63,698 nucleotides of DNA, filler included, from a bacterium (GCA_024275095.1; 4 parts of 4 records of this genome joined end to end with filler, not necessarily neighbours in it), one strand, 5' to 3'; counted from the whole stretch's first letter, positions 1-63,698 are shown. The notes: generated by a model not told the origin, from the letters alone. Made by a program: numbers and translations.

Positions 1-2
1 AA

Positions 3-278
3 GAACCTCCTCTTTTGGTGGCCAGCACTCTCCTGGTGCCGGGTTATGTGGATGAATACGAGGTGCAAATGATTGCCCGATTTATCGCATCGATCAACAC
101 TGACATTCCGTATTCTCTTCTCGCATTTCATCCGTGTTTTTTTCTCGATGATGTGGGATTTACGTCTCGTGAGGAAGCCATCGCCTGCCTGCGAGCGGCA
201 AAAGAGGAAGGCCTGAAAAACGTGAGGATTGGAAACATCCATCTGCTCAATCCTCCGGGGTCTGGTCTCAACATTTGA
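3..278 (+). CDS. radical SAM protein (PFL-activase-like), 3' end only
   Basis: Frame open from window start (EPPLLVASTLLVPGYVD...DIPYSLLAFHP...GLKNVRIGNIHLL), resembling the C-terminus of PFL-activase-like rSAM proteins; CxxxCxxC would lie outside the window. Confidence 0.65.
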   Translation, partial: EPPLLVASTLLVPGYVDEYEVQMIARFIASINTDIPYSLLAFHPCFFLDDVGFTSREEAIACLRAAKEEGLKNVRIGNIHLLNPPGSGLNI

Positions 279-285
279 CATTCGG
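256..285. repeat. dispersed REP-like 30-bp element, copy 1
   Basis: CGGGGTCTGGTCTCAACATTTGACATTCGG; 29/30 identical to 46047-46076. Confidence 0.75.
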
Positions 286-453
286 GATTCAACGCTGGGG
301 TTTTATGGCTGGTGTGGTACGTGGATGAAGATTGTTTCGGTCACCCCGCCTTTGACAGGCCCCCTCGCAATTCCAGCCAATCTTTGAACACCTGTTGATA
401 CCTTTGCTTGATAAATTCAAAGCTTATAAAATCGGGACGACCCCTATAGTACC

Positions 454-490
454 TTGACAACATCCTTAGCGTGATTGAGAATGATTATTC
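454..490 (+). promoter_or_regulatory. sigma70-type promoter of suf operon with overlapping Fur-like box
   Basis: TTGACA (454-459), 17-bp spacer, GAGAAT (477-482); TGAGAATGATTATTC (476-490) matches 11/14 of TGATAATnATTATCA. Confidence 0.55.
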
Positions 491-510
491 CATGCTGAAG
501 GAGGATTTCA

Positions 511-1275
511 ATGGCGGAGAAAGAGCTGGAGATCGTGGACCTTCACGTAAGTGTTGAGGGCCAGGAGATATTGAAAGGTTTGAACCTTGAGGTTGAAAAG
601 GGTGCTGTGGAAGTCATCATGGGGCCCAATGGTTCTGGAAAAAGCACGCTCGCGCATACCATTATGGGGCATCCCAAGTATCAAATTACATCGGGAAAAA
701 TTCTCTTTCGCGGTGAAGACATTACCCATCTGAAACCCTACGAGCGGGCTCGCAAGGGACTTTTTCTCGCTTTTCAGTATCCCCACGAAGTGGAAGGTGT
801 CCCCCTGGGCCGATTTCTCTGGAGGGCCGCATCCGTAATACGCGAAGCAGATACCGAGAGGGATATCCCTGATAATCCTGGCGCGTTTAACGAGGTCCTT
901 CGCAAAGGACTTGAGGCCCTGCAACTGGATAAATCTTTTCGTAGTCGAGACCTTAATCTCGGCTTTTCCGGAGGTGAAAAAAAACGTGCAGAAATCGTGC
1001 AGATGCTTGCACTCAAACCCCGTCTGGCGGTACTGGATGAAATTGACTCTGGTCTTGATATCGATTCCATCAAGCTTGTCGCTTCCGCAATTGAGCGGTA
1101 CCGCAACGGAGCTTCTTTCCTTATCATCACCCATTATCAGAGGATTCTGGATTACGTGAAACCCGACCGTATTCATGTAATGATAGATGGACAGGTTGTG
1201 CTTTCCGGAGGTCCTGAACTTGCCAGAGAACTTGAAGAGAAGGGTTACGAGTGGCTCCGGGAAAAGAGGGGGTGA
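511..1275 (+). CDS. sufC: Fe-S cluster assembly ATPase SufC
   Basis: GPNGSGKST Walker [16 protein letters not shown] signature, [21 protein letters not shown]. Confidence 0.97.
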
Positions 1276-1280
1276 CCACC

Positions 1281-2690
1281 TTGGCCGATGAGAAGAAAGG
1301 TGTTCTTGACGATATAGATTATTCCAAATACGACTTCAAGCAACCCGACATCCATACTTTTACCACGGGTAAAGGATTGTCACGTGAAGTTGTGGAACAA
1401 ATATCTCATATTAAAGAGGAGCCTGACTGGATGAGGGAATTTCGGCTCCGTGCATATGAAATTTTCCTGGAGAAGCCCATGCCCACCTGGGGAGCGGATC
1501 TTTCCTCAATTAATTTTGATGAATACACTTATTACATTCGCCCATCGGATAAAAAGGGCACGTCCTGGGAAGAAGTTCCTGATCACATTAAGGATACCTT
1601 TGAGAAGCTTGGAATACCCGAGGCGGAACGGAAGTTTCTCGCGGGTGTAGGAGCCCAGTATGAAAGCGAAATGGTGTATCACCATATTCAGGAAGATCTC
1701 GAAAAGAAGGGGGTCATTTTCCTGGATGCAGATACGGGCCTCAAGCAGCACGAAGAACTTTTCAAAAAATATTTTGGCTCGGTGGTGCCTCCAGGGGATA
1801 ACAAGTTTGCCGCTCTTAACTCGGCCGTGTGGAGTGGGGGAACTTTCATCTATGTGCCACCCGGTGTGAAGGTGGATATACCCCTTCAGGCGTACTTTCG
1901 CATCAACGCCCAGGCAATGGGCCAGTTTGAGAGAACACTCATCATTGTGGATGAAGGAGCGTTTGTTCACTACATTGAAGGATGTACTGCTCCTATTTAT
2001 TCCAAGGATTCACTGCACGCTGCCGTGGTAGAAGTGATCGCCTTACCACATGCCCATGTGCGCTATACCACCATTCAGAACTGGTCCAAGAATATTTACA
2101 ACCTGGTTACCAAGCGTGCTGTTGCGTACGAAGGTGCGCTTGTTGAGTGGGTGGACGGAAATATTGGTTCAGGAACCACCATGAAATATCCCGCTATTAT
2201 TTTATGAGGTGAAGGTGCACGTGCAGAAATACTTTCCATTGCATATGCAGGTAAAAACCAACACCAGGATACCGGTGCCAAGGTTATACATCTTGCTCCG
2301 CATACCTCATCTACAATTACCTCAAAGTCTGTATCTCGTTATGGAGGCCGTGCGTCTTACAGGGGACTCGTGAAGGTTGTCAGTGGTGCGCACGGTGTCA
2401 GGGTTTCTGTGAGATGTGATGCACTTATTCTTGACGAAGTTTCGCGATCAGATACGTATCCATATATGGAAATTGCTGAAGAAGATGTGGAAATCGCTCA
2501 TGAAGCAACTGTAGGCCGCATTACCGAAGACCAGATTTTTTACCTCACTTCTCGAGGACTTACTGAAGAAGAGGCTCTCGCCATGATCGTGAGGGGCTTT
2601 ATTGAGCCTTTTACCAAGGAACTTCCCATGGAATACGCTATTGAACTCAACCGTCTCATTCAGCTCGAAATGGAAGGCTGCATAGGCTGA
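1281..2690 (+). CDS. sufB: Fe-S cluster assembly protein SufB, interrupted by in-frame TGA at 2205-2207
   Basis: ORFs 1251-2207 and 2370-2690 share a frame; read-through gives [34 protein letters not shown], about 469 aa of continuous SufB; TTG start after GAGGGGG. Confidence 0.93.
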
Positions 2691-3916
2691 TGGGAGCGAA
2701 AAGGGAAGCATCATTCGGGTACTGGCTTGATCAACTGGCTGAAGAGGCCAGGGAAACCCTTAGCGGGACTCCTTTACCCACAGACAAGTACAACAGGCAG
2801 CATCTGGTGGACCTCAATGTATTCAAGGCTCCAGAACGCAGAAAAGATGCGACGACTCGAATTCCAGAGGTGGCAGGGGATTTTGAAGTTATAGATATTG
2901 ACGGTGCTATTCTCAAGGTTTCTGCTGAGGGACGTGCTTCTCGTGAAGGTGTTTATGTGGGCGATGCTTCTGGAGATGTGCCTCATGAAGTTATTGAAGT
3001 TTTCGGATCGTTGCGAGACCACCTGCTTGGTGAGAATCGTTTTTCACGTCTTGTTGCCTCACTGTGGTCGGGTATTACTGTGGTTTATATTCCACCCTCG
3101 TGTCAGCTCAGTGATTCCATAGACATACTTCACGTCAGAAGTGCAGAAAATGCAACGCTTGGTCATCTTACTTTTATATTCGCTGGTCCGAATTCGCAGG
3201 CACGAATTTTTGAAGAATATATTTTTGAAAAGCGGAAGGATGGTGCTGGTCTCGGAGGAGTTTTTATTTACCTCTCGGAAAATGCCAGGATGGAGTACAA
3301 CGCGCTCATTCCGTTCAATGAACTTGAGGGCTGCGTGCATCACCGACGGGCCTTTGCATCCGCAGGTGCTTCTCTCACCTGGAATCACGGGTGGTTTGGT
3401 TGCAGGTATCTTCGGGCTGAGGTGAAGACATTTTTACAGGGTCCGGGGGCTCAGGTGGATGAGAGGCATTTCTTTTTTGGCGAGGGCAAAAATTTCTATG
3501 ACATGGATGCGTTGCTCATGCATGCAGCACCTGCTACTAGTGGCACCAGTACTGTACGCGGTGCACTTGCAGGTACGTCTCGCAGTGTTTTCCGCGGCCT
3601 TGTCCACATTGTCCCGGAGGCAAAAAATTCGGATTCTTTTCTGGAGGACCATGTGCTGTTGCTTTCCAAGGGCGTCCGTTCCGATTCTGTGCCTGCACTT
3701 GAAATTCTCAACAATGCTGTACGTGCTTCACATTCGGCATCATCCGGTCATATTGACCGCGAAAAAATGTTTTATCTTTGTTCACGAGGACTTGATGAAA
3801 CGGAAGCAAGGAATATTCTTGTCCGCGGTTTTTTCGAACGTGCCCTGGGGCGTGCGTGGGATAATTTCAAGCGCAGGCTTATAAGCCAGACAGATGAAGT
3901 GCTGGAGAGGATTTAG
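2690..3916 (+). CDS. sufD: Fe-S cluster assembly protein SufD
   Basis: SVFRGLVHI, SVPALEI, ASHSASSGHID, FYLCSRGL motifs; follows sufB. Confidence 0.9.
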   Translation: MGAKREASFGYWLDQLAEEARETLSGTPLPTDKYNRQHLVDLNVFKAPERRKDATTRIPEVAGDFEVIDIDGAILKVSAEGRASREGVYVGDASGDVPHEVIEVFGSLRDHLLGENRFSRLVASLWSGITVVYIPPSCQLSDSIDILHVRSAENATLGHLTFIFAGPNSQARIFEEYIFEKRKDGAGLGGVFIYLSENARMEYNALIPFNELEGCVHHRRAFASAGASLTWNHGWFGCRYLRAEVKTFLQGPGAQVDERHFFFGEGKNFYDMDALLMHAAPATSGTSTVRGALAGTSRSVFRGLVHIVPEAKNSDSFLEDHVLLLSKGVRSDSVPALEILNNAVRASHSASSGHIDREKMFYLCSRGLDETEARNILVRGFFERALGRAWDNFKRRLISQTDEVLERI

Positions 3917-3934
3917 TCTTCAGGAGAACCGGTG

Positions 3935-4333
3935 ATGAGCGAGTACGATGATGTACAGATGGAATATATTCTTGAGCTTTACAGGAATCCCCGGAACAAA
4001 GGAACCATTGAAAACCCTGATATTACCCATCAAGAAGGCAATCCTTCCTGTGGCGATGAAATTCGCATTGATGTAAAGCTGGACGGCGATCGTATTGGAG
4101 AGATTAAGTTCTCCGGCAAGGGTTGTGCCATATCTCAGGCAGCAGCATCCATACTCACGGAGATGGTAAAGGGCAAAACCCTGGAAGAAGTTAAAAAACT
4201 GACCAAGGAAGACATGTTGAAAGCTATTGGTGTACCTCTAAGCCCCATCAGGCTCAAGTGCGGTCTTCTGGCTCTGAAGGTGTTGAAAGCGGGGCTTTAC
4301 GGCATCAAAGGATGGCCTGGTGAAGAGGAGTAA
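3935..4333 (+). CDS. sufU: SufU/IscU-type scaffold or sulfur-transfer protein
   Basis: NPSCGDEI, FSGKGCAISQAAAS, PIRLKC (three conserved Cys). Confidence 0.9.
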   Translation: MSEYDDVQMEYILELYRNPRNKGTIENPDITHQEGNPSCGDEIRIDVKLDGDRIGEIKFSGKGCAISQAAASILTEMVKGKTLEEVKKLTKEDMLKAIGVPLSPIRLKCGLLALKVLKAGLYGIKGWPGEEE

Positions 4334-4348
4334 AAAGGGGAACAGGTC

Positions 4349-5569
4349 ATGAAGGTGGAGGAAATAAGAAAGGACTTTCCTATTTTTCAGCAACAGGTTA
4401 ACGGTCATCCGCTGGTGTATCTGGACAACGCAGCCACGACCCAGCGTCCTCGCCAGGTGGTGGAGGCGGTGATGCGGTTCTATCAGGATGCCAATGCCAA
4501 CGTTCACCGTTCCGTACATACCATGAGCTATCGGGCTACAGAACTCTATGAAGGAGCGCGTAAAAAAATTGCGTCTTTCATCAATGCTTCGTCCTGGCGG
4601 GAAATTGTTTGGGTGAGGGGAGCAACGGAGGGCCTTAATCTACTCGCATATTCTCTCGGGCTTTACCATCTTCGGGAAGGTGATGAAATCGTGTTAACCG
4701 TGATGGAGCACCACTCAAACATGGTTCCCTGGCAGCGCATCGCACAGTTAAAAAACTTACGTATTGTCTATGCCGGTGTTACACCTGAGGGCCGGCTGGA
4801 CATAGAAGACCTCAAAGCCAAGATCTCTTCCCGTACCCGGCTCATTTCCGTAATCCATGCATCAAATGTTTTGGGAGTGGTCAACCCTGTCGGTGAAATT
4901 GCGCAACTTGCCCGGGATGCAGGTGCTATTTTTATTGTGGATGCAGCCCAGTCTGCTCCGCATATGCCTATAGATGTGGAAGCGATGGGTTGTGATTTTC
5001 TTGTGGCAAGTGGTCATAAGATGCTTGGACCTACGGGGATAGGATTTTTATACGGGCGCAGGGAGCGTCTTGAAGCGATGGAGCCGTTTCAAAGCGGTGG
5101 GGACATGATCGAACACGTAACCTTGGAAGGAGCCACCTGGAATGAATTGCCATGGAAATTCGAAGCAGGAACGCCCAATATCGCCGGCGCCATTGGTCTG
5201 GGCGCGGCGGTTGATTACATTAACAATGTCGGACTGACTGATATGCTTGAGCATGAAAAGGAGCTGCGTCGCTATGCTGTAGAGCGTATCAGAGAACTCG
5301 GCGGAGTGGATATCTATACTCCTGATGGAGATGATGTGCTGGGGATCGTGTCCTTCAACATCCACGGAATTCATCCCCACGATGTGGCAGGATATCTGGA
5401 TCAGTGCGGTATCGAAGTCCGTTCGGGTCACCATTGCACGCAGCCGCTTATGGAATGCCTGCGTATAGAAAACGCCGTGCGCGCCAGTTTTTACCTGTAC
5501 AACACAAAAGAAGAAGTGGATCGGCTGGTTGAGGCCCTGGCGCGTGTGAAAAAACTTTTCCGCGTGTGA
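4349..5569 (+). CDS. sufS: cysteine desulfurase SufS
   Basis: YLDNAATTQ, SGHKMLGPTGIG (PLP Lys), RSGHHC catalytic motif. Confidence 0.96.
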   Translation: MKVEEIRKDFPIFQQQVNGHPLVYLDNAATTQRPRQVVEAVMRFYQDANANVHRSVHTMSYRATELYEGARKKIASFINASSWREIVWVRGATEGLNLLAYSLGLYHLREGDEIVLTVMEHHSNMVPWQRIAQLKNLRIVYAGVTPEGRLDIEDLKAKISSRTRLISVIHASNVLGVVNPVGEIAQLARDAGAIFIVDAAQSAPHMPIDVEAMGCDFLVASGHKMLGPTGIGFLYGRRERLEAMEPFQSGGDMIEHVTLEGATWNELPWKFEAGTPNIAGAIGLGAAVDYINNVGLTDMLEHEKELRRYAVERIRELGGVDIYTPDGDDVLGIVSFNIHGIHPHDVAGYLDQCGIEVRSGHHCTQPLMECLRIENAVRASFYLYNTKEEVDRLVEALARVKKLFRV

Positions 5570-6507
5570 AGCCAGCACACTTCCAGCCTGTGGAACGTCG
5601 CTCTCCGCCACTCAGGCCTGTGCGCTTCGGGTGTCTCACGGGTATTCCCTCTCTCAATCTCACCAGCGGCTGTTCGCACCGGTGCCTGTACTGTTACGCT
5701 CAGGGGTATCCGGGGGCACCGCCCAGGGGCCGGGTGCTTGTGTATACCAATCTTCCTTATTGGCTGGAGCGAATTCTCAGCAAAGGGGGGCCCTCATTTG
5801 TCGTTTTTGGAACAGCCAGTGATACATTTCAGAATAATCCCCTCGTGCTGGAGACTGCATGGAAATGCCTGGAAATACTCCTGAGAAAAAGTGTTGCAAC
5901 AATATCTGTTCTCACCAAGGGTCATATTCCCTCAGAATTTATTGGCTTGTTTCGGCGATACCGTGGACGTGTGAAAGTGCATATAGGGCTTATCACCCTC
6001 AACGAAGCTGCACGTCGTATCTGGGAACCCGGGGCATCACCAGTGGAAGCTCGATTGAAGAACCTGGAGGTTCTGGCTGATTGCGGTGTGCTGGTTTCAG
6101 TACGTGTTGATCCCATTATCCCTTCCTGGACAGATAGTGAAGAGAATTTTCGTTCACTCTTCTGTGCTGTTCGTGAGAGAGGAGTTGAAGAAGTGACACT
6201 TTCTGCTTTGCATATTCGCCATGGTATTGAACCGGTAATAGCAGAAGCTCTGGGCAGGCGCGAGTGGTTCAATCTTCTCGCCTTTTACGAACAGCGCTGG
6301 TCCACTGTTGGTTGTGCCACGCGTGCCCGTCTTGTGCGGAAAGCCTTGCTGGAGCGTATTTACAGCCGGGCGCTACGTGCTGCACGTGATGCAGGAGTGT
6401 GTGCACGGATTTGCGCCTGCAAAAATCCTGGAATGGGCGAGGTATGTGCATCAGGTCGAGGGTTCTATACATTTCCTGTCCAGCAGAAGTTGTCGTTCAA
6501 TAATTGA
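5566..6507 (+). CDS. radical SAM protein, spore photoproduct lyase-like family
   Basis: GCSHRCLYCYA, FGTASDTF, LTKG, WEPGASPVEARL, RVDPIIP; GTGA overlap with sufS. Confidence 0.8.
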   Translation: MKPAHFQPVERRSPPLRPVRFGCLTGIPSLNLTSGCSHRCLYCYAQGYPGAPPRGRVLVYTNLPYWLERILSKGGPSFVVFGTASDTFQNNPLVLETAWKCLEILLRKSVATISVLTKGHIPSEFIGLFRRYRGRVKVHIGLITLNEAARRIWEPGASPVEARLKNLEVLADCGVLVSVRVDPIIPSWTDSEENFRSLFCAVRERGVEEVTLSALHIRHGIEPVIAEALGRREWFNLLAFYEQRWSTVGCATRARLVRKALLERIYSRALRAARDAGVCARICACKNPGMGEVCASGRGFYTFPVQQKLSFNN

Positions 6508-7306
6508 TAAGTACAGGTCTCAACAGAGTGAGGGGGTTGACCCGTTTGCCTGCGTATCTTACGCCGAAATGCAGATGCGGCCCTGTTGCACGCCCGGTGC
6601 TGCCCACATACCCGATGATATCACCCTTTTGTACCTTTTCGCCCTCTCTCACTGCGAAACGAGAGAGGTGAAAATACATGGTATAGAGGCACCCTCCGTG
6701 GTCGATAACAATGGAAAGGCCCGAAAAGAAAAGGTCTCTTGTTAGTACCACTGTACCAGAAGCAAACGCATGTACAGGTGTCCCTGCCGGTGCCGGGATG
6801 TCAACTCCTGTATGAGGAGAACGCGGTTCGCCGTTGATGATGCGTTTGTCACCGAAGTTGTCCTTCACGTCAAATCCCGGAAGAGGATGGTAAAATGGCG
6901 GTTTCCACTGGAGGGGATACGTACACCTGTTCCACAGCTTGTTGAGCATTTCGTTTTCTTCCTTCACACGCTGGAGAACCTGTGGAGAAAGACGGACCAT
7001 CTCTTCCGGAAGTGTGAGCCGTTGAACCGGAAATTCCCTGGGACACACGGGAATTTCGATACTGATTTGACGGTTGTCTTCAGAGAGGAGTAATTTCAAC
7101 GGCTTATCGGGTTTATCAAGCAAACCTGAAGCAACAAGCACGGTGCCATCTTCAGGGAGCGGTATTTCCAGATTCTGAAATCTTACAGTGGTATTTTCCG
7201 GTCTGAACCCGCTTTCAACCACCGCGGGCAACACATTGAAAAATGCAGCATCTCCCGGTTGTAAGCAGAAACCCGCAACAGCCGCAAGGAGCAGGCTATG
7301 AATCAT
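6497..7306 (-). CDS. M23 family metallopeptidase
   Basis: HTGVD, YFHLS, GSTGRATGPHLHF; signal peptide. Confidence 0.92.
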   Translation of the reverse strand: MIHSLLLAAVAGFCLQPGDAAFFNVLPAVVESGFRPENTTVRFQNLEIPLPEDGTVLVASGLLDKPDKPLKLLLSEDNRQISIEIPVCPREFPVQRLTLPEEMVRLSPQVLQRVKEENEMLNKLWNRCTYPLQWKPPFYHPLPGFDVKDNFGDKRIINGEPRSPHTGVDIPAPAGTPVHAFASGTVVLTRDLFFSGLSIVIDHGGCLYTMYFHLSRFAVREGEKVQKGDIIGYVGSTGRATGPHLHFGVRYAGKRVNPLTLLRPVLINY

Positions 7307-7938
7307 GGTGTTTCAGCCAGAAGTTCCTGTACACGCGTGTTTATTTCTCTGGCCTCCCAATTGATAGCCCCGGGAATGATTTCCCGGATTACTCCGCGTT
7401 TGTCAATAATGAAGGAAGTGGGGAGGCCGGAGATATAATACTGGACAAGCTGTTCTTCTCGTGCAAATCCCACAGGAAAGTCAACTTTTACTTCCTTCAG
7501 AAATTCTTTTACAGTATCTTCCGACCCATCCACAGCAATGGCTATGATCTCCAGGCCCTTTTCTGCATAGGTATGGTAGAGCTTGTTCATTGACGGCATT
7601 TCGAACCTGCACGGTGGACACCATGTACCAAAGAAATTGAGAAGTACAACCTTCCCCTTTAGGGAAGCCAGCGACAGGTATTGCCCCTGCAGTGTTGTTA
7701 CATCCAGAGGAGGAGCAAGGTGTCCGATGCGAGATGCGGGCGCTCGAGGGGTTTCCTTCTCGGAATAGGAGAGGCGCGCTGTCGGTAATGACCCGGGGAT
7801 GAAAACATACCGTATCACCAGGTACGCGAGGATAAATACAGCGGCTATTTTTGTTCCTGAGGATGCAAACTTGCGTAAGGGAGAAACGTCCTTTGCCGGT
7901 ATGTTTTCCCCGTTTTCAGTCCTGTCTTTTTCGCTCAA
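7303..7938 (-). CDS. TlpA/ResA family thiol-disulfide oxidoreductase
   Basis: N-terminal TM helix, NFFGTWCPPCRFEMP, GLPTSF. Confidence 0.9.
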   Translation of the reverse strand: MSEKDRTENGENIPAKDVSPLRKFASSGTKIAAVFILAYLVIRYVFIPGSLPTARLSYSEKETPRAPASRIGHLAPPLDVTTLQGQYLSLASLKGKVVLLNFFGTWCPPCRFEMPSMNKLYHTYAEKGLEIIAIAVDGSEDTVKEFLKEVKVDFPVGFAREEQLVQYYISGLPTSFIIDKRGVIREIIPGAINWEAREINTRVQELLAETP

Positions 7939-8479
7939 GCAAGCCTCCGTGAAAGATTGCCTGTATTACAGCACTTTTAACAGGTGTCGAGCTCCAGTCT
8001 TGAGGACCGATAAATTTCTTCATGAGAATGCCTTGCTTGTTGATGACAAAGCTCTCCGGATAGCCTGTAATCCCGAACTTTTCGCCTACTTTTCCGGTGT
8101 CGTCCAGGAGCACAGGTACTTTTATAGAGAACTTTTTGACAATTTTTTCCACATCTTTACGTGGAGAGTCTCCAGCAATAAAGACCAGAGCGATGTTTCT
8201 TCCCGTGAGTTCTTTGGCAAAATCCAGGAGCGAAGGCAACTCGTCCAGACATGGAGGGCACCATGTTGCCAGAAAGTTAATCAGAACCCCGTTGTACTCT
8301 TTCAGAAGCTCCTGGAGTGAAATTTCCTGCCCCTTCAGGTCTTTCAGGGAGAACAGGGGTGCGCGGTCTCCCACCTCTGGCATGTAAAGAGAATATTTCA
8401 GATAGGAAGAGTAGAATGCCCACCCGATGGCAAGAACCAATCCCCCGATAATGACCAGAGCCTTTACTTTTTTACTCAA
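7916..8479 (-). CDS. TlpA/ResA family thiol-disulfide oxidoreductase
   Basis: NFLATWCPPCLDELP, GYPESF, GPQDW. Confidence 0.9.
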   Translation of the reverse strand: MSKKVKALVIIGGLVLAIGWAFYSSYLKYSLYMPEVGDRAPLFSLKDLKGQEISLQELLKEYNGVLINFLATWCPPCLDELPSLLDFAKELTGRNIALVFIAGDSPRKDVEKIVKKFSIKVPVLLDDTGKVGEKFGITGYPESFVINKQGILMKKFIGPQDWSSTPVKSAVIQAIFHGGLLERKRQD

Positions 8480-8481
8480 CG

Positions 8482-9876
8482 TTATGTCTCCTTTTTCATT
8501 CTAATAAGCATTGTATCAATGTCTCTCAAGATAGTGTCAACGTCGCTCACCTGTGACGGCCTGTAAGTGCGTTGCGCAATGGTTACTGAGAGCCCTGTCA
8601 CCTCGTAGTTTTCGCTTTTTACCACAAGTGAAGACACAGCACTTTTGATGCGGTCGGCAACACTGGAGGCTCCCTTTTCATTTGTCCCGGGCATCACCAC
8701 GAGAAATTCGTCGCCCCCGTAACGACCCATTATGTCGGTCTGCCTGAGAGCCGAGCGGATGGCCTGCACACATTCCTTCAACACCGCGTCTCCCACGAGA
8801 TGGCCGTAATCGTCGTTTACCTTTTTGAAATTGTCAAAGTCAATCATAAGCACGGAAACAGGGGTGTCCTTTTCTGCACCCTTTGAAATTTCTTCTCTGA
8901 GCCTTTCCATCACAACACGCCTGTTGAACACCCCCGTAAGGTCATCAACAGAAGAAAGCTCGCGCAGTTTTTCAAACAGGTGCGCGTTCTGAATAGCAAT
9001 TCCTGTAAGAGTACCCAGACCCACGAGGGTTTCAATGTCTTCTTCTGTAAAAGCATCCACCTTGCTGCTGTGGAAGTTCATGACGCCCACAACAGTGTCA
9101 CCGGCGATAATGGGCAAACTCAGAAGGGAACCGCGATCTTTAATGATACCCTTGTAAAAAAGGTATCGGGGTTCCTTGTGCGTGTCTGGAATATAGATTG
9201 GTTTTCCCGTCCGCACTGTTTCAAAAGACACCCCCTCTCTAGGATGAAATTCTATACCCTTGATGCGTTCGTTCATTCCGTAGCACGAGACCACTCTCAG
9301 GTTTCCCTCCTGTGTACACAGGAGGATTGCGAATTCACGGTATCCCAGGATTTCACTGACGGTGCGCGTGATGCTGTCGAGAAGCGCCGGTAGTTCGAGG
9401 TTGCCCACCATCTGTTTTACCACCTCAAGAAGCAGACGTGTGCGGGTCACCTGAGCCGAGAGCCGTGCATTTACTTTCTGCAATTCACGGGCAAGGGCAG
9501 CTTCGCGTTCCTTGATTTCAAGCTGGGCTTCTTTTTCCAATTTCTCCGCCATGATGTCGGTGGCGCCTGAAAGGATGGTGAGTATATGTTTTTTTACGGC
9601 ATTGACGGCCTCCACCTGCCCCATGGGTGGGCGGTGAATAAAGGTTCGTTCGGCTGCCGCTTCTTCGACAAAAGTGTGCAGTTCTTCCAGTTCGTGGAAA
9701 AGGTTGGTGAGCTTCGCGTAAAATATGGCACCGGTAATGACGAATCCAACAGCAGCGAGTACTGAAAGTATGAACAGCAATTTGTTGTTGCCGCTCAAAA
9801 ATCCCAGAGCAATGGAGAGAATTCCCATGTTCAGGGATATAATCAGTAACAGGCGAAAATCCTTGAGTAACTTCAT
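8482..9876 (-). CDS. membrane-bound GAF-GGDEF diguanylate cyclase
   Basis: Two TM helices, coiled coil, GAF domain, DDLTGVFNRR, RQTD I-site, RYGGDEF. Confidence 0.92.
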   Translation of the reverse strand: MKLLKDFRLLLIISLNMGILSIALGFLSGNNKLLFILSVLAAVGFVITGAIFYAKLTNLFHELEELHTFVEEAAAERTFIHRPPMGQVEAVNAVKKHILTILSGATDIMAEKLEKEAQLEIKEREAALARELQKVNARLSAQVTRTRLLLEVVKQMVGNLELPALLDSITRTVSEILGYREFAILLCTQEGNLRVVSCYGMNERIKGIEFHPREGVSFETVRTGKPIYIPDTHKEPRYLFYKGIIKDRGSLLSLPIIAGDTVVGVMNFHSSKVDAFTEEDIETLVGLGTLTGIAIQNAHLFEKLRELSSVDDLTGVFNRRVVMERLREEISKGAEKDTPVSVLMIDFDNFKKVNDDYGHLVGDAVLKECVQAIRSALRQTDIMGRYGGDEFLVVMPGTNEKGASSVADRIKSAVSSLVVKSENYEVTGLSVTIAQRTYRPSQVSDVDTILRDIDTMLIRMKKET

Positions 9877-9907
9877 GGCTTCCTTGGTTATAAAAATAAT
9901 CTTCCAA

Positions 9908-11050
9908 GTGTACAGATTGTGCTGTCAAGCTGTTTTTGCGTCAAGTTTAGCAGCCACAGCATTTTTAATCCCTTTAAATGCGCATTCTTCCTCGTATCGA
10001 ATTCGTCTTGCCGTTAAGCAGGGGCTTACAAGTGTTACGGTTACAGGAGAGAACATGCGCGTAAGAGATATGTTTTCATACAAAATTCTTCTTGATCACA
10101 TAAACCGGCTTACCATTAAGCGCAGAGGCAGAAGTTTTGTGCTTAACGGACGCAACACGTCCTTATCACGGGGAATTATCATCCAGTCCCATGGCCCCGT
10201 AAAAGTAGGAAAGCACAGATACTCAGGACGACTGGAGGTTGTTGCGGAAGGTTCTGGTCTGACGGTGGTGAACGATATTGATCTGGAGGAGTACATTGTT
10301 GGTGTTGTCAGCAGGGAGATGAGCCCGTCCTGGCCCATGGAGGCACTCAAGGCCCAGGCGGTCGCGGCGCGAACCTACGCTGTTAGTAAAATGGTCAACT
10401 CTCGCGAGAAACTCTACGATCTCGTGGGCACGGTGATGGATCAGGTTTATCACGGAGTGGGTTTTGATAACGACCGTGTGCGTAAAGCCGTGTACTCTAC
10501 ACGAGGAGAGATCCTCGCATACCGGGGACGCATCGCCCGTGTTTTTTATCACTCCACATGCGGAGGTCGCACGGAGTCCGCAGCGGATGTGTGGGGTTTC
10601 AGTGAACCGTATCTCATCAGTGTACCCTGTCCGTATGATTCCGAATCCCCGGCTTATTTCTGGAAATTCCGTATCAATGCTGCTGAACTGAGAAAGGGTC
10701 TTATCCTTTCGGGTCAGGACACAGGACGTATTCGCAAAATTACGATTCTTTCGCGAACAAAAAGCCGACGTGTAAAACGCCTGCGTATCACGGGGACCAA
10801 GAGAAGTGTAGTCCTTTCCGGAGAGGACCTGAGGCGCATGCTCGGGTACAACAGACTCAAAAGCACGAGGTTTACCATTGAAGTGGACGGTCGAGACCTC
10901 ATAATTCGGGGTAGCGGTGCGGGACACGGGGTGGGCATGTGCCAGTGGGGAGCGCGGGGAATGGCTGAAAAAGGTTTTAACTATGTACAAATCCTCAAGC
11001 ATTATTTTCCAGGTACTCACATTACATCCTGCTCGCGGTGGTTGAATTGA
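9908..11050 (+). CDS. SpoIID/LytB domain lytic transglycosylase (start uncertain)
   Basis: LEEYIVGVVSREM, EALKAQAVAARTYA, DQVY, YHSTCGG, GHGVGMCQWGA. Confidence 0.9.
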   Translation: MYRLCCQAVFASSLAATAFLIPLNAHSSSYRIRLAVKQGLTSVTVTGENMRVRDMFSYKILLDHINRLTIKRRGRSFVLNGRNTSLSRGIIIQSHGPVKVGKHRYSGRLEVVAEGSGLTVVNDIDLEEYIVGVVSREMSPSWPMEALKAQAVAARTYAVSKMVNSREKLYDLVGTVMDQVYHGVGFDNDRVRKAVYSTRGEILAYRGRIARVFYHSTCGGRTESAADVWGFSEPYLISVPCPYDSESPAYFWKFRINAAELRKGLILSGQDTGRIRKITILSRTKSRRVKRLRITGTKRSVVLSGEDLRRMLGYNRLKSTRFTIEVDGRDLIIRGSGAGHGVGMCQWGARGMAEKGFNYVQILKHYFPGTHITSCSRWLN

Positions 11051-12078
11051 AAAGAAGTTCGCTTTACCACATAGAAAGTTATCAGTACACCCTTCCTTCA
11101 GAACTTATAGCACAAAAGCCTCTTGAACATCGTGAAGAGTCACGCATGATGGTGGTGGATCGTAGAAAAGGCACACGAGAGCATCATCTGTTCAAGGAAC
11201 TGCCCGCTTTTTTAAATGACGGGGATGTGGTGGTTGTCAATGATTCGCGCGTGTTTCACGCGCGTCTTTCCCTTCAGAAGCCTACCGGGGGACGGGTGGA
11301 TTTGCTCGTTTTAAAAGTGATGGCTGGGCGGATACAGGCGTATCTTGAAAGGGGAAAAAATATTTATTCTGGCCTGGAGCTTTTCCATCAGACCGGTCTG
11401 GCCTTCAGGGTATTAAAAAAGGAAGAACGCTTCCTGGAACTCGAAGCATCCCGTGAGCTTACGCTGGAGGAGATAGACCGTCTGGGACGGCTGCCTCTTC
11501 CCCCTTACATAAAGCGTGAGCCAGCTCCACCGGACGAGGAACGGTATCAAACCGTATTTGCCCGGGAACCCGGGAGCATTGCTGCTCCTACTGCAGGACT
11601 GCATTTCAGCGAAACCATGTTGCAGAGTCTTCAAAATGTCGGAGTGGACATTGTTACGGTGACCCTCCATGTAAGCCTGGGCACATTTCAACCTGTCAAG
11701 GTTGCTGATATTCGCAGGCACAGGGTGTATCCAGAGTACTATCGAATTTCTTCTGAGGCTGCTGATCGTGTTAACACCGCCCTGGAACGAGGGAGGCGAG
11801 TCCTCTGTGTTGGTACCACCACGGTACGGGCACTTGAGACAAGCGTGCGCGATGGGCGTGTTGTTCCTGGTGAAGGAAAAACGGAACTTTACATTTACCC
11901 TGGATTTCACTTTCAGGTTACAGGGGCGTTGCTTACGAATTTTCATCTGCCATGTTCTTCTCTTCTTATGCTCGTTTGCGCGTTTGGTGGTTATGAGACG
12001 ATAATGGATGCTTACAGAGAGGCTGTTGAAAGACGGTACAGGTTTTATTCATATGGCGACTGCATGCTCATACTTTAA
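11038..12078 (+). CDS. queA: S-adenosylmethionine:tRNA ribosyltransferase-isomerase
   Basis: PLPPYIKR, YQTVFA, AAPTAGLHF, VGTTTVRALE, TNFHLP, YRFYSYGD. Confidence 0.97.
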   Translation: MVELKRSSLYHIESYQYTLPSELIAQKPLEHREESRMMVVDRRKGTREHHLFKELPAFLNDGDVVVVNDSRVFHARLSLQKPTGGRVDLLVLKVMAGRIQAYLERGKNIYSGLELFHQTGLAFRVLKKEERFLELEASRELTLEEIDRLGRLPLPPYIKREPAPPDEERYQTVFAREPGSIAAPTAGLHFSETMLQSLQNVGVDIVTVTLHVSLGTFQPVKVADIRRHRVYPEYYRISSEAADRVNTALERGRRVLCVGTTTVRALETSVRDGRVVPGEGKTELYIYPGFHFQVTGALLTNFHLPCSSLLMLVCAFGGYETIMDAYREAVERRYRFYSYGDCMLIL

Positions 12079-13183
12079 GTTTGAGCTCATCCAGGGTGAT
12101 CGTACAGGTCCCCGTTTGGGCAGGATTCTATTTCGCCACGGTGTTGTGGAAACACCTGCTTTTTTCCCCGTGGGCACCGTGGGTACGGTTAAAGGTGTTT
12201 CATGTTCAGAACTGGAAGCAGTGGGTGTGCGCGGAATGCTCAGTAACGCCTTTCACATATACCTGCGCGGCAATCTTGACCTCATACGCCGCCTTGGAGG
12301 GCTCCACAATTTTGTACGCTTTAAAGGCATGATTATCACTGACAGCGGAGGTTTTCACATTAAATCCCTGGCCCAGCACACACGGGTGACTCCTGAAGGA
12401 ATGCAGTTTAGTTCTCCTTTTGACGGTTCGCGGCATTTTCTCTCGCCAGAGGAAGTTGTACACATCCAGGAAGCACTGGACTCGGATGTAAAACTCCCGC
12501 TTGATGTATGTCCATCATACCCGGAAGGCGAAAAAGAACAGGAACATGCCACCCGGCTTACTCTTCAGTGGTATGAAAGAGCTCAGCAGGCTGTGAAAAA
12601 GCCCGATCAGGGCTTCCTCGGGATCGTACAGGGTGGGTTTGATGAGGCTTTAAGGCGGTGGGCGGCGCGCGAGACTGTAAAATTCGGTTTTCACGGATAC
12701 GCTATCGGGGGTCTCAGTGTTGGTGAGCCCAAGCATTTGACTTTTCAGCTCCTTCAGGCCGTTAATGAGGAATTACCCTCCGAGCAAATCCGTTATCTTA
12801 TGGGGATGGGCAAACCTCAGGATATAGTCACAGCAGTTGAAATAGGTACGGATTTATTCGATTGTGTGATCCCCACGCGCAATGCACGCAACGGTACTCT
12901 TTACACCTGGAAGGAGGGTGTTATAAGAATTCGTAATAGTTCAATGAAGGATGACCCCTGTGTAATAGAGGAGGGGTGCAGGTGTCCTGCGTGCGCTGGA
13001 GGTTACTCGAGAGCATTTCTTGCGTATCTTTACCGGTGTGGGGAGATGCTTGCCTTGAAGTTGTTGACATTGCATAATTTATTTTTCTTTCAGACTTTGA
13101 TGAACCGAATACGCGAAGCCGTGAAAAAGGGCACATTTGGAGAATTAAAAACACAGGTGTTGGACCTGTTTGGGGAGGATTAA
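12053..13183 (+). CDS. tgt: tRNA-guanine transglycosylase
   Basis: TDSGGF, GIVQGG, AIGGLSVGE, RYLMG, FDCVIPTRNARNG, Zn site CRCPAC...HN. Confidence 0.95.
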   Translation: MATACSYFKFELIQGDRTGPRLGRILFRHGVVETPAFFPVGTVGTVKGVSCSELEAVGVRGMLSNAFHIYLRGNLDLIRRLGGLHNFVRFKGMIITDSGGFHIKSLAQHTRVTPEGMQFSSPFDGSRHFLSPEEVVHIQEALDSDVKLPLDVCPSYPEGEKEQEHATRLTLQWYERAQQAVKKPDQGFLGIVQGGFDEALRRWAARETVKFGFHGYAIGGLSVGEPKHLTFQLLQAVNEELPSEQIRYLMGMGKPQDIVTAVEIGTDLFDCVIPTRNARNGTLYTWKEGVIRIRNSSMKDDPCVIEEGCRCPACAGGYSRAFLAYLYRCGEMLALKLLTLHNLFFFQTLMNRIREAVKKGTFGELKTQVLDLFGED

Positions 13184-13184
13184 T

Positions 13185-13517
13185 ATGAACAGTTTGACCA
13201 TTTTGCTTGCACTTGTCTCGCAGGAAGCACAGCGCAAACCGGGCATGTTTGAAGCTCTTCTTCCCATCATTATTATCTTTCTCATTTTTTACTTCATTCT
13301 CATTCGACCGCAGCAAAAGCGTCTTAAAGCGCATCGCAATTTTTTGAGCAACCTTCAGAAGGGTGAAGAGGTTGTGACAACAGGCGGACTTATTGGGCGG
13401 GTTGTGGGTATTGCCGAACGCGTTGTGACTCTTGACCTGGGCGGCAATGTGAGGGTAAAGGTTGTCAAAGATCAAATTGCAGGCCCTTACCGGGAGCGCA
13501 GTGAAAAACAGACTTGA
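13185..13517 (+). CDS. yajC: preprotein translocase subunit YajC
   Basis: FYFILIRPQQKR, GEEVVTTGGLIG; follows tgt. Confidence 0.95.
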   Translation: MNSLTILLALVSQEAQRKPGMFEALLPIIIIFLIFYFILIRPQQKRLKAHRNFLSNLQKGEEVVTTGGLIGRVVGIAERVVTLDLGGNVRVKVVKDQIAGPYRERSEKQT

Positions 13518-14184
13518 GATAGGTCCTGGAGCATTGGATTTTCTTGCTTCGACACCGGAGGCCAAGGTCCTTCTCGATCGTGCTGATCGTTATCTTGAAG
13601 CTATAGGATATACCGAGCACGGGGTCAGACACGCAAAAGTCGTGGCCAAGTTTGCCAGGCGGATTCTCGAAGCCCTGGGTAAGGATCCGCACACAGTAGA
13701 GCTCGCTGCTATTGCCGGTTATTTTCACGATGTTGGCAATGCCCTTGGTCGGCAGCACCACGATCTGGCCGGAGCGTTTCTCGTCAAAGACCTGCTCATG
13801 CAGTATGAAGTACCGCTGGAAGACCGCCTTATCATCATGGAAGCGATTGCCAATCACGAAAACGAACGCCTGGATGTGGCTGATGAGGTTACAGCAGCCG
13901 TGGTTATTGGTGATAAAAGTGATGTTCACCGCACGCGCGTACGGAATACCGAATTTATCACATTCGATATTCACGACAGGGTCAACTACGCTGTCACACG
14001 CAGCACCGTACGCGTTGACATACAGAAGAAAGAAATCATACTCGAGCTGGAAATCGACACTTCTATTTCCTCGGTGACTGAATACTTTGAAATTTTCCTT
14101 ACGAGGATGTTATTCTCCCGTAAAGCAGCGCGTCGTCTTGGATGCGGCTTTGGAATATTGGCTAATGGAGTGAGGCTGGCTTAA
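13501..14184 (+). CDS. HD-domain metal-dependent phosphohydrolase
   Basis: GYTEHG, FHDVGN, ANHE, GDKSDVHR; GTG start after GGGAG. Confidence 0.85.
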   Translation: MKNRLEIGPGALDFLASTPEAKVLLDRADRYLEAIGYTEHGVRHAKVVAKFARRILEALGKDPHTVELAAIAGYFHDVGNALGRQHHDLAGAFLVKDLLMQYEVPLEDRLIIMEAIANHENERLDVADEVTAAVVIGDKSDVHRTRVRNTEFITFDIHDRVNYAVTRSTVRVDIQKKEIILELEIDTSISSVTEYFEIFLTRMLFSRKAARRLGCGFGILANGVRLA

Positions 14185-15905
14185 TGGAACAGCGGATAAA
14201 AGTCAAACTGACAGTTGTTGTTGTTTCATTCCTGGTGGCTGTGTGGCTTGTGATTCCGTCGCTTCAGCTTCCCATACCATCTATTCTCAAACCCATCTTT
14301 CCCAAGCGCACCCTTCGTTTGGGTCTTGACCTCAAAGGGGGGATCCACCTGGTGCTAGGTGTGGATGTGGAAGCAGCAGTTAAAAACCTCACTGACAGAA
14401 TGATGAGCGCTGCAGAAGAGATTATTGAAGAGAAAAAAGCAGAGGGGAAGGTTTATCGAACCGGTACTGACGAGTTTGCTGTAGAGGTGACTTCCCCGGT
14501 GGCGGCAGATGTGGAAGCGGCTTTGTTGGATCGTTTTGCTCCTCAGCTTATAAAACGGCGCATGGAAATGGTGGAAGGCAAAGCCGTCATATATTTCGGT
14601 CTCCATCAGGGAGAAATCAATCGCATCCGCAAGAATACCATTGACCAGGCGATAGAAACCATACGCAATCGTATTGACCAGTTCGGTGTAACTGAACCTG
14701 TGGTCCAGAGGCAGGGTGAAGATCACATCCTCATACAGCTTCCAGGCATTGCCGATCCGGAACGTGCAAAGAACATTATTGGCAAAACAGCACTGCTGGA
14801 GTTCAAAATCGTTGATGACGAGTCTAAATTTTTTGAACAGTTCAAAGACAAACTCCCGGAAGGGGTGTACCTGAGCTATGAAAGTGTACAGAAACCTGAC
14901 GGTTCGGTTGTAAAGGTTCCGTACCTCTGGTCGCGCTCGGAATCTGCACTGAAAAAAATCGTGAAAGGAAAGGTGCCTCCTGACCATGTCGTGCTTATTG
15001 GAGAAATGGATCGTTCGAGGCGTGGGGGCACACGGTCCTATCGCACCTACTATCTTCAGGCCAAAACCCTTTTAACAGGCGATTACATACAGGATGCACG
15101 GGTGAGGTTCACGAGTCAATTCAACGAGCCCTACGTGGCGATCAAGTTTACTTCCCAGGGTGGGCGCATATTCGAAGATATCACTGCACGCAACGTGGGG
15201 CGCAGGCTCGCCATTATTCTTGACAATCGCGTTTATTCCGCCCCGCGTATAAAAGAGCGCATTGCCGGAGGCAGTGCTATTATTGAAGGGTCTTTTACAA
15301 CCGAAGAAGCTCATGATCTTGCCCTTGTTTTACGTTCGGGTGCACTGCCTGCTCCTGTAACAGTGGAGGAAGAGCGCACAGTGGGCCCATCACTGGGTCG
15401 GGATTCCATACGCCAGGGCCTTTTCTCAATTGTCATCGGTGGAGTCATTCTTTTTATATTCATTGTCGTGTATTACCGTGCATCCGGGTTGCTGGCTGAC
15501 TTCGCTTTGTTTTTCAACCTCGTTCTCGTTGCAGCTGTCATGAGTTTGTTCGAGGCGACTCTTACTCTGCCGGGCATTGCGGGTCTTATACTTACAGTTG
15601 GTATGGCTGTGGATGCGAATGTGCTGATATTCGAGCGCATGAGGGAGGAACTCGACCTCGGCAAGACCCCCCGTGCGGTTGTAGAATCCGGTTTCAATCG
15701 CGCTTTTCTCACAATTGTTGACGCCAATATTACCACCGTGCTTGCAGCTGCCATCCTTTTCCAGTTCGGGACCGGACCCATAAAGGGATTTGCAGTAACA
15801 CTCACCATCGGGATTCTCGCTTCAATGTACACGGCTGTATTTGCTGTCAGAGCGATATACGAGTATCTTGTTTACGTCGTTCGAATTGAGAGGATCAGCA
15901 TATGA
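14184..15905 (+). CDS. secD: protein translocase subunit SecD
   Basis: LGLDLKGG, RNRIDQFGV, LRSGALPAP, GMAVDANVLIFER. Confidence 0.97.
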   Translation: MEQRIKVKLTVVVVSFLVAVWLVIPSLQLPIPSILKPIFPKRTLRLGLDLKGGIHLVLGVDVEAAVKNLTDRMMSAAEEIIEEKKAEGKVYRTGTDEFAVEVTSPVAADVEAALLDRFAPQLIKRRMEMVEGKAVIYFGLHQGEINRIRKNTIDQAIETIRNRIDQFGVTEPVVQRQGEDHILIQLPGIADPERAKNIIGKTALLEFKIVDDESKFFEQFKDKLPEGVYLSYESVQKPDGSVVKVPYLWSRSESALKKIVKGKVPPDHVVLIGEMDRSRRGGTRSYRTYYLQAKTLLTGDYIQDARVRFTSQFNEPYVAIKFTSQGGRIFEDITARNVGRRLAIILDNRVYSAPRIKERIAGGSAIIEGSFTTEEAHDLALVLRSGALPAPVTVEEERTVGPSLGRDSIRQGLFSIVIGGVILFIFIVVYYRASGLLADFALFFNLVLVAAVMSLFEATLTLPGIAGLILTVGMAVDANVLIFERMREELDLGKTPRAVVESGFNRAFLTIVDANITTVLAAAILFQFGTGPIKGFAVTLTIGILASMYTAVFAVRAIYEYLVYVVRIERISI

Positions 15906-16795
15906 TCAGGATCATACCCAGAGGTGTTAACGTTGACTTTGTGGGTAAGCGCTTCTATTTCATTGTCCTAAGTTTGATTCTCATTGCTGCTGGTATGGCG
16001 CACGTGGTTGTTCACGGAGGATTCCGTTACGGTATTGATTTTTCAGGTGGTATTCTCATTCAGGTGCGTTTCACAAATGGAGGACCGGACATTGGGACAC
16101 TGCGCAGGGATGTGAGCGCCATGCACGTGGGTACGGTTACCGTTCAGGATTTTGAACATGCGAGCGAGTATCTAATACGCCTTCAGAAAACGAAAGAAGA
16201 ACCTGCAGCCCTGGCCGATCGCGTTGTAAAGCAGCTGCGGCAGAAGTATGGTGAAGGCATGGAGGTGCGGCGCATAGAAACAGTGGGAGCGCGTGTTGGT
16301 GCGGACCTCAAGCGCAGGGGTATACTATCGGTGATATTCGCCATCATTGGGATGCTCATATATATTACCTGGCGGTTTCAATTCTCTTTCGGGCTTGGTG
16401 CCATAGTTGCCCTGGCGCACGATGTGCTCATCACTCTTGGAGCTATATCCATTGCCGGCAAGGAAATAGACCTGGTCATCATAGCCGCATTGCTCACCAT
16501 CGTGGGATATTCTGTTAACGATACGATTGTGGTGTACGACCGAATCCGCGAAAATATTCGTAAAAGACGCAGGGCTCCCTTTCCACAGGTGGTTAATGTC
16601 AGCATTAACGAAACGCTGTCACGAACCATTTTGACTTCATTTACCACGCTGATTATGGTGTTTGCACTGTTTGTATTCGGAGGTGGAATTATTCACGATT
16701 TTGCGTACGTGCTCCTCGTTGGAATCATCACGGGCACGTATTCATCCATATTTGTTGCATCTCCCATTGTTATTTCACTGCAGCGTAAGAGGTAG
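15902..16795 (+). CDS. secF: protein translocase subunit SecF
   Basis: GIDFSGG, GYSVNDTIVVYDRIRE, GTYSSIFVA. Confidence 0.97.
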   Translation: MIRIIPRGVNVDFVGKRFYFIVLSLILIAAGMAHVVVHGGFRYGIDFSGGILIQVRFTNGGPDIGTLRRDVSAMHVGTVTVQDFEHASEYLIRLQKTKEEPAALADRVVKQLRQKYGEGMEVRRIETVGARVGADLKRRGILSVIFAIIGMLIYITWRFQFSFGLGAIVALAHDVLITLGAISIAGKEIDLVIIAALLTIVGYSVNDTIVVYDRIRENIRKRRRAPFPQVVNVSINETLSRTILTSFTTLIMVFALFVFGGGIIHDFAYVLLVGIITGTYSSIFVASPIVISLQRKR

Positions 16796-16801
16796 GATGC
16801 A

Positions 16802-17314
16802 GTGACGTGGGGTGAAGTAATCCTCTCCATTGCCTACTTCACCCTCTCGGTTGTGTTTCTCGTATCCAACATTTTCGGCGTTCCAGGTAATGCCCTTATT
16901 TTTCTTGCCACGCTGGGGTACAAGCTTGTACTGGGGTCGGACCAGTTCGGGTGGCTGCCGCTTGGAATTGTCCTTGCGTTGTTCGTGGCAGGAGAAGTCC
17001 TGGAGAGTTACCTTGGACTGCGTGGGGCTAAACGGGCAGGAGTGTCGCGTAAGGGGCTTGTTGCCTCTTTTATCGGTGCCATTCTCGGTTCAATTTTGTT
17101 CGCTCCTTTTCTTTTCGGGGTGGGGGCTATTATAGGAGCGGCGCTCGGTGCTTTTACAGGCGCGTTCGTGTTTACGCTGGTGGAAGAGCGACGCCTGGGC
17201 AAAGCCGTGGAGGGCGGTGTTGAGTCTGCCAAAGGGAGGCTTTTGGGAACAGCAGTAAAGGGAGTTCTCGGTTTATCCATGATCCTCCTCTCCGCTTACG
17301 TGGTTATTACCTGA
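16802..17314 (+). CDS. DUF456 family membrane protein
   Basis: Gly-rich multi-TM protein: PG motif, GAKRAGVS, GAIIGAALGAF. Confidence 0.7.
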   Translation: MTWGEVILSIAYFTLSVVFLVSNIFGVPGNALIFLATLGYKLVLGSDQFGWLPLGIVLALFVAGEVLESYLGLRGAKRAGVSRKGLVASFIGAILGSILFAPFLFGVGAIIGAALGAFTGAFVFTLVEERRLGKAVEGGVESAKGRLLGTAVKGVLGLSMILLSAYVVIT

Positions 17315-17316
17315 TA

Positions 17317-19014
17317 ATGTGGCCGCTCAAGGCACACGATTCTGATGCGGCATCTCGATTGGTGGAGAGCTTGAAAATTCCTCCGCTCCTCGCGCGGGTT
17401 CTCTCTGCAAGAGGAATTACCACGACGGAAGAGGCAATTCGCTTTTTGTCTCCCAGGCTTTCTCACATGAACGACCCTTTCACAATTCCGGGCATGGAAA
17501 AGGCTGCTCTGCGTCTGGCGAAAGCTGTTCAGAATGGCGAAACAATTGTCGTGCATGGTGATTATGATGCAGACGGCGTGTCTGCTGCAGTACTCCTTAC
17601 GCTTTTCCTTCGTGCCCTTGGTGTGAAAGCAGAATTTTACATACCCCACCGCATTGACGAAGGACACGGTATCAGCTTGCTCGTCGGTGATTTTCTTAAA
17701 CGGACGGGGAGCCACATCCTTGTTACCGTAGATTGCGGGATCAGGAACGTGGAAGAGGTCAAAGCACTTCAGGATAAGGGTTGTGAAGTAATCGTAACCG
17801 ATCACCACCTTCCCGGTGACGAGCTCCCTCCCGCTACTGCAGTTGCGGATCCTTTGCTTGCAGGTTCTGCCTACAAGGGGCATCTATCAGGAGTGGGAGT
17901 GGCGTTTATGCTTGTTACGGCTCTCAGGCGCCTTCTTCGGGAAAAGGGTTGGTTCAGAGCAGAAGAAGAAATCAATCTCAAGTCGTTCCTGGACCTTGTT
18001 GCCATTGGCACGGTAGCCGACGTTGTCCCCCTTACAGGGGACAATCGCCTCTTTGTCAAATACGGGCTCAAGCTCATGCAGACTTCACCCCGCCCCGGCA
18101 TTCAGGCTCTTGCGGAAGTCGCCGGCCTTAAATATCAGCAACTGAACACATGGGATATTGCGTTCAAACTTGCACCTCGAATAAACGCGGCGGGCCGGAT
18201 GCTTCATGCAGGTCAGGCGGCAAAATTGCTGATGGAAGAAGATTACGAAAGAGCGATCGCAGGAGCTCGAGAACTCCACCGCCTCAACGCCGAGAGGCAG
18301 AAAGCCGAGACAGAAATCCTGCGCGAAGCAGAGGAAAGCGTGTTATCAGCTGTATACGAGGATCACCCGGTGATTGTGATTGCGTCTGAGGGATGGAATC
18401 CCGGGGTTCTCGGTATTGTGGCAGCACGCATTGTAGAAAAGTATGGAAAACCATGTATTGCCATTGGCATTCTCGATGAATGCGGTATTGGTTCGGCGCG
18501 GGCACCGGAAGGTGTAAACCTTGTGGAAATTCTTTCTGCTGTCTCGGGACTTCTCATATCGTACGGAGGTCATGCAGCGGCAGCGGGACTCCGCATCGCT
18601 CCCGAGCTCATAGATGATTTCCGCCAGCAGCTTCTCGAAGTGGCCGCAGGAATAAATGCTGTTGAGAAAGCTTCGCGTCCTGTTGATGCAGAAGCCGTGC
18701 CCTCAGAGCTTCGTACTGAGATTTTTCAAGCATTTCAATACATGGAGCCTTACGGGGAAGGCAATCCCAGGCCCCTTATTCTCACACGGGGTTTAAGGGT
18801 GCTACGCGCCATCAACCTCGAGGGTGGACATCTCAAAATTTTCTTTGCTGGTGCGGAAAAGGATATTCAGGGGCTCATTTTTGGGATGGCTGACCACTAT
18901 TCGTGGCTTGCTCCCGGTGATATCGTAGATGTTGTATTTACCCCCGCTGTGGACCAGTGGGAGGATTACATCTCTCCGTATCTTAAAATTACAGAACTCA
19001 GCCCTTCCAAGTGA
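17317..19014 (+). CDS. recJ: single-stranded DNA exonuclease RecJ
   Basis: GDYDADG, TVDCG, TDHH, GTVADVVPL, PRINAAGR, GGHAAAAG. Confidence 0.96.
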   Translation: MWPLKAHDSDAASRLVESLKIPPLLARVLSARGITTTEEAIRFLSPRLSHMNDPFTIPGMEKAALRLAKAVQNGETIVVHGDYDADGVSAAVLLTLFLRALGVKAEFYIPHRIDEGHGISLLVGDFLKRTGSHILVTVDCGIRNVEEVKALQDKGCEVIVTDHHLPGDELPPATAVADPLLAGSAYKGHLSGVGVAFMLVTALRRLLREKGWFRAEEEINLKSFLDLVAIGTVADVVPLTGDNRLFVKYGLKLMQTSPRPGIQALAEVAGLKYQQLNTWDIAFKLAPRINAAGRMLHAGQAAKLLMEEDYERAIAGARELHRLNAERQKAETEILREAEESVLSAVYEDHPVIVIASEGWNPGVLGIVAARIVEKYGKPCIAIGILDECGIGSARAPEGVNLVEILSAVSGLLISYGGHAAAAGLRIAPELIDDFRQQLLEVAAGINAVEKASRPVDAEAVPSELRTEIFQAFQYMEPYGEGNPRPLILTRGLRVLRAINLEGGHLKIFFAGAEKDIQGLIFGMADHYSWLAPGDIVDVVFTPAVDQWEDYISPYLKITELSPSK

Positions 19015-19081
19015 CGTGCGTCACACTCTTTGACGCACTGCATAATTTTTTCTTGACAAAAATGACGCGCCGTGTTAATTT
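19011..19081 (+). promoter_or_regulatory. sigma70 promoter with repeated TGACGC operator-like sites
   Basis: TTGACA (19053-58), 17 bp, TG-n-TAATTT (19076-81); GTGACGTGCGTCAC, TGACGCACTGCATAA, TGACGCGCCGTGTTA. Confidence 0.55.
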
Positions 19082-19112
19082 TTAACTGAAGATTAATATG
19101 AGGAGGTGGAAA

Positions 19113-19301
19113 ATGGCAGCGAGAAAAAAGGTTACCAAGAATGAATGGGAGCTGGAGAGCCTGAAAAAGCGTGGCATGGCTTACGAGAAAGAACTTAAAA
19201 AGAGAGTTGAAAAAGCCCGCGAAAGTGTAAGGGCTCTCTTCGACCAGACCCTCTCGGCTGTGATGGAAGCCGCAGCGAGAATTCCGGTCATCAGCAAATA
19301 A
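19113..19301 (+). CDS. small helical hypothetical protein (possible granule-associated protein)
   Basis: RBS GGAGGT; 62-aa charged helical sequence directly upstream of the phasin-like gene. Confidence 0.7.
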   Translation: MAARKKVTKNEWELESLKKRGMAYEKELKKRVEKARESVRALFDQTLSAVMEAAARIPVISK

Positions 19302-19320
19302 TTTTCAAGGAGGTGCAATA

Positions 19321-19776
19321 ATGGCAGCACAGGCGAAAAAAGGAGGAGGCGCCAAAAAGACTGGTGCCAAAAAAGGAGGCGCTCGCAAGGCTCCTGCTAA
19401 GAAGCCCGTTGCACAGGCAAAGGCAGCGCAACCCTCTGCCTCAGTGCTCAAGGATACAATTCGAGATGCCTGGTATGCAGGTCTTGGTGCACTTTCCCTC
19501 TCAGAGGAAAAAGCCCGCGAAATACTCAACTCTCTTGTTGAGAAGGGGAAGCTGAGCGAGAGGGAAGCGACAAAATTCTTCAACGACTTCCGTAAAAGGG
19601 TGGAGAAGAATCGGAAAGACCTGGAGAAATGGGTGGAAGAGCGCATCAAACAGGTAGTTCCCAACTTGAAGATTCCCTCTGTGGAGGAGTGGAAAAAAGA
19701 AGTTCAGCAGCGTTTGAAAAAACTTGAGGACGTGGTTGAGAAAATCCGTACAGGAAAGGTCACGAGCAAGAAGTAA
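19321..19776 (+). CDS. phasin/polyhydroxyalkanoate granule-associated family protein with Lys/Ala-rich N-terminal tail
   Basis: AWYAGLGALSLSEEKA...LVEKGKLSEREA...LKIPS...LKKLE; RBS AAGGAGGT. Confidence 0.75.
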   Translation: MAAQAKKGGGAKKTGAKKGGARKAPAKKPVAQAKAAQPSASVLKDTIRDAWYAGLGALSLSEEKAREILNSLVEKGKLSEREATKFFNDFRKRVEKNRKDLEKWVEERIKQVVPNLKIPSVEEWKKEVQQRLKKLEDVVEKIRTGKVTSKK

Positions 19777-20405
19777 TGAAACGTCCTGTTGTCAGCATTT
19801 TGTTTGGCGTATGCGTTTTATCGATATGGATGGGGGCCGGTTTTCTCCGGCCCTCGTTTTCGTTTTTAAACTTTTCTTCTCGAGAGTCCCAGCTCGAACC
19901 GTGGAAGACCCTCCAGGACCTTATCGAGTTGAAAAGTCCATTTTCTCGGTATGAATCTGTTCACCTGGCACAACTCATCTGGGAAGAAAGTGAGAAGTAC
20001 GGAATAGACCCTTACTACATTCTTGCCATAATTGAGGTTGAAAGTAACTTTGATCCCGATGCAGTATCTCCCAAAGGAGCCATCGGGCTTATGCAGCTCA
20101 TGCCGGAGACAGCAGTAGAAATTGCCAGAGACATGGGCTTTACGATGACGCAGCGCAAAATCACTTCATTGCTCACAAATCCCTATTTCAACGTAAAAAT
20201 GGGCATTGCTTACTTTGCCAAACTCAGCAGGGAATTCCAGAACCAGAAACTCGCCACACTCGCCTACTTCTGGGGACCGAACAATGTCCGGCGCTTCATT
20301 CGAGCATCTCTTTTTCCTGCTGATACCTACTTTCAAAAAGTTTCGGCCCGCTACAGGACCTCCTTCCAGCGTTTTCTGCTCCTTGCAAGGTCCTACACCC
20401 GGTAA
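19776..20405 (+). CDS. SLT-domain lytic transglycosylase
   Basis: AIIEVESNF, SPKGAIGLMQLMP, NVKMGIAY, AYFWGP. Confidence 0.9.
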   Translation: MKRPVVSILFGVCVLSIWMGAGFLRPSFSFLNFSSRESQLEPWKTLQDLIELKSPFSRYESVHLAQLIWEESEKYGIDPYYILAIIEVESNFDPDAVSPKGAIGLMQLMPETAVEIARDMGFTMTQRKITSLLTNPYFNVKMGIAYFAKLSREFQNQKLATLAYFWGPNNVRRFIRASLFPADTYFQKVSARYRTSFQRFLLLARSYTR

Positions 20406-20410
20406 TATCC

Positions 20411-20441
20411 CCTGGGTGTTAGAGACGCCCCAGGTTTAATT
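20411..20441 (+). terminator. putative intrinsic terminator
   Basis: Hairpin CCTGGGTGT-TAGAG-ACGCCCCAGG followed by TTTAATTT just after the SLT stop. Confidence 0.5.
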
Positions 20442-20618
20442 TAATTGAACAGCCAAATGACTGTCTTGGAGCCGGGAGTAGGAGCTCTCTGCGGGCACGG
20501 GATTTAATGTTTTGCATTAAAAGTGTAAACTCTTACCACGGGAATATAAAAAAACACCTTGTTGAAAACCGGAGGTTGTGCATTACTTGAAGATTGAAGA
20601 TGAAAGTTGTGGTTTAAA

Positions 20619-22007
20619 ATGGCACCGGTAAACATCATGAAAAACCGGATTCGTGTTTTTCTCGTGATATTTCTTGTGGTTGTTGCGGTTGCTCTGGCAG
20701 TGTATCTTTTATGTTACCCTGCTCTCCGCGATCTCCCCCAGATCAAAGAATCTGGCAGGCTCGTTATGCTCACGCGCAATAATACCACCACTTTTTTCAT
20801 CTATCGTGGGTTCAGATACGGATTTGAATATGAACTTTTAAAACACTTTGCCGATGAAAATAAGCTTAAACTGAAGGTAAAAATTATCAATGCCTGGGAC
20901 CAGATGATTCCTGCACTGAGGGATAAAACAGGGGATATTATTGCATCCAACTTTACCATTACACCGCAGAGAGCCAGGCGCGTTTCTTTTACAGAACCCT
21001 ATCTGGTGACCCGGGAAGTGGTCGTGGCTTCTGATAAGGTGACGGATGTGGCATCTCCCGAAGACCTTGATGGAAAGACTGTTCACGTGCGGCGATCCAG
21101 TTCTTACTATCAGACATTGAAGCATTTGGAAAAATCACTGGGCATTCGTATCAATGTGAAATTTGTTGATGAGGATGTGGAGACGGAAGAAATTCTCTAT
21201 ATGGTCTCAAAGGGGAAATTTACACTTACTGTAGCGGATTCTTACATTGCGGAACTCCAGAAAACCTTTTATCCCAACCTGAAAATCCTTTTTCCCGTAT
21301 CGCATGATCGAAAAATTGCCTGGGCAGTGAGGAAGTCATCACCTGAACTGCTGAAGGCACTCAACAGTTACATAAAGAAAATCAAAAAAGACGGTTACCT
21401 GAACATTATCCGCAACAAATACTTTCGTCGCAAAAAGTGGTTCGCTCGCATTGCTTCTCATCCGGGTTTTACACTCAAAAGCGGCAGGATTTCGGAATTT
21501 GATGAGCTTATTAAAAGGGCGGCTGCCGAAGTTGCCCTTGATTGGCGCTTTATTGCAGCAGTTATATCGGTGGAATCAGGCTTCTCTCCGTCCCGGAAAA
21601 GCTGGGCTGGTGCCGTGGGACTAATGCAGCTTGTTCCAAGAACTGCTGAAAAATATGTACGGGGAGATGTTTCATTACCTGAAAACAACATTCTGGCCGG
21701 CAGTCGCTACCTGAAAGAACTTTACAAAATTTTTGCTGAAGTGCCTGACAAAGACACACGGCTGAAGTTTGTTCTTGCGGCTTACAACGCAGGTATGGGA
21801 CATGTGTGGGATGCCATGACCCTGGCGGAAGAACTGGGCCTGGACAAGCATTCGTGGGAAGGCCTGAAGAAGGCACTGGAGCTTCTCTCCAAGAAACAGT
21901 ATCATTCCAGAGCCAAATATGGATATGTAAGGGGCTGGGAAACTGTGAATTACGTGGAGAAGGTGTGGGAAAAATACCAACTGTTCCGTACTCTCGTGTC
22001 AGAATAA
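20619..22007 (+). CDS. mltF: MltF-like lytic transglycosylase (SBP family 3 + SLT domains)
   Basis: GFEYELL, FTEPY, AWAVRK, VESGF, GAVGLMQL, AAYNAGMGHV, YGYVRGWETVNYV. Confidence 0.85.
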   Translation: MAPVNIMKNRIRVFLVIFLVVVAVALAVYLLCYPALRDLPQIKESGRLVMLTRNNTTTFFIYRGFRYGFEYELLKHFADENKLKLKVKIINAWDQMIPALRDKTGDIIASNFTITPQRARRVSFTEPYLVTREVVVASDKVTDVASPEDLDGKTVHVRRSSSYYQTLKHLEKSLGIRINVKFVDEDVETEEILYMVSKGKFTLTVADSYIAELQKTFYPNLKILFPVSHDRKIAWAVRKSSPELLKALNSYIKKIKKDGYLNIIRNKYFRRKKWFARIASHPGFTLKSGRISEFDELIKRAAAEVALDWRFIAAVISVESGFSPSRKSWAGAVGLMQLVPRTAEKYVRGDVSLPENNILAGSRYLKELYKIFAEVPDKDTRLKFVLAAYNAGMGHVWDAMTLAEELGLDKHSWEGLKKALELLSKKQYHSRAKYGYVRGWETVNYVEKVWEKYQLFRTLVSE

Positions 22008-22017
22008 ACACACGTGC

Positions 22018-23094
22018 TCAGGAACACGACCGTTTTTGTTCGGTTTCAGGCCTGTTTTTTTCGCGTTTAATCCTGTCTATCAGCGGTTCCTCTCCCAGGG
22101 CTTCCGCCGCGGTAAGCAGGCGTCCCTTTCCTGCTTCGAAAACATCGTGAAACTTATGGCGGTATTTCCCCTCGCGCAGCAGGTGATGGTCGTAAACAAT
22201 GAGGTGCGTGGAAGTTGATTGCAGAATCTTCATGATGTTCTTTCGTGCACGTTCAATGTCCTGTTTGCTTACTCTGTAGCCTGCCAGATATGTCGGCGGA
22301 CCGTCTATGACGGCAATGTGAGGGTTCTCTGCAATAACCCACTGGGCATATTCCTCGACCACCGGGCCCTGGATATCAGAAGAATAGAGAAACTTGTGCT
22401 TTTTGTATTCCAGCACCATTCCCACAACCCATCCAACAGGCTCGTATTCCCGGCCGTGAAAAAGAGGTGCCGTGAACCGCACGGAGGTTTTTCCACGGCG
22501 GAATGACTGTCCGTCGGCAAAGCGGATGTGTTCGCATTCCTCTGCCCATTTTCCACTTTTCCACAGGTGGATGAGCTCTTTCACCCAGGTTCGTTTTTTA
22601 CGACTCTTTCGGTCCTTTCCTCCTTTGGGAACGAGTGGTGAGGCAAGTTTCTCCACCAGCTCTTTTTTTGGTGAGCTTTCGGCAAGAGCTCTCAGCTCTT
22701 CCAGAAACAGCCTTGCTCTTTTCCATTGTGAGCGGTTAATGAACAGGTTGGGATTTTTGGCCCAGATGACCTTGTCCTGATAAATGTACGGTAGCCCCTC
22801 TGGCATTCGCGACGGCAGAGCGTGGTGGTCGTAGTGGTAGTGCGAAATAAAAACAACATCGGCTTTCTCGGCAGCCTTACTGATGCGATTCAGTGCTTCA
22901 AGCCTCAGTCGCTCTTTTTCTTCCGGTGGAAGTGGATAGCCCGGTTGCATTACGGCGGCACCAGGGTCGATGAGCATGCGCAAATCCGGTGTCTCGACGA
23001 GCACAGAGCTTGACTTGGCACCAAGAGAGTCAAACCAGAGGAGATCCACGCGGATGCTTCCGGCTTCCAGCAGTTGTCTCTGTGCGCTCTTCAT
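22018..23094 (-). CDS. metallo-beta-lactamase-fold hydrolase (UPF0282-like)
   Basis: FDSLGAKS, IDPG, ISHYHYDH, SSDIQGP, DGPPTY, DHHLLR, TAAEALG. Confidence 0.8.
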   Translation of the reverse strand: MKSAQRQLLEAGSIRVDLLWFDSLGAKSSSVLVETPDLRMLIDPGAAVMQPGYPLPPEEKERLRLEALNRISKAAEKADVVFISHYHYDHHALPSRMPEGLPYIYQDKVIWAKNPNLFINRSQWKRARLFLEELRALAESSPKKELVEKLASPLVPKGGKDRKSRKKRTWVKELIHLWKSGKWAEECEHIRFADGQSFRRGKTSVRFTAPLFHGREYEPVGWVVGMVLEYKKHKFLYSSDIQGPVVEEYAQWVIAENPHIAVIDGPPTYLAGYRVSKQDIERARKNIMKILQSTSTHLIVYDHHLLREGKYRHKFHDVFEAGKGRLLTAAEALGEEPLIDRIKREKNRPETEQKRSCS

Positions 23095-23269
23095 CGCTCG
23101 CCGGTGGGTGCTTCAAGAAATTTTACTTCTTGTGCATTGCATCCGTTACAGGATTTTGTTGTTTCGGGGAAGATGCGTGTATGAATTGCTTTGAAACACA
23201 ATATAATCAAGCCAATAAATTCTACCAAAGCATAAGTTCTTTAGCGGTTGTGTCTCAGTAGTTGTGTCC

Positions 23270-23352
23270 AATTTCTGATCTCATGAAAAGATTTATTCAG
23301 ATAAACTTCTGCCGGTGTTCTCAGTCCCTAATGCCCGGTGGGGCCTGTGCCA
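23270..23352 (-). mobile_element. IS transposase 3'-end remnant (IS3/IS481-like), cut by contig end
   Basis: Minus strand encodes WHRPHRALG/LRTPAEVYLNKSFHEIR (frameshifted); near-identical to 30093-30175. Confidence 0.7.
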
Positions 23353-23452
23353 NNNNNNNNNNNNNNNNNNNNNNNNNNNNNNNNNNNNNNNNNNNNTTAA
23401 TTAATTAANNNNNNNNNNNNNNNNNNNNNNNNNNNNNNNNNNNNNNNNNNNN
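23353..23452. other. artificial contig spacer
   Basis: N-run with TTAATTAATTAA (stops in all frames). Confidence 0.99.
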
Positions 23453-23554
23453 AAACTCTCCCGGGTTCATCTCCAAAAGCCCGGAACTTTATTCCTGTAC
23501 TTGTAAATTTGGATTAAATTTTTATTCTTCTGCCTGAAGGTCTTCGCGTTATTA

Positions 23555-23722
23555 CTACTTCTTACAGCTTCGCTTTTTCTTCGTGTTACATGAGGACTTT
23601 TTCCCTGCTCCAGCACCTCCTGCCTTCTCAAGCGAACCTGAAGCTCCACACTCCGGACACTTTCTGGGTTTGCATCTGGAATCTTTAATAAATCCACACT
23701 TAGAACATTTCCACTCTGCCAT
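23555..23722 (-). CDS. RCKP-type rubredoxin-like small protein (55 aa, absent from ORF track)
   Basis: Hand translation MAEWKCSKCGFIKDSRCKPRKCPECGASGSLEKAGGAGAGKKSSCNTKKKRSCKK; RBS AAAGGAGG. Confidence 0.85.
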   Translation of the reverse strand: MAEWKCSKCGFIKDSRCKPRKCPECGASGSLEKAGGAGAGKKSSCNTKKKRSCKK

Positions 23723-23883
23723 TTTTTCTCCTCCTTTAATTTCTTTAACTTTTAAATTTTACTCAAGTAATAATCATTTGCAAAATTGGTGTCAAGTAAT
23801 TCAACGCACACACCCTTAAGCGCACCGTGACACTAACAGAGGTGATAACACAGCCACGCAATCACCCAAATATGCAGGTGCAC

Positions 23884-24408
23884 CTATGCATTCTTTTTCA
23901 AATACTCCCGGAGACCCTTCATTAATTTCCTGAGGTTGGGTTTAATGGCCAGCATTGCAAGGCGTTCCACCTCTTTATTAACGCGCCTTGCAAGAAGTCG
24001 GGGAACAGCCGGATGGCCTGATGTGTCAACATTGAGCACGCCGCTGAGTACCACAACCGTTTCCTTTCCATCCTCGATAAACTCGTTTCGACCGTGAGCA
24101 TCAACATACTCTGTAAAGAAAACAGGCTCAAACTTCCACTCGCATGCGTATTCCTTGTCTATCCAGGTCGCATAATCCAGCCAGGTGAGGTGCTCTATTT
24201 TCACAATTTTCTGAACAAGTTTGGGGATGTTGTAGTCCGCATACCAGCGATTTTTATAAAAAATCCCCTCTTTGGTTTTCTTCTTTTCCAGCACTTCAAT
24301 CTTTTTCACGTTGGGGATATAGGGGACAAGTTTCATAAGATCATCTCTCAGGGTTTTGTAAACAAGGTCTCTGGGAAATTTCACTCTTTCTTCTACACGG
24401 AATTCCAT
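23884..24408 (-). CDS. hypothetical protein, possible START/SRPBCC-like lipid-binding fold
   Basis: FPRDLVYKTLRDDL..LVPYIPNV..IEVLE, WLDYATW; RBS GGAGGT. Confidence 0.6.
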   Translation of the reverse strand: MEFRVEERVKFPRDLVYKTLRDDLMKLVPYIPNVKKIEVLEKKKTKEGIFYKNRWYADYNIPKLVQKIVKIEHLTWLDYATWIDKEYACEWKFEPVFFTEYVDAHGRNEFIEDGKETVVVLSGVLNVDTSGHPAVPRLLARRVNKEVERLAMLAIKPNLRKLMKGLREYLKKNA

Positions 24409-24550
24409 GCTTCACCTCCCGATCGTTTGAAATATCGGCGTCATAATATCACGCATTGAGATAGGAATGAATCCTTTGCTTTTGCCATGTAAATCTCTCT
24501 GCCAGGAATATATTTTCCAGCGTTGATACACTTAATATATAATCGGGTGC

Positions 24551-25585
24551 GTGGAAAAATCGGCTGATTACAGCTTCTGCCGCGTGCTGGTGATCAGCAT
24601 CTTTTCTACAGCGTTGCTCGTGTCTAACGTGTTCTCCTGCTGCGGTAAAAATTCACCGCCCTTACCACAAGCAGAACCACGAAAGTTGGTGCTTATATCC
24701 GACATATCCGTATGCGATGAAGGCACACACGAAGTAGATGACGGTTACGCCCTTGCATATGTACTGGGGACTCCATCAGTGGAACTCCTGGCATTTGTTG
24801 CATCTTTTGGCAACACCACATCTGAAAAAGCGTGCGAATGTGTAAAATACCTCCTCCAACTTGCAGGACGAGAAGATATACCGGTGTTTTGCGGAGCCAG
24901 CGGCATTGAAGAACGCTGGAAGATTACTGAAGCTACAGAAGGTATACGAGCCATCGTTAAAACCCACCCGGGTGAAGTCTGGATTGCATCTACGGGTACT
25001 GCCACAGATCTCGCTGCCTTTCTCTACAATTACCCGGATACGGCCACGCTTCTGGCCGGAGTCCTTCTCGGAGCAGGAGTCATCTACGGACCGGAAGGCA
25101 TTCTCCCGGCAGATATCGTCAATGTTGCTCTTGACCCTCCATCAGCCGATTACGTGCTTGCCCATGCGCCCCGCCTTGTGGTGGCACCGCTTGACCTTAC
25201 GGAGGACGTGATTTTCACGTATGAAATGTGGAAAAAGGGACTCCAGACCACTCAAAACAATCCATTCATGCAGTACATACTCCTCCAGAGCGAACCCTGG
25301 GTAAGATTGCAATCACCGATCATAGGCGGCTTTTATCCATTTGATGCTATAGGCCTGGGAGGACTGTTTTATCCCTCACTTATCACCAGTTCTTTCACTG
25401 CTCGTCTGGAAGTGAGCACTGATCCGGGAGGCCCCACCTGGACATATTTTTTGCCGTCTCAGGACACATCACGTCCTGTTGCCGAGGTATGGCTGGATAT
25501 AAACGAACCCTTATTTCTGGAAACTTTTCTTAAAGCCCTGGGAATTGAAAAACAGACCATCGAAACCTCCTGCAATGTACAATGA
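24551..25585 (+). CDS. divergent nucleoside hydrolase family protein, probably exported
   Basis: VDDGYAL, FGNTT, DIPVFCGA, TGTATDLA, NVALDP, PLDLT, PFDA; hydrophobic N-terminus ending FSCC. Confidence 0.75.
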   Translation: MEKSADYSFCRVLVISIFSTALLVSNVFSCCGKNSPPLPQAEPRKLVLISDISVCDEGTHEVDDGYALAYVLGTPSVELLAFVASFGNTTSEKACECVKYLLQLAGREDIPVFCGASGIEERWKITEATEGIRAIVKTHPGEVWIASTGTATDLAAFLYNYPDTATLLAGVLLGAGVIYGPEGILPADIVNVALDPPSADYVLAHAPRLVVAPLDLTEDVIFTYEMWKKGLQTTQNNPFMQYILLQSEPWVRLQSPIIGGFYPFDAIGLGGLFYPSLITSSFTARLEVSTDPGGPTWTYFLPSQDTSRPVAEVWLDINEPLFLETFLKALGIEKQTIETSCNVQ

Positions 25586-26298
25586 AAAGAAACCAGGAAC
25601 ATTGTGCCGGTGTCTTTCGAAGGGGTAAAATGTTAAATACTATGCGCACAGGAGTAATAGTTCTTTTCATATATCTGATAAGTCCAGCCAATCTATATGG
25701 AGCATATTTTGTATACGAAAGGAGTCCGCTCCTGAAGGCGCCTGTGAACAAAGCGGATGTAATAATAAAAAAACATCTTCCTTTCGGCTTAGAGGTAAAA
25801 GTCCTGAATAAAAAAAATGGATTTTTATATATTAAAGCTGACAAAATATCAGGGTGGATTCAAGAAAGAGCTGTTGTAAAAGGTGAAAACCTTTTTACTC
25901 CAAAAGAAATCATCATACCTCAAAAGACAAAACAAGCTGTTCCTCAAGGTTGTGGGGCATTTGTTCCTGGTTATCCAGGTATACTTGTGCGTATAGAAAA
26001 GAAATGGGCTTATGTAAAATTTTTTCCGCTGTCTTTATTTCGTGGAAAAAATCTTGAAGGCTGGATTCCAATTGAGGTGGTAGATAATAACAAAGGAATA
26101 GTGAACGCAAGCCTGCGATTTCTCAATCTTCTGGAAGAATATTTTGACAATCCTGATTACACAACATTAAAAAGTCTTGAACAGTTTTTTAAAAAAGATA
26201 TGCAAAAATACAAAGTCTTCCGTGAACAACAACAAAGGTTTAAAAACCTGATCGATGGGATAAAGGAAGGAAGAATTAAACCACCAGCAACACAATAA
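25582..26298 (+). CDS. exported hypothetical protein with SH3-like segments
   Basis: Signal peptide; LPFGLEVKVL...GWIQE and WAYVKF...EGWIP; AT-rich. Confidence 0.55.
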   Translation: MKRNQEHCAGVFRRGKMLNTMRTGVIVLFIYLISPANLYGAYFVYERSPLLKAPVNKADVIIKKHLPFGLEVKVLNKKNGFLYIKADKISGWIQERAVVKGENLFTPKEIIIPQKTKQAVPQGCGAFVPGYPGILVRIEKKWAYVKFFPLSLFRGKNLEGWIPIEVVDNNKGIVNASLRFLNLLEEYFDNPDYTTLKSLEQFFKKDMQKYKVFREQQQRFKNLIDGIKEGRIKPPATQ

Positions 26299-26341
26299 AT
26301 GATTAAATTCAAGTATTTAAACGATCAAGGAGATTAACACA

Positions 26342-26875
26342 ATGGGAGTAAAAAACGACAGGTGGATTATCCAGCACGGCCACGAGATATTCCAGCCCTT
26401 TGAATCAGAGCTTGTCAAAACAGGGATCTCTTATGGGCCGGGTTCTTATGGTTACGATATAAGGCTATCAAATGAATTTCTTGTTCCTCCTTCAGGAGCA
26501 ATCTTTGACCCCAAAAATCCACCTGGATTTCGAAAAGTTATAGCTGACATATTCCGCCTTCCACCTTCATCGCATGTACTGGGACGTTCCTTAGAGTACG
26601 TAAAAGTTCCCCGTGACACTCTCGTGCTCTGCACAGGGAAGTCCACTTATGCCCGTTCCGGTCTTATTGTCAACATCACCCCCTTGGAACCTGAATGGGA
26701 AGGCTACATTACCATCAGTCTCGTCAATGCTTCATCACACACTATTTTCCTGTATTCCGGTGAAGGCATTGCACAGCTCGTATTTTTGGGGGCGGAAGAA
26801 GTGTGTGAGCGTTCCTATCGAGATCGTAAAGGTAAGTATCAAAAACAAAAAGATATTACGCCTTCAAAGGTGTGA
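26342..26875 (+). CDS. dcd: dCTP deaminase
   Basis: ISYGPGSYGYDIRL, GKSTYARSG, NITPLEPEWEG, GEGIAQ, SYRDRKGKYQ. Confidence 0.95.
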   Translation: MGVKNDRWIIQHGHEIFQPFESELVKTGISYGPGSYGYDIRLSNEFLVPPSGAIFDPKNPPGFRKVIADIFRLPPSSHVLGRSLEYVKVPRDTLVLCTGKSTYARSGLIVNITPLEPEWEGYITISLVNASSHTIFLYSGEGIAQLVFLGAEEVCERSYRDRKGKYQKQKDITPSKV

Positions 26876-26888
26876 AAAGTATCTGCAA

Positions 26889-27950
26889 ATGAAGGTAGAA
26901 CATTTTCTCAGGCAACGTCAGGTTATCATTACCGTAGGCACCGGTGGAGTTGGTAAAACATCTATCTCGGCTGCAATGGCATACACTGCATGTCGCCTTG
27001 GCCAGAAAAGCCTTGTCCTTACTGTGGATCCCGCCAGGCGCTTCGCATCAGCTCTGAAAGTAAAAGTAGGAGACGAAGAGCAGGAAGTAACACACGATGG
27101 AATCAGTTTCTATGCCTCCATGCTGGATTTGAAAAGAAGCATGGACAGGCTCGTTATCAAATATGCACCTTCTAAAGACCTGGCAGAGGCGGTACTGAAC
27201 TCGCGCATATACCGGATTGTATCCGAGTCCATAGCCGGGTCCCAGGAATATGTGGCTGCTGAAAGACTTTATGAAGTATATGCAAAAGGAGAATTCGACA
27301 CTATCATCCTCGACACACCACCTGCCTACGAAGCGATAGATTTTATCAGAGCGCCTGAACGCGTCACAGAATTTTTCAGCGATCGCTTTTTACGGTGGTT
27401 CGTTGGACCGATGGCAAAAGCCTCCCGTTTCAGCTTTGATCTGGTAATCAACCGAATGCCCCGCATATTCAAACCACTGACAAAACTATCCGGAGTGGAA
27501 TTTCTTCGTGAATTCTTTGACTTCGTCGCTGTGGCATCAGAGCTGTTTGAAGACATGAAAAATCGAACTGATGAAGTCCTCGCAATGCTCAGGTCACGTA
27601 GAACCTCTTTCGTTTACGTAACCGCTCCAATCCCCGGGGCAATAGAAGATTTCAAAAATCTGAAAAATGCATTGCGGGAAATGGGCTTACGTTTAGATGC
27701 GGTCATTATCAACCGCTTTCAACCTGAGCTGACAACTCCACAGGAAAGGGAAATGTTAAACGAAAAACTGGGCAGCTCACGTATCACCATGCTTGCCGAA
27801 TATTACTCCAAGCGCAGAGAAATCCACGAACGTGCACTTCAGGCATTTTTAAGCCAGCGAGTAAGTACAGTGGTAACGATAGATGAAATACCCGAGGGAA
27901 TCAGCGGCCTTGAAGGCCTGCGACGCCTATCCGATAGTTTGATGATGTAA
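26889..27950 (+). CDS. ArsA/Get3-related P-loop ATPase
   Basis: GTGGVGKT, TVDPARR, GSQEY, LDTPP, INR. Confidence 0.85.
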   Translation: MKVEHFLRQRQVIITVGTGGVGKTSISAAMAYTACRLGQKSLVLTVDPARRFASALKVKVGDEEQEVTHDGISFYASMLDLKRSMDRLVIKYAPSKDLAEAVLNSRIYRIVSESIAGSQEYVAAERLYEVYAKGEFDTIILDTPPAYEAIDFIRAPERVTEFFSDRFLRWFVGPMAKASRFSFDLVINRMPRIFKPLTKLSGVEFLREFFDFVAVASELFEDMKNRTDEVLAMLRSRRTSFVYVTAPIPGAIEDFKNLKNALREMGLRLDAVIINRFQPELTTPQEREMLNEKLGSSRITMLAEYYSKRREIHERALQAFLSQRVSTVVTIDEIPEGISGLEGLRRLSDSLMM

Positions 27951-28037
27951 AATTACCTGAGGCAACGCACTTACTTGCCAAGATTTATAATCATGTGATA
28001 TTTTATTTTATGAATTAAATTAAAGTATTGTTAAAAA

Positions 28038-28751
28038 ATGCTTAAACGATTTAAAAAATTTTATCAATTGTGGGTTGATGATTGTATTTTTATTTATTGC
28101 TACAGGAACATGCGAGATAATATTATATTTTATATTAGCTCCAGATAAGCTCTTAAGTCCATCTAACACCTATATCATAGGTGCCAAAACTTAATCAATT
28201 CCCGGAAAAAATCTACCACCAGAACTTGTAAAAGCAGCAGAAAAAATCTTATAACCAGAGCAATTACAGCTTACCCTCTTTTAAAACCTGACTACTGGAC
28301 ACAATCGTTGGATATAAAAGGAGAAATTGGTGAAAAAAGGTTTAAAACCATGATTAAAATACTAAACTGGATGATCGAATTTGCTCGTAAGAAAAAAATA
28401 GAAGTGGCGGTAATTTACATTCCTGCACCTTTTCAGTACGATCCGGAAGCAATGTTCCGAACAATAAACAATGCTCGAAAATTTGGAATGGAATGCAACT
28501 CTTACTGGTACAACAAAAAAAGTAAAACCCAAAAAAGAATAGAGGAATGGGCACAGAGGGCAAACGTTAAGTATTTTGACCTCACCCCTTTTCTGAAAGA
28601 AGAAGCGGCCAATGGAGCACATTTGATGTTTAAAATTGACGGGCGCTGGAATCCTTTAGGGCATCTTGTGGCTGCAAAGGTGCTGTAACGGTGGCTGAAA
28701 AAGGAAAAGATTTTCCAATTTATCCACTCACATCAACAAAAGTCAGAATGA
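28038..28751 (+). pseudogene. degraded SGNH/GDSL-type hydrolase
   Basis: VIYIPAPFQ, DLTPFL, DGRWNPLGH (catalytic H apparently replaced by R); broken 5' frames and an apparent premature stop at 28686-28688. Confidence 0.6.
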
Positions 28752-28878
28752 AAGCAATGCCCCAGTTTCGAGGATTGACAATTTTGCCAGGCATTATATG
28801 CAATGTGGCAGATATTAAATTCCTAAATTTTCAATAAATTTCCGCACTCCACCTAGTACTCGGGATCGCGAAGACGGG

Positions 28879-28932
28879 CTCAGCGGTGGGACTGGGAACT
28901 CCAGCAGAAGTTTACCTGAATAAATCATTTCA
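28879..28932 (+). mobile_element. IS transposase 3'-end remnant
   Basis: CTCAGC...GGACTGGGAACTCCAGCAGAAGTTTACCTGAATAAATC, similar to 30107-30160. Confidence 0.6.
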
Positions 28933-29031
28933 AAGGATAAAAACACAATTAAAAGGCGGGAACACAGATAACAGGTTATCAGGCGTTTTTCCCTGACACG
29001 CTCTTTAATGAGTGAGTTCGGAGGTCTCACC

Positions 29032-29439
29032 TCAAATTGAATAAAGTTTCACGTTGAGTTTCTCAAAGTGTTTTCTGTTAAATGTAACGATGCCATCTGC
29101 TTTTAATTTTTTGGAGAGCACCGATATATAAGCATCGGCGAATTCCACAGGGGCCTTCCTGTAAAGTTCTAAAGCAGAAATTACTATTTCTGTATCTAAT
29201 ACTTCAAGCCCTTTTATGGCAGTTATGCTTAAAAGACATCTATAAATACTTTCCCTGTCGAGCTTGTAAAAGGATTTGAGCGTCCAGGCAAGCTCAAAAA
29301 ATACAGGCGGACCTGTTACCAGCTTTATTTTTCCTTTTTCTGCAAGGATAAGAAGCCTCTCGACCCTGTCTGCCTGTTCTGGAACATCATTGGTCAAATA
29401 CCGTATGAACACATTGGAATCCACAAAGTATTGCTTCAT
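29032..29439 (-). CDS. PIN-domain toxin, VapC family
   Basis: YFVDSNVFIR, FFELAWTL, EFADAYI, IVTFNRKHF; overlaps the antitoxin stop. Confidence 0.9.
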   Translation of the reverse strand: MKQYFVDSNVFIRYLTNDVPEQADRVERLLILAEKGKIKLVTGPPVFFELAWTLKSFYKLDRESIYRCLLSITAIKGLEVLDTEIVISALELYRKAPVEFADAYISVLSKKLKADGIVTFNRKHFEKLNVKLYSI

Positions 29440-29672
29440 TTCTCACCTTCTGTAACATGCTTACTTACAGCCTTTTCCATTGCTTTTCTCATATCACCTT
29501 TTTCAGGCTTGATACTGCCACGCAGACTCCTAAATGGTATCACCGGGATTAAAACTATTTTCCCTTCTTCCAGTATTACCTCAAGTTTAACAGATGGCTT
29601 TAGCCCGAGCTTTCTCCTGATTTTTGCAGGAATGGTTACCTGTCCCTTTGACGAAATTGATGTAAAACTCAT
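29436..29672 (-). CDS. AbrB/MazE/SpoVT family antitoxin
   Basis: ISSKGQVTIPAKIRRKLGL; upstream of PIN gene; RBS AAGGAGG. Confidence 0.9.
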   Translation of the reverse strand: MSFTSISSKGQVTIPAKIRRKLGLKPSVKLEVILEEGKIVLIPVIPFRSLRGSIKPEKGDMRKAMEKAVSKHVTEGEK

Positions 29673-29802
29673 TTAAACTTGTCCTCCTTTTTGCCTTTTG
29701 TTTTACATTATACCAAATGTAAAGAAATCTGAAAAGAGAAAGCACACTTCAATTTTCAAATCATCTGGTGCATTGCGCTACTCGTTTTCAATTGCCTGGT
29801 CA

Positions 29803-30291
29803 TGTATTGCCCCACCAATCCGAAATATTCGATAAGTGAGACCTCACGAGCAGGTTCGGGGTTCTTCAGGGCGAAAATAGAAGAATCTGGCAGGAATTTA
29901 ATCAGCTCAAAGGTCAGGGATAAAATAAAAACAGTTTCAAATGAGGAGGTGAGGCACGGGCGGGAAGGCAGAGATACCGCTGGAGCAGAAACTTGAGATC
30001 GTGCTTGCGGTACCTAAGGGCAAGCTATCAGTGGAAGAGACATGAGGAGGTGTTCAGTATCACCTGGAACAGTTCACAGGTGATATTATAACTGGCGCAG
30101 GCCCGACTCAGCATTAGGACTGAGAACACCGGCAGAAGTTTACCTGAATAAATCTTTTCACGAGATCAGGAAATTAAGTTTTGACCGGGATGCAACAGGA
30201 TATAAAATATCTATCCCGGAGATGCACGCATGAGAGTAAACTCTCTCATATTTTTCAGGGAAGTTATTTCGCTTTTTTCCGGGCCAATGCA
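29803..30291 (+). mobile_element. internally deleted IS3-like element
   Basis: Starts TGTATTGCCCC, ends GGGCCAATGCA (imperfect IR); relics of HTH OrfA (IPLEQKLEIVLAV) and integrase C-terminus (YNWRRPDSALGLRTPAEVY). Confidence 0.6.
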
Positions 30292-30652
30292 ATACCACCT
30301 CGATAATTACACCTCTCCTCAGAGAGAGCCCACCTTCCCTTCTTCATGATGCCATCTCCCCGTCTTGGTTCATTCCCTCTCACTCAAATTACTTAAACGC
30401 AAACACCTGTCAAGAATTTTTTGTGAGTGAATTTTGCAGGTCTGCAAAAATTAATTGATATTCTATGATTTAACAATTAAATCCCGGCAATTCTTGAACT
30501 TTCAAAAGAATTCTTGCCAATTTAAAAATAAATTGCTGAAAAATAATAGTTTTTGGGATGGTCCCTCTACCGGCACCGAAGAAACCACGCCGGAGCTTCA
30601 ACAGGTATAACCGGCAGGCGCGACATAAAGTCAGGGGGTTAAAGTACTAAAA

Positions 30653-32497
30653 TTACTGCTCCACCATTCTTCTGGCAAACAGGCGTGCAAAAGCCATACA
30701 TGTAATTTGAGGATTAACACCAAGTGAGGTTGGCATAAAGCTCGTATCAGCCACAACAAGATTTTTAACTCCTCTTACACGACCGTCCGGCCCCAGAGGA
30801 GCATCTATGTACTTTCCAGCTGCAAATGCCGTGCCCTTGGGATGAAAAGCGCCGAATTCCACGTCAGGTATTCTTATACGAGCTTCATCCAGGCGCTTCA
30901 TTTCGTCAGGACTATTGAGAATTTGAAACCCTCTAATGGGAAGATATACTCTTTCTGCTCCTGCTTCGAAATACAGCCTCGCCAGTGTTTTAATGCCTTT
31001 CAGGGCATTCTGTAAATCCTTCCAGCCCATTTGATAAAAAATCAGAGGTCTTCCTGAACGTGTATGCCATACAGACCCTATGGAATCCCTTTCCGATACC
31101 ATCACACCAAAAGCAGAAAGATGATGATATTCTTCCCTCATCCGCTCCCTTAACTGTTTCCCCGCATAGGGCAGGTTGATTGCTGCCGCACAGGGAGGTG
31201 CGAAAATACCTTCCAGCATAATGCCCTCGTGGGCAAAGTCATCTATATACCCTCCCTGAGGCACTCCTCTCCATCCTTCAACCCTCTCATGCATGAGCGC
31301 AAGCACGCGGGTTGCTGGGTGAATTGTTAAATTCTTCCCGAGTGAGCGATGTTTCACCCCGGATCGTTTAAGAATACCTGGTGTGTTGAGAGCACCCGCT
31401 GCAAGTACATAAAAACGGGCTCTTACTTTAACCATCCTTTTCCGTCCACCTCGCTCACTCACTGTAGCTTCAGCGTACTCAACCCTCTCATTTTTAAAAC
31501 AAAAGCGCTCAACCCTTATCCCTGTGTAAACCCTTGCTCCACGTCCTGCGGCCATGGGCACATAACTGATGTTCATCGACTGTTTCGCATCCTCCGGACA
31601 TCCAAAAGCACATCTGCCGCATCCCAAACAACCCCGCGCGTTTCTTCGCAGACTTTTAAATTTCAATCCCAGGGCCTCAGCTCCCCGACGCACAACCATC
31701 CCGTTAACCCCGAGATTTCTCATTTTCACAGGAGCTACAGACAGATCACTTTCAATCTCATCCAGCATGTTCTCAATTTCTTCTTCTTTGAAAGCATTCA
31801 TCCCGTATGGAACACGCCAGTGGTACATAACATGTGCTGGGGGTCTGAAACACGTTCCTGAGTTGACAGTTGTTGTACCGCCCACTCCCTTGCCTGTGGG
31901 CAAAAGAACAAAATTGTTGCCCGAAGTTGTAACGATTCCATTGTACTGATAAAGTTCACACATCACTTCCCACGGAGCTTTGGAAGCAAAATCTTCTCCA
32001 GTCATCCAGTCTTCACCCGCCTCTAAAACAGCAACATCAAAACCCAATGATGCCAGTTCATACGCTGCAGCAGCACCACCGGCACCGGAGCCAATAACCG
32101 CCACGTCGCACTCGAGCACGTTCTCTTTATCACCCAACTTAAATGCTCTGGTTGTTGTTACGGGCTGGCGAGGGGAATTTTCACAATGGGGGGTAAATCC
32201 CATTTCCTTTTCAAGCTGGGGAATGCTGTAGGCACCGATTGTAGAAATGAGTCTCAGCAGGAGACTCATTCCGCGAAGAGGAGCAACGGTACTGGACTCA
32301 AAACGATGTACCAGTGAAGCAGTATCTTTACCTGTAAAAAAAGAAAAGGTTTTAAAGATAAATCCTGCTGCTGCGAGGGTCAATTTTACTTCGGGCAGCA
32401 AGCCCTTCTTGTATTCTCGAATCCACCTGTCTAATTGCGAACCTTCCCGGTCCTCGAGACCAGCTGTTTCAGCATACACTTTGGTAATCAGAGCCAT
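30653..32497 (-). CDS. GMC family oxidoreductase
   Basis: IGSGAGG FAD motif, GVGGTTTVNSG, CLGCGRCAFGCP, GKNLTIHP, FHPKGT, GVNPQIT. Confidence 0.9.
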   Translation of the reverse strand: MALITKVYAETAGLEDREGSQLDRWIREYKKGLLPEVKLTLAAAGFIFKTFSFFTGKDTASLVHRFESSTVAPLRGMSLLLRLISTIGAYSIPQLEKEMGFTPHCENSPRQPVTTTRAFKLGDKENVLECDVAVIGSGAGGAAAAYELASLGFDVAVLEAGEDWMTGEDFASKAPWEVMCELYQYNGIVTTSGNNFVLLPTGKGVGGTTTVNSGTCFRPPAHVMYHWRVPYGMNAFKEEEIENMLDEIESDLSVAPVKMRNLGVNGMVVRRGAEALGLKFKSLRRNARGCLGCGRCAFGCPEDAKQSMNISYVPMAAGRGARVYTGIRVERFCFKNERVEYAEATVSERGGRKRMVKVRARFYVLAAGALNTPGILKRSGVKHRSLGKNLTIHPATRVLALMHERVEGWRGVPQGGYIDDFAHEGIMLEGIFAPPCAAAINLPYAGKQLRERMREEYHHLSAFGVMVSERDSIGSVWHTRSGRPLIFYQMGWKDLQNALKGIKTLARLYFEAGAERVYLPIRGFQILNSPDEMKRLDEARIRIPDVEFGAFHPKGTAFAAGKYIDAPLGPDGRVRGVKNLVVADTSFMPTSLGVNPQITCMAFARLFARRMVEQ

Positions 32498-32574
32498 TCA
32501 ACTACCACCAGCAAAGAAAAATGTCACGTGTGTCAAATACTTTTTAAATTCCGACTCACTGAGGAGAAAAGCAT

Positions 32575-33123
32575 TCAGCCTTTTCTCTCCTTATAAAGTT
32601 GTCTGCCGCGGTCAAAAGCTCTTTTATTAAGGTCCTCGGTGCCCTTGGGGACACGTGCAAGAATTGCCTTTTCTATGGATTCCGGTTTAACCCGTCCTTC
32701 CAGCGCTTCAGCTATGGTGCCCAGTGCAATCATATTGGCCACAATAGCCCTTCCTATTTCTTCAGCAGCAGTTCGCAAAAAAGGGATAGAAATAATCTGT
32801 ACATTTTTTTGAGCGCTGGTTCTTTTTACTCCGTCAGAATCTACAATAATCAATCCACCTTCCTTCACATCAGGAGAATACTTATCAAAAGACTCCTGCG
32901 TAAACGCCAGCAAAATATCCGCCTCCTGAACCTTCGGATAGTCAATTGGTTCATCAGATATAATTACTTCTGACTTACTGGCTCCACCCCGTGCTTCAGG
33001 TCCATACGACTGTGTCTGAACAGCGTGAAGATTATCATATACAGAAGCCGCTTCGCCCAAAATAATCCCTGCCAGAATAAGGCCCTGTCCACCTTCTCCG
33101 CTGAGTCTAACCTCATATCTCAT
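32575..33123 (-). CDS. korC: 2-oxoglutarate:ferredoxin oxidoreductase gamma subunit
   Basis: SGEGGQG, QSYGPEARGGAS, ANMIALG. Confidence 0.88.
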   Translation of the reverse strand: MRYEVRLSGEGGQGLILAGIILGEAASVYDNLHAVQTQSYGPEARGGASKSEVIISDEPIDYPKVQEADILLAFTQESFDKYSPDVKEGGLIIVDSDGVKRTSAQKNVQIISIPFLRTAAEEIGRAIVANMIALGTIAEALEGRVKPESIEKAILARVPKGTEDLNKRAFDRGRQLYKERKG

Positions 33124-33140
33124 CTCGAGCACCTCCTTGG

Positions 33141-33956
33141 TCAACCAGCAGCTTTCTTCATTAATTCTTTGTAAATTTCAGTGTATTCAACTTTCTCTTT
33201 ATCATCTCGAAAGATACCCATGGGAATCTTGCCCTCACGTTTTTCAGGCGGCAATTTTTCCATTGCCTTGAGGGGTATGGCTACAGTTTTCTCCCACTGG
33301 AAATTCTGAACAGCAGAAGGACGTTTATTTCGACGACCAAGACCTGTGTGACAGTGACCCAATACTTCAACAACAGAGAAACCTTTATGTTCAAAAGCCT
33401 TCTTGATGTAATCTTCCAGCTGCCCTGTATGATATACCGTTGACCTGGCCACAAATGTAGCGCCTGCACCCATAGCAATTTCTACAATATCCATGCGAGG
33501 TTCCAAATTCCCGTAGGGGGTTGTTGTGGTACGCCACCCATGAGGAGTGGTAGGAGAAACCTGCCCACCCGTCATCCCGTATATTTCATTGTTGTAAACA
33601 ATCGCGGTGATATCCACATTTCGCCTTGCTGCATGAATAAAATGATTTCCACCGATAGCAAGCATATCACCATCACCGCCCACAACAATTACGTTAAGAT
33701 GGGGTTTAACCATCTTTATACCAATGGCAAAGGTGAGAGCTCGACCGTGCGTGGTGTGAAGCGTGTTAAAGTCTACATATCCGGGAATGCGTCCTGTGCA
33801 TCCAATACCGGAGACCACTACAACATCATCTTTCTTCCAGCCCATCCCATGCACGGCTCTCAACATGCTCTTGAGCATTACGCCCAGGCCGCATCCCGGG
33901 CACCAGATATGTGGCATTTTGTCCTGACGCAGGTAATATTCATAATCAAAAGCCAT
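33141..33956 (-). CDS. korB: 2-oxoglutarate:ferredoxin oxidoreductase beta subunit
   Basis: WCPGCG, SGIGC, HTTHGRA, GDGD TPP motif, YGMTGGQ. Confidence 0.9.
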   Translation of the reverse strand: MAFDYEYYLRQDKMPHIWCPGCGLGVMLKSMLRAVHGMGWKKDDVVVVSGIGCTGRIPGYVDFNTLHTTHGRALTFAIGIKMVKPHLNVIVVGGDGDMLAIGGNHFIHAARRNVDITAIVYNNEIYGMTGGQVSPTTPHGWRTTTTPYGNLEPRMDIVEIAMGAGATFVARSTVYHTGQLEDYIKKAFEHKGFSVVEVLGHCHTGLGRRNKRPSAVQNFQWEKTVAIPLKAMEKLPPEKREGKIPMGIFRDDKEKVEYTEIYKELMKKAAG

Positions 33957-35098
33957 CACAGTTCCTCCTTAACCTTGTTGATGATCTCAACCGGTGTAAT
34001 TGGTTCAGTATTAATTTTGTTAACTCCTACCACCTTCGCATCAGCTGAAGCGCATCTTTCGACCTCGTAGATAAGCTGGCCGAGATTAAGTTCCGGCACC
34101 ACGACAAGCTTCGCCTTTTCAGTTACTTCACGCACCTGAGTCTCAGGGAAAGGCCATACCGTGTAAAGGGCCAGTAAGGCTGCCTTCACGCCGGTATCCC
34201 TCAACGTACGGACAGCTGCACGAGCCGATCTGACTGTTGCACCAAAGGTGATTACTACAACTTCCGGCGAATCATCAGCGTACATGTCAACAACTTTTAT
34301 GATGTCCTCTTTGTTTGCTTCAATTTTGCGCAGTAGGCGTTCTTCTGTACGCTGAATAATCTTGCCGTTATTGGTGGGGAACCCTGTTTCATCGTGATTT
34401 AAGCCGGTAACGTGGAATCGATATCCTTCACCGTAAGCGGCCATAGGAGGTATATCACCGAAAGATTCGTCATACGGCTTGTATTTCTCCGGAGGAACCG
34501 TGGGCCTGGGTCTACTGAGAATCTCCAGCTCTCCCGGCTCCGGAATTCTCACCTTTTCCCTCATGTGACCGATAATTTCATCCATCAGGAAAATCACAGG
34601 GTTCCTGTACTTCTCCGCAAGATTAAATGCCCGCACCACTTCTGTGAAGCACTCTTCCACCGTAGTGGGCGACACGGCGATTACCGGATGATCCCCGTGC
34701 GTACCCCAGCGCGCCTGCATGACGTCTGACTGCGAAGGACCGGTTGGAAATCCTGTGGAAGGACCTCCACGCTGGACATTGACCACCACACAGGGAACCT
34801 CAGCAATGCAGGCAAAACCGATGTGTTCCTGTTTGAGAGAAAAACCAGGACCGCTGGTAGCTGTCATAGATTTTGCTCCAGTTAATGAGGCACCAATTAC
34901 GGCGCCCATGGAGGCGATTTCATCTTCCATCTGGATAAAAACTCCCCCGCGTTTTGGAAGCTGAGCAGAAAGGTATTCCGCAATCTCTGAAGACGGAGTA
35001 ATGGGATAACCTGCGAAAAACGTGAGACCGGCGTAAAGAGCACCTTCAGCACACGCTTCATTTCCGGACATAAATTTCAAATCTGATTTTTTACTCAC
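33956..35098 (-). CDS. korA: 2-oxoglutarate:ferredoxin oxidoreductase alpha subunit
   Basis: GNEACA, GYPITP, QMEDEI, TATSGPG, QRGGPSTG. Confidence 0.9.
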   Translation of the reverse strand: MSKKSDLKFMSGNEACAEGALYAGLTFFAGYPITPSSEIAEYLSAQLPKRGGVFIQMEDEIASMGAVIGASLTGAKSMTATSGPGFSLKQEHIGFACIAEVPCVVVNVQRGGPSTGFPTGPSQSDVMQARWGTHGDHPVIAVSPTTVEECFTEVVRAFNLAEKYRNPVIFLMDEIIGHMREKVRIPEPGELEILSRPRPTVPPEKYKPYDESFGDIPPMAAYGEGYRFHVTGLNHDETGFPTNNGKIIQRTEERLLRKIEANKEDIIKVVDMYADDSPEVVVITFGATVRSARAAVRTLRDTGVKAALLALYTVWPFPETQVREVTEKAKLVVVPELNLGQLIYEVERCASADAKVVGVNKINTEPITPVEIINKVKEEL

Positions 35099-35369
35099 CT
35101 TTTCCCTCCTCGTCCAGATCAATGACATAAATAGCAAAATCAGGACATAAAAGTTCACACCTCATGCATTTAGTGCATTTTTCCAGTGCTTTTACCTTGG
35201 CCTTGAAATCCCTTAACTCAAGCACATCGTTGGGACAGAACTGAACGCACACATCACAATTCTTGCAGCGTCGCTCGTCAATAATGATTGTAACGCTGCC
35301 CTTCTGACACTCACCGGTATACTCTTTGATTACTGAGGGATCTGGTTCTATAAGTTTTATTTTGGTCAT
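35091..35369 (-). CDS. korD: 2x[4Fe-4S] ferredoxin-like delta subunit
   Basis: CKNCDVCVQFCP and CTKCMRCELLCPDFAI. Confidence 0.85.
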   Translation of the reverse strand: MTKIKLIEPDPSVIKEYTGECQKGSVTIIIDERRCKNCDVCVQFCPNDVLELRDFKAKVKALEKCTKCMRCELLCPDFAIYVIDLDEEGKGE

Positions 35370-35380
35370 TTTCAAACTCC

Positions 35381-36265
35381 TTATAAAAGTCCCTTTTCTT
35401 TCATGACCTTTTCAACCGTTTCACCAATATGCGCCGGCGTTGGAGCAACAGCCACCCCGGCTTCTTCCAGTGCGCGGATCTTATCTTCAGCCTTACCACT
35501 TCCACCGGAAATAATAGCACCGGCATGTCCCATCCTTTTCCCCGGGGGAGCCGTTCGACCCGCAATAAATGCCACTACAGGTTTCGTTACACGTTCCTTG
35601 ATAAATTCGGCTGCCTCTTCTTCAGCCCGGCCCCCAATCTCTCCTATAAGAACAATCGCTTTCGTTTCCGGGTCTTCCTGAAAAAGGGTGAGCACATCAA
35701 CAAAGTTGGTACCCGGAATGGGATCACCACCGATACCAACACATGTACTCTGGCCTATACCGCGTCGTGTGAGCTGATCAACAGCTTCATAGGTGAGAGT
35801 TCCGCTTCGAGACACCACACCCACCGGGCCTTTTTTATGAATATATCCCGGCATGATGCCAATCTTACATTCCTCCGGAGTAATTATGCCAGGGCAGTTC
35901 GGACCAATAAGCACACTACCCTTCTCTTTTACGTACTTCTTCGCCTTGAGAGCATCAAGAGGAGGGATACCCTCGGTAATACACACAATCACCTTTATTC
36001 CTGCATCAGCAGCTTCCATAATGGCATCTCCCGCAAAAGGAGCAGGAACAAAAATCATGGAAGCATCAGCGCCGGTTGCTTCAACAGCTTCTCGGACAGT
36101 ATCAAACACAGGGACTCCTTCCACCTCCATACCACCTTTTCCAGGGGTTACTCCTCCAACCACCTGAGTACCATAGTCGAGGCACTGCCTTGTGTGGAAT
36201 CTCCCGTTATTTCCAGTGATTCCCTGAGTGATAACCTTGGTCTCTTTATTTACCAGAATGGACAT
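35381..36265 (-). CDS. sucD: succinyl-CoA synthetase alpha subunit
   Basis: [35 protein letters not shown]. Confidence 0.97.
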
Positions 36266-36277
36266 CGCCACCCCTCC

Positions 36278-37453
36278 TTACTCGGCCTTGACTGACCCGC
36301 CGGCGGCTTCCACCACCTTCCGAGCGGCGTCATACATATCAGAAGCATTGATAATATCCAGCCCTGAACTGCCAAGAATTTCACGACCCTTTTCCACATT
36401 GGTACCTTCGAGCCTCACCACGAGAGGCACCTTCAGGCCCAGTTCCTTTGCTGCAGCCACAACACCCTCTGCAAGCACATCACATCTCATAATTCCGCCA
36501 AATATATTCACCAGAATGGCTTTTACATTTGGGTCCTGAAGAATGATGGAAAACGCCTTGGCCACCTTCTCTTTATCAGCTCCGCCACCTACGTCAAGAA
36601 AATTGGCAGGTTCTCCTCCGCAGTACTTGATGATATCCATGGTGGCCATGGCGAGTCCTGCTCCGTTTACCAGGCAGCCAATATCACCTGAAAGACTCAC
36701 GTAACTGATATCGTATTCCTTGGCTTCCCTCTCCTTAGGATCCTCTTCTTCAGGGTCCCACAGTTCTCTCACATCGGGATGGCGGAAAAGCGCGTTATCA
36801 TCAAAATTTATCTTCGCGTCAAGTGCAAGCACTCTTCCATCAGAGGTGAGAACCAACGGGTTAATCTCGGCAAGCGAACAATCTTTCTCCAGATACAGCC
36901 TGGCGAGACCTTTGAAAATACCGGCTACAGCCCTCAGGTGTTCTTTGAGTCCCAGTTTAATTGCAAGCTTACGACCCTGATAGTCTGAAAACCCACGGAC
37001 AGGATCAAGATATTCAATAAATATTTTCTCAGGGCTGGTTCTGGCCACCTCCTCAATTTCCACTCCTCCCTCGGTGGAAGCCATAATCGCCACCGCCTCC
37101 CGAGATCGGTCCAGGGTGAGCCCCACATAGTACTCTTTAACTATATCCATCGCCTCTTCCACAAGTACCATGCGAACCTTCTTGCCTTCCGGGCCTGTCT
37201 GGTGTGTAACCAGAGTCATACCAATCATTTCTCCTGCGATCTTCTCAACTTCATCTAACGAGGAAGCGAGCTTAATACCACCAGCCTTACCCCGACCGCC
37301 GGCGTGCACCTGAGCCTTGATCACCCACTTTTCACCCCCGATATCCTGGGCTACCTTTCTGGCTTCCTGTGGAGTTTGGGCTAGGCCTCCACGGGGTACG
37401 GGGATACTGTAAGACTTGAAGACCTCCTTGGCCTGATACTCATGGACATTCAT
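36278..37453 (-). CDS. sucC: succinyl-CoA synthetase beta subunit
   Basis: [44 protein letters not shown]. Confidence 0.97.
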
Positions 37454-37518
37454 ACTTTCCCCCCTTCACTGATGTATAACTTCATGTATCAGGAACTTTA
37501 ATTACTCTCCAGGCCCGT

Positions 37519-38079
37519 TCAGGCACTCCGTTTATATTTTTCAACTCCCAGCTTGTACAGGTCTCCCCCGTAAATATCATTCACAACAAAAACGGGGAAA
37601 TCCTCCACCTCCAGGCGATAAACTGCTTCCGGGCCCAGTTCCTCGTACGCAACAACTTCCATCTTCCTTATCCGCTTGGAAAGAAGTGCACCAGCCCCAC
37701 CCACTGCGCCAAAATATACTGCTTTGTACTTCATACATGCTTCAACCACTTCTCTCGAACGAGAACCCTTTCCAATCATTCCTTTCAGGCCCCTTTCAAT
37801 GAGAAGTGGGGCATAGGCATCCATTCTTCCACTGGTTGTAGGGCCGGCTGAACCAATTACATAACCCGGTTTGGCTGGCGCGGGCCCCACGTAGTATATT
37901 ACCTGCCCCCGAATATCAAAAGGCAAGTCATCGCCACGATTGATCGCGTCCACCATCCGTTTATGCGCAGCATCTCTGCCCGTGTATACCACCCCGGAAA
38001 GGAGGACTTTATCGCCGGCCTTCAACGACCCAATCACCTCATCTGTGAGGGGGAGCTGGATTTTCTTTTCGTTTGCCAT
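37519..38079 (-). CDS. Fe-S type fumarate hydratase beta subunit
   Basis: TGRDAAH, GPTTSGRM, IGKG. Confidence 0.9.
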   Translation of the reverse strand: MANEKKIQLPLTDEVIGSLKAGDKVLLSGVVYTGRDAAHKRMVDAINRGDDLPFDIRGQVIYYVGPAPAKPGYVIGSAGPTTSGRMDAYAPLLIERGLKGMIGKGSRSREVVEACMKYKAVYFGAVGGAGALLSKRIRKMEVVAYEELGPEAVYRLEVEDFPVFVVNDIYGGDLYKLGVEKYKRSA

Positions 38080-38092
38080 ATCTATCCCCCCT

Positions 38093-38932
38093 TTAGAGAA
38101 TCACTTCTTTATGTCGTGCAGCGTGGCACTGGATATTCACAGCCACTGGAAGTGATGCAATATGACACGGCATCATCTCAACATGGACAGCAAGTGCTGT
38201 GGTGCGACCACCGTAGCCCTGAGGTCCAATACCCAGATTATTAATTTCCCTCAAGAGTTCCTGTTCCAGTGCCGCAATCTCTACGTCTGGATTGGGTTTA
38301 CCCAGGGGCCTTAAAAGAGCCTTCTTCGCCAGAAATGCGCTCACTTCGAAATTACCGCCGATACCCACTCCCACCACAACAGGAGGACACGGATTGGGAC
38401 CCGCTTTTTCTACTGTCTCCACGACAAACTTCTTTACCCCTTCGCGTCCCTCTGCCGGCTTCATCATGCGCAATGCCGACATGTTTTCAGACCCTCCCCC
38501 CTTGGGCGCGACCACTATCTTGATTTTGTCACCGGGTACCAGAGTTAAATGAACAATAGCTGGAGTATTATCTCCCACGTTCTTCCTCGTAAAGGGGTGG
38601 CATGTAGATTTTCTCAAATATCCTTCCTTGTATCCCTCTCTCACCCCTTCGTTAATGGCTTCATAAAGATCTCCCCCTACCACATGCACATCCTGCCCAA
38701 GTTCCACAAATACCACAGCAAGACCTGTGTCCTGACAGATGGGGATTTCTTCCCTGGATGCGAGTTCATCATTTTCGATAATAATATTGAGCGTTTCTCT
38801 CGCCACCTCCGATTCCTCTGCATCAACACCCTTTTTCAGCATCATCATCACATCGTCGGGAATGCGGTAATTGGCTTCCATGCATAGCTTCTTTACAGCC
38901 TCTTTAATCTCTTCTGTTTTGATTTCTCTCAC
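38093..38932 (-). CDS. Fe-S type fumarate hydratase alpha subunit
   Basis: PICQDTG, PKGGGSEN, NPCPP, GIGPQGYGG, QCHAARH. Confidence 0.9.
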   Translation of the reverse strand: MREIKTEEIKEAVKKLCMEANYRIPDDVMMMLKKGVDAEESEVARETLNIIIENDELASREEIPICQDTGLAVVFVELGQDVHVVGGDLYEAINEGVREGYKEGYLRKSTCHPFTRKNVGDNTPAIVHLTLVPGDKIKIVVAPKGGGSENMSALRMMKPAEGREGVKKFVVETVEKAGPNPCPPVVVGVGIGGNFEVSAFLAKKALLRPLGKPNPDVEIAALEQELLREINNLGIGPQGYGGRTTALAVHVEMMPCHIASLPVAVNIQCHAARHKEVIL

Positions 38933-38957
38933 CTTTAAACCTCCATTTGAGGCCTTG

Positions 38958-39899
38958 TTAAAACACGTTGAGCGAGTCCACCTCCTGCATGAGTTTTTTC
39001 ACATGTTCCATTGATTTGTCCAGTGCACTCTTCTCGTCAGATGTAAGTTCAAATTCCACGATCTCCTCAACACCACCAGCACCCAGTTTGGCAGGCAGAC
39101 CCACAAACACATCCTTGTACCCGTATTCTCCCTGACAGTACACACAACACGGGATAATCTGTTTTTTATCTTTGAGGATGGACTCCACCATTTCTACCGT
39201 ACCCATGGCAGGAGCATAATACGCGCTTCCGGTCTTCAGAAGTGCCACAATTTCTCCACCGCCTTTCCTTGTACGCTCTACAATGGCATCCAGTCTTTCC
39301 TTGGGAATGAGTTTTTCAACAGGTGTACCGGCAACAGTGGTGTATCGTGTGGACGGCACCATGAGGTCACCGTGACTACCCAGCACAAACGCGGTGACAT
39401 CTTTCACGGATACGCCCAATTCCATTGCGATAAATGTCCGGAAACGTGCGGAGTCCAGCATTCCTGCCATGCCCATGACTCGCTCGCGCGGAAAACCGCT
39501 TACACGGAAAGCTGTGTAAGTCATTGCATCCAGAGGGTTGGTCACCACGATGATAATCGCATCAGGTGATTTCTCCACTGCTTTCTTGGTTACATCCGCC
39601 ACAATGTTCACGTTTTTCTCAAGGAGTTCCTCTCGGGACATCCCGGGCTTTCGGGGAAGCCCTGATGTGATGACCATCACATCAGACCCTGTCGTTTCCC
39701 AGTAGTCGTTGGTTCCGACAATCTTTACATCGTACTGAAGAATGGGACCTGCCTGCATCATATCAAGTGCCTTACCCTGCGGCATCCCCTCAACTATATC
39801 CACCAGGACAACATCCGCCAGTTCCTTCATGGCAACACCAAAAGCCACATGTTCACCAACATGACCTGCGCCAATAACTGTGACTTTTTTCTTAGCCAT
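38958..39899 (-). CDS. mdh: malate dehydrogenase (LDH-like)
   Basis: [33 protein letters not shown]. Confidence 0.95.
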
Positions 39900-39942
39900 A
39901 ACAATCACCTCCACTTTTTTTAAATAAATCAAACACTACCAC

Positions 39943-41175
39943 TCACTTTTTCTCCAGGACCACATCCATGTTCTCTACTATAGCTTTTCCAAACTCTGAG
40001 CATTTGAGAAGAGTCGCACCTTCCATCTGTCTGTGGAGGTCGTATGTCACCCGTTTCTGTTTGATGGTTTCAGCCATTGCTTTGACAATAAGGTCAGCAG
40101 CTTCAATCCAGCCCATGTATTTAAACATCTCCACTCCTGAAAGAATCACACTGCCCGGGTTCACTTTATCCTGACCTGCATACTTGGGAGCAGTACCATG
40201 TGTAGCTTCAAACAAGGCCACGTAATCTCCAATGTTTCCACCCGGAGCCATACCAAGACCGCCCACCTGCGCTGCACAGGCATCTGAGAGGTAGTCTCCG
40301 TTAAGATTCGGTAAGGCAATCACATCATATTCATTAGAGCGGGTAAGTACCTGCTGGAACATGTTGTCAGCAATACGATCCTTTATCACGATCTTGCCTT
40401 CAGGCTGTTCACCGTTGTACTTTTCCCAGAGTTCATCTTCAGTAATAACGATGTCAGCGAACTCTTCTTTGGCTAACTCGTAGCCCCACTCACGAAACGC
40501 ACCCTCCGTAAACTTCATGATGTTGCCCTTGTGCACAAGTGTGACACTTTTTCTGTTCCACTGAATTGCATATTGAATTGCCTTTCTTACGAGTCGCTTG
40601 GTACCGAACTCACTGATGGGTTTAATGCCAATACCCGAATCTTCCCGAATCTTCGTGCCCATTTCCTTGTTGAGAAACTCTATCACTTTCCTGGCCTCAG
40701 TAGTTCCCATTTTCCACTCAATACCGGCATACACGTCTTCAGTGTTTTCCCTGAAAATCACAACGTCCAGTTTCCAGGGTTCTTTTACTGGAGAAGGTAC
40801 TCCTTCTATCCATCGCACAGGTCTCACGCAGGCATAAAGGTCAAGGATCTGCCTGAGAGACACATTGAGTGAACGGTAACCTCCACCCACAGGGGTGGTC
40901 AGTGGACCTTTAATGGCGACAATATGTTCCTTGATGGCATCAATTGTCTCCTGCGGCAGTGGTTCGCCTTTGACGTTCATCGCTTTTTCACCAGCGTAAA
41001 TTTCCAGCCAGTGAATTTTGCGTTTTCCACCGTAAGCCTTTTCCACTGCAGCGTCGAACACCATAACCGACGCCCGCCAGATATCCGGTCCCGTACCATC
41101 ACCTTCGATAAACGGGATAATTGGTTCGTCAGGTACAGAAAGTTTCCCATCTACGACTTTGATTTTCTCAGCCAT
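39943..41175 (-). CDS. icd: isocitrate dehydrogenase (dimeric NADP-type)
   Basis: [44 protein letters not shown]. Confidence 0.96.
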
Positions 41176-41240
41176 TGCCACCTCCGTTCGTAAAATTTTT
41201 TGGATATTGTCGGGCTCCCTTTCACCCCCGCGGGTAAAGT

Positions 41241-41270
41241 AGCCCGGCAGCATATGCTGCCGGGCTTTTA
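41241..41270. terminator. perfect 26-bp palindromic hairpin between gltA and icd
   Basis: AGCCCGGCAGCAT/ATGCTGCCGGGCT followed by TTTT on the + strand. Confidence 0.55.
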
Positions 41271-41303
41271 GTTATGCCTTTACAGGTGCTCTTGTCAAGA
41301 AAA

Positions 41304-42482
41304 TCAGCCGCGCTCCTCAATGGGAACGTACTTCTCGTCAATGGGGCCTGTGTATACGAATCTGGGCCTGTAAATCCTGTTATCCGCAAGCTGTTCCAGC
41401 GCATGGGCCACCCAGCCGCTTATACGGCCTGTGGCAAAGATGGGTGTAAACAGTGCAGTTTCAATGCCCATGGAGGACATCACAACACCGGAGTAAAAAT
41501 CCACATTTGGAAAGATCCCTTTCTGGCCCAGCTTCTCAATCATTACTTTTTCAATGATTTCCGCGATTTTAAGCCAGTCCTCCGTGCCAGCGCGTTTAGT
41601 AATTTCATCTGCATATTTTTTCAGGATGCGGGCACGAGGGTCGTAGGCCTTGTACACGCGGTGACCAAATCCCATAATCTTTTCCTTTTTCTCGATCTTG
41701 CGAAGGATGACTTCTTCCGCTTTGGAGGGATCACCGATTTCACCCAGCATGTGCATCACGCGCTCGTTGGCACCACCATGAAGCGGTCCTTTCAAACTTC
41801 CGATAGCTGCACAAATGGCAGAATACAGATCTGAGAGTGACGAAATAACAACCAGGGTGGTAAACGTGGAAGCGTTGCATCCGTGGTCTGCATGGAGAAT
41901 GAGAATCACGTCCATGATTTTTTCGTTGAGCTCATCCGGTTCCTCACCATTGAGCATCCACAGGAAATTGGCCGAGTGGCTGAGGTCAGCCCGGGGAGTC
42001 ACCGGATCAAGGTTCTTCCTGGCACGTGCAATAGCTGCGGTAATGGTTGCCACACGGGAAATAAGTTTAATCGCTTTGCGCTCCTGTGCATCCCACGCAT
42101 CATCATCGGCCTCGTCATCAAGCACACCGAGCAGAGACACGGCTGTACGCAAAATAGCCATCGGGTGCACATTGTAACGAGCAGAAGAATAAATTATGTC
42201 GTACACTTCTTCAGGGATCTCCCGGTACATAACGAGCTTCTTTTCAAAGGCTTTTAGTTCTGCATCTGTGGGAAGCTTATCGTAAATCAATAGATACGAA
42301 ACTTCTTCAAATGTCGAATGTTCTGCCAGTTCTTCAATGGGAATGCCATGATATACGAGATATCCCTTCTGCCCGTCCACGAAGCTCTTGGTGGACTCCC
42401 GAGCAATAATTCCTTCCAATCCCTTAGGGAACTGGACCTCTCCCGGTTTTGCCACAAGTTTCACTTCCTGTTTATCTGACAT
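41304..42482 (-). CDS. gltA: citrate synthase (Si-type)
   Basis: LHADHG, NASTF, GPLHGGANE, MGFGHRVYK, PNVDFYSG. Confidence 0.96.
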   Translation of the reverse strand: MSDKQEVKLVAKPGEVQFPKGLEGIIARESTKSFVDGQKGYLVYHGIPIEELAEHSTFEEVSYLLIYDKLPTDAELKAFEKKLVMYREIPEEVYDIIYSSARYNVHPMAILRTAVSLLGVLDDEADDDAWDAQERKAIKLISRVATITAAIARARKNLDPVTPRADLSHSANFLWMLNGEEPDELNEKIMDVILILHADHGCNASTFTTLVVISSLSDLYSAICAAIGSLKGPLHGGANERVMHMLGEIGDPSKAEEVILRKIEKKEKIMGFGHRVYKAYDPRARILKKYADEITKRAGTEDWLKIAEIIEKVMIEKLGQKGIFPNVDFYSGVVMSSMGIETALFTPIFATGRISGWVAHALEQLADNRIYRPRFVYTGPIDEKYVPIEERG

Positions 42483-42514
42483 TTTCAACACCCCCTTATT
42501 TTTTTATATTCTGG

Positions 42515-42543
42515 ATTTTACGCCCCATGACATAGTGTGTCAA
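42515..42543 (-). promoter_or_regulatory. sigma70 promoter of TCA operon with overlapping palindrome
   Basis: Minus strand TTGACA-17bp-TAAAAT; TGACA-N5-TGTCA at 42528-42542. Confidence 0.65.
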
Positions 42544-42679
42544 AAAAAAACAGCATCGAAATGCCAACCGTAGTTTATTTTTATTCTTTATTTTCAATAA
42601 GTTACAATGCATAAATGAATGAGCATTCACCTTGGTGCCACAAATACTTTTGATAACGAATTTTTGAAGAAGGCGGTGC

Positions 42680-43144
42680 TCAAAAAAGAAATGTACGTGC
42701 CACAAGAAAAATGAGAAGCGCGTACACCCCCGCTACCACATCATCCAGCACCACTCCTGTACCCCCTGTAAAGAACCGCTCCACACGCCGAATGGGAAAG
42801 GGTTTGGAAATGTCAAAAATTCTAAACAACACAAAGGTAACAATTATAGAGTTCAAGTCTTCCACCACCAAGAGCGGAATAAGCATTCCCACTACTTCAT
42901 CAATGACAATTCGTCCGTCGTCCTTTATGCTGAATATTTTTTCTGCTGCTCCGGCTGCTGGTATGGACAGAGCAAAAATAACAACCAGCACGATCAAACG
43001 CCACCAGAGACCCTGATGTAAGAGTGTGAAATAAAAAATTACGCACGTAAAAGCGCTTCCGATGGTTCCAGGGGCCAGGGGGACATACCCGGAACCCAGA
43101 AATGTCGCCACCGCTAAGGCAAGCACTCGTCGAGCCAATTGCAC
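42680..43144 (-). CDS. pgpA: phosphatidylglycerophosphatase A
   Basis: APGTIGS, IVIDEVVG, FRIFDISKPFPI, GVVLDDVVAG. Confidence 0.92.
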   Translation of the reverse strand: MQLARRVLALAVATFLGSGYVPLAPGTIGSAFTCVIFYFTLLHQGLWWRLIVLVVIFALSIPAAGAAEKIFSIKDDGRIVIDEVVGMLIPLLVVEDLNSIIVTFVLFRIFDISKPFPIRRVERFFTGGTGVVLDDVVAGVYALLIFLVARTFLF

Positions 43145-43941
43145 ACCTCATTGAGAAATTCCTGCTGGTATTCTATCGGTAACATGTGTCCTGCACCTTT
43201 AAGTATCTTCAACGTGCACTTTTCGCCTGCTGCCTTGGCGGCCCTCTTGTTAACGACCACGGGAACGACCCTGTCTTTCTCTCCGGTAATAACAAGTGAA
43301 GGAATCTTCACTCCCTCCTGCCACTCCTCAGGTGCATGTGAAAAAAGAGAAGTGACAGCTCTGAGGGTGTACTTCGGCACATACCAGGGATGCGTTTGGA
43401 ATTCTCTTAACCTGTCAGGGTCATCGAATACATACCGCCACCGGACATACAAAGCTGTGGGTATCTTTGTGCTGGAAAACACATCACCACAAAACCGGAT
43501 AAGAGAAATAATTGCCCTGACCGGCCATTTGATGAGAAACGGCAGCCTTGACGTAGAAGGAACAATTAACATGGCATTGTGGCAAACAGCAGCTGCAATT
43601 CCATCCACATCAAAGGCGGCGTAAAGAGCCATGATACCTCCCATGCTGCTCCCCATAACAACAATTGGGAGCCCCTGAGAAACTTCCCTGAGCTCCTTCA
43701 CCAGAATATTAAGTTCGGTCATCACTTCTGAAACTGTAAAGTCTCCGCGGGTGCCGGCACGCGGACCATGACCGGGATAGTCATAACCAACCACTGTAAA
43801 TCCTTTATCACGCAAGGCAAGTAAAAACGGGTGGTAGAAAACAGGACTGGCACCCGTCCCGGGCAGAAAGATTACAATTGCCCGGGGCTCAGAATGGATA
43901 AGCACATAGTTAACAAAGGGTTTTGTGGAAACTTTAATCAT
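43114..43941 (-). CDS. alpha/beta hydrolase (lysophospholipase-like)
   Basis: DYPGHG, GSSMGG nucleophile, GEKD, GAGH. Confidence 0.88.
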   Translation of the reverse strand: MIKVSTKPFVNYVLIHSEPRAIVIFLPGTGASPVFYHPFLLALRDKGFTVVGYDYPGHGPRAGTRGDFTVSEVMTELNILVKELREVSQGLPIVVMGSSMGGIMALYAAFDVDGIAAAVCHNAMLIVPSTSRLPFLIKWPVRAIISLIRFCGDVFSSTKIPTALYVRWRYVFDDPDRLREFQTHPWYVPKYTLRAVTSLFSHAPEEWQEGVKIPSLVITGEKDRVVPVVVNKRAAKAAGEKCTLKILKGAGHMLPIEYQQEFLNEVCNWLDECLP

Positions 43942-44603
43942 TGTGCCTCCTTTCCGGCCTGGTTTGTTACCGACTCTTTGTCAGGCGAAGATGATGAAAA
44001 ATACCAGTTAAACAAAAACATAACCGCTTCAGTAAACCTTACTTCCATCGTGAAATGATAGGGCGAAAGGTATTTTCTGAACATCATTCCTATGGCTCCG
44101 TAAGCATCCGGGTCTAAATCCTGGTCAGAGATATACCATTCATTTCTATACCGTAAAATCGCCCCGCCTGCTGCATAAACTCCCACTGCAATGGTAGCAT
44201 CGGGGGTGTGAAGGGTTTTACCCACGCTGAGACCCCCACCTGCTTCGAGAACCACCTTAATGCTCAAAGCATTGAAATCAGCAAAAGAAAACCACGCGAG
44301 GTCTACAGGTATTCCCAAACTATCCTCCAGAATTTGTCCTTTAACAATAGCACCGAATCCCACTCCACCTCCCTTTTCTCTGTAGTTGTAAATCGCGGAA
44401 GCAAAGGCCTGAACCGAGATCGAATGCTGTGTAATCGGTAAAACATATCCCCCGCCTCCCTGAATGTTTCTCCATCCACCACCGGCAGAAACAAACAACA
44501 TAGATTTTTCGGAAACCGAAGGTTTAAGATTAAACGTATCCACTGCGTATGCCTTGATCCATATTAACCCTGAAACAATCGTTAATACAACAGCGCGTTT
44601 CAT
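43938..44603 (-). CDS. exported hypothetical protein, possible outer-membrane beta-barrel
   Basis: Signal peptide; alternating amphipathic strands; aromatic C-terminal strand FLFNWYF. Confidence 0.55.
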   Translation of the reverse strand: MKRAVVLTIVSGLIWIKAYAVDTFNLKPSVSEKSMLFVSAGGGWRNIQGGGGYVLPITQHSISVQAFASAIYNYREKGGGVGFGAIVKGQILEDSLGIPVDLAWFSFADFNALSIKVVLEAGGGLSVGKTLHTPDATIAVGVYAAGGAILRYRNEWYISDQDLDPDAYGAIGMMFRKYLSPYHFTMEVRFTEAVMFLFNWYFSSSSPDKESVTNQAGKEAQ

Positions 44604-44733
44604 AGCGTTATCATGGTACAGTAAGTTTACCTAAAGTGAACAGTGTTTTTCCCAGGAGTTCCTCTTCTACAATTCAGGGAATAAAGCATACCGGGGTTGA
44701 CTTTCAGCATGATTGTGGATAGTGTAGCACCCT

Positions 44734-46023
44734 ATGTACTCCAATAAAACCATCGTTAAATATCTCTGGCTGATAATCTTTTTTGTGTACCCATTCATTG
44801 GAGATGGAGACAAACTGCGCCTTGAACTGTACAAATCCCTAAAAACAGAGACTCTTTCTGTCAGGTCCAATGCCAAGGTTGCGAAGTTCATGAAAAAACC
44901 TATTCTATTTATCAACTCACACGGGACCAGTCCTTACGCAGTTGATATAAAAGACGGAATTATCATTTTTTATCCTCATCAGAAATATAGAAATATCCTG
45001 ATAAAAACTTTTACCGATGTGATCGGTTACACCCTTGAAAACACAACAAAAGATACTTACCAGCTACTTATTACGACCGTCAACGGAGACGTGATTTACT
45101 CGTCTCCTAAAGTGAATAAATGGACGAAAAAACTAAATTCCAGCATTTTCTGTCCGCCTTCAGCCATCAACATTGACAATGACAGTGACACAGAATTTTT
45201 GTTTGGAGATGACTCCGGCAAACTCCACATCTTTAACCATAATGGAGAAGAAATACTCACCGTTTCCAATATTAAAGGTATGATTACAGGACCTCCTGTA
45301 TACCTCAGGTCTATACATACAATATTTGTCGGCGCTTCTGACGGTCGTTTATACGCGATTTCGATTACCGGAGGCATTCGGTGGAAATTCCAGGCCACGT
45401 CGGAAATTTACGCGGGACCATTATCCGCAGATATGGACGGGGATGGCCAGGACGAAATTATCGTAACCACCATGGAAGGTGAAATTTATCTACTCGAAAC
45501 CTCGGGAAAGTTTACCCGAATTTTTAAGGCAAAGTACTGGATTGAGGCAAACCCGGCACTGGCAGATCTCAACAACGACGGCGTGCCAGAAATTATTGTA
45601 GGTTCGTGGGATAACCATGTTTATGCCATCACAGGTAAGGGGCGAATATTATGGTCATACGACACCGGCGCGGATGTGAGGACAACCCCTGTTGTTGCTG
45701 ACCTGAATAATGACGGTAAACCCGAGGTTGTGGTGGCCGGCAACAATGGAAAACTGTTTATATTCTCCAGCACCGGAAAACTTTTGTTGGAAAAAATAAT
45801 AGGCAGGGTTCCCTTATATCAGCCTTCACTCATCGATGTTGATGGTGACGGTTACCTTGAGCTGGTGGTGGGAATGTATAAAAAGAGACTCCTTATCTTC
45901 AAGACTTATTCAAAAGGTCCCTGTTACTGGCCTGTTTACAGAGGAGACCAGAAAAATTCAGGAATTTACCACTCAAGCACATCAACTGCATGCCCTGGCA
46001 TCCCACTTGTTTCCGCACAGTAA
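44734..46023 (+). CDS. FG-GAP/VCBS repeat beta-propeller protein
   Basis: Repeats DMDGDGQDEI, DLNNDGVPEI, DLNNDGKPEV, DVDGDGYLEL; WPVYRGDQKNSG. Confidence 0.8.
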   Translation: MYSNKTIVKYLWLIIFFVYPFIGDGDKLRLELYKSLKTETLSVRSNAKVAKFMKKPILFINSHGTSPYAVDIKDGIIIFYPHQKYRNILIKTFTDVIGYTLENTTKDTYQLLITTVNGDVIYSSPKVNKWTKKLNSSIFCPPSAINIDNDSDTEFLFGDDSGKLHIFNHNGEEILTVSNIKGMITGPPVYLRSIHTIFVGASDGRLYAISITGGIRWKFQATSEIYAGPLSADMDGDGQDEIIVTTMEGEIYLLETSGKFTRIFKAKYWIEANPALADLNNDGVPEIIVGSWDNHVYAITGKGRILWSYDTGADVRTTPVVADLNNDGKPEVVVAGNNGKLFIFSSTGKLLLEKIIGRVPLYQPSLIDVDGDGYLELVVGMYKKRLLIFKTYSKGPCYWPVYRGDQKNSGIYHSSTSTACPGIPLVSAQ

Positions 46024-46046
46024 AATCAAGAATCGGGGTCAAGAAT

Positions 46047-46076
46047 CGGGGTCTGGTCTCAACATTGGACATTCGG
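46047..46076. repeat. dispersed REP-like 30-bp element, copy 2
   Basis: 29/30 identical to 256-285; overlaps tandem AAGAATCGGGGTC x2. Confidence 0.75.
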
Positions 46077-46085
46077 TGCCCTAAA

Positions 46086-46499
46086 TTAATAAATTAAATT
46101 TTCAATCATTTTTATTTTATACACTACATTCAAAGCATCAAGTATTTTGTAGAGGTCTTTTTTCAACAGCACAGTTGTTGCCCAGGAAAAATTACTTTTT
46201 CTATCTTTCAGATAAACCTTATATCCTCTTTTTAGCTGTTCCAGAAGCTCCTCCACACTCATTTCAATCCTGTGCTTTTTTAAGAAATAGTCAAGAAAAG
46301 AAAGTATGGCATAAGAAAGATAACAAACCCTTAAGTGCCCCTCCACATGAGACCTCAGCCATACCCTCACAGGTCTCAAGAATAGTATCCCTTTAAGCTT
46401 CTTAAATGCTCTTTCTATAATATCTTTATATTTCCTCACCACTTCACCCGCAGAAAATGAAGTGTTGTGATATATGAGGCTGTATCCGGCAAATCTTGC
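46086..46499 (-). pseudogene. IS1634-family transposase C-terminal fragment
   Basis: GYSLIYHNT..SAGEVVRKY KDIIERAFKKLKG..LRPVRVWL..HVEGHLRVCYLSY; upstream part replaced by an IS3-like end. Confidence 0.7.
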
Positions 46500-46640
46500 T
46501 GTATTGCCCCACCCGAACCGAAAAGTTCATTAAGTGAGAGGTCAGAGGAGAAATCAGGGTCTTTCAAAGCAGAGATAGAAAAACACCGCAGGAATTCAAT
46601 CAGCTCAAGGGTCAGGGATAAAATAAAAACAGTTTCAAAT
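46500..46640 (+). mobile_element. left end of IS3-like element, cut by contig end
   Basis: TGTATTGCCCCACC...GCAGGAATTCAATCAGCTCAAGGGTCAGGGATAAAATAAAAACAGTTTCAAAT, homologous to 29803-29942. Confidence 0.7.
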
Positions 46641-46740
46641 NNNNNNNNNNNNNNNNNNNNNNNNNNNNNNNNNNNNNNNNNNNNTTAATTAATTAANNNN
46701 NNNNNNNNNNNNNNNNNNNNNNNNNNNNNNNNNNNNNNNN
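46641..46740. other. artificial contig spacer
   Basis: N-run with TTAATTAATTAA. Confidence 0.99.
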
Positions 46741-46742
46741 GG

Positions 46743-48560
46743 TCGGGACAGGGGGACCTGCGGGGGTGCGTGTGGCGGTCCCTCGACCTTACGGGCTGGG
46801 TGAGATTCGATTCTCCCTCGAGTGATTGTGATATTCCTCCCGGCGGTGCAGGCACCTTCAGTGTTGTGTTCAGTACCGTGCCCACAGTGAGTGCTGACAC
46901 TGTGTATACCTTTACAGGTGACCCGCGCGATGCGGTAACGCTTGACCTTGCAGTACTCAAGGATAATGTAATCGTTACGCCATATGCACTGACACTTACC
47001 CGTTCACCAGCCGGTCCTCTTCCCGCTGACGGCACTTCTTACTATGTGCTCACTGCGACCCTTACGAACAATTCGTACCCTGTAACGGGAGTAATAATTG
47101 ATTTTAACTCCACCGCAGGAACGTTAAGCGCTTCCACCGGACGAACAGATGCGAACGGACAGGCAGTGGTTTACCTTTACGCTCCTGCATCGAGTGTGGA
47201 TGTTTCAGGTGTGGCCACAGCATCGTATCTTAACGCAGAAGCGTCAACCCCTGTGTCATTTACAGGGGTCACAGGACCCAACCTTCAGTATGTTGGTGGC
47301 ACGCTTGAGCCCCAGGTTGCAGAAAAAGGCTTTCCCGTGTCTTTTTCACTTCAGGTGTATAACGTGGGCACAACGTATATGTCCCTGCTTACAACTTCGT
47401 ATTTGCTGATTTCTGATGGCGTTACTGATTACATTGCTTATCTTGCAGAACCCGTTACTGTGCCTGTTGGAACATATACAACCCTCTGGTTCGGTCCTGA
47501 AGTGATGCCTTCGGGTATTTCTGCTGGAACCTATTACCCGGATTTGTACTTCACCGACGGCGTGACGTTTCAGTGGCGAGACGTAAGCGATGATGTGCTC
47601 GTGTTTTTGAGACCCAGCGTGGTTAATGTGGGTCGCGAGTTCGGTTCGGGCAACGTGTGGATTGAGATAAGCAGTGAGGTGGGTCAGTCAGTGGAGGTGG
47701 TATACAAAGACGCTTTTGAAGGAGGAGTGTGGACACCTGCGGCCACGTTTACCATGTCAACAACCAGGGTAATATGGACGGATGACGGCACGCAGACCGT
47801 GACAGCTCCCACCTATGTGAAGGAGCGCTATTATCGCGTGCGTGTGGAAGGTACGGATGCACTCAGTTACGAGATGCCGGGTGTGTACCGAATTGATGTG
47901 GTGGGTGGCTACACGCTCGTTTCGTTTCCGCTGGAGCTCACCGTGAATACACCCTACGAGATTTTCCAGGAGCAGCTTGTGGGTGATATTTCCGAAATCG
48001 CAGCGGACAGGATTCTCTACTGGGATGTCGCCCAGCAATCTTATCGCTACGCCTGGAAATTCGATTCCGACGGAGCCTACCCCGACCTGGATAACAAGTG
48101 GATAGAGACGGATCTCGGGGGTGAAACCACCATCACACTTGATCCTGATGAGGGGTTTTTTGTACAGAGCCGGCATGGTAACCAGAGCTTTCAGGTTGTG
48201 GGGTTTGTTTCGCAGACCGATCGTCAGAGGAGCATTGTTTACAGGTTACAGATTTTCGGCACCACTTACCCTGTAGAGGTCACCCTCGGTGCCTCAGGTT
48301 TCTGGGAAAGCGGGGCTAACGGCGATATCTCTGAAATTGACGCCGACAGGGTGCTTTACTGGGACCCTGCCGCTCAGTCGTTTCGATACGCGTGGTTGTT
48401 TGACTCAGATGGAGCGTATCCTGACTGGGATGGGAAATGGATAGAAACGGACCTTGGAGGTGAAACCACCATTACGCTGATGCCGGGTGTGGGTTACTTT
48501 TACCAGGACAGGCTTAATGATTTTATCTGGGTTTATCCCAAACCCTATAGTGAACCGTGA
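46743..48560 (+). CDS. large surface protein with Ig-like (Big_1) domain and duplicated C-terminal module, 5'-truncated
   Basis: Frame open from the gap; LPADGTS...TATL...PVTGV...TDANGQA; two 62-aa repeats (47982-48167, 48321-48506). Confidence 0.75.
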   Translation, partial: SGQGDLRGCVWRSLDLTGWVRFDSPSSDCDIPPGGAGTFSVVFSTVPTVSADTVYTFTGDPRDAVTLDLAVLKDNVIVTPYALTLTRSPAGPLPADGTSYYVLTATLTNNSYPVTGVIIDFNSTAGTLSASTGRTDANGQAVVYLYAPASSVDVSGVATASYLNAEASTPVSFTGVTGPNLQYVGGTLEPQVAEKGFPVSFSLQVYNVGTTYMSLLTTSYLLISDGVTDYIAYLAEPVTVPVGTYTTLWFGPEVMPSGISAGTYYPDLYFTDGVTFQWRDVSDDVLVFLRPSVVNVGREFGSGNVWIEISSEVGQSVEVVYKDAFEGGVWTPAATFTMSTTRVIWTDDGTQTVTAPTYVKERYYRVRVEGTDALSYEMPGVYRIDVVGGYTLVSFPLELTVNTPYEIFQEQLVGDISEIAADRILYWDVAQQSYRYAWKFDSDGAYPDLDNKWIETDLGGETTITLDPDEGFFVQSRHGNQSFQVVGFVSQTDRQRSIVYRLQIFGTTYPVEVTLGASGFWESGANGDISEIDADRVLYWDPAAQSFRYAWLFDSDGAYPDWDGKWIETDLGGETTITLMPGVGYFYQDRLNDFIWVYPKPYSEP

Positions 48561-48566
48561 GAGGGA

Positions 48567-51500
48567 TTGATGAAGAAAAGATTTATCCTTGGATTGGGAA
48601 TAATTCTGTTGGGTACGGCAGGTGCCTCTTTTCGCGCTGCCGCGCAGGCACCCTTGTTTAACTGGGGTGAATCGGGATGTGAAATTCAGGATGAGTACGG
48701 GAATCCCCTCACCAACCAGCTGATACTTCTCATCGGCGTGGGAGCTAACGGAGTTATTGACCCGCCGGATGCCGACGGGGTCGGTGGAGACGACGTGTTG
48801 CTCGCAGTTGTTTCCGGGGATGCAAACCCCAACTACATTAATCCATTGGAAGTTGTACCCGGTGTGTGCAGCCAGCAGTTTTCGTACGATTCGGAGTTTT
48901 CCAATCTCGCCAACGGTGATGTTATATACCTGCGCGCTTATAACGGTACCACCATCGCCAATTCCACCTATTACGGCAATTCCCCTACAGACGTGGTGGA
49001 CCTTTCCATCGGATTTGATGCGACGCCCGATGGACCCTGGCAGACAAATATTATCAATCCTTATTACACTTCCGTGGTCCTCGCGTATTTTAAAGCCCGG
49101 CCTGCCGCCGGTGGCGTGCTTCTCAAATGGGCTACCGGCAGCGAAACAGCCAACATCGGCTTCCAGATTTATCGTTCACGCTCCGCGGATGGACCCTATG
49201 AGGAACTGGCCAATGGATTTGTTCCTTCCCAGGCAATTGAACCTGCGGGAGCATTTTACACCTTCTTTGACTGGACGGCAGAGCCTGGAGTCACCTACTA
49301 CTACGTGCTTCAGGATGTACCCGCTGAAGGTATGCCCGTGGAGTATGGACCGGTTTCGGCACAGGCGCTCCTTTCTGCAGAACCCCGCGTTCTCGAATGG
49401 GAAGAGGACGAATCTATTTTTGTGGAAGTTGAACTTCAGGGCTTTAACGTAGGGTATTCTCCCCAGGGTCACGTGATAGAAATTCCAACTTTTTCGCCGG
49501 CGGAAATACCAGGCCAGTATCTTCTCCCCATCCGGCAGTTCGACTACGGTGTTCCTCCTCAGGGAAATATAAGAGTCGAGCTCGTGGATGCCGACACAGT
49601 AGATGTCTACGGCGTATACATGGAACCTTACTACCCCTTGCAGCTGACTGATCCCACATTGGGCTCGTATCCAATCCCGGTTTCAGAACCACCTGCTACT
49701 CCTGTAAGCCTCTCTTCCGTCGATTTTCTGCGAGACCAGCGGATCGCTCACGTGCTCGTGTACCCTGTGAGATACATTCCGGAAGAGAACAGGGCGGTCG
49801 TTTACTTGCGCGTCCGCTTTCGCATTACGTGGTCCGGAACAGGGAAGGAAAATCTCGACAAAGGGTACGAGTGGGTTCTCAGAGGACTGGATAATTATCT
49901 GGAGTCACGCAGACTCAGGGTTGCGAGACGAACGAGCGCGGTTGTGAGTCTTCCGGAGGCTCTGCGCGTTCGCACTGATGAACGCACACTTTATCGTATC
50001 CCGGAGGCCGTTCTTGCGGATACATTCTCTTCCAGTGCGAGCAGTTTCGTGTTGAAAGGGTTAAGCGGTGAAAAAGCGCACATTAATTCGGGAGGATATC
50101 TGGTTTTCCTGGGTGGAGCCGGTGATGGATTCTACACGCCTGTTTCCGCCTTTCTCATCTATCCCGGAACCTCCACTCGCACGGCAGGTGCATTTGATGC
50201 AGCTCCCTCAGGTGCTTCGGTTTCCAGTGAGGTGGAGTGCGAGAGGGAACAGGGAGAGCCGTTAAGGTATATCGCCAGCATGTCTCACCATCCACCTGAA
50301 GAGAAGTGGATATGGAAGCGCGCTTTCGGAGGTGGAAGTGTTGACCTCCCCTTTGCACTCGGTGGTTATACCAGCGGTGACGTGTCGTTCCATATTCACC
50401 TGATCAACTCTACAGATGTCGATGCGTCTGTGGAGTTTGTATATAACGGGAGTGTGCTGGCAGGGAGTTATACAGACATTTCGCCTCATTCCGACCTGAT
50501 GTTCACAGTAACAATACCACAGGCACTTCTTGTGGGTACTGAAGGCTCTCTGACCATGAATGTTCTGTCAGGAACCCAGGTGCTTGTAAAAGGTATGAGA
50601 GCCGTGTATTCGTGTTCCACCACTTTTTACACTCCCTTTCCTTTCAGAGTGACTTCAGAAGGCGATTATTCTTTCAGCACCACGGGTGAGGGTCCCTATC
50701 TCATTTTCAAACTCAGCAATAACGATATAAACGAAGTGGCCTACAACGTGGAGGTTACAGGAACGTACACGCTGACCGCACACCTTTTACCCGGCGATTA
50801 TATCGTGGCCGGTGTACCGAACATTCCCGATGTTCTCGAAATCAAACCTGCCTCCTACATTTCCGATCCCGCAGGTACTGTGGATTATCTCATAATTACC
50901 CCACAGAGGTTTGCTTCCGCCCTTAATCCTCTTATACAGTTGCGCACCAATGAAGGCATGAACGTTCGGGTGTTCTCTGCCCAGCAGATATACGATACGT
51001 TTGCTGCCGGTAATACCACGCCCGCAGCGATCAAAGAGTTCCTCGCGTACGCTTACAACAACTGGGGACAGCCATCGTTTGTGCTGTTCGTGGGAGATAC
51101 TTCTTACGATTGTCTGGGAGTATATGCACGCACCTGGGGTGATACGGGGGAGGACCGTTGTGTACTTCCTTCTCTATTTGTGAACACGAACTACTATAAC
51201 CTTTCCGTACCTTCCGATAATGCTCTTGTAAGCATTGCGGGAAACGACTCCGTTCCCGATATTGCATTCGGGAGATTGCCTGTGAAGGACGTTTCAGAGC
51301 TGAGAGATATGGTTCAGCGGATCGTGGATTATGAAAACGATACGGCGGATGAGTCCTATTACCGCCTCCTGTTTTTTGCAGACAAAAGCGGAGATTTTCT
51401 CGAGACGGCGAAGGCAATGATTGATTCTGTTCCTGAGGGGTATCCCCACGTGTTGAGCTGGGAAGGGGAACTTTCCAGTGACCAGATGCGAGCGGGCATT

Positions 51501-52169
51501 GTTTCGCAATGGCAGAAGGGCGGACTCTTTGTGCATTACATTGGCCATGGTTCTACGCTCTTCTGGGGAGCGGACATGTTCTTTTCAACCGATGATCTTT
51601 TCACCTTCAACACAACGCGTCCTGTGGTGTTCGCTCCTCTTACGTGCCTGAATGCGTTTTATACAGACCCCGTAAATGTGGTCATTGCCGAAGGGGCATT
51701 GCTGTCGGGTAATGCTGTGGCCGCCTGGGCTTCCACAGGGTCGACCACTTTACCCACGCAGAGGAAACTGTTTGAGGTCTTTTACGATGCTGTTTTCAGA
51801 AAAGGGATTTACCGGATAGGACAGGCGGCTGTGTATGCAAAAACGTTCATGGAAAGAACAGGAGATTGGAAGGACGTGATTGTCACCTGGACACTTCTTG
51901 GAGACCCGGCACTCAAGGTGAAGGTTCGCGCAGTGGAGGTGCTGGAAGGAAATGTCAAATCCTGGCCTCCACCGATCGAATTTCCAGAAGACACGGCCGG
52001 GAAAGAATACGAGCCTGGAGGCGGGATACATATACCCGTTATAGATAAGGCAAAAGGCAGCTCGTGTAATTACAGCGGGACATCAGGAGGACCTTGCTGG
52101 CTTCTGATGCTCTTTTTTGCGTGTTACCTCATGTTTCGTGTTCTCACAAGAAGATGGACAATGCGATGA
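48567..52169 (+). CDS. C25 family (gingipain-like) cysteine peptidase, secreted, with C-terminal sorting signal
   Basis: Signal peptide; propeptide-like region; DYLIITP, IYDTF, LFVGD, PDIAFGRLP, HYIGHGS, LTCLN, LLGDPAL; C-terminal GSSC-linker-TM-RR. Confidence 0.88.
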   Translation: MMKKRFILGLGIILLGTAGASFRAAAQAPLFNWGESGCEIQDEYGNPLTNQLILLIGVGANGVIDPPDADGVGGDDVLLAVVSGDANPNYINPLEVVPGVCSQQFSYDSEFSNLANGDVIYLRAYNGTTIANSTYYGNSPTDVVDLSIGFDATPDGPWQTNIINPYYTSVVLAYFKARPAAGGVLLKWATGSETANIGFQIYRSRSADGPYEELANGFVPSQAIEPAGAFYTFFDWTAEPGVTYYYVLQDVPAEGMPVEYGPVSAQALLSAEPRVLEWEEDESIFVEVELQGFNVGYSPQGHVIEIPTFSPAEIPGQYLLPIRQFDYGVPPQGNIRVELVDADTVDVYGVYMEPYYPLQLTDPTLGSYPIPVSEPPATPVSLSSVDFLRDQRIAHVLVYPVRYIPEENRAVVYLRVRFRITWSGTGKENLDKGYEWVLRGLDNYLESRRLRVARRTSAVVSLPEALRVRTDERTLYRIPEAVLADTFSSSASSFVLKGLSGEKAHINSGGYLVFLGGAGDGFYTPVSAFLIYPGTSTRTAGAFDAAPSGASVSSEVECEREQGEPLRYIASMSHHPPEEKWIWKRAFGGGSVDLPFALGGYTSGDVSFHIHLINSTDVDASVEFVYNGSVLAGSYTDISPHSDLMFTVTIPQALLVGTEGSLTMNVLSGTQVLVKGMRAVYSCSTTFYTPFPFRVTSEGDYSFSTTGEGPYLIFKLSNNDINEVAYNVEVTGTYTLTAHLLPGDYIVAGVPNIPDVLEIKPASYISDPAGTVDYLIITPQRFASALNPLIQLRTNEGMNVRVFSAQQIYDTFAAGNTTPAAIKEFLAYAYNNWGQPSFVLFVGDTSYDCLGVYARTWGDTGEDRCVLPSLFVNTNYYNLSVPSDNALVSIAGNDSVPDIAFGRLPVKDVSELRDMVQRIVDYENDTADESYYRLLFFADKSGDFLETAKAMIDSVPEGYPHVLSWEGELSSDQMRAGIVSQWQKGGLFVHYIGHGSTLFWGADMFFSTDDLFTFNTTRPVVFAPLTCLNAFYTDPVNVVIAEGALLSGNAVAAWASTGSTTLPTQRKLFEVFYDAVFRKGIYRIGQAAVYAKTFMERTGDWKDVIVTWTLLGDPALKVKVRAVEVLEGNVKSWPPPIEFPEDTAGKEYEPGGGIHIPVIDKAKGSSCNYSGTSGGPCWLLMLFFACYLMFRVLTRRWTMR

Positions 52170-52348
52170 TGAAGGAGCGGAAGAAGAGGGGAAAAAAGAA
52201 TAGCGGGGGGAGGGTTAAGCGGTCGAAAAGGAGAAAGTTTTCTCCGCCCCGAATTCTCGAAGAAATGGTGATAGAGGCACGAGCTGGAGTGTGCAACTCT
52301 CCGCCCACTTTCGGCAAGGACGCAACCTGCGATAACCTTTTCAGTTGA
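52166..52348 (+). CDS. putative RiPP precursor peptide (60 aa)
   Basis: MMKERKKRGKKNSGGRVKRSKRRKFSPPRILEEMVIEARAGVCNSPPTFGKDATCDNLFS; ATGA overlap with C25 stop and TTGA overlap with rSAM start. Confidence 0.7.
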   Translation: MMKERKKRGKKNSGGRVKRSKRRKFSPPRILEEMVIEARAGVCNSPPTFGKDATCDNLFS

Positions 52349-53340
52349 GTTCAGAATATTCACACAGTGATGTGTTTAAAGGTATTACGAACGTCCTGGT
52401 GGAAGTCACAGAGAACTGTCCTCTTGACTGTCGCCATTGCTACCTGAAAGCCCGCAGGCGCAGGAAACACCATCTTCCGGTGAAGACATTCGCATCTTTT
52501 ATTCAGATACTCCGCGACCACGGCGGCCTGTTTTTGACGCTGACAGGCGGAGAGCCTCTTCTGCATCCTCACGTGGATGACTTGCTGAAAATAGCCGCAG
52601 ATGAGGGGTATGTGATAAGAATTTATTCCAGCCTTCAGAATGTGTCGGAATCTCTTTTTGAACTGATTTCCGCCTTTCCTGTCATGGAAATAGAGACAAG
52701 TCTTTGCGGAGCCTCTGATGATGAACATGACAGCGTTACCGGCGTGAAAGGGAGCTTCTACCGTACCGTTGAGGCCATAAAGCGTTTGCGGAAAGAGGGT
52801 GTGAAAGTAAACATTAAGATGATAATTACGCGGGAGAATTTTTCTCAAATCGCTTTGGTAAAACGCCTGGCCCGGGAACTGGATGTGAATTTTTTTGCGA
52901 GCCCTGTCATTCTTCCGTGTGGTGGAGATTTCCGAATCCCCGAAAAGTTCCTTACAAAGAGGCAGTTGAAAGAACTCTTCGAAACTCACGCAGATGTCGC
53001 TGGTGGTGTTTCACCCCGTCGCGTTGTTTTCCCTTTGTGTAATATCGAAAAAGGAATATTCCTGTCTTCCCGCGGAGAAGTACGCCGGTGCATGGAACAT
53101 CCGGAAATCCTTGGGCATCTTCCAGAAGATGATTTAAAAGCAGTTCTTGAGAGCTCACGTTTTCGTGAAGCAGCGAATATCGCCCGGGAGCCCCCGATAG
53201 CAGAGTGTAAAGAATGCGCCTTTATTCAGTGGTGCAGGCCCTGCCCGGCCCTTTTGAAAAATGATACTGTCAAGAAGTTGATGATAGAGCAATTCTGCCG
53301 CATAGCACACGTGAGATATGATATAACATCCAGAACCTGA
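52345..53340 (+). CDS. radical SAM/SPASM domain peptide maturase
   Basis: CPLDCRHC, LTGGEPLL, HDSVTGVKGSF; SPASM Cys pattern LCN...GEVRRC...CKECAFIQWCRPCP...FC. Confidence 0.9.
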   Translation: MSSEYSHSDVFKGITNVLVEVTENCPLDCRHCYLKARRRRKHHLPVKTFASFIQILRDHGGLFLTLTGGEPLLHPHVDDLLKIAADEGYVIRIYSSLQNVSESLFELISAFPVMEIETSLCGASDDEHDSVTGVKGSFYRTVEAIKRLRKEGVKVNIKMIITRENFSQIALVKRLARELDVNFFASPVILPCGGDFRIPEKFLTKRQLKELFETHADVAGGVSPRRVVFPLCNIEKGIFLSSRGEVRRCMEHPEILGHLPEDDLKAVLESSRFREAANIAREPPIAECKECAFIQWCRPCPALLKNDTVKKLMIEQFCRIAHVRYDITSRT

Positions 53341-53355
53341 TAGTGGAGAGGCGCA

Positions 53356-54105
53356 GTGTATCGTTTCTTTCTTCTCGTATCTGATTATATTCGCCTGGCC
53401 GCTTTAAGCTTTCGGTATGCTTTCAGAAGACCCTGGTACGGCTCAGAAATTATCAAGGAAATGGATAAGATGGGCACTTATTCATTACCCATCGCAGCCA
53501 TTACAGGCTTTTTCACGGGGCTCGTGCTTGCACTTCAAACAGCCAGGAGTCTGGAAGCGTTTGGTATCAAAACGTACATCGGTCAGGTTCTGGCAATTAC
53601 GGTGGTCAGGGAATTGGGACCGGTGATTGGTTCTTTGATGATTGCCGGCAGGGTGGCATCGGGCATCGCTGCGGAAGTGGGAGCGATGGTTGTTGGTGAA
53701 CAGATTGATGCGTTGAGGGTGATGGGTGTCAACATTATTAAAAGGGTTGTCATTCCCAGGGTGGTGGCCGGTGTGGTGATGCTGCCTGTGCTGATCGTTC
53801 TTGTAGATGTAACGGCCCTTATGGGCGGTGCTGTCGTTTCTACGTTCGTTTTGCGATTTCCTTCGTCTTTTTACTGGTCGTCAGTTTTGCAGATACTCAC
53901 TTATCACGACCTTATTATGGGATTTACCAAACCTGTTGTATTTGGATATATCATCGCATCCTATTCCACGTTTGCTGGTTTGAGGTCCTCAGGGGGGACG
54001 GAAGGAGTGGGGAGAGCCACAACCTCTGCGGTGGTTACATCTTCAATACTTATCATTCTCGCTGATTTTATTCTTACCAAAATTTACTTTCTCGTGCTGT
54101 GGTGA
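53356..54105 (+). CDS. mlaE: MlaE family ABC permease
   Basis: RELGPV, AGRVASGIAAEVGAM, EQIDAL, GVGRATT. Confidence 0.92.
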   Translation: MYRFFLLVSDYIRLAALSFRYAFRRPWYGSEIIKEMDKMGTYSLPIAAITGFFTGLVLALQTARSLEAFGIKTYIGQVLAITVVRELGPVIGSLMIAGRVASGIAAEVGAMVVGEQIDALRVMGVNIIKRVVIPRVVAGVVMLPVLIVLVDVTALMGGAVVSTFVLRFPSSFYWSSVLQILTYHDLIMGFTKPVVFGYIIASYSTFAGLRSSGGTEGVGRATTSAVVTSSILIILADFILTKIYFLVLW

Positions 54106-54115
54106 GGGTTGTAGA

Positions 54116-54874
54116 GTGGCGGATGAACTGATCAGATTTCAGAGTGTTTCGAAATACTACGATGATATTCCTGTGTTGAGGCATGTCTCCTTTAACCTTA
54201 AAAAGGGGGAACAACTTGCTATCATAGGAGGTAGTGGTAGCGGGAAGACCACGATCTTAAAAATTATACTGGGATTAATTGTCCCTGAAGAAGGGGAGGT
54301 CTTTCTGTACGGAAAGCCTGTTCGAGCATTGAGAGAGGATGAACTCAATCGTCTCAGGAGCCGAATGGGCATGGTGTTTCAATCAGGAGCGCTCTTTGAT
54401 TCTCTCACGGTGTGGGATAACGTTGCCATGCCGCTTCTGGAGGAGATAGAGAGGGTGCGCAAGATTACGGAAGAAGATATAGAGGAAATTGATGCGAGAG
54501 TGAGAGAAATGCTGGGCCTTCTTGACCTCAAGGGTGTAGAGCAAATGTTGCCTTCGGAACTGAGCGGAGGCATGATGCGCCGGGTTGCAGTCGCCAGAGC
54601 TCTGATTAAACAGCCAGAGCTCATTCTTTATGATGAGCCGACCGTGGGACTGGACCCTATCACCGCTGATAGAGTTACACGCTACATTGAGAGCCTTCAA
54701 CAGCGACTTCATGTATCCTCTATCGTGGTCACTCATGATCTCCGTTTCGCAATGCGCGTGACCAGCCGTATAATTATGCTGGTGAAAGGTCGAGTCGTGT
54801 TTGATGGTTCGAAGGAGGAGTTCCTCAAAAGCACGCAGGATCATGTCGTGCTTTTCAGGGAGGCGGGATTGTGA
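54116..54874 (+). CDS. mlaF: MlaF family ABC ATPase
   Basis: GGSGSGKT, FQSGALFDSLTV, LSGGM, YDEPTVGLDP. Confidence 0.92.
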   Translation: MADELIRFQSVSKYYDDIPVLRHVSFNLKKGEQLAIIGGSGSGKTTILKIILGLIVPEEGEVFLYGKPVRALREDELNRLRSRMGMVFQSGALFDSLTVWDNVAMPLLEEIERVRKITEEDIEEIDARVREMLGLLDLKGVEQMLPSELSGGMMRRVAVARALIKQPELILYDEPTVGLDPITADRVTRYIESLQQRLHVSSIVVTHDLRFAMRVTSRIIMLVKGRVVFDGSKEEFLKSTQDHVVLFREAGL

Positions 54875-55752
54875 AGGTGAGCAGATGGAAAAAGATCCGC
54901 GTGGGAGTGCTTGTAACCCTGGCTTCGATAATTGTTCTGGTATTTATCATGTTGATAGACGAGAGAGGGGGGATTTTTGCATCCTACAGCCGGGTGAAGG
55001 CTTATTTTAAAACGGTTTCCGGGTTGCGTGTGGGAGCCATCGTGTACCTTCTGGGTGTGGACGTGGGCGAGGTCAACCGTATCTTTTATGAAGGTGAAGG
55101 CGTTGTGGTGGAAATGGACATTTTATCGAAGGTGCTTGACAGGATTCCTTCCGACTCAGTGGCACTTATAAAAACGCAGGGCCTTCTCGGCGATAAAATG
55201 ATTGAGATTCGACCAGGCACCTCTTCCACTCCGATACAGGAAGGGGGGGTGCTGCGGGGTGAGTCAGAGGGAGAGATATACGAAAACGTCGCCCGGGCAG
55301 GTGTGGTGGTCCGCAAAGCGGCACGGATTGTTGAGGAACTGGAAGAAATTCTTAGAGAGATAAGGTTGGGCAAGGGCTCTATCGGGAAATTCTTCAAGGA
55401 TGATACGCTTTACGAAAACGTGAATAAAACAGCCTCCAATCTCAACATGCTTGTTGTGCATCTTTCCAAAACCAGTGAGCGCCTTCAGGAATTTATAGAC
55501 TCGGTTAACGAACAACTGGTGCAAAAGGGCACGTTTAAAAAACTTTCTGATACTGCAGCGCAGTTGAATCTTGCCGTTTCGGATTTGAGGTCCATCATTC
55601 TTTCGTTGAAGGAAGGGAGGGGTACGGCGGGAAAAGTGATCAAAGATGAAGAGTTTTACAATTCTCTTACGTCGGTGGTGAAGGAACTGAAAATTCTCAT
55701 TAACGACATTAAGGAAAATCCTTCTCGATACATGAGCATAAAGATCTTTTGA
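54871..55752 (+). CDS. mlaD: MlaD/MCE family protein
   Basis: TM helix, SGLRVGA, GVDVGEV, TQGLLGDK, GKGSIGK, IKENPSRY. Confidence 0.9.
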   Translation: MKVSRWKKIRVGVLVTLASIIVLVFIMLIDERGGIFASYSRVKAYFKTVSGLRVGAIVYLLGVDVGEVNRIFYEGEGVVVEMDILSKVLDRIPSDSVALIKTQGLLGDKMIEIRPGTSSTPIQEGGVLRGESEGEIYENVARAGVVVRKAARIVEELEEILREIRLGKGSIGKFFKDDTLYENVNKTASNLNMLVVHLSKTSERLQEFIDSVNEQLVQKGTFKKLSDTAAQLNLAVSDLRSIILSLKEGRGTAGKVIKDEEFYNSLTSVVKELKILINDIKENPSRYMSIKIF

Positions 55753-55753
55753 G

Positions 55754-57133
55754 ATGGTTGATATGAAGCGTGCATTGTTGAGTGTGACCTGGATTGTTCT
55801 GGTTGTATTTGCTACAGGATGCTCTCGAAAGGTGAAAATTGTGGAATTCGTTGATTATCAATGCCCCTCGTGCAAGAGAGCGGCTGTTCACATTAAAAAA
55901 TTAAAAAAAGAGTTTGGCAGAAAACTTGTCGTTGAGGTTAAAAATTTACCGGTTAAACATTTGCATCCCTACGCTGTCATCGCGGCGAAAGCTGCTGAGT
56001 GTGCACGCAAACAGCACAAGTTCTGGCCCATGTATTTCAAGCTGTTTGAAAAGTCCCCTGTTCTTTCCAGAGAGGACATTCTCAGTTATGCGGTGGAGCT
56101 GGACCTGAATATAGATAGGTTTATTCCATGTCTTGACAGCAGAGAAACAAGCAGGATTGTTCAGGAGCACCTTACAGAGGCAAGAAAGCTCAAGCTCACG
56201 GGAACACCCTCTTTTGTCATAGAGGGAGAGGTGCTTACAGGAGTGCCTTCATATGAGACGTTAAGGACGATTGTGAAAAGACTTATCAGTGGCCACCGCT
56301 TTAAGCATTCAACCGTAAAAATCACGGTGGTTAACGATGAAAAATGCCCTACCTGCGGAACAACCCGATATGTTGCGGAGCTGAAAAAGATTTTCTTTAA
56401 CAATGAAGTAAGAACGCTGAGCGTATACTCCCCGGAGGGGAAAAAATTAAAGAAGGACTACGGCATTCAATGGCTTCCGGGAATAGTCATTACCGGAGAG
56501 CCGGAAGAATATGCAAACTTCTATGTGATGTATCCACTGCGTCTTGTGAAGGTTAAGGGAGCATATGTGGTAAACCCTGCTTTTTATCAAATTGGCTATT
56601 CAGACGAAATACCGTCTCAGGATCCGTTGATGACGTATGGTTCACCGGGGAAGGCGCTTGTCAGGATGGTTCCCTATACATCGTTTGGACCGGGATGTAG
56701 AGGGTGTGCAGAGGCTGCCAAGTACATTCAATCCATTGTGGAGCAGTTCCAGGGCAGGGTTTCCGTAACTTATAAATTCCTCGTCATCAATAACGATGAT
56801 CCTGCTTATGAGGCGGCGCTGGCAGTATTGTGTGCGGCAGAGCAGGGGGGCATGGCAAGAATGATGAAAATAATTTACACACGCGGGTTTACACGTGATT
56901 ACAGGGCCTTTGCTCAGGCCGCCGGAGTTAAAAACCTCAGAAAGTTTACAGAATGTATTTCCGAGCGTCGTTATAAGAACAAAATTGCAGAAGCTGTGCG
57001 TGAAGCGGTAAGACTGTGGGTGCCGTTTGCCCCCTATACCTTCATAGATCACTACCGCTTCCCGGATATACCTAATCCCAAATGGTTGAAAGGTCTTCTG
57101 TCAGACCTGGTCGCTCTGGCTGCGCGGCGCTGA
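55754..57133 (+). CDS. multi-thioredoxin-domain (DsbA-like) lipoprotein
   Basis: Lipobox FATGC; EFVDYQCPSC...GTPSF; further CPTC and CRGC motifs. Confidence 0.8.
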   Translation: MVDMKRALLSVTWIVLVVFATGCSRKVKIVEFVDYQCPSCKRAAVHIKKLKKEFGRKLVVEVKNLPVKHLHPYAVIAAKAAECARKQHKFWPMYFKLFEKSPVLSREDILSYAVELDLNIDRFIPCLDSRETSRIVQEHLTEARKLKLTGTPSFVIEGEVLTGVPSYETLRTIVKRLISGHRFKHSTVKITVVNDEKCPTCGTTRYVAELKKIFFNNEVRTLSVYSPEGKKLKKDYGIQWLPGIVITGEPEEYANFYVMYPLRLVKVKGAYVVNPAFYQIGYSDEIPSQDPLMTYGSPGKALVRMVPYTSFGPGCRGCAEAAKYIQSIVEQFQGRVSVTYKFLVINNDDPAYEAALAVLCAAEQGGMARMMKIIYTRGFTRDYRAFAQAAGVKNLRKFTECISERRYKNKIAEAVREAVRLWVPFAPYTFIDHYRFPDIPNPKWLKGLLSDLVALAARR

Positions 57134-58683
57134 AGAGGGTACTGAACCTTCTGGCAGTTGCTGCAGTTGCTGCGTGTGGAAGCGCCTGCGAAACAACACC
57201 CCATGAGCAGGTTTTGCGCTTACCCATCGCCAGTGAACCACCTACCCTTGACTGGAATGTTGCCACTGACAATGTCAGTTTACGCGTTCTCACCCAGATT
57301 ATGGAAGGTCTCACCTTTATTGATGCTCATGGCCAGGTGCGCCCGGCTCTTGCTGAAAGATGGGTTTACCAACCTGAAGTCCCTTCCTATATTTTCGTTT
57401 TGAAGAAGGGGGTTGTCTGGTCTGACGGAGTCCCTCTCACAAGTGCTCATTTCGTGGAATCCATTAAACGCCTTTTAAGTCCTGAAACAGGCTCGCAATA
57501 CGCGTACTTTGTTTTCGATATAAACGGGGCCAGGTGTTTCAACGAAGGCAGGTGTCCCTGGTCTCAAGTGGGTGTTAAGGCTCTGGATAAAAGAACTGTT
57601 CAGTTCATTTTAGAAAAACCGGCGGTTTATTTCCCCTACATTGTATCTTTCATGGTGACCTATCCCATAAGACCAGATGTTTTGGAGGCTCGCGGGGAAA
57701 AAGCATTTGAACCTCCTTTTCCTGTGGTAGGCCCCTATGTGCCCCTCGAATGGCGTCACCATTATAAAATCGTGCTTGCAACCAACCCGCGGTACCACGG
57801 CCGAAAGCCGTTTGTTCCTCGTGTTGAAATGTATGTGGTGGAAGAGCCTCTTACAGCACTTCTCCTTTTTGAGACAGGCGACCTTGACATGGCACCACTT
57901 TTTCCACTGGCTTACAGGCGTTACAGAACTGATCCACGATTTCGTGATGTTACGGTGTTTAGAGGCTATTACTACGGTTTTCATATTACTCAGGAGCCTG
58001 TGAACCACGTGGAGCTGAGACGCGCCCTTGCCATGGCAATAAATAGAGAAGCTGTGGCTGAGGCACTGAGAGGCATTGCCACTCCTGCTTCTTCGTGGAT
58101 ACCCCCTGGAATGTCTGGATACAATCCCCGGGTTGGACTCAGGTTTGATCCTGAGGAAGCGAGAAAATGGCTTGAAAAATATTACAAAGAGACGGGCCGG
58201 AACTCTGTCGAACTTACCATTTACTTCAACGCGTCGCCAGAGAACCAGGTGGTGGCAGAGAATGTACAGGAGCAGTGGAAGAAAAATCTAAATATCAATG
58301 TAAATCTTGAAATGATGGAGTGGAATGCGTACCTTCAGATGCTTGATGAGAATCCACCTGCTGTTTTTCGGCTGGGCTGGGGAGCCGATTTCCCGGACCC
58401 GCATAATTTTATGGAAATTTTTACCTCCTGGAGCGGTAATAATCACACTGGATGGCACTCGTCTCTTTATGACAGGCTGATCATAGAAGCATCGCAGGAG
58501 AGAGATTCAAAGCGCCGTTTTGAACTCTATACCAGGGCTCAGCCACTTCTGCTTGAAGAGGATGTGGTGATTGTTCCCTTGTTTTTTTCACGGGCCACTT
58601 ATCTTACGAACCCGCATTTTCGGAACCTGGAAATCACCCCGATGGATATTCTCTATGTCAAAGATGTAGTACCGGAGGATTAA
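57130..58683 (+). CDS. oppA: peptide ABC transporter substrate-binding protein (start uncertain)
   Basis: EPPTLD, EGL, PALAERW, WSDGVPLT, GWGADFPDP, NNHTGW. Confidence 0.88.
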   Translation: MKRVLNLLAVAAVAACGSACETTPHEQVLRLPIASEPPTLDWNVATDNVSLRVLTQIMEGLTFIDAHGQVRPALAERWVYQPEVPSYIFVLKKGVVWSDGVPLTSAHFVESIKRLLSPETGSQYAYFVFDINGARCFNEGRCPWSQVGVKALDKRTVQFILEKPAVYFPYIVSFMVTYPIRPDVLEARGEKAFEPPFPVVGPYVPLEWRHHYKIVLATNPRYHGRKPFVPRVEMYVVEEPLTALLLFETGDLDMAPLFPLAYRRYRTDPRFRDVTVFRGYYYGFHITQEPVNHVELRRALAMAINREAVAEALRGIATPASSWIPPGMSGYNPRVGLRFDPEEARKWLEKYYKETGRNSVELTIYFNASPENQVVAENVQEQWKKNLNINVNLEMMEWNAYLQMLDENPPAVFRLGWGADFPDPHNFMEIFTSWSGNNHTGWHSSLYDRLIIEASQERDSKRRFELYTRAQPLLLEEDVVIVPLFFSRATYLTNPHFRNLEITPMDILYVKDVVPED

Positions 58684-59603
58684 TGCTCAGGCGGTTGTTT
58701 AACAGACTTGTTCTCGGGATTTTTATTGTATTTGCTGTGGAGAGTGCCACGTTTGTGCTCATGCACGCGGTTCCCGGGGGTCCGTTCTATTCCGAAAAAG
58801 CTCTTCCTGAACAGGTAAGGCAAAACATCATGGAGAAGTACGGACTTGACCAGCCTTTATACGCGCAGTATCTGCGTTATCTTTCCATGACGATGCGTTT
58901 TGATTTTGGGCCCTCTCTGAAGTATCGAAGCCGATCAGTACGCGACATTATCGCGTCCAGTTTTCCCACATCACTGGCTCTGGGGGGAATGGCTCTTTTA
59001 CTCGCGGTTGTTATCGGGCTTCCCCTTGGTACCATTGCCTCTCTCTATCGTGGAAGAGCCGCAGGCCGTGCGGCAGATACGGCCGCTGCTTATGGTATCT
59101 CTTTGCCCAGTTTTATTATTGCTATCGTTCTCATCTACGTTGTCTCCTATCTGGCTCGTTTGCTGCCTCCTGCCCTGTGGGAGTCACCTTTTCATGTTGT
59201 GCTTCCTGTTCTTTCTCTTGCCATACCAACCTCTTCTGTGATTGCACGGCTGGTAAAAGAAGGTGTTGTAGAAAATCTGGGCAGATCGTTTTTGGTGGCA
59301 GCACGTGCAAGGGGTGCTGCAGGAATGCGATTTGTTTTGCACGTGTTACGTCCATCAATGGCTTCGCTTCTCGGAATTTTCGGGCCCATCATCGCAATGC
59401 TTATCACCGGTTCATTCGTGGTTGAACAGGTTTTCGCCATTCCGGGACTGGGACGCTATTTCGTTCTCAGTGTGATGAACAGGGATTATCCACTGATAAT
59501 GGGTGTCACAGTATTTTACTGTGTGGTACTTGTTGCAGCCAATATTGTCTCGGATATATTTTTCTCGTTTCTTGACCCTCGCTCGAGAGAGCAGGCCTTA
59601 TGA
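58683..59603 (+). CDS. oppB: peptide ABC transporter permease
   Basis: PGGPF, YGLDQP, DFGPS, ARARG, GSFVVEQVFAIPGLG, RDYP. Confidence 0.9.
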   Translation: MLRRLFNRLVLGIFIVFAVESATFVLMHAVPGGPFYSEKALPEQVRQNIMEKYGLDQPLYAQYLRYLSMTMRFDFGPSLKYRSRSVRDIIASSFPTSLALGGMALLLAVVIGLPLGTIASLYRGRAAGRAADTAAAYGISLPSFIIAIVLIYVVSYLARLLPPALWESPFHVVLPVLSLAIPTSSVIARLVKEGVVENLGRSFLVAARARGAAGMRFVLHVLRPSMASLLGIFGPIIAMLITGSFVVEQVFAIPGLGRYFVLSVMNRDYPLIMGVTVFYCVVLVAANIVSDIFFSFLDPRSREQAL

Positions 59604-60412
59604 AAGGGTTGAGCATGAGAATGAGCGTGATAATCCTTTCAATCATTATTCTGTCCGCTGTTGCAGCTCCCTACATAGCACCATATTCACCTGAGGCTCA
59701 GGATATTGCTCACGCCCTGGAAGGCCCTTCAACAGCTCACCCTCTCGGGACCGATGAACTTGGACGTGATGTGTTGTCCCGCCTGATATACGGCGCACGT
59801 ATTACGCTGAGCGTAGCATTTTTTTCATCTCTCCTGGCGGTGTTTGCGGGTACACTGGTAGGACTCGCCGCGGGTCTGGGAGGACGTGCCGTTGACAATG
59901 CAGTAATGCGCATAGTGGATTTCTTTTATTCTATTCCTGACCTTTTGCTCATTGTGCTCATTACTGTGATGGCAGGTCGGTCAGTGGGGTCCATTATTTT
60001 TGCGATCGGTGTGACTTCATGGGCCTCGGTTTCCCGGATGGTAAGGAATGAGGTGATTTCATTGAAGACTGCTGATTTTTTTGCAGCAGCCAGGGCAGAA
60101 GGTCAATCTCTCGTCAGAACGGTGTTTTTTCACATTGTTCCCAACCTGGCAGGTGTTATTCTTGTGGTGCTTTCTCTTCGTGTACCTGCTGCTGTTATTG
60201 CAGAATCTTCACTCTCTTTTCTGGGGCTTGGACTCAATCCACCTGCTGCTTCGTGGGGGGTACTGTGTCAGTCGGGTTTCCGCGGGATGGCTTTCTACCC
60301 TCACCTTATATTTCCACCGGCTGTGGCCATATTCATGACAGTGTATTTATTTAACATACTTGCCGACCTTTTTTCCGAGCAGGTAAAACCCTGGAGTACG
60401 TCCAGAAGTTAA
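59600..60412 (+). CDS. oppC: peptide ABC transporter permease
   Basis: HPLGTDELGRDVLSRL, HIVPN, ESSLSFLGLG, SWG. Confidence 0.9.
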   Translation: MKGLSMRMSVIILSIIILSAVAAPYIAPYSPEAQDIAHALEGPSTAHPLGTDELGRDVLSRLIYGARITLSVAFFSSLLAVFAGTLVGLAAGLGGRAVDNAVMRIVDFFYSIPDLLLIVLITVMAGRSVGSIIFAIGVTSWASVSRMVRNEVISLKTADFFAAARAEGQSLVRTVFFHIVPNLAGVILVVLSLRVPAAVIAESSLSFLGLGLNPPAASWGVLCQSGFRGMAFYPHLIFPPAVAIFMTVYLFNILADLFSEQVKPWSTSRS

Positions 60413-60735
60413 GAATCCGTAGATGCACGTTGCAGGTCATCTTTGAGGGCACGGCGTAGAATGGTCTGCACAATGGAGAACGCTTCTTTGATTTCCGGGT
60501 AACGCAGCGAATAAATAACCCTGTTACCTTCCTTCCGCCGGGTTAAAATTCCTTTGTCCGTAAGCACTTTCAAGTGCTGTGATACGTTAGGAAGAGATGT
60601 CCCCAGCATTTCCGCCAGTTCACCCACAGTCATTTCATGTTGTGAAAGGCAGTCAATAATCATCAAGCGTTTGGGATGGTCAATAGAGCGACAAAACTCA
60701 GCCTGGAGATAGTAAATATCAGGAATCTTGCTCAC
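60409..60735 (-). CDS. ArsR/SmtB family transcriptional regulator
   Basis: LQAEFC, HPKRLMII, TVGELA, NVSQHL, RKEGNRVIYSL. Confidence 0.88.
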   Translation of the reverse strand: MSKIPDIYYLQAEFCRSIDHPKRLMIIDCLSQHEMTVGELAEMLGTSLPNVSQHLKVLTDKGILTRRKEGNRVIYSLRYPEIKEAFSIVQTILRRALKDDLQRASTDS

Positions 60736-60959
60736 AATCTCAAGTATAAATTTTGACACATTCTTTGGCAATACTTTTGGTTCAGAAAAACGCAAAAAAC
60801 AACACGATTAGTAAAGTGTTTTTATAGAGGGAATGATTACGAATAAAAATCAAATTTATTTTGATTGTGTGATTCAGTTTCCCTGTGTGTTAAAATGTAG
60901 TGTATGGAACGATTTTACAACAATTTATAAGGGTATATAAGGTGGTGTCTTTGAAGTTT

Positions 60960-61726
60960 TTAAAAATTTTCACAGGCAATCAGGGCGGCGCCGAGAGCAC
61001 CCACAATTTGCGGTTCTTCCGGGACATTGATGGGCACATGGAGCTCTTCTTCGAGGGCCTGTACGACCCCGCGGTTTTTGGCGACACCTCCGGTCATGGT
61101 GACCTCTGGGATTATTCCCACGCGTTTGGCCATTGGTGCCACACGTAATGCAACCGCCCGAAAAAGTCCGCGAATGATGTGAGACCTTTTTTCACCACTG
61201 TGGATGAGTGATATAACCTCAGACTCGGCAAAGACTGTACACATGCTGGTGATGCGTGCTGCACGTGGTGCATTTAGACCTTCCTCGACCATTGCAGAAA
61301 GGTCCATTTCGAGAACACGACTCATGTTTTCCAGGAAGCGCCCCGTTCCTGCTGCACATTTGTCGTTCATAACAAAGTCAACAACCCTTCCATCCTGATC
61401 AATGCTGATAGCTTTTGAATCCTGGCCCCCGATGTCTATAACCGTGTGCGTATTCGGAAAAAGGTGCCTGGCTCCTCTTGCATGGCACGTAATTTCTGTA
61501 ACGTGGCGCTGTGCTCCTGGCACACGCTGGCGGCCGTAACCAGTGGCTATTATACAGGCGGGATTTGCCTGCTCAAGACCCGTTGTTCTCAGGGCTTCAT
61601 TGAGGGCTTCCCGTGCTGCCCGTGCTCCGTCAAACCCTGTCGCCTTTACAACATATGCGAGGATGCGGGCATTTTCATCAATAATAACCACATCCGTGCT
61701 CTGGGAGCCCACGTCTATGCCGGCGA
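60960..61726 (-). CDS. 2-hydroxyacyl-CoA dehydratase activase (HgdC/BadG-type), 5'-truncated
   Basis: AGIDVGS, ATGYGR, TEITCH, DIGGQDSK, MNDKCAAGTGRF, CTVFAESE, TGGVA. Confidence 0.92.
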
Positions 61727-61826
61727 NNNNNNNNNNNNNNNNNNNNNNNNNNNNNNNNNNNNNNNNNNNNTTAATTAATTAANNNNNNNNNNNNNNNNNN
61801 NNNNNNNNNNNNNNNNNNNNNNNNNN
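61727..61826. other. artificial contig spacer
   Basis: N-run with TTAATTAATTAA. Confidence 0.99.
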
Positions 61827-61827
61827 A

Positions 61828-62019
61828 AAAACAGCCGAGGATGTGGCAAGGGATCATGGTTTATACAGGACATATCACGTGGCAGAAGTGCTGGCGGGTT
61901 TCTGGTTGTTTGGAGAGGCGGAACCAGCTCTTCCACTGTTTTTAAGGCTGGATTTACTGGATGTAAAGGCTCCAGGTGGAGTCATGGTGAAAGAGGTACT
62001 GCGTCGTGCCATTCTGTAA
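61828..62019 (+). CDS. 3' end of a gene, possibly an uncharacterised nucleotidyltransferase family protein
   Basis: Open frame KTAEDVARDHGLYRTYHVAEVLAGFWLFG...RRAIL*; pattern and context resemble NTase genes of PqqD cassettes. Confidence 0.35.
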   Translation, partial: KTAEDVARDHGLYRTYHVAEVLAGFWLFGEAEPALPLFLRLDLLDVKAPGGVMVKEVLRRAIL

Positions 62020-62800
62020 GGAATTTTTTATTCCTGCAGGGAGCACCCTCTGTATACACATATGCATGAAGTCGAAGAGGAATTCAGAGTTTCCCGAGTA
62101 TCTTAACCCATTTATGCAGCTGGCAGTACCCCAGGCTCAGGGAATTGTTGTAATATCGCTGGATGTCACATGTGATGATTTCAGGACTTGGGTAAAGGAT
62201 GAGGTGCTTCAAATTGAACAAAAAGGCGGGATTCTTTGCCTGGAGTCAGTTGACCTTCAGGCGTCGTGGGATGGAAAGGTGTGGACTGCGCGGGTCGGAG
62301 GCCCTGGAGGAATGGAGAATCTTCTTCGCGTGGCTCTGGCTCTTGAGGCACCCCGTTTCAATTATTTAGTCGTTCATGCGGCAGGTGTTGCTGCAAGTGG
62401 CAAGGGCTGGCTTTTTCCCGGACCCTCGGGAGCAGGTAAGAGTACAATTGCCCGGATTCTCCAGAATGCAGGATACGAGGTTCTGGGAGATGACCTTGTC
62501 CTGGCAGGCATTTCAACACACGGAAAAGTAAAAATCGATCGAATTCCATTTGTGAACCTTAAGCCGTCTTCAATGTGTAGTTTGGAGTGCATTATGTTTT
62601 TGAAAAAGTCGGTACGTCCTTATTGCAAACCTCTTCATCCTTCAGCCTCGACAATGCGTTTAATGTCTTCTCTTCCTTTTGTGACGTACTCGAAGAAATC
62701 TCTTGAACAGGCGCTGTTACTGGCACATCGCATCTCTGACACAGTAGAATGTTGTGAGCTTGGCTTTGACCTGGAAGGCAAATTTATTAAAATTATCTAA
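62006..62800 (+). CDS. HprK-related P-loop protein (ScmC-like)
   Basis: VHAAGV, LFPGPSGAGKSTI, VLGDDLV. Confidence 0.75.
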   Translation: MPFCKEFFIPAGSTLCIHICMKSKRNSEFPEYLNPFMQLAVPQAQGIVVISLDVTCDDFRTWVKDEVLQIEQKGGILCLESVDLQASWDGKVWTARVGGPGGMENLLRVALALEAPRFNYLVVHAAGVAASGKGWLFPGPSGAGKSTIARILQNAGYEVLGDDLVLAGISTHGKVKIDRIPFVNLKPSSMCSLECIMFLKKSVRPYCKPLHPSASTMRLMSSLPFVTYSKKSLEQALLLAHRISDTVECCELGFDLEGKFIKII

Positions 62801-62815
62801 TGTAGAGGATTTGTA

Positions 62816-63103
62816 GTGCAAAACAACAGGGTAAGTGACGCAGCTGTTCCTCGCCTTTCTCCTCACACGGTGTTTAGATGCATAGAAGAAGAATATATTA
62901 TTGTACAGGCACGCAGGGGTCTTGTCCTGCGCGTTAACACTGTGGGTGGAGAAGCGCTCGAACTTGTAAATGGGAATCGAACCATTCGGGATATTGCGAA
63001 GGAGCTCATCAAGAAATATTGCGTGAGCGAGAAGGAGTGTGTGGCATATCTGAAAGAATTTTTCGGGTTATTGAAAGATAAAGACGTGATTGTTTTTTCC
63101 TGA
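62816..63103 (+). CDS. PqqD family peptide chaperone (stand-alone RRE)
   Basis: VFRCIEEEYIIV, VNTVGGEALELVNGNRTIRDIA, YCVS, FFGLLKDKDVI. Confidence 0.85.
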   Translation: MQNNRVSDAAVPRLSPHTVFRCIEEEYIIVQARRGLVLRVNTVGGEALELVNGNRTIRDIAKELIKKYCVSEKECVAYLKEFFGLLKDKDVIVFS

Positions 63104-63513
63104 TGGTTCCAGTGAATGAATGTTTTACAGAAAAAATTGTAAAAGAGATGCTCACTGCTGGTGTGCCTCTTCGTGTGAAGATAAGGGGTTTCAGCATGTT
63201 ACCCTTACTGCGCCCCGGGGATATGGTGGAATTAAGGGCTCCTGAAGAAGATATAAAAAAGGGAGACGTGGTAATAGTGAAGGATAAAGGGACGCTTTTG
63301 TGTCATCGCGTGGTTAATATCGATTATCCATGGGTCTATACAGGTGGCGATTTTTCGCCACGTGTGGAAGGACCTTTTCATATTCACGATGTTCTTGCTG
63401 TGGTGATTGTTGAAAATCAATGGAAAATAAGAGGATGGATTGATCGTTTTTTTGTGAAAGTCAGCTTGTTTGTGAAACGATTGAGAAGGTTTTTCGTGAA
63501 GCCAGAAGAATAA
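63103..63513 (+). CDS. S24/S26 family peptidase
   Basis: GFSMLPLLRPGD, GDVV, CHRV, TGGD; no TM anchor. Confidence 0.85.
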   Translation: MVPVNECFTEKIVKEMLTAGVPLRVKIRGFSMLPLLRPGDMVELRAPEEDIKKGDVVIVKDKGTLLCHRVVNIDYPWVYTGGDFSPRVEGPFHIHDVLAVVIVENQWKIRGWIDRFFVKVSLFVKRLRRFFVKPEE

Positions 63514-63698
63514 AGTAAAAATAGTATTTTTAATTTACTAATACGGCCTCTTAACTATATAATATTACCCTTACGAAGGAGGGAGGGAGTGATGTCCTTC
63601 ACAGTAATTTCCCGTGTCTATGTGGTAGAATAGGAGCCAAATGAAGCTCGTTTTTGACAGGCTGAATTTGGTTGTTTGTCTATTATTTGTTTTTTGCA

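What the first reader, a model, noticed from the sequence alone, without database searches (positions are those of the whole stretch)
52166..53340. Unannotated RiPP precursor-like peptide coupled to a radical SAM/SPASM enzyme
Seen: a 60-aa ORF sits exactly between the C25 gene (ATGA overlap) and the rSAM/SPASM gene (TTGA overlap). It has a very basic N-terminus, a leader-like KFSPPRI...EARA segment and a 20-aa tail GVCNSPPTFGKDATCDNLFS with two Cys (C-x11-C). Established: aromatic-x-x-P-x-hydrophobic leader motifs are bound by PqqD/RRE domains, and SPASM rSAM enzymes commonly crosslink peptides. The 331-aa enzyme has no room for a fused RRE, implying a stand-alone PqqD. Inference: an uncharacterised RiPP, possibly with Cys thioether links, whose core I do not recognise from a described class.
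Basis: partly seen in the sequence, partly recalled or inferred. Interest (0 to 1): 0.85.

Follow-up and report, generated by a model that had tools for sequence, protein, structure and literature searches.

The report
Conserved RiPP precursor beside rSAM enzyme
The 60-residue reading frame is a real, conserved small gene that looks like the precursor of a modified peptide natural product, but whether the neighbouring radical SAM enzyme is what modifies it remains unproven.

Summary
The ORF at 52166-52348 is as described. It is not a chance frame. A search of 1.84 billion representative proteins found two relatives of 65 and 55 aa (E 4.5e-14 and 7.7e-9). Both end at the same ...LFS terminus and share an invariant F/YxxPxI ... 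IEARAG-x-CNS ... FGKD-xx-C-xx-LFS pattern behind a variable basic N-terminus. The neighbour is a complete rSAM/SPASM enzyme with no fused RRE and no relative above 27% identity. The window is a concatenation of contigs. The peptide and rSAM lie on a 14,986-bp contig. A stand-alone PqqD gene lies on another contig of the same assembly, in a kinase-like / PqqD / signal-peptidase-like cassette ordered like the published LPP clusters. The peptide's leader has the LPP/lasso [Y/W]xxP motif, with LPP spacing to an AxA site. A complex model places residues 22-38 on the PqqD (score 0.74, best control 0.01). Against the rSAM link, no rSAM or C25 relative could be tied to the two homologues' contigs. Odds: RiPP precursor about 0.85, rSAM acts on it about 0.5.

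The parts
52166..52348 (+). 60-aa precursor-like peptide gene (stop included)
   Evidence: ORF and overlaps read directly. Two homologues at E 4.5e-14 and 7.7e-9. No Pfam or NCBIfam family.
52166..52285 (+). Proposed leader, residues 1-40: a variable K/R-rich N-terminus, then conserved residues 24-40 ending in A38-R39-A40
   Evidence: Alignment A2. The cleavage site after A40 is inferred from LPP spacing, where Y is at -16 and the cut follows residue -1 (PMC13381572 sections 7 and 9).
52238..52258 (+). RRE-binding-type motif, F25-x-x-P28-x-I30-L31
   Evidence: Conserved as F/Y-x-x-P-x-I in 3 of 3 sequences. It lies in the centre of the modelled interface with the PqqD, peptide residues 22-38.
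52286..52345 (+). Proposed 20-aa core, residues 41-60, with C43, C55, FGKD and a C-terminal Ser
   Evidence: Thirteen of 20 positions are invariant in 3 of 3 sequences, and all three end at LFS-stop.
52345..53340 (+). rSAM/SPASM enzyme, 331 aa from TTG 52345 or 322 aa from GTG 52372
   Evidence: PF04055 and PF13186. It is below every NCBIfam equivalog cutoff. Seven SPASM Cys are present. AF2 model pLDDT is 86.9. Foldseek top hits are SuiB, SkfB, BlsE and anSME.
48567..52169 (+). 1200-aa C25-family peptidase-like protein with a C-terminal hydrophobic anchor; the upstream neighbour
   Evidence: PF01364 at 3.5e-63 and Propeptide_C25 at 3.1e-7. The PorU model hit is far below its cutoff. Its role in the system is not shown.
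46641..46740 (.). Contig spacer (N44, TTAATTAATTAA, N44); the contig carrying the peptide starts at 46741
61727..61826 (.). Contig spacer; the peptide/rSAM contig ends at 61726 and is 14,986 bp long
   Evidence: The length equals the contig length recorded for P0001.
62006..62800 (+). HprK-related kinase-like P-loop protein, 264 aa, on another contig
   Evidence: TIGR04352 3.9e-9, TIGR04355 6.4e-7, HPr(Ser) kinase 1e-3 and ScmC 1.2e-3. All are local matches around the P-loop and below their cutoffs.
62816..63103 (+). Stand-alone PqqD-family RRE, 95 aa
   Evidence: PF05402 at 8.2e-9, above its cutoff. lasso_PqqD_Bac at 3.6e-6, below its cutoff. Complex model with the peptide scores 0.74 against a best control of 0.01.
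63103..63513 (+). Signal-peptidase-I-like (S24/S26) protein, 136 aa; its start overlaps the PqqD stop
   Evidence: PF00717 at 3.5e-5, 23.9 bits against a cutoff of 23.3. TIGR02228 archaeal-type signal peptidase I at 3.4e-7, below its cutoff. Ser31 lies in GFSM and His68 in CHRV, read.

Best explanation
The ORF encodes a genuine precursor peptide of a small, undescribed RiPP family. Residues 1-40 form a leader. Its F/Y-x-x-P-x-I-L motif is bound by a discrete PqqD-type RRE, and the candidate is the 95-aa PqqD encoded elsewhere in the same assembly. The invariant A-R-A at residues 38-40, which lies 16 residues after the aromatic residue, is where the leader is removed. The signal-peptidase-like protein next to that PqqD is the probable peptidase, as in LPP clusters.

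The released 20-residue core has two invariant Cys, an FGKD stretch and an invariant C-terminal Ser. In this organism the core is modified by the co-directional, overlapping rSAM/SPASM enzyme. That enzyme lacks its own RRE and would receive the peptide from the discrete RRE. The most likely chemistry is a Cys-derived thioether or another radical cross-link. The HprK-like kinase may also phosphorylate a Ser.

Shown: the gene is real and conserved, the enzyme is a complete SPASM rSAM, a PqqD exists, and a model supports binding. Inferred: the cleavage site, the rSAM acting on this peptide, the chemistry and the phosphorylation.

Sub-odds: RiPP precursor with an RRE-type leader about 0.85; kinase/PqqD/peptidase cassette acts on it about 0.55; rSAM acts on it about 0.5.
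For: Two homologues were found among 1.84 billion representatives (E 4.5e-14 and 7.7e-9). They have a variable N-terminus, an invariant C-terminal 33 residues and the same stop position.

The stop/start overlaps on both sides were read directly. No promoter-like or terminator-like site lies between the three genes.

The rSAM has CxxxCxxC plus all seven SPASM Cys. Its model has pLDDT 86.9. Its nearest solved folds are peptide maturases (SuiB TMq 0.71, SkfB, anSME, CteB, PqqE) and there is no RRE domain.

A PqqD was found among the 39 small ORFs scanned, of 42 candidates.

The cassette order kinase-like / PqqD / SpI-like matches the lppK-lppB-lppS order. LPP leaders carry YxxPxVLxHQxIxFETxxS, with Y at -16 and cleavage after residue -1 by LppS presented by LppB (PMC13381572 sections 6, 7, 9 and 11). 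The peptide matches positions 1, 4, 6, 7 and 12 of that motif, and F25 is at -16 relative to A40|G41.

HprK-like kinases of lasso clusters phosphorylate a conserved C-terminal Ser of the precursor (PMC9266682 section 5). All 3 family members end in Ser.

Complex model of PqqD with the peptide: score 0.74 in three runs (0.74, 0.74, 0.75), best of 3 controls 0.01. That mark was reached by 58 of 80 solved complexes and 2 of 110 mismatched pairs. The runs share at least 96% of contacts, and the partner's pLDDT is at least 55. The interface covers peptide residues 22-38 and PqqD residues 34-45 and 64-85.
Against: The rSAM link is seen in one contig only. The best non-self rSAM relative has 27% identity (120 hits among 3275 candidates). 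Only one short fragment was found, at 26% identity (1 of 125 candidates). None of these hits has a recorded contig length of 3213 or 1849 bp, the lengths of the contigs carrying P0121 and P0122. The same is true of the 16 C25 hits.

From those contig lengths, at least one flank of each homologue cannot hold a recognisable relative of the window's neighbours. This is an inference and has limits: only the longest contig of a cluster is listed, and C25 fragments under 352 aa were not searched.

The PqqD cassette is on another contig. Contig order in the window is arbitrary, and membership of the same genome rests on the assembly or binning.

Solved RRE-leader complexes exist (TbiB1; LppB-LppA). 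Lasso-type RREs outside Bacillota were shown to bind non-cognate YxxP leaders. The model pass therefore shows that the leader is of this type, not that this PqqD is the cognate partner.

The kinase-like and SpI-like assignments are below NCBIfam cutoffs. The leader lacks the HQ and FET residues of the LPP motif, and the core has Cys where LppA has the phospho-acceptor S3.

There is no SD-like motif before the peptide start or either rSAM start. Codon usage is borderline. The same co-directional gene string runs on into mlaEFD only 15 nt after the rSAM, so adjacency is weaker evidence here.
Confidence: 0.5

Rival explanations
1. The peptide is the precursor of an LPP-like system only. It would be recognised by the PqqD, phosphorylated by the HprK-like kinase on a Ser (C-terminal S60 or S45) and cut by the signal-peptidase-like protein. 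The two Cys would simply form a disulfide. The rSAM/SPASM next door would act on something else.
For: The leader motif and its spacing fit LPP. A C-terminal Ser is invariant, and such Ser residues are kinase targets in related systems. The model supports PqqD binding. No rSAM relative could be tied to the homologues' contigs. The gene string continues into unrelated mla genes.
Against: LPP precursors sit directly upstream of lppK, whereas this peptide is on a different contig from the cassette. An RRE-less SPASM enzyme whose start overlaps, or lies 23 nt after, the stop of an RRE-type precursor gene is the classic maturase arrangement. The leader lacks the HQ/FET residues and the core lacks S3. 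LPPs are reported as restricted to Bacillota, while this window has Mla, MltF and SecDF genes typical of diderm bacteria.
Confidence: 0.3
2. The peptide is a lasso-peptide precursor whose cyclase and B2 protease lie elsewhere in the genome.
For: It has a Y/FxxPxI leader motif. The PqqD's best NCBIfam hit is the lasso PqqD chaperone (3.6e-6). The only PDB sequence hit is TbiB1 (E 0.56). Phosphorylated lasso peptides have a C-terminal Ser and an HprK-like kinase.
Against: With the aromatic residue at -17 the core would start at V42, with no acidic residue at core positions 7-9. With G41 as residue 1 the first Asp is at position 12. There is no Thr, Ile or Val at -2. The cassette carries a serine signal-peptidase-like gene where a lasso cluster would have B2. 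No Asn-synthase-like cyclase was seen among the window proteins scanned, though the rest of the genome is unseen.
Confidence: 0.05
3. It is a small conserved basic protein with a non-RiPP role, for example a regulatory, nucleic-acid-binding or membrane-active peptide, or a partner of the C25 protein. The resemblance to RiPP leaders would be fortuitous.
For: The N-terminus is extremely K/R-rich (14 of the first 24 residues), which is unusual for RiPP leaders. There are only three family members. There is an ATGA overlap with the C25 gene.
Against: The conservation pattern, a variable N-terminus with an invariant C-terminal tail and terminus, is that of a leader and core. The motif fits the RRE in the model with controls at 0.01. 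A matching RRE cassette exists in the same assembly.
Confidence: 0.1
4. It is a chance open frame in a purine-rich intergenic spacer and is not translated.
For: Codon usage is only at the 5th percentile of true coding windows. There is no SD-like motif. The exact sequence is not among the collection's called proteins in the three start variants tried.
Against: Two independently called homologous proteins from other assemblies have E 4.5e-14 and 7.7e-9 and an identical C-terminus.
Confidence: 0.02

Closest known systems
LPP (linear polyphosphorylated peptide) clusters: LppA precursor, LppK HprK-like kinase, LppB discrete RRE, LppS archaeal-type signal-peptidase-I-like leader peptidase (Popov et al., Nat Commun 2026, PMC13381572; I read the abstract, sections 6, 7, 9, 11 and 12, and passages; supplements not seen)
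   Same: The gene order is the same: kinase-like, RRE, SpI-like. The RRE is discrete. The leader has an aromatic-xxP-x-[VI]-L ... I pattern. The aromatic residue is 16 positions before a small residue at the proposed cut.
   Different: The precursor is not next to the cassette; it is on another contig. The HQ and FET leader residues are absent. Cys, not Ser, is at core position 3. The core is an invariant two-Cys 20-mer, whereas LPP C-termini are highly variable. An rSAM/SPASM gene abuts the precursor, and the paper's text contains no occurrence of 'radical' or 'SPASM'. The host is of diderm type, while LPPs are stated to be restricted to Bacillota. The NTP-transferase and MsbA-like exporter were not seen, because the window ends 185 nt after the SpI-like gene.
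Phosphorylated lasso peptides (paeninodin and Bsf types) with an HprK-like kinase and a B1 RRE (PMC9266682 and PMC10368454, passages only)
   Same: A YxxPxL-type leader bound by a PqqD-like B1 protein; an invariant C-terminal Ser; an HprK-like kinase encoded next to the RRE.
   Different: No ring-forming Asp or Glu at core positions 7-9 in register. No Thr, Ile or Val at -2. No cyclase or B2 protease seen. A serine peptidase stands in place of B2.
rSAM/SPASM peptide maturases: SuiB (streptide), SkfB, CteB (sacti/ranthipeptides) and anSME; and PqqE/PqqD and MftC/MftB, which use a discrete PqqD-type RRE (the pairing with discrete RREs is recalled, not from a call)
   Same: An rSAM core plus the seven-Cys SPASM motif. 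These are the best structural matches and the best PDB sequence matches (SkfB 1.2e-13, PqqE 1.7e-8). A short precursor gene lies immediately upstream.
   Different: Identity to any of them is at most 23%. The protein is below every NCBIfam equivalog cutoff. It has no fused RRE, unlike SuiB, CteB and SkfB. The peptide lacks the PqqA and MftA signatures. No PqqD is adjacent.
SynChlorMet cassette (NCBIfam ScmC, ScmE, ScmF; its make-up of an HprK-like protein, a PqqD protein and two SPASM rSAM enzymes is recalled)
   Same: It combines an HprK-related P-loop protein, a PqqD protein and SPASM rSAM enzymes. The window's rSAM has ScmF as its second-best model (8.8e-24) and the kinase-like protein touches ScmC (1.2e-3).
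   Different: The scores are far below the cutoffs (84.5 against 400 bits; 18.3 against 125 bits). The genes are not in one cassette here. No paper on this cassette was found (0 papers for 'SynChlorMet').

Membership tests
rSAM/SPASM-modified RiPP (sacti-, ranthi- or streptide-like) | Enzyme with a CxxxCxxC rSAM cluster and the seven-Cys SPASM motif | tested here: met
   C25, C29 and C32, then C232, G244, C249, C288, C291, C297, C300 and C318. PF04055 and PF13186.
rSAM/SPASM-modified RiPP (sacti-, ranthi- or streptide-like) | Short precursor gene adjacent to the maturase | tested here: met
   The peptide stop at 52346-52348 overlaps TTG 52345, or lies 23 nt before GTG 52372.
rSAM/SPASM-modified RiPP (sacti-, ranthi- or streptide-like) | Peptide-maturase pairing conserved in relatives | tested here: inconclusive
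   No rSAM relative above 27% identity was found anywhere. None was matched to the homologues' contigs by length.
rSAM/SPASM-modified RiPP (sacti-, ranthi- or streptide-like) | RRE, fused or discrete, that binds the leader | tested here: inconclusive
   There is no fused RRE. A discrete PqqD exists on another contig. The model supports binding at 0.74 against 0.01. No test of an rSAM-PqqD contact was made.
rSAM/SPASM-modified RiPP (sacti-, ranthi- or streptide-like) | Radical cross-link in the product | not testable with these tools
   Needs mass spectrometry of the co-expressed peptide.
LPP (Popov et al. 2026) | SpI-like peptidase co-located with a discrete RRE and an HprK-like kinase | tested here: met
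   The three genes occupy 62006-63513 in the order K-B-S. The K and S assignments are weak: both are below NCBIfam cutoffs, and S is just above the Pfam cutoff.
LPP (Popov et al. 2026) | Precursor leader motif YxxPxVLxHQxIxFETxxS | tested here: inconclusive
   Positions 1, 4, 6, 7 and 12 match. H9, Q10, F14, E15, T16 and S19 do not.
LPP (Popov et al. 2026) | Precursor encoded in the cluster, upstream of the kinase | tested here: not met
   The peptide lies on the 14,986-bp contig and the cassette on another. Only 179 nt upstream of the kinase gene are present. They hold the end of an unrelated open frame.
LPP (Popov et al. 2026) | NTP-transferase and MsbA-like exporter in the cluster | not testable with these tools
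   The window ends at 63698, 185 nt after the SpI-like gene. No genome is held.
Lasso peptide | Core starting with G, A, S or C, with a ring-forming D or E at positions 7-9, in register with YxxPxL at -17 to -12 | tested here: not met
   With F25 at -17 the core starts at V42 and D52 is position 11. With G41 as residue 1, D52 is position 12 (register taken).
Lasso peptide | Macrolactam synthetase (C) and B2 protease | tested here: inconclusive
   Neither was found among the window proteins scanned. Not every ORF was scanned and the rest of the genome is unseen.
SynChlorMet ScmE/ScmF, PqqE, MftC and other named SPASM equivalogs | Score at or above the NCBIfam equivalog cutoff | tested here: not met
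   The best is TIGR04053 at 89.3 bits against 395. ScmF scores 84.5 against 400, MftC 71.1 against 265 and PqqE 67.3 against 381.

The most novel reading that the evidence does not exclude
This is a new RiPP class in an uncultured diderm bacterium. It joins LPP-type leader logic (a discrete RRE, a signal-peptidase-like leader peptidase and an HprK-like Ser kinase) to an RRE-less orphan rSAM/SPASM cross-linking enzyme encoded with the precursor at a separate locus. The product would be a cross-linked, possibly C-terminally phosphorylated 20-residue peptide. One RRE would serve enzymes at two loci.
Probability: 0.3. Interest if true: 0.8.

Novelty: new variant of a known kind. Interest (0 to 1): 0.62.

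Why it matters
If the reading holds, this is an unannotated RiPP precursor family with three members in 1.84 billion representative proteins and no Pfam or NCBIfam model. Its leader uses the lasso/LPP recognition code, while its gene sits against an orphan SPASM enzyme.

It would extend the recently described signal-peptidase-dependent LPP logic beyond Bacillota. It would also give a tractable case of a discrete RRE shared between a kinase/peptidase cassette and an RRE-less radical SAM enzyme. The parts are small (60, 95, 136, 264 and 331 aa), so the question can be tested directly by co-expression and mass spectrometry.

One practical lesson applies to the whole window. It is a concatenation of contigs, so distances across the N-TTAATTAATTAA-N spacers carry no meaning.

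Tried and rejected
- **Structured RNA.** Rfam found no family anywhere in the window (0 matches), so the purine-rich stretch is not a known RNA element.
- **Promoter and terminator scan, 46741-56000.** It gave 7 and 9 sites against 8.3 and 8.8 expected from shuffles, and none lies between the three genes.
- **84-aa form from TTG 52094.** Rejected, because the homologues start near the position of M1.
- **Frameshifted N-terminal RRE of the rSAM.** Rejected. The homologues' N-terminal extensions are short and unrelated to the peptide.
- **Relatives with genomic context.**
  - Genome scan with the rSAM: 129 pattern matches, 0 relatives.
  - Genome scan with the C25 protein: 22 matches, 1 distant relative, L001 at 25% identity.
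  - Metagenome scan with the peptide alignment: 235 matches, 0 relatives.
  - Degenerate DNA pattern for the invariant C-terminal motif: 22 matches, and 0 of 22 had the family's upstream sequence.
  - Viral contigs: 187 matches, 0 relatives.
  - Plasmids: no peptide match, and only distant rSAM hits of 25% identity or less.
  - The 86 genomes of L001's phylum: 0 with the peptide. That phylum was chosen only because it was the one handle available.
- **Paralogues.** A six-frame HMM search of the window found none.
- **Sequencing runs.** None was listed, so there are no read or expression data.
- **ESM Atlas.** The peptide's best score was 0.87, below 0.9, which is a lead only. The RecJ look-alike clusters are mostly labelled Bacteroidota, also a lead only. 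The phylum was not determined.
- **Fold of the SpI-like protein.** Folded without an alignment it reached pLDDT 40.2, which is unusable, and it was not searched further.
- **PDB sequence searches.** The SpI-like protein gave nothing meaningful and the kinase-like protein gave only P-loop matches.
- **Literature.** 0 papers for 'SynChlorMet'. 0 for 'HprK-related kinase' with 'PqqD'. 0 for 'HprK' with 'radical SAM' and 'RiPP'. 1 paper for 'linear polyphosphorylated peptides'.


Full report
**Observation.** The C25 gene (48567-52169) ends in TGA at 52167-52169. An ATG at 52166 opens a 60-codon frame that ends at TGA 52346-52348. TTG 52345 opens the 331-codon rSAM frame.

Pfam gives Peptidase_C25 (3.5e-63) and Propeptide_C25 for the upstream protein. 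It gives Radical_SAM (3.4e-19) and SPASM (3.3e-5) for the downstream one. The peptide has no Pfam or NCBIfam family.

Two qualifications apply. The collection's own gene call for the rSAM (P0001, 322 aa) starts at GTG 52372, so the TTGA overlap is one of two possible arrangements. The peptide frame is also open back to TTG 52094.

**Is the ORF real?** Codon usage alone cannot decide. The ORF scores 0.089 bits per codon. The 5th percentile of 1028 true in-frame windows from 31 training genes is 0.098. The 95th percentiles of the two off-frames are -0.113 and -0.185. No SD-like motif precedes the start; by eye about half of the other gene starts listed in that call have one. The exact protein is not in the 15-billion-protein collection in the three start variants tried.

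Homology settles the matter. phmmer against 1,835,955,588 representatives returned 2 proteins. P0121 is 65 aa with E 4.5e-14. P0122 is 55 aa with E 7.7e-9. Each is the only member of its cluster. P0121 comes from an ENA contig of 3213 bp and P0122 from a Logan contig of 1849 bp.

In the three-way alignment, 4 of the 27 positions 1-27 are invariant, against 22 of the 33 positions 28-60. The N-termini differ but are all K/R-rich. All three sequences end at the same LFS terminus. A variable front, an invariant tail and a fixed stop are what a leader/core precursor looks like, and a non-coding spacer would not keep them.

**The enzyme.** The rSAM has the CxxxCxxC motif (C25, C29, C32) and all seven SPASM cysteines with the conserved Gly. 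It is below the cutoff of every NCBIfam equivalog. The best is TIGR04053 at 89.3 bits against 395, and ScmF scores 84.5 against 400.

It is an orphan. Among 3275 candidates, 120 passed E 1e-3, but the best non-self hit has 27% identity. The search for shorter proteins found one 26% fragment among 125 candidates. A scan of GTDB species genomes found none.

The AF2 model is confident (pLDDT 86.9, pTM 0.87), and residues 1-10 are disordered. Its best solved matches are peptide maturases and relatives: SuiB (TMq 0.71), SkfB, BlsE, anSME, CteB and PqqE. By sequence the best are SkfB at 1.2e-13 and PqqE at 1.7e-8. There is no N-terminal RRE domain.

**Structure of the window.** The six N runs come in pairs around the 12-mer TTAATTAATTAA. 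That is a contig-joining spacer. The window has four pieces: 1-23352, 23453-46640, 46741-61726 and 61827-63698.

The third piece is 14,986 bp, exactly the contig length recorded for P0001. It carries, all on the + strand:
- a 5'-cut Big_1 protein;
- the C25 protein;
- the peptide;
- the rSAM;
- MlaE, MlaF and MlaD;
- a double-thioredoxin DsbA-like protein;
- an Opp-type binding protein and two permeases.

An ArsR regulator and a BcrAD-type ATPase follow on the - strand. Distances across the spacers mean nothing.

**A stand-alone PqqD.** I scanned 39 of the 42 small ORFs that are not covered by large genes. I left out the peptide itself, its antisense frame and one frame that runs into N. One of the 39 matched PF05402. 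It is the 95-aa ORF at 62816-63103, with E 8.2e-9 and 36.1 bits against a cutoff of 23.4. It lies on the fourth piece, so it is in the same assembly but not demonstrably nearby.

Its neighbours are two. The first is a 264-aa P-loop protein that touches four HprK-family models around the P-loop (TIGR04352 3.9e-9, TIGR04355 6.4e-7, HPr kinase 1e-3, ScmC 1.2e-3; all below cutoff). The second is a 136-aa protein matching Peptidase_S24 (3.5e-5, 23.9 bits against 23.3) and archaeal-type signal peptidase I (TIGR02228, 3.4e-7, below cutoff). It has Ser31 in GFSM and His68 in CHRV, and its start overlaps the PqqD stop. That these two stretches correspond to signal-peptidase boxes is my recollection, not a tool result.

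**Link to a published system.** A literature search led to Popov et al., Nat Commun 2026 (PMC13381572). I read the abstract, sections 6, 7, 9, 11 and 12, and some passages; I did not see the supplements. The paper describes linear polyphosphorylated peptides (LPPs).
- The clusters encode the precursor LppA, the HprK-like kinase LppK, the discrete RRE LppB, the archaeal-type signal-peptidase-I-like leader peptidase LppS, an exporter and an NTP-transferase. The operon was expressed in the order A-K-B-S-D-N.
- The leader consensus is YxxPxVLxHQxIxFETxxS.
- Tyr is at -16.
- LppS cuts after residue -1, and only when LppB presents the leader.
- LppK phosphorylates core Ser3.
- The authors state that LPPs are restricted to Bacillota.

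The cassette here has the same K-B-S order. The peptide shares positions 1, 4, 6, 7 and 12 of the leader consensus (F/Y, P, I, L, I). If F25 is placed at -16, the cut falls after A40, inside the invariant A-R-A-G, which is a small-x-small site. The peptide lacks the HQ and FET residues and has Cys at core position 3.

In the related phosphorylated lasso peptides, the HprK-like kinase acts on a conserved C-terminal Ser of the linear precursor (PMC9266682, section 5, passages). All three members of this family end in Ser.

**Complex model.** The PqqD (single sequence) and the peptide (alignment A2) were folded together with controls. The score was 0.74 in three runs (0.74, 0.74, 0.75), and the best of three controls was 0.01. 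That mark was reached by 58 of 80 solved complexes and 2 of 110 mismatched pairs. The runs share at least 96% of contacts, and the partner's pLDDT is at least 55.

The confident interface is peptide residues 22-38, which is the conserved leader stretch, against PqqD residues 34-45 and 64-85.

Caveats apply. RRE-leader complexes of this kind are solved: TbiB1 is the only PDB sequence hit, at E 0.56, and LppB-LppA is reported. The pass may therefore reflect likeness to known complexes. A lasso RRE from outside Bacillota was shown to bind non-cognate YxxP leaders. The result shows that the leader is of the RRE-binding type. It does not show that this PqqD is its cognate partner.

**What argues against the rSAM link.** The peptides are 54-64% identical, yet no rSAM above 27% identity exists in the collection that also holds the homologues' contigs. 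None of the 121 rSAM hits or the 16 C25 hits (proteins of 352-1120 aa) is recorded on a contig of 3213 or 1849 bp.

By arithmetic on those contig lengths, an undetected rSAM would have to be cut to under 30 aa. The upstream flank would then be long enough for a C25 fragment within the searched size range. So on each contig at least one flank is not a recognisable relative of the window's neighbours.

This is an inference with gaps. Only the longest contig of a cluster is listed, C25 fragments below 352 aa were not searched, and the contigs could not be read. It lowers the odds that the peptide-rSAM pairing is conserved. It does not exclude a lineage-specific pairing. The co-directional gene string also runs on into mlaEFD 15 nt after the rSAM, which weakens adjacency as evidence.

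**Verdict.** I put the chance that this is an RRE-dependent RiPP precursor at about 0.85. I put the chance that the kinase/PqqD/peptidase cassette acts on it at about 0.55, and that the rSAM acts on it at about 0.5.

The composite best reading has these steps:
- the leader is bound by the discrete RRE;
- the core is cross-linked by the RRE-less SPASM enzyme;
- the leader is removed after A40 by the signal-peptidase-like protein;
- a Ser may be phosphorylated.

A thioether from C43 or C55 is my preferred chemistry. The reason is that thioether-forming enzymes (SkfB, CteB) are among the nearest solved relatives; their chemistry is recalled, not from a call. A cross-link on the invariant F-G-K, or a plain C43-C55 disulfide, cannot be excluded.

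The lasso reading fails on register. The chance-ORF reading is nearly excluded.

**Novelty.** No family model covers the peptide. No paper combining HprK, radical SAM and RiPP was found, and the LPP paper's main text contains no occurrence of 'radical' or 'SPASM'; its supplementary co-occurrence tables were not seen. It is a new variant of a known kind.

Noticed in passing
window 23353-23452, 46641-46740, 61727-61826: The window is not one molecule. Four contigs are joined by N44-TTAATTAATTAA-N44 spacers, so any first-stage finding that spans or measures across these points is unsafe.
   Followed up: yes
window 62006-63513: A kinase-like / PqqD / signal-peptidase-I-like cassette sits in the order of the LPP clusters, which have been reported only from Bacillota. 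Here it is in an assembly with diderm-type genes (Mla, MltF). Only 179 nt precede it, and they hold the end of an open frame that runs off the contig start. The window ends 185 nt after it.
   Followed up: partly
window 52040-52166 (C-terminus of the C25 protein): The 1200-aa C25-family protein ends with a Cys/Gly-containing stretch, a hydrophobic helix and a basic tail. This is the layout of a C-terminal sorting or anchor signal. No NCBIfam model matched it.
   Followed up: no
window 46770-48560: The 596-aa Big_1-containing protein is cut at its 5' end by the contig start. It carries two near-identical C-terminal repeats of about 55 residues (the ...YWD...RYAW.FDSDGAYPD.D.KWIETDLGGETTITL type).
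   Followed up: no
window 46086-46442 (- strand), next to the spacer at 46641: A 118-aa ORF at the end of the second contig, in a low-GC stretch (0.32-0.41). By eye it looks like a fragment of a mobile-element protein. It had no clear family in the pooled small-ORF scan.
   Followed up: no
window 55754-60412: Downstream on the same contig and strand lie a 459-aa protein with two thioredoxin/DsbA-like domains, an Opp-type peptide-binding protein and two permeases, with no ATPase gene. A role in handling a Cys-containing peptide is possible but untested.
   Followed up: no
window, small ORFs scanned: One small ORF matches a PIN domain (5.6e-12) and one a MazE-type antitoxin (3.9e-11), which suggests a toxin-antitoxin pair. 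Their positions were not worked out.
   Followed up: no
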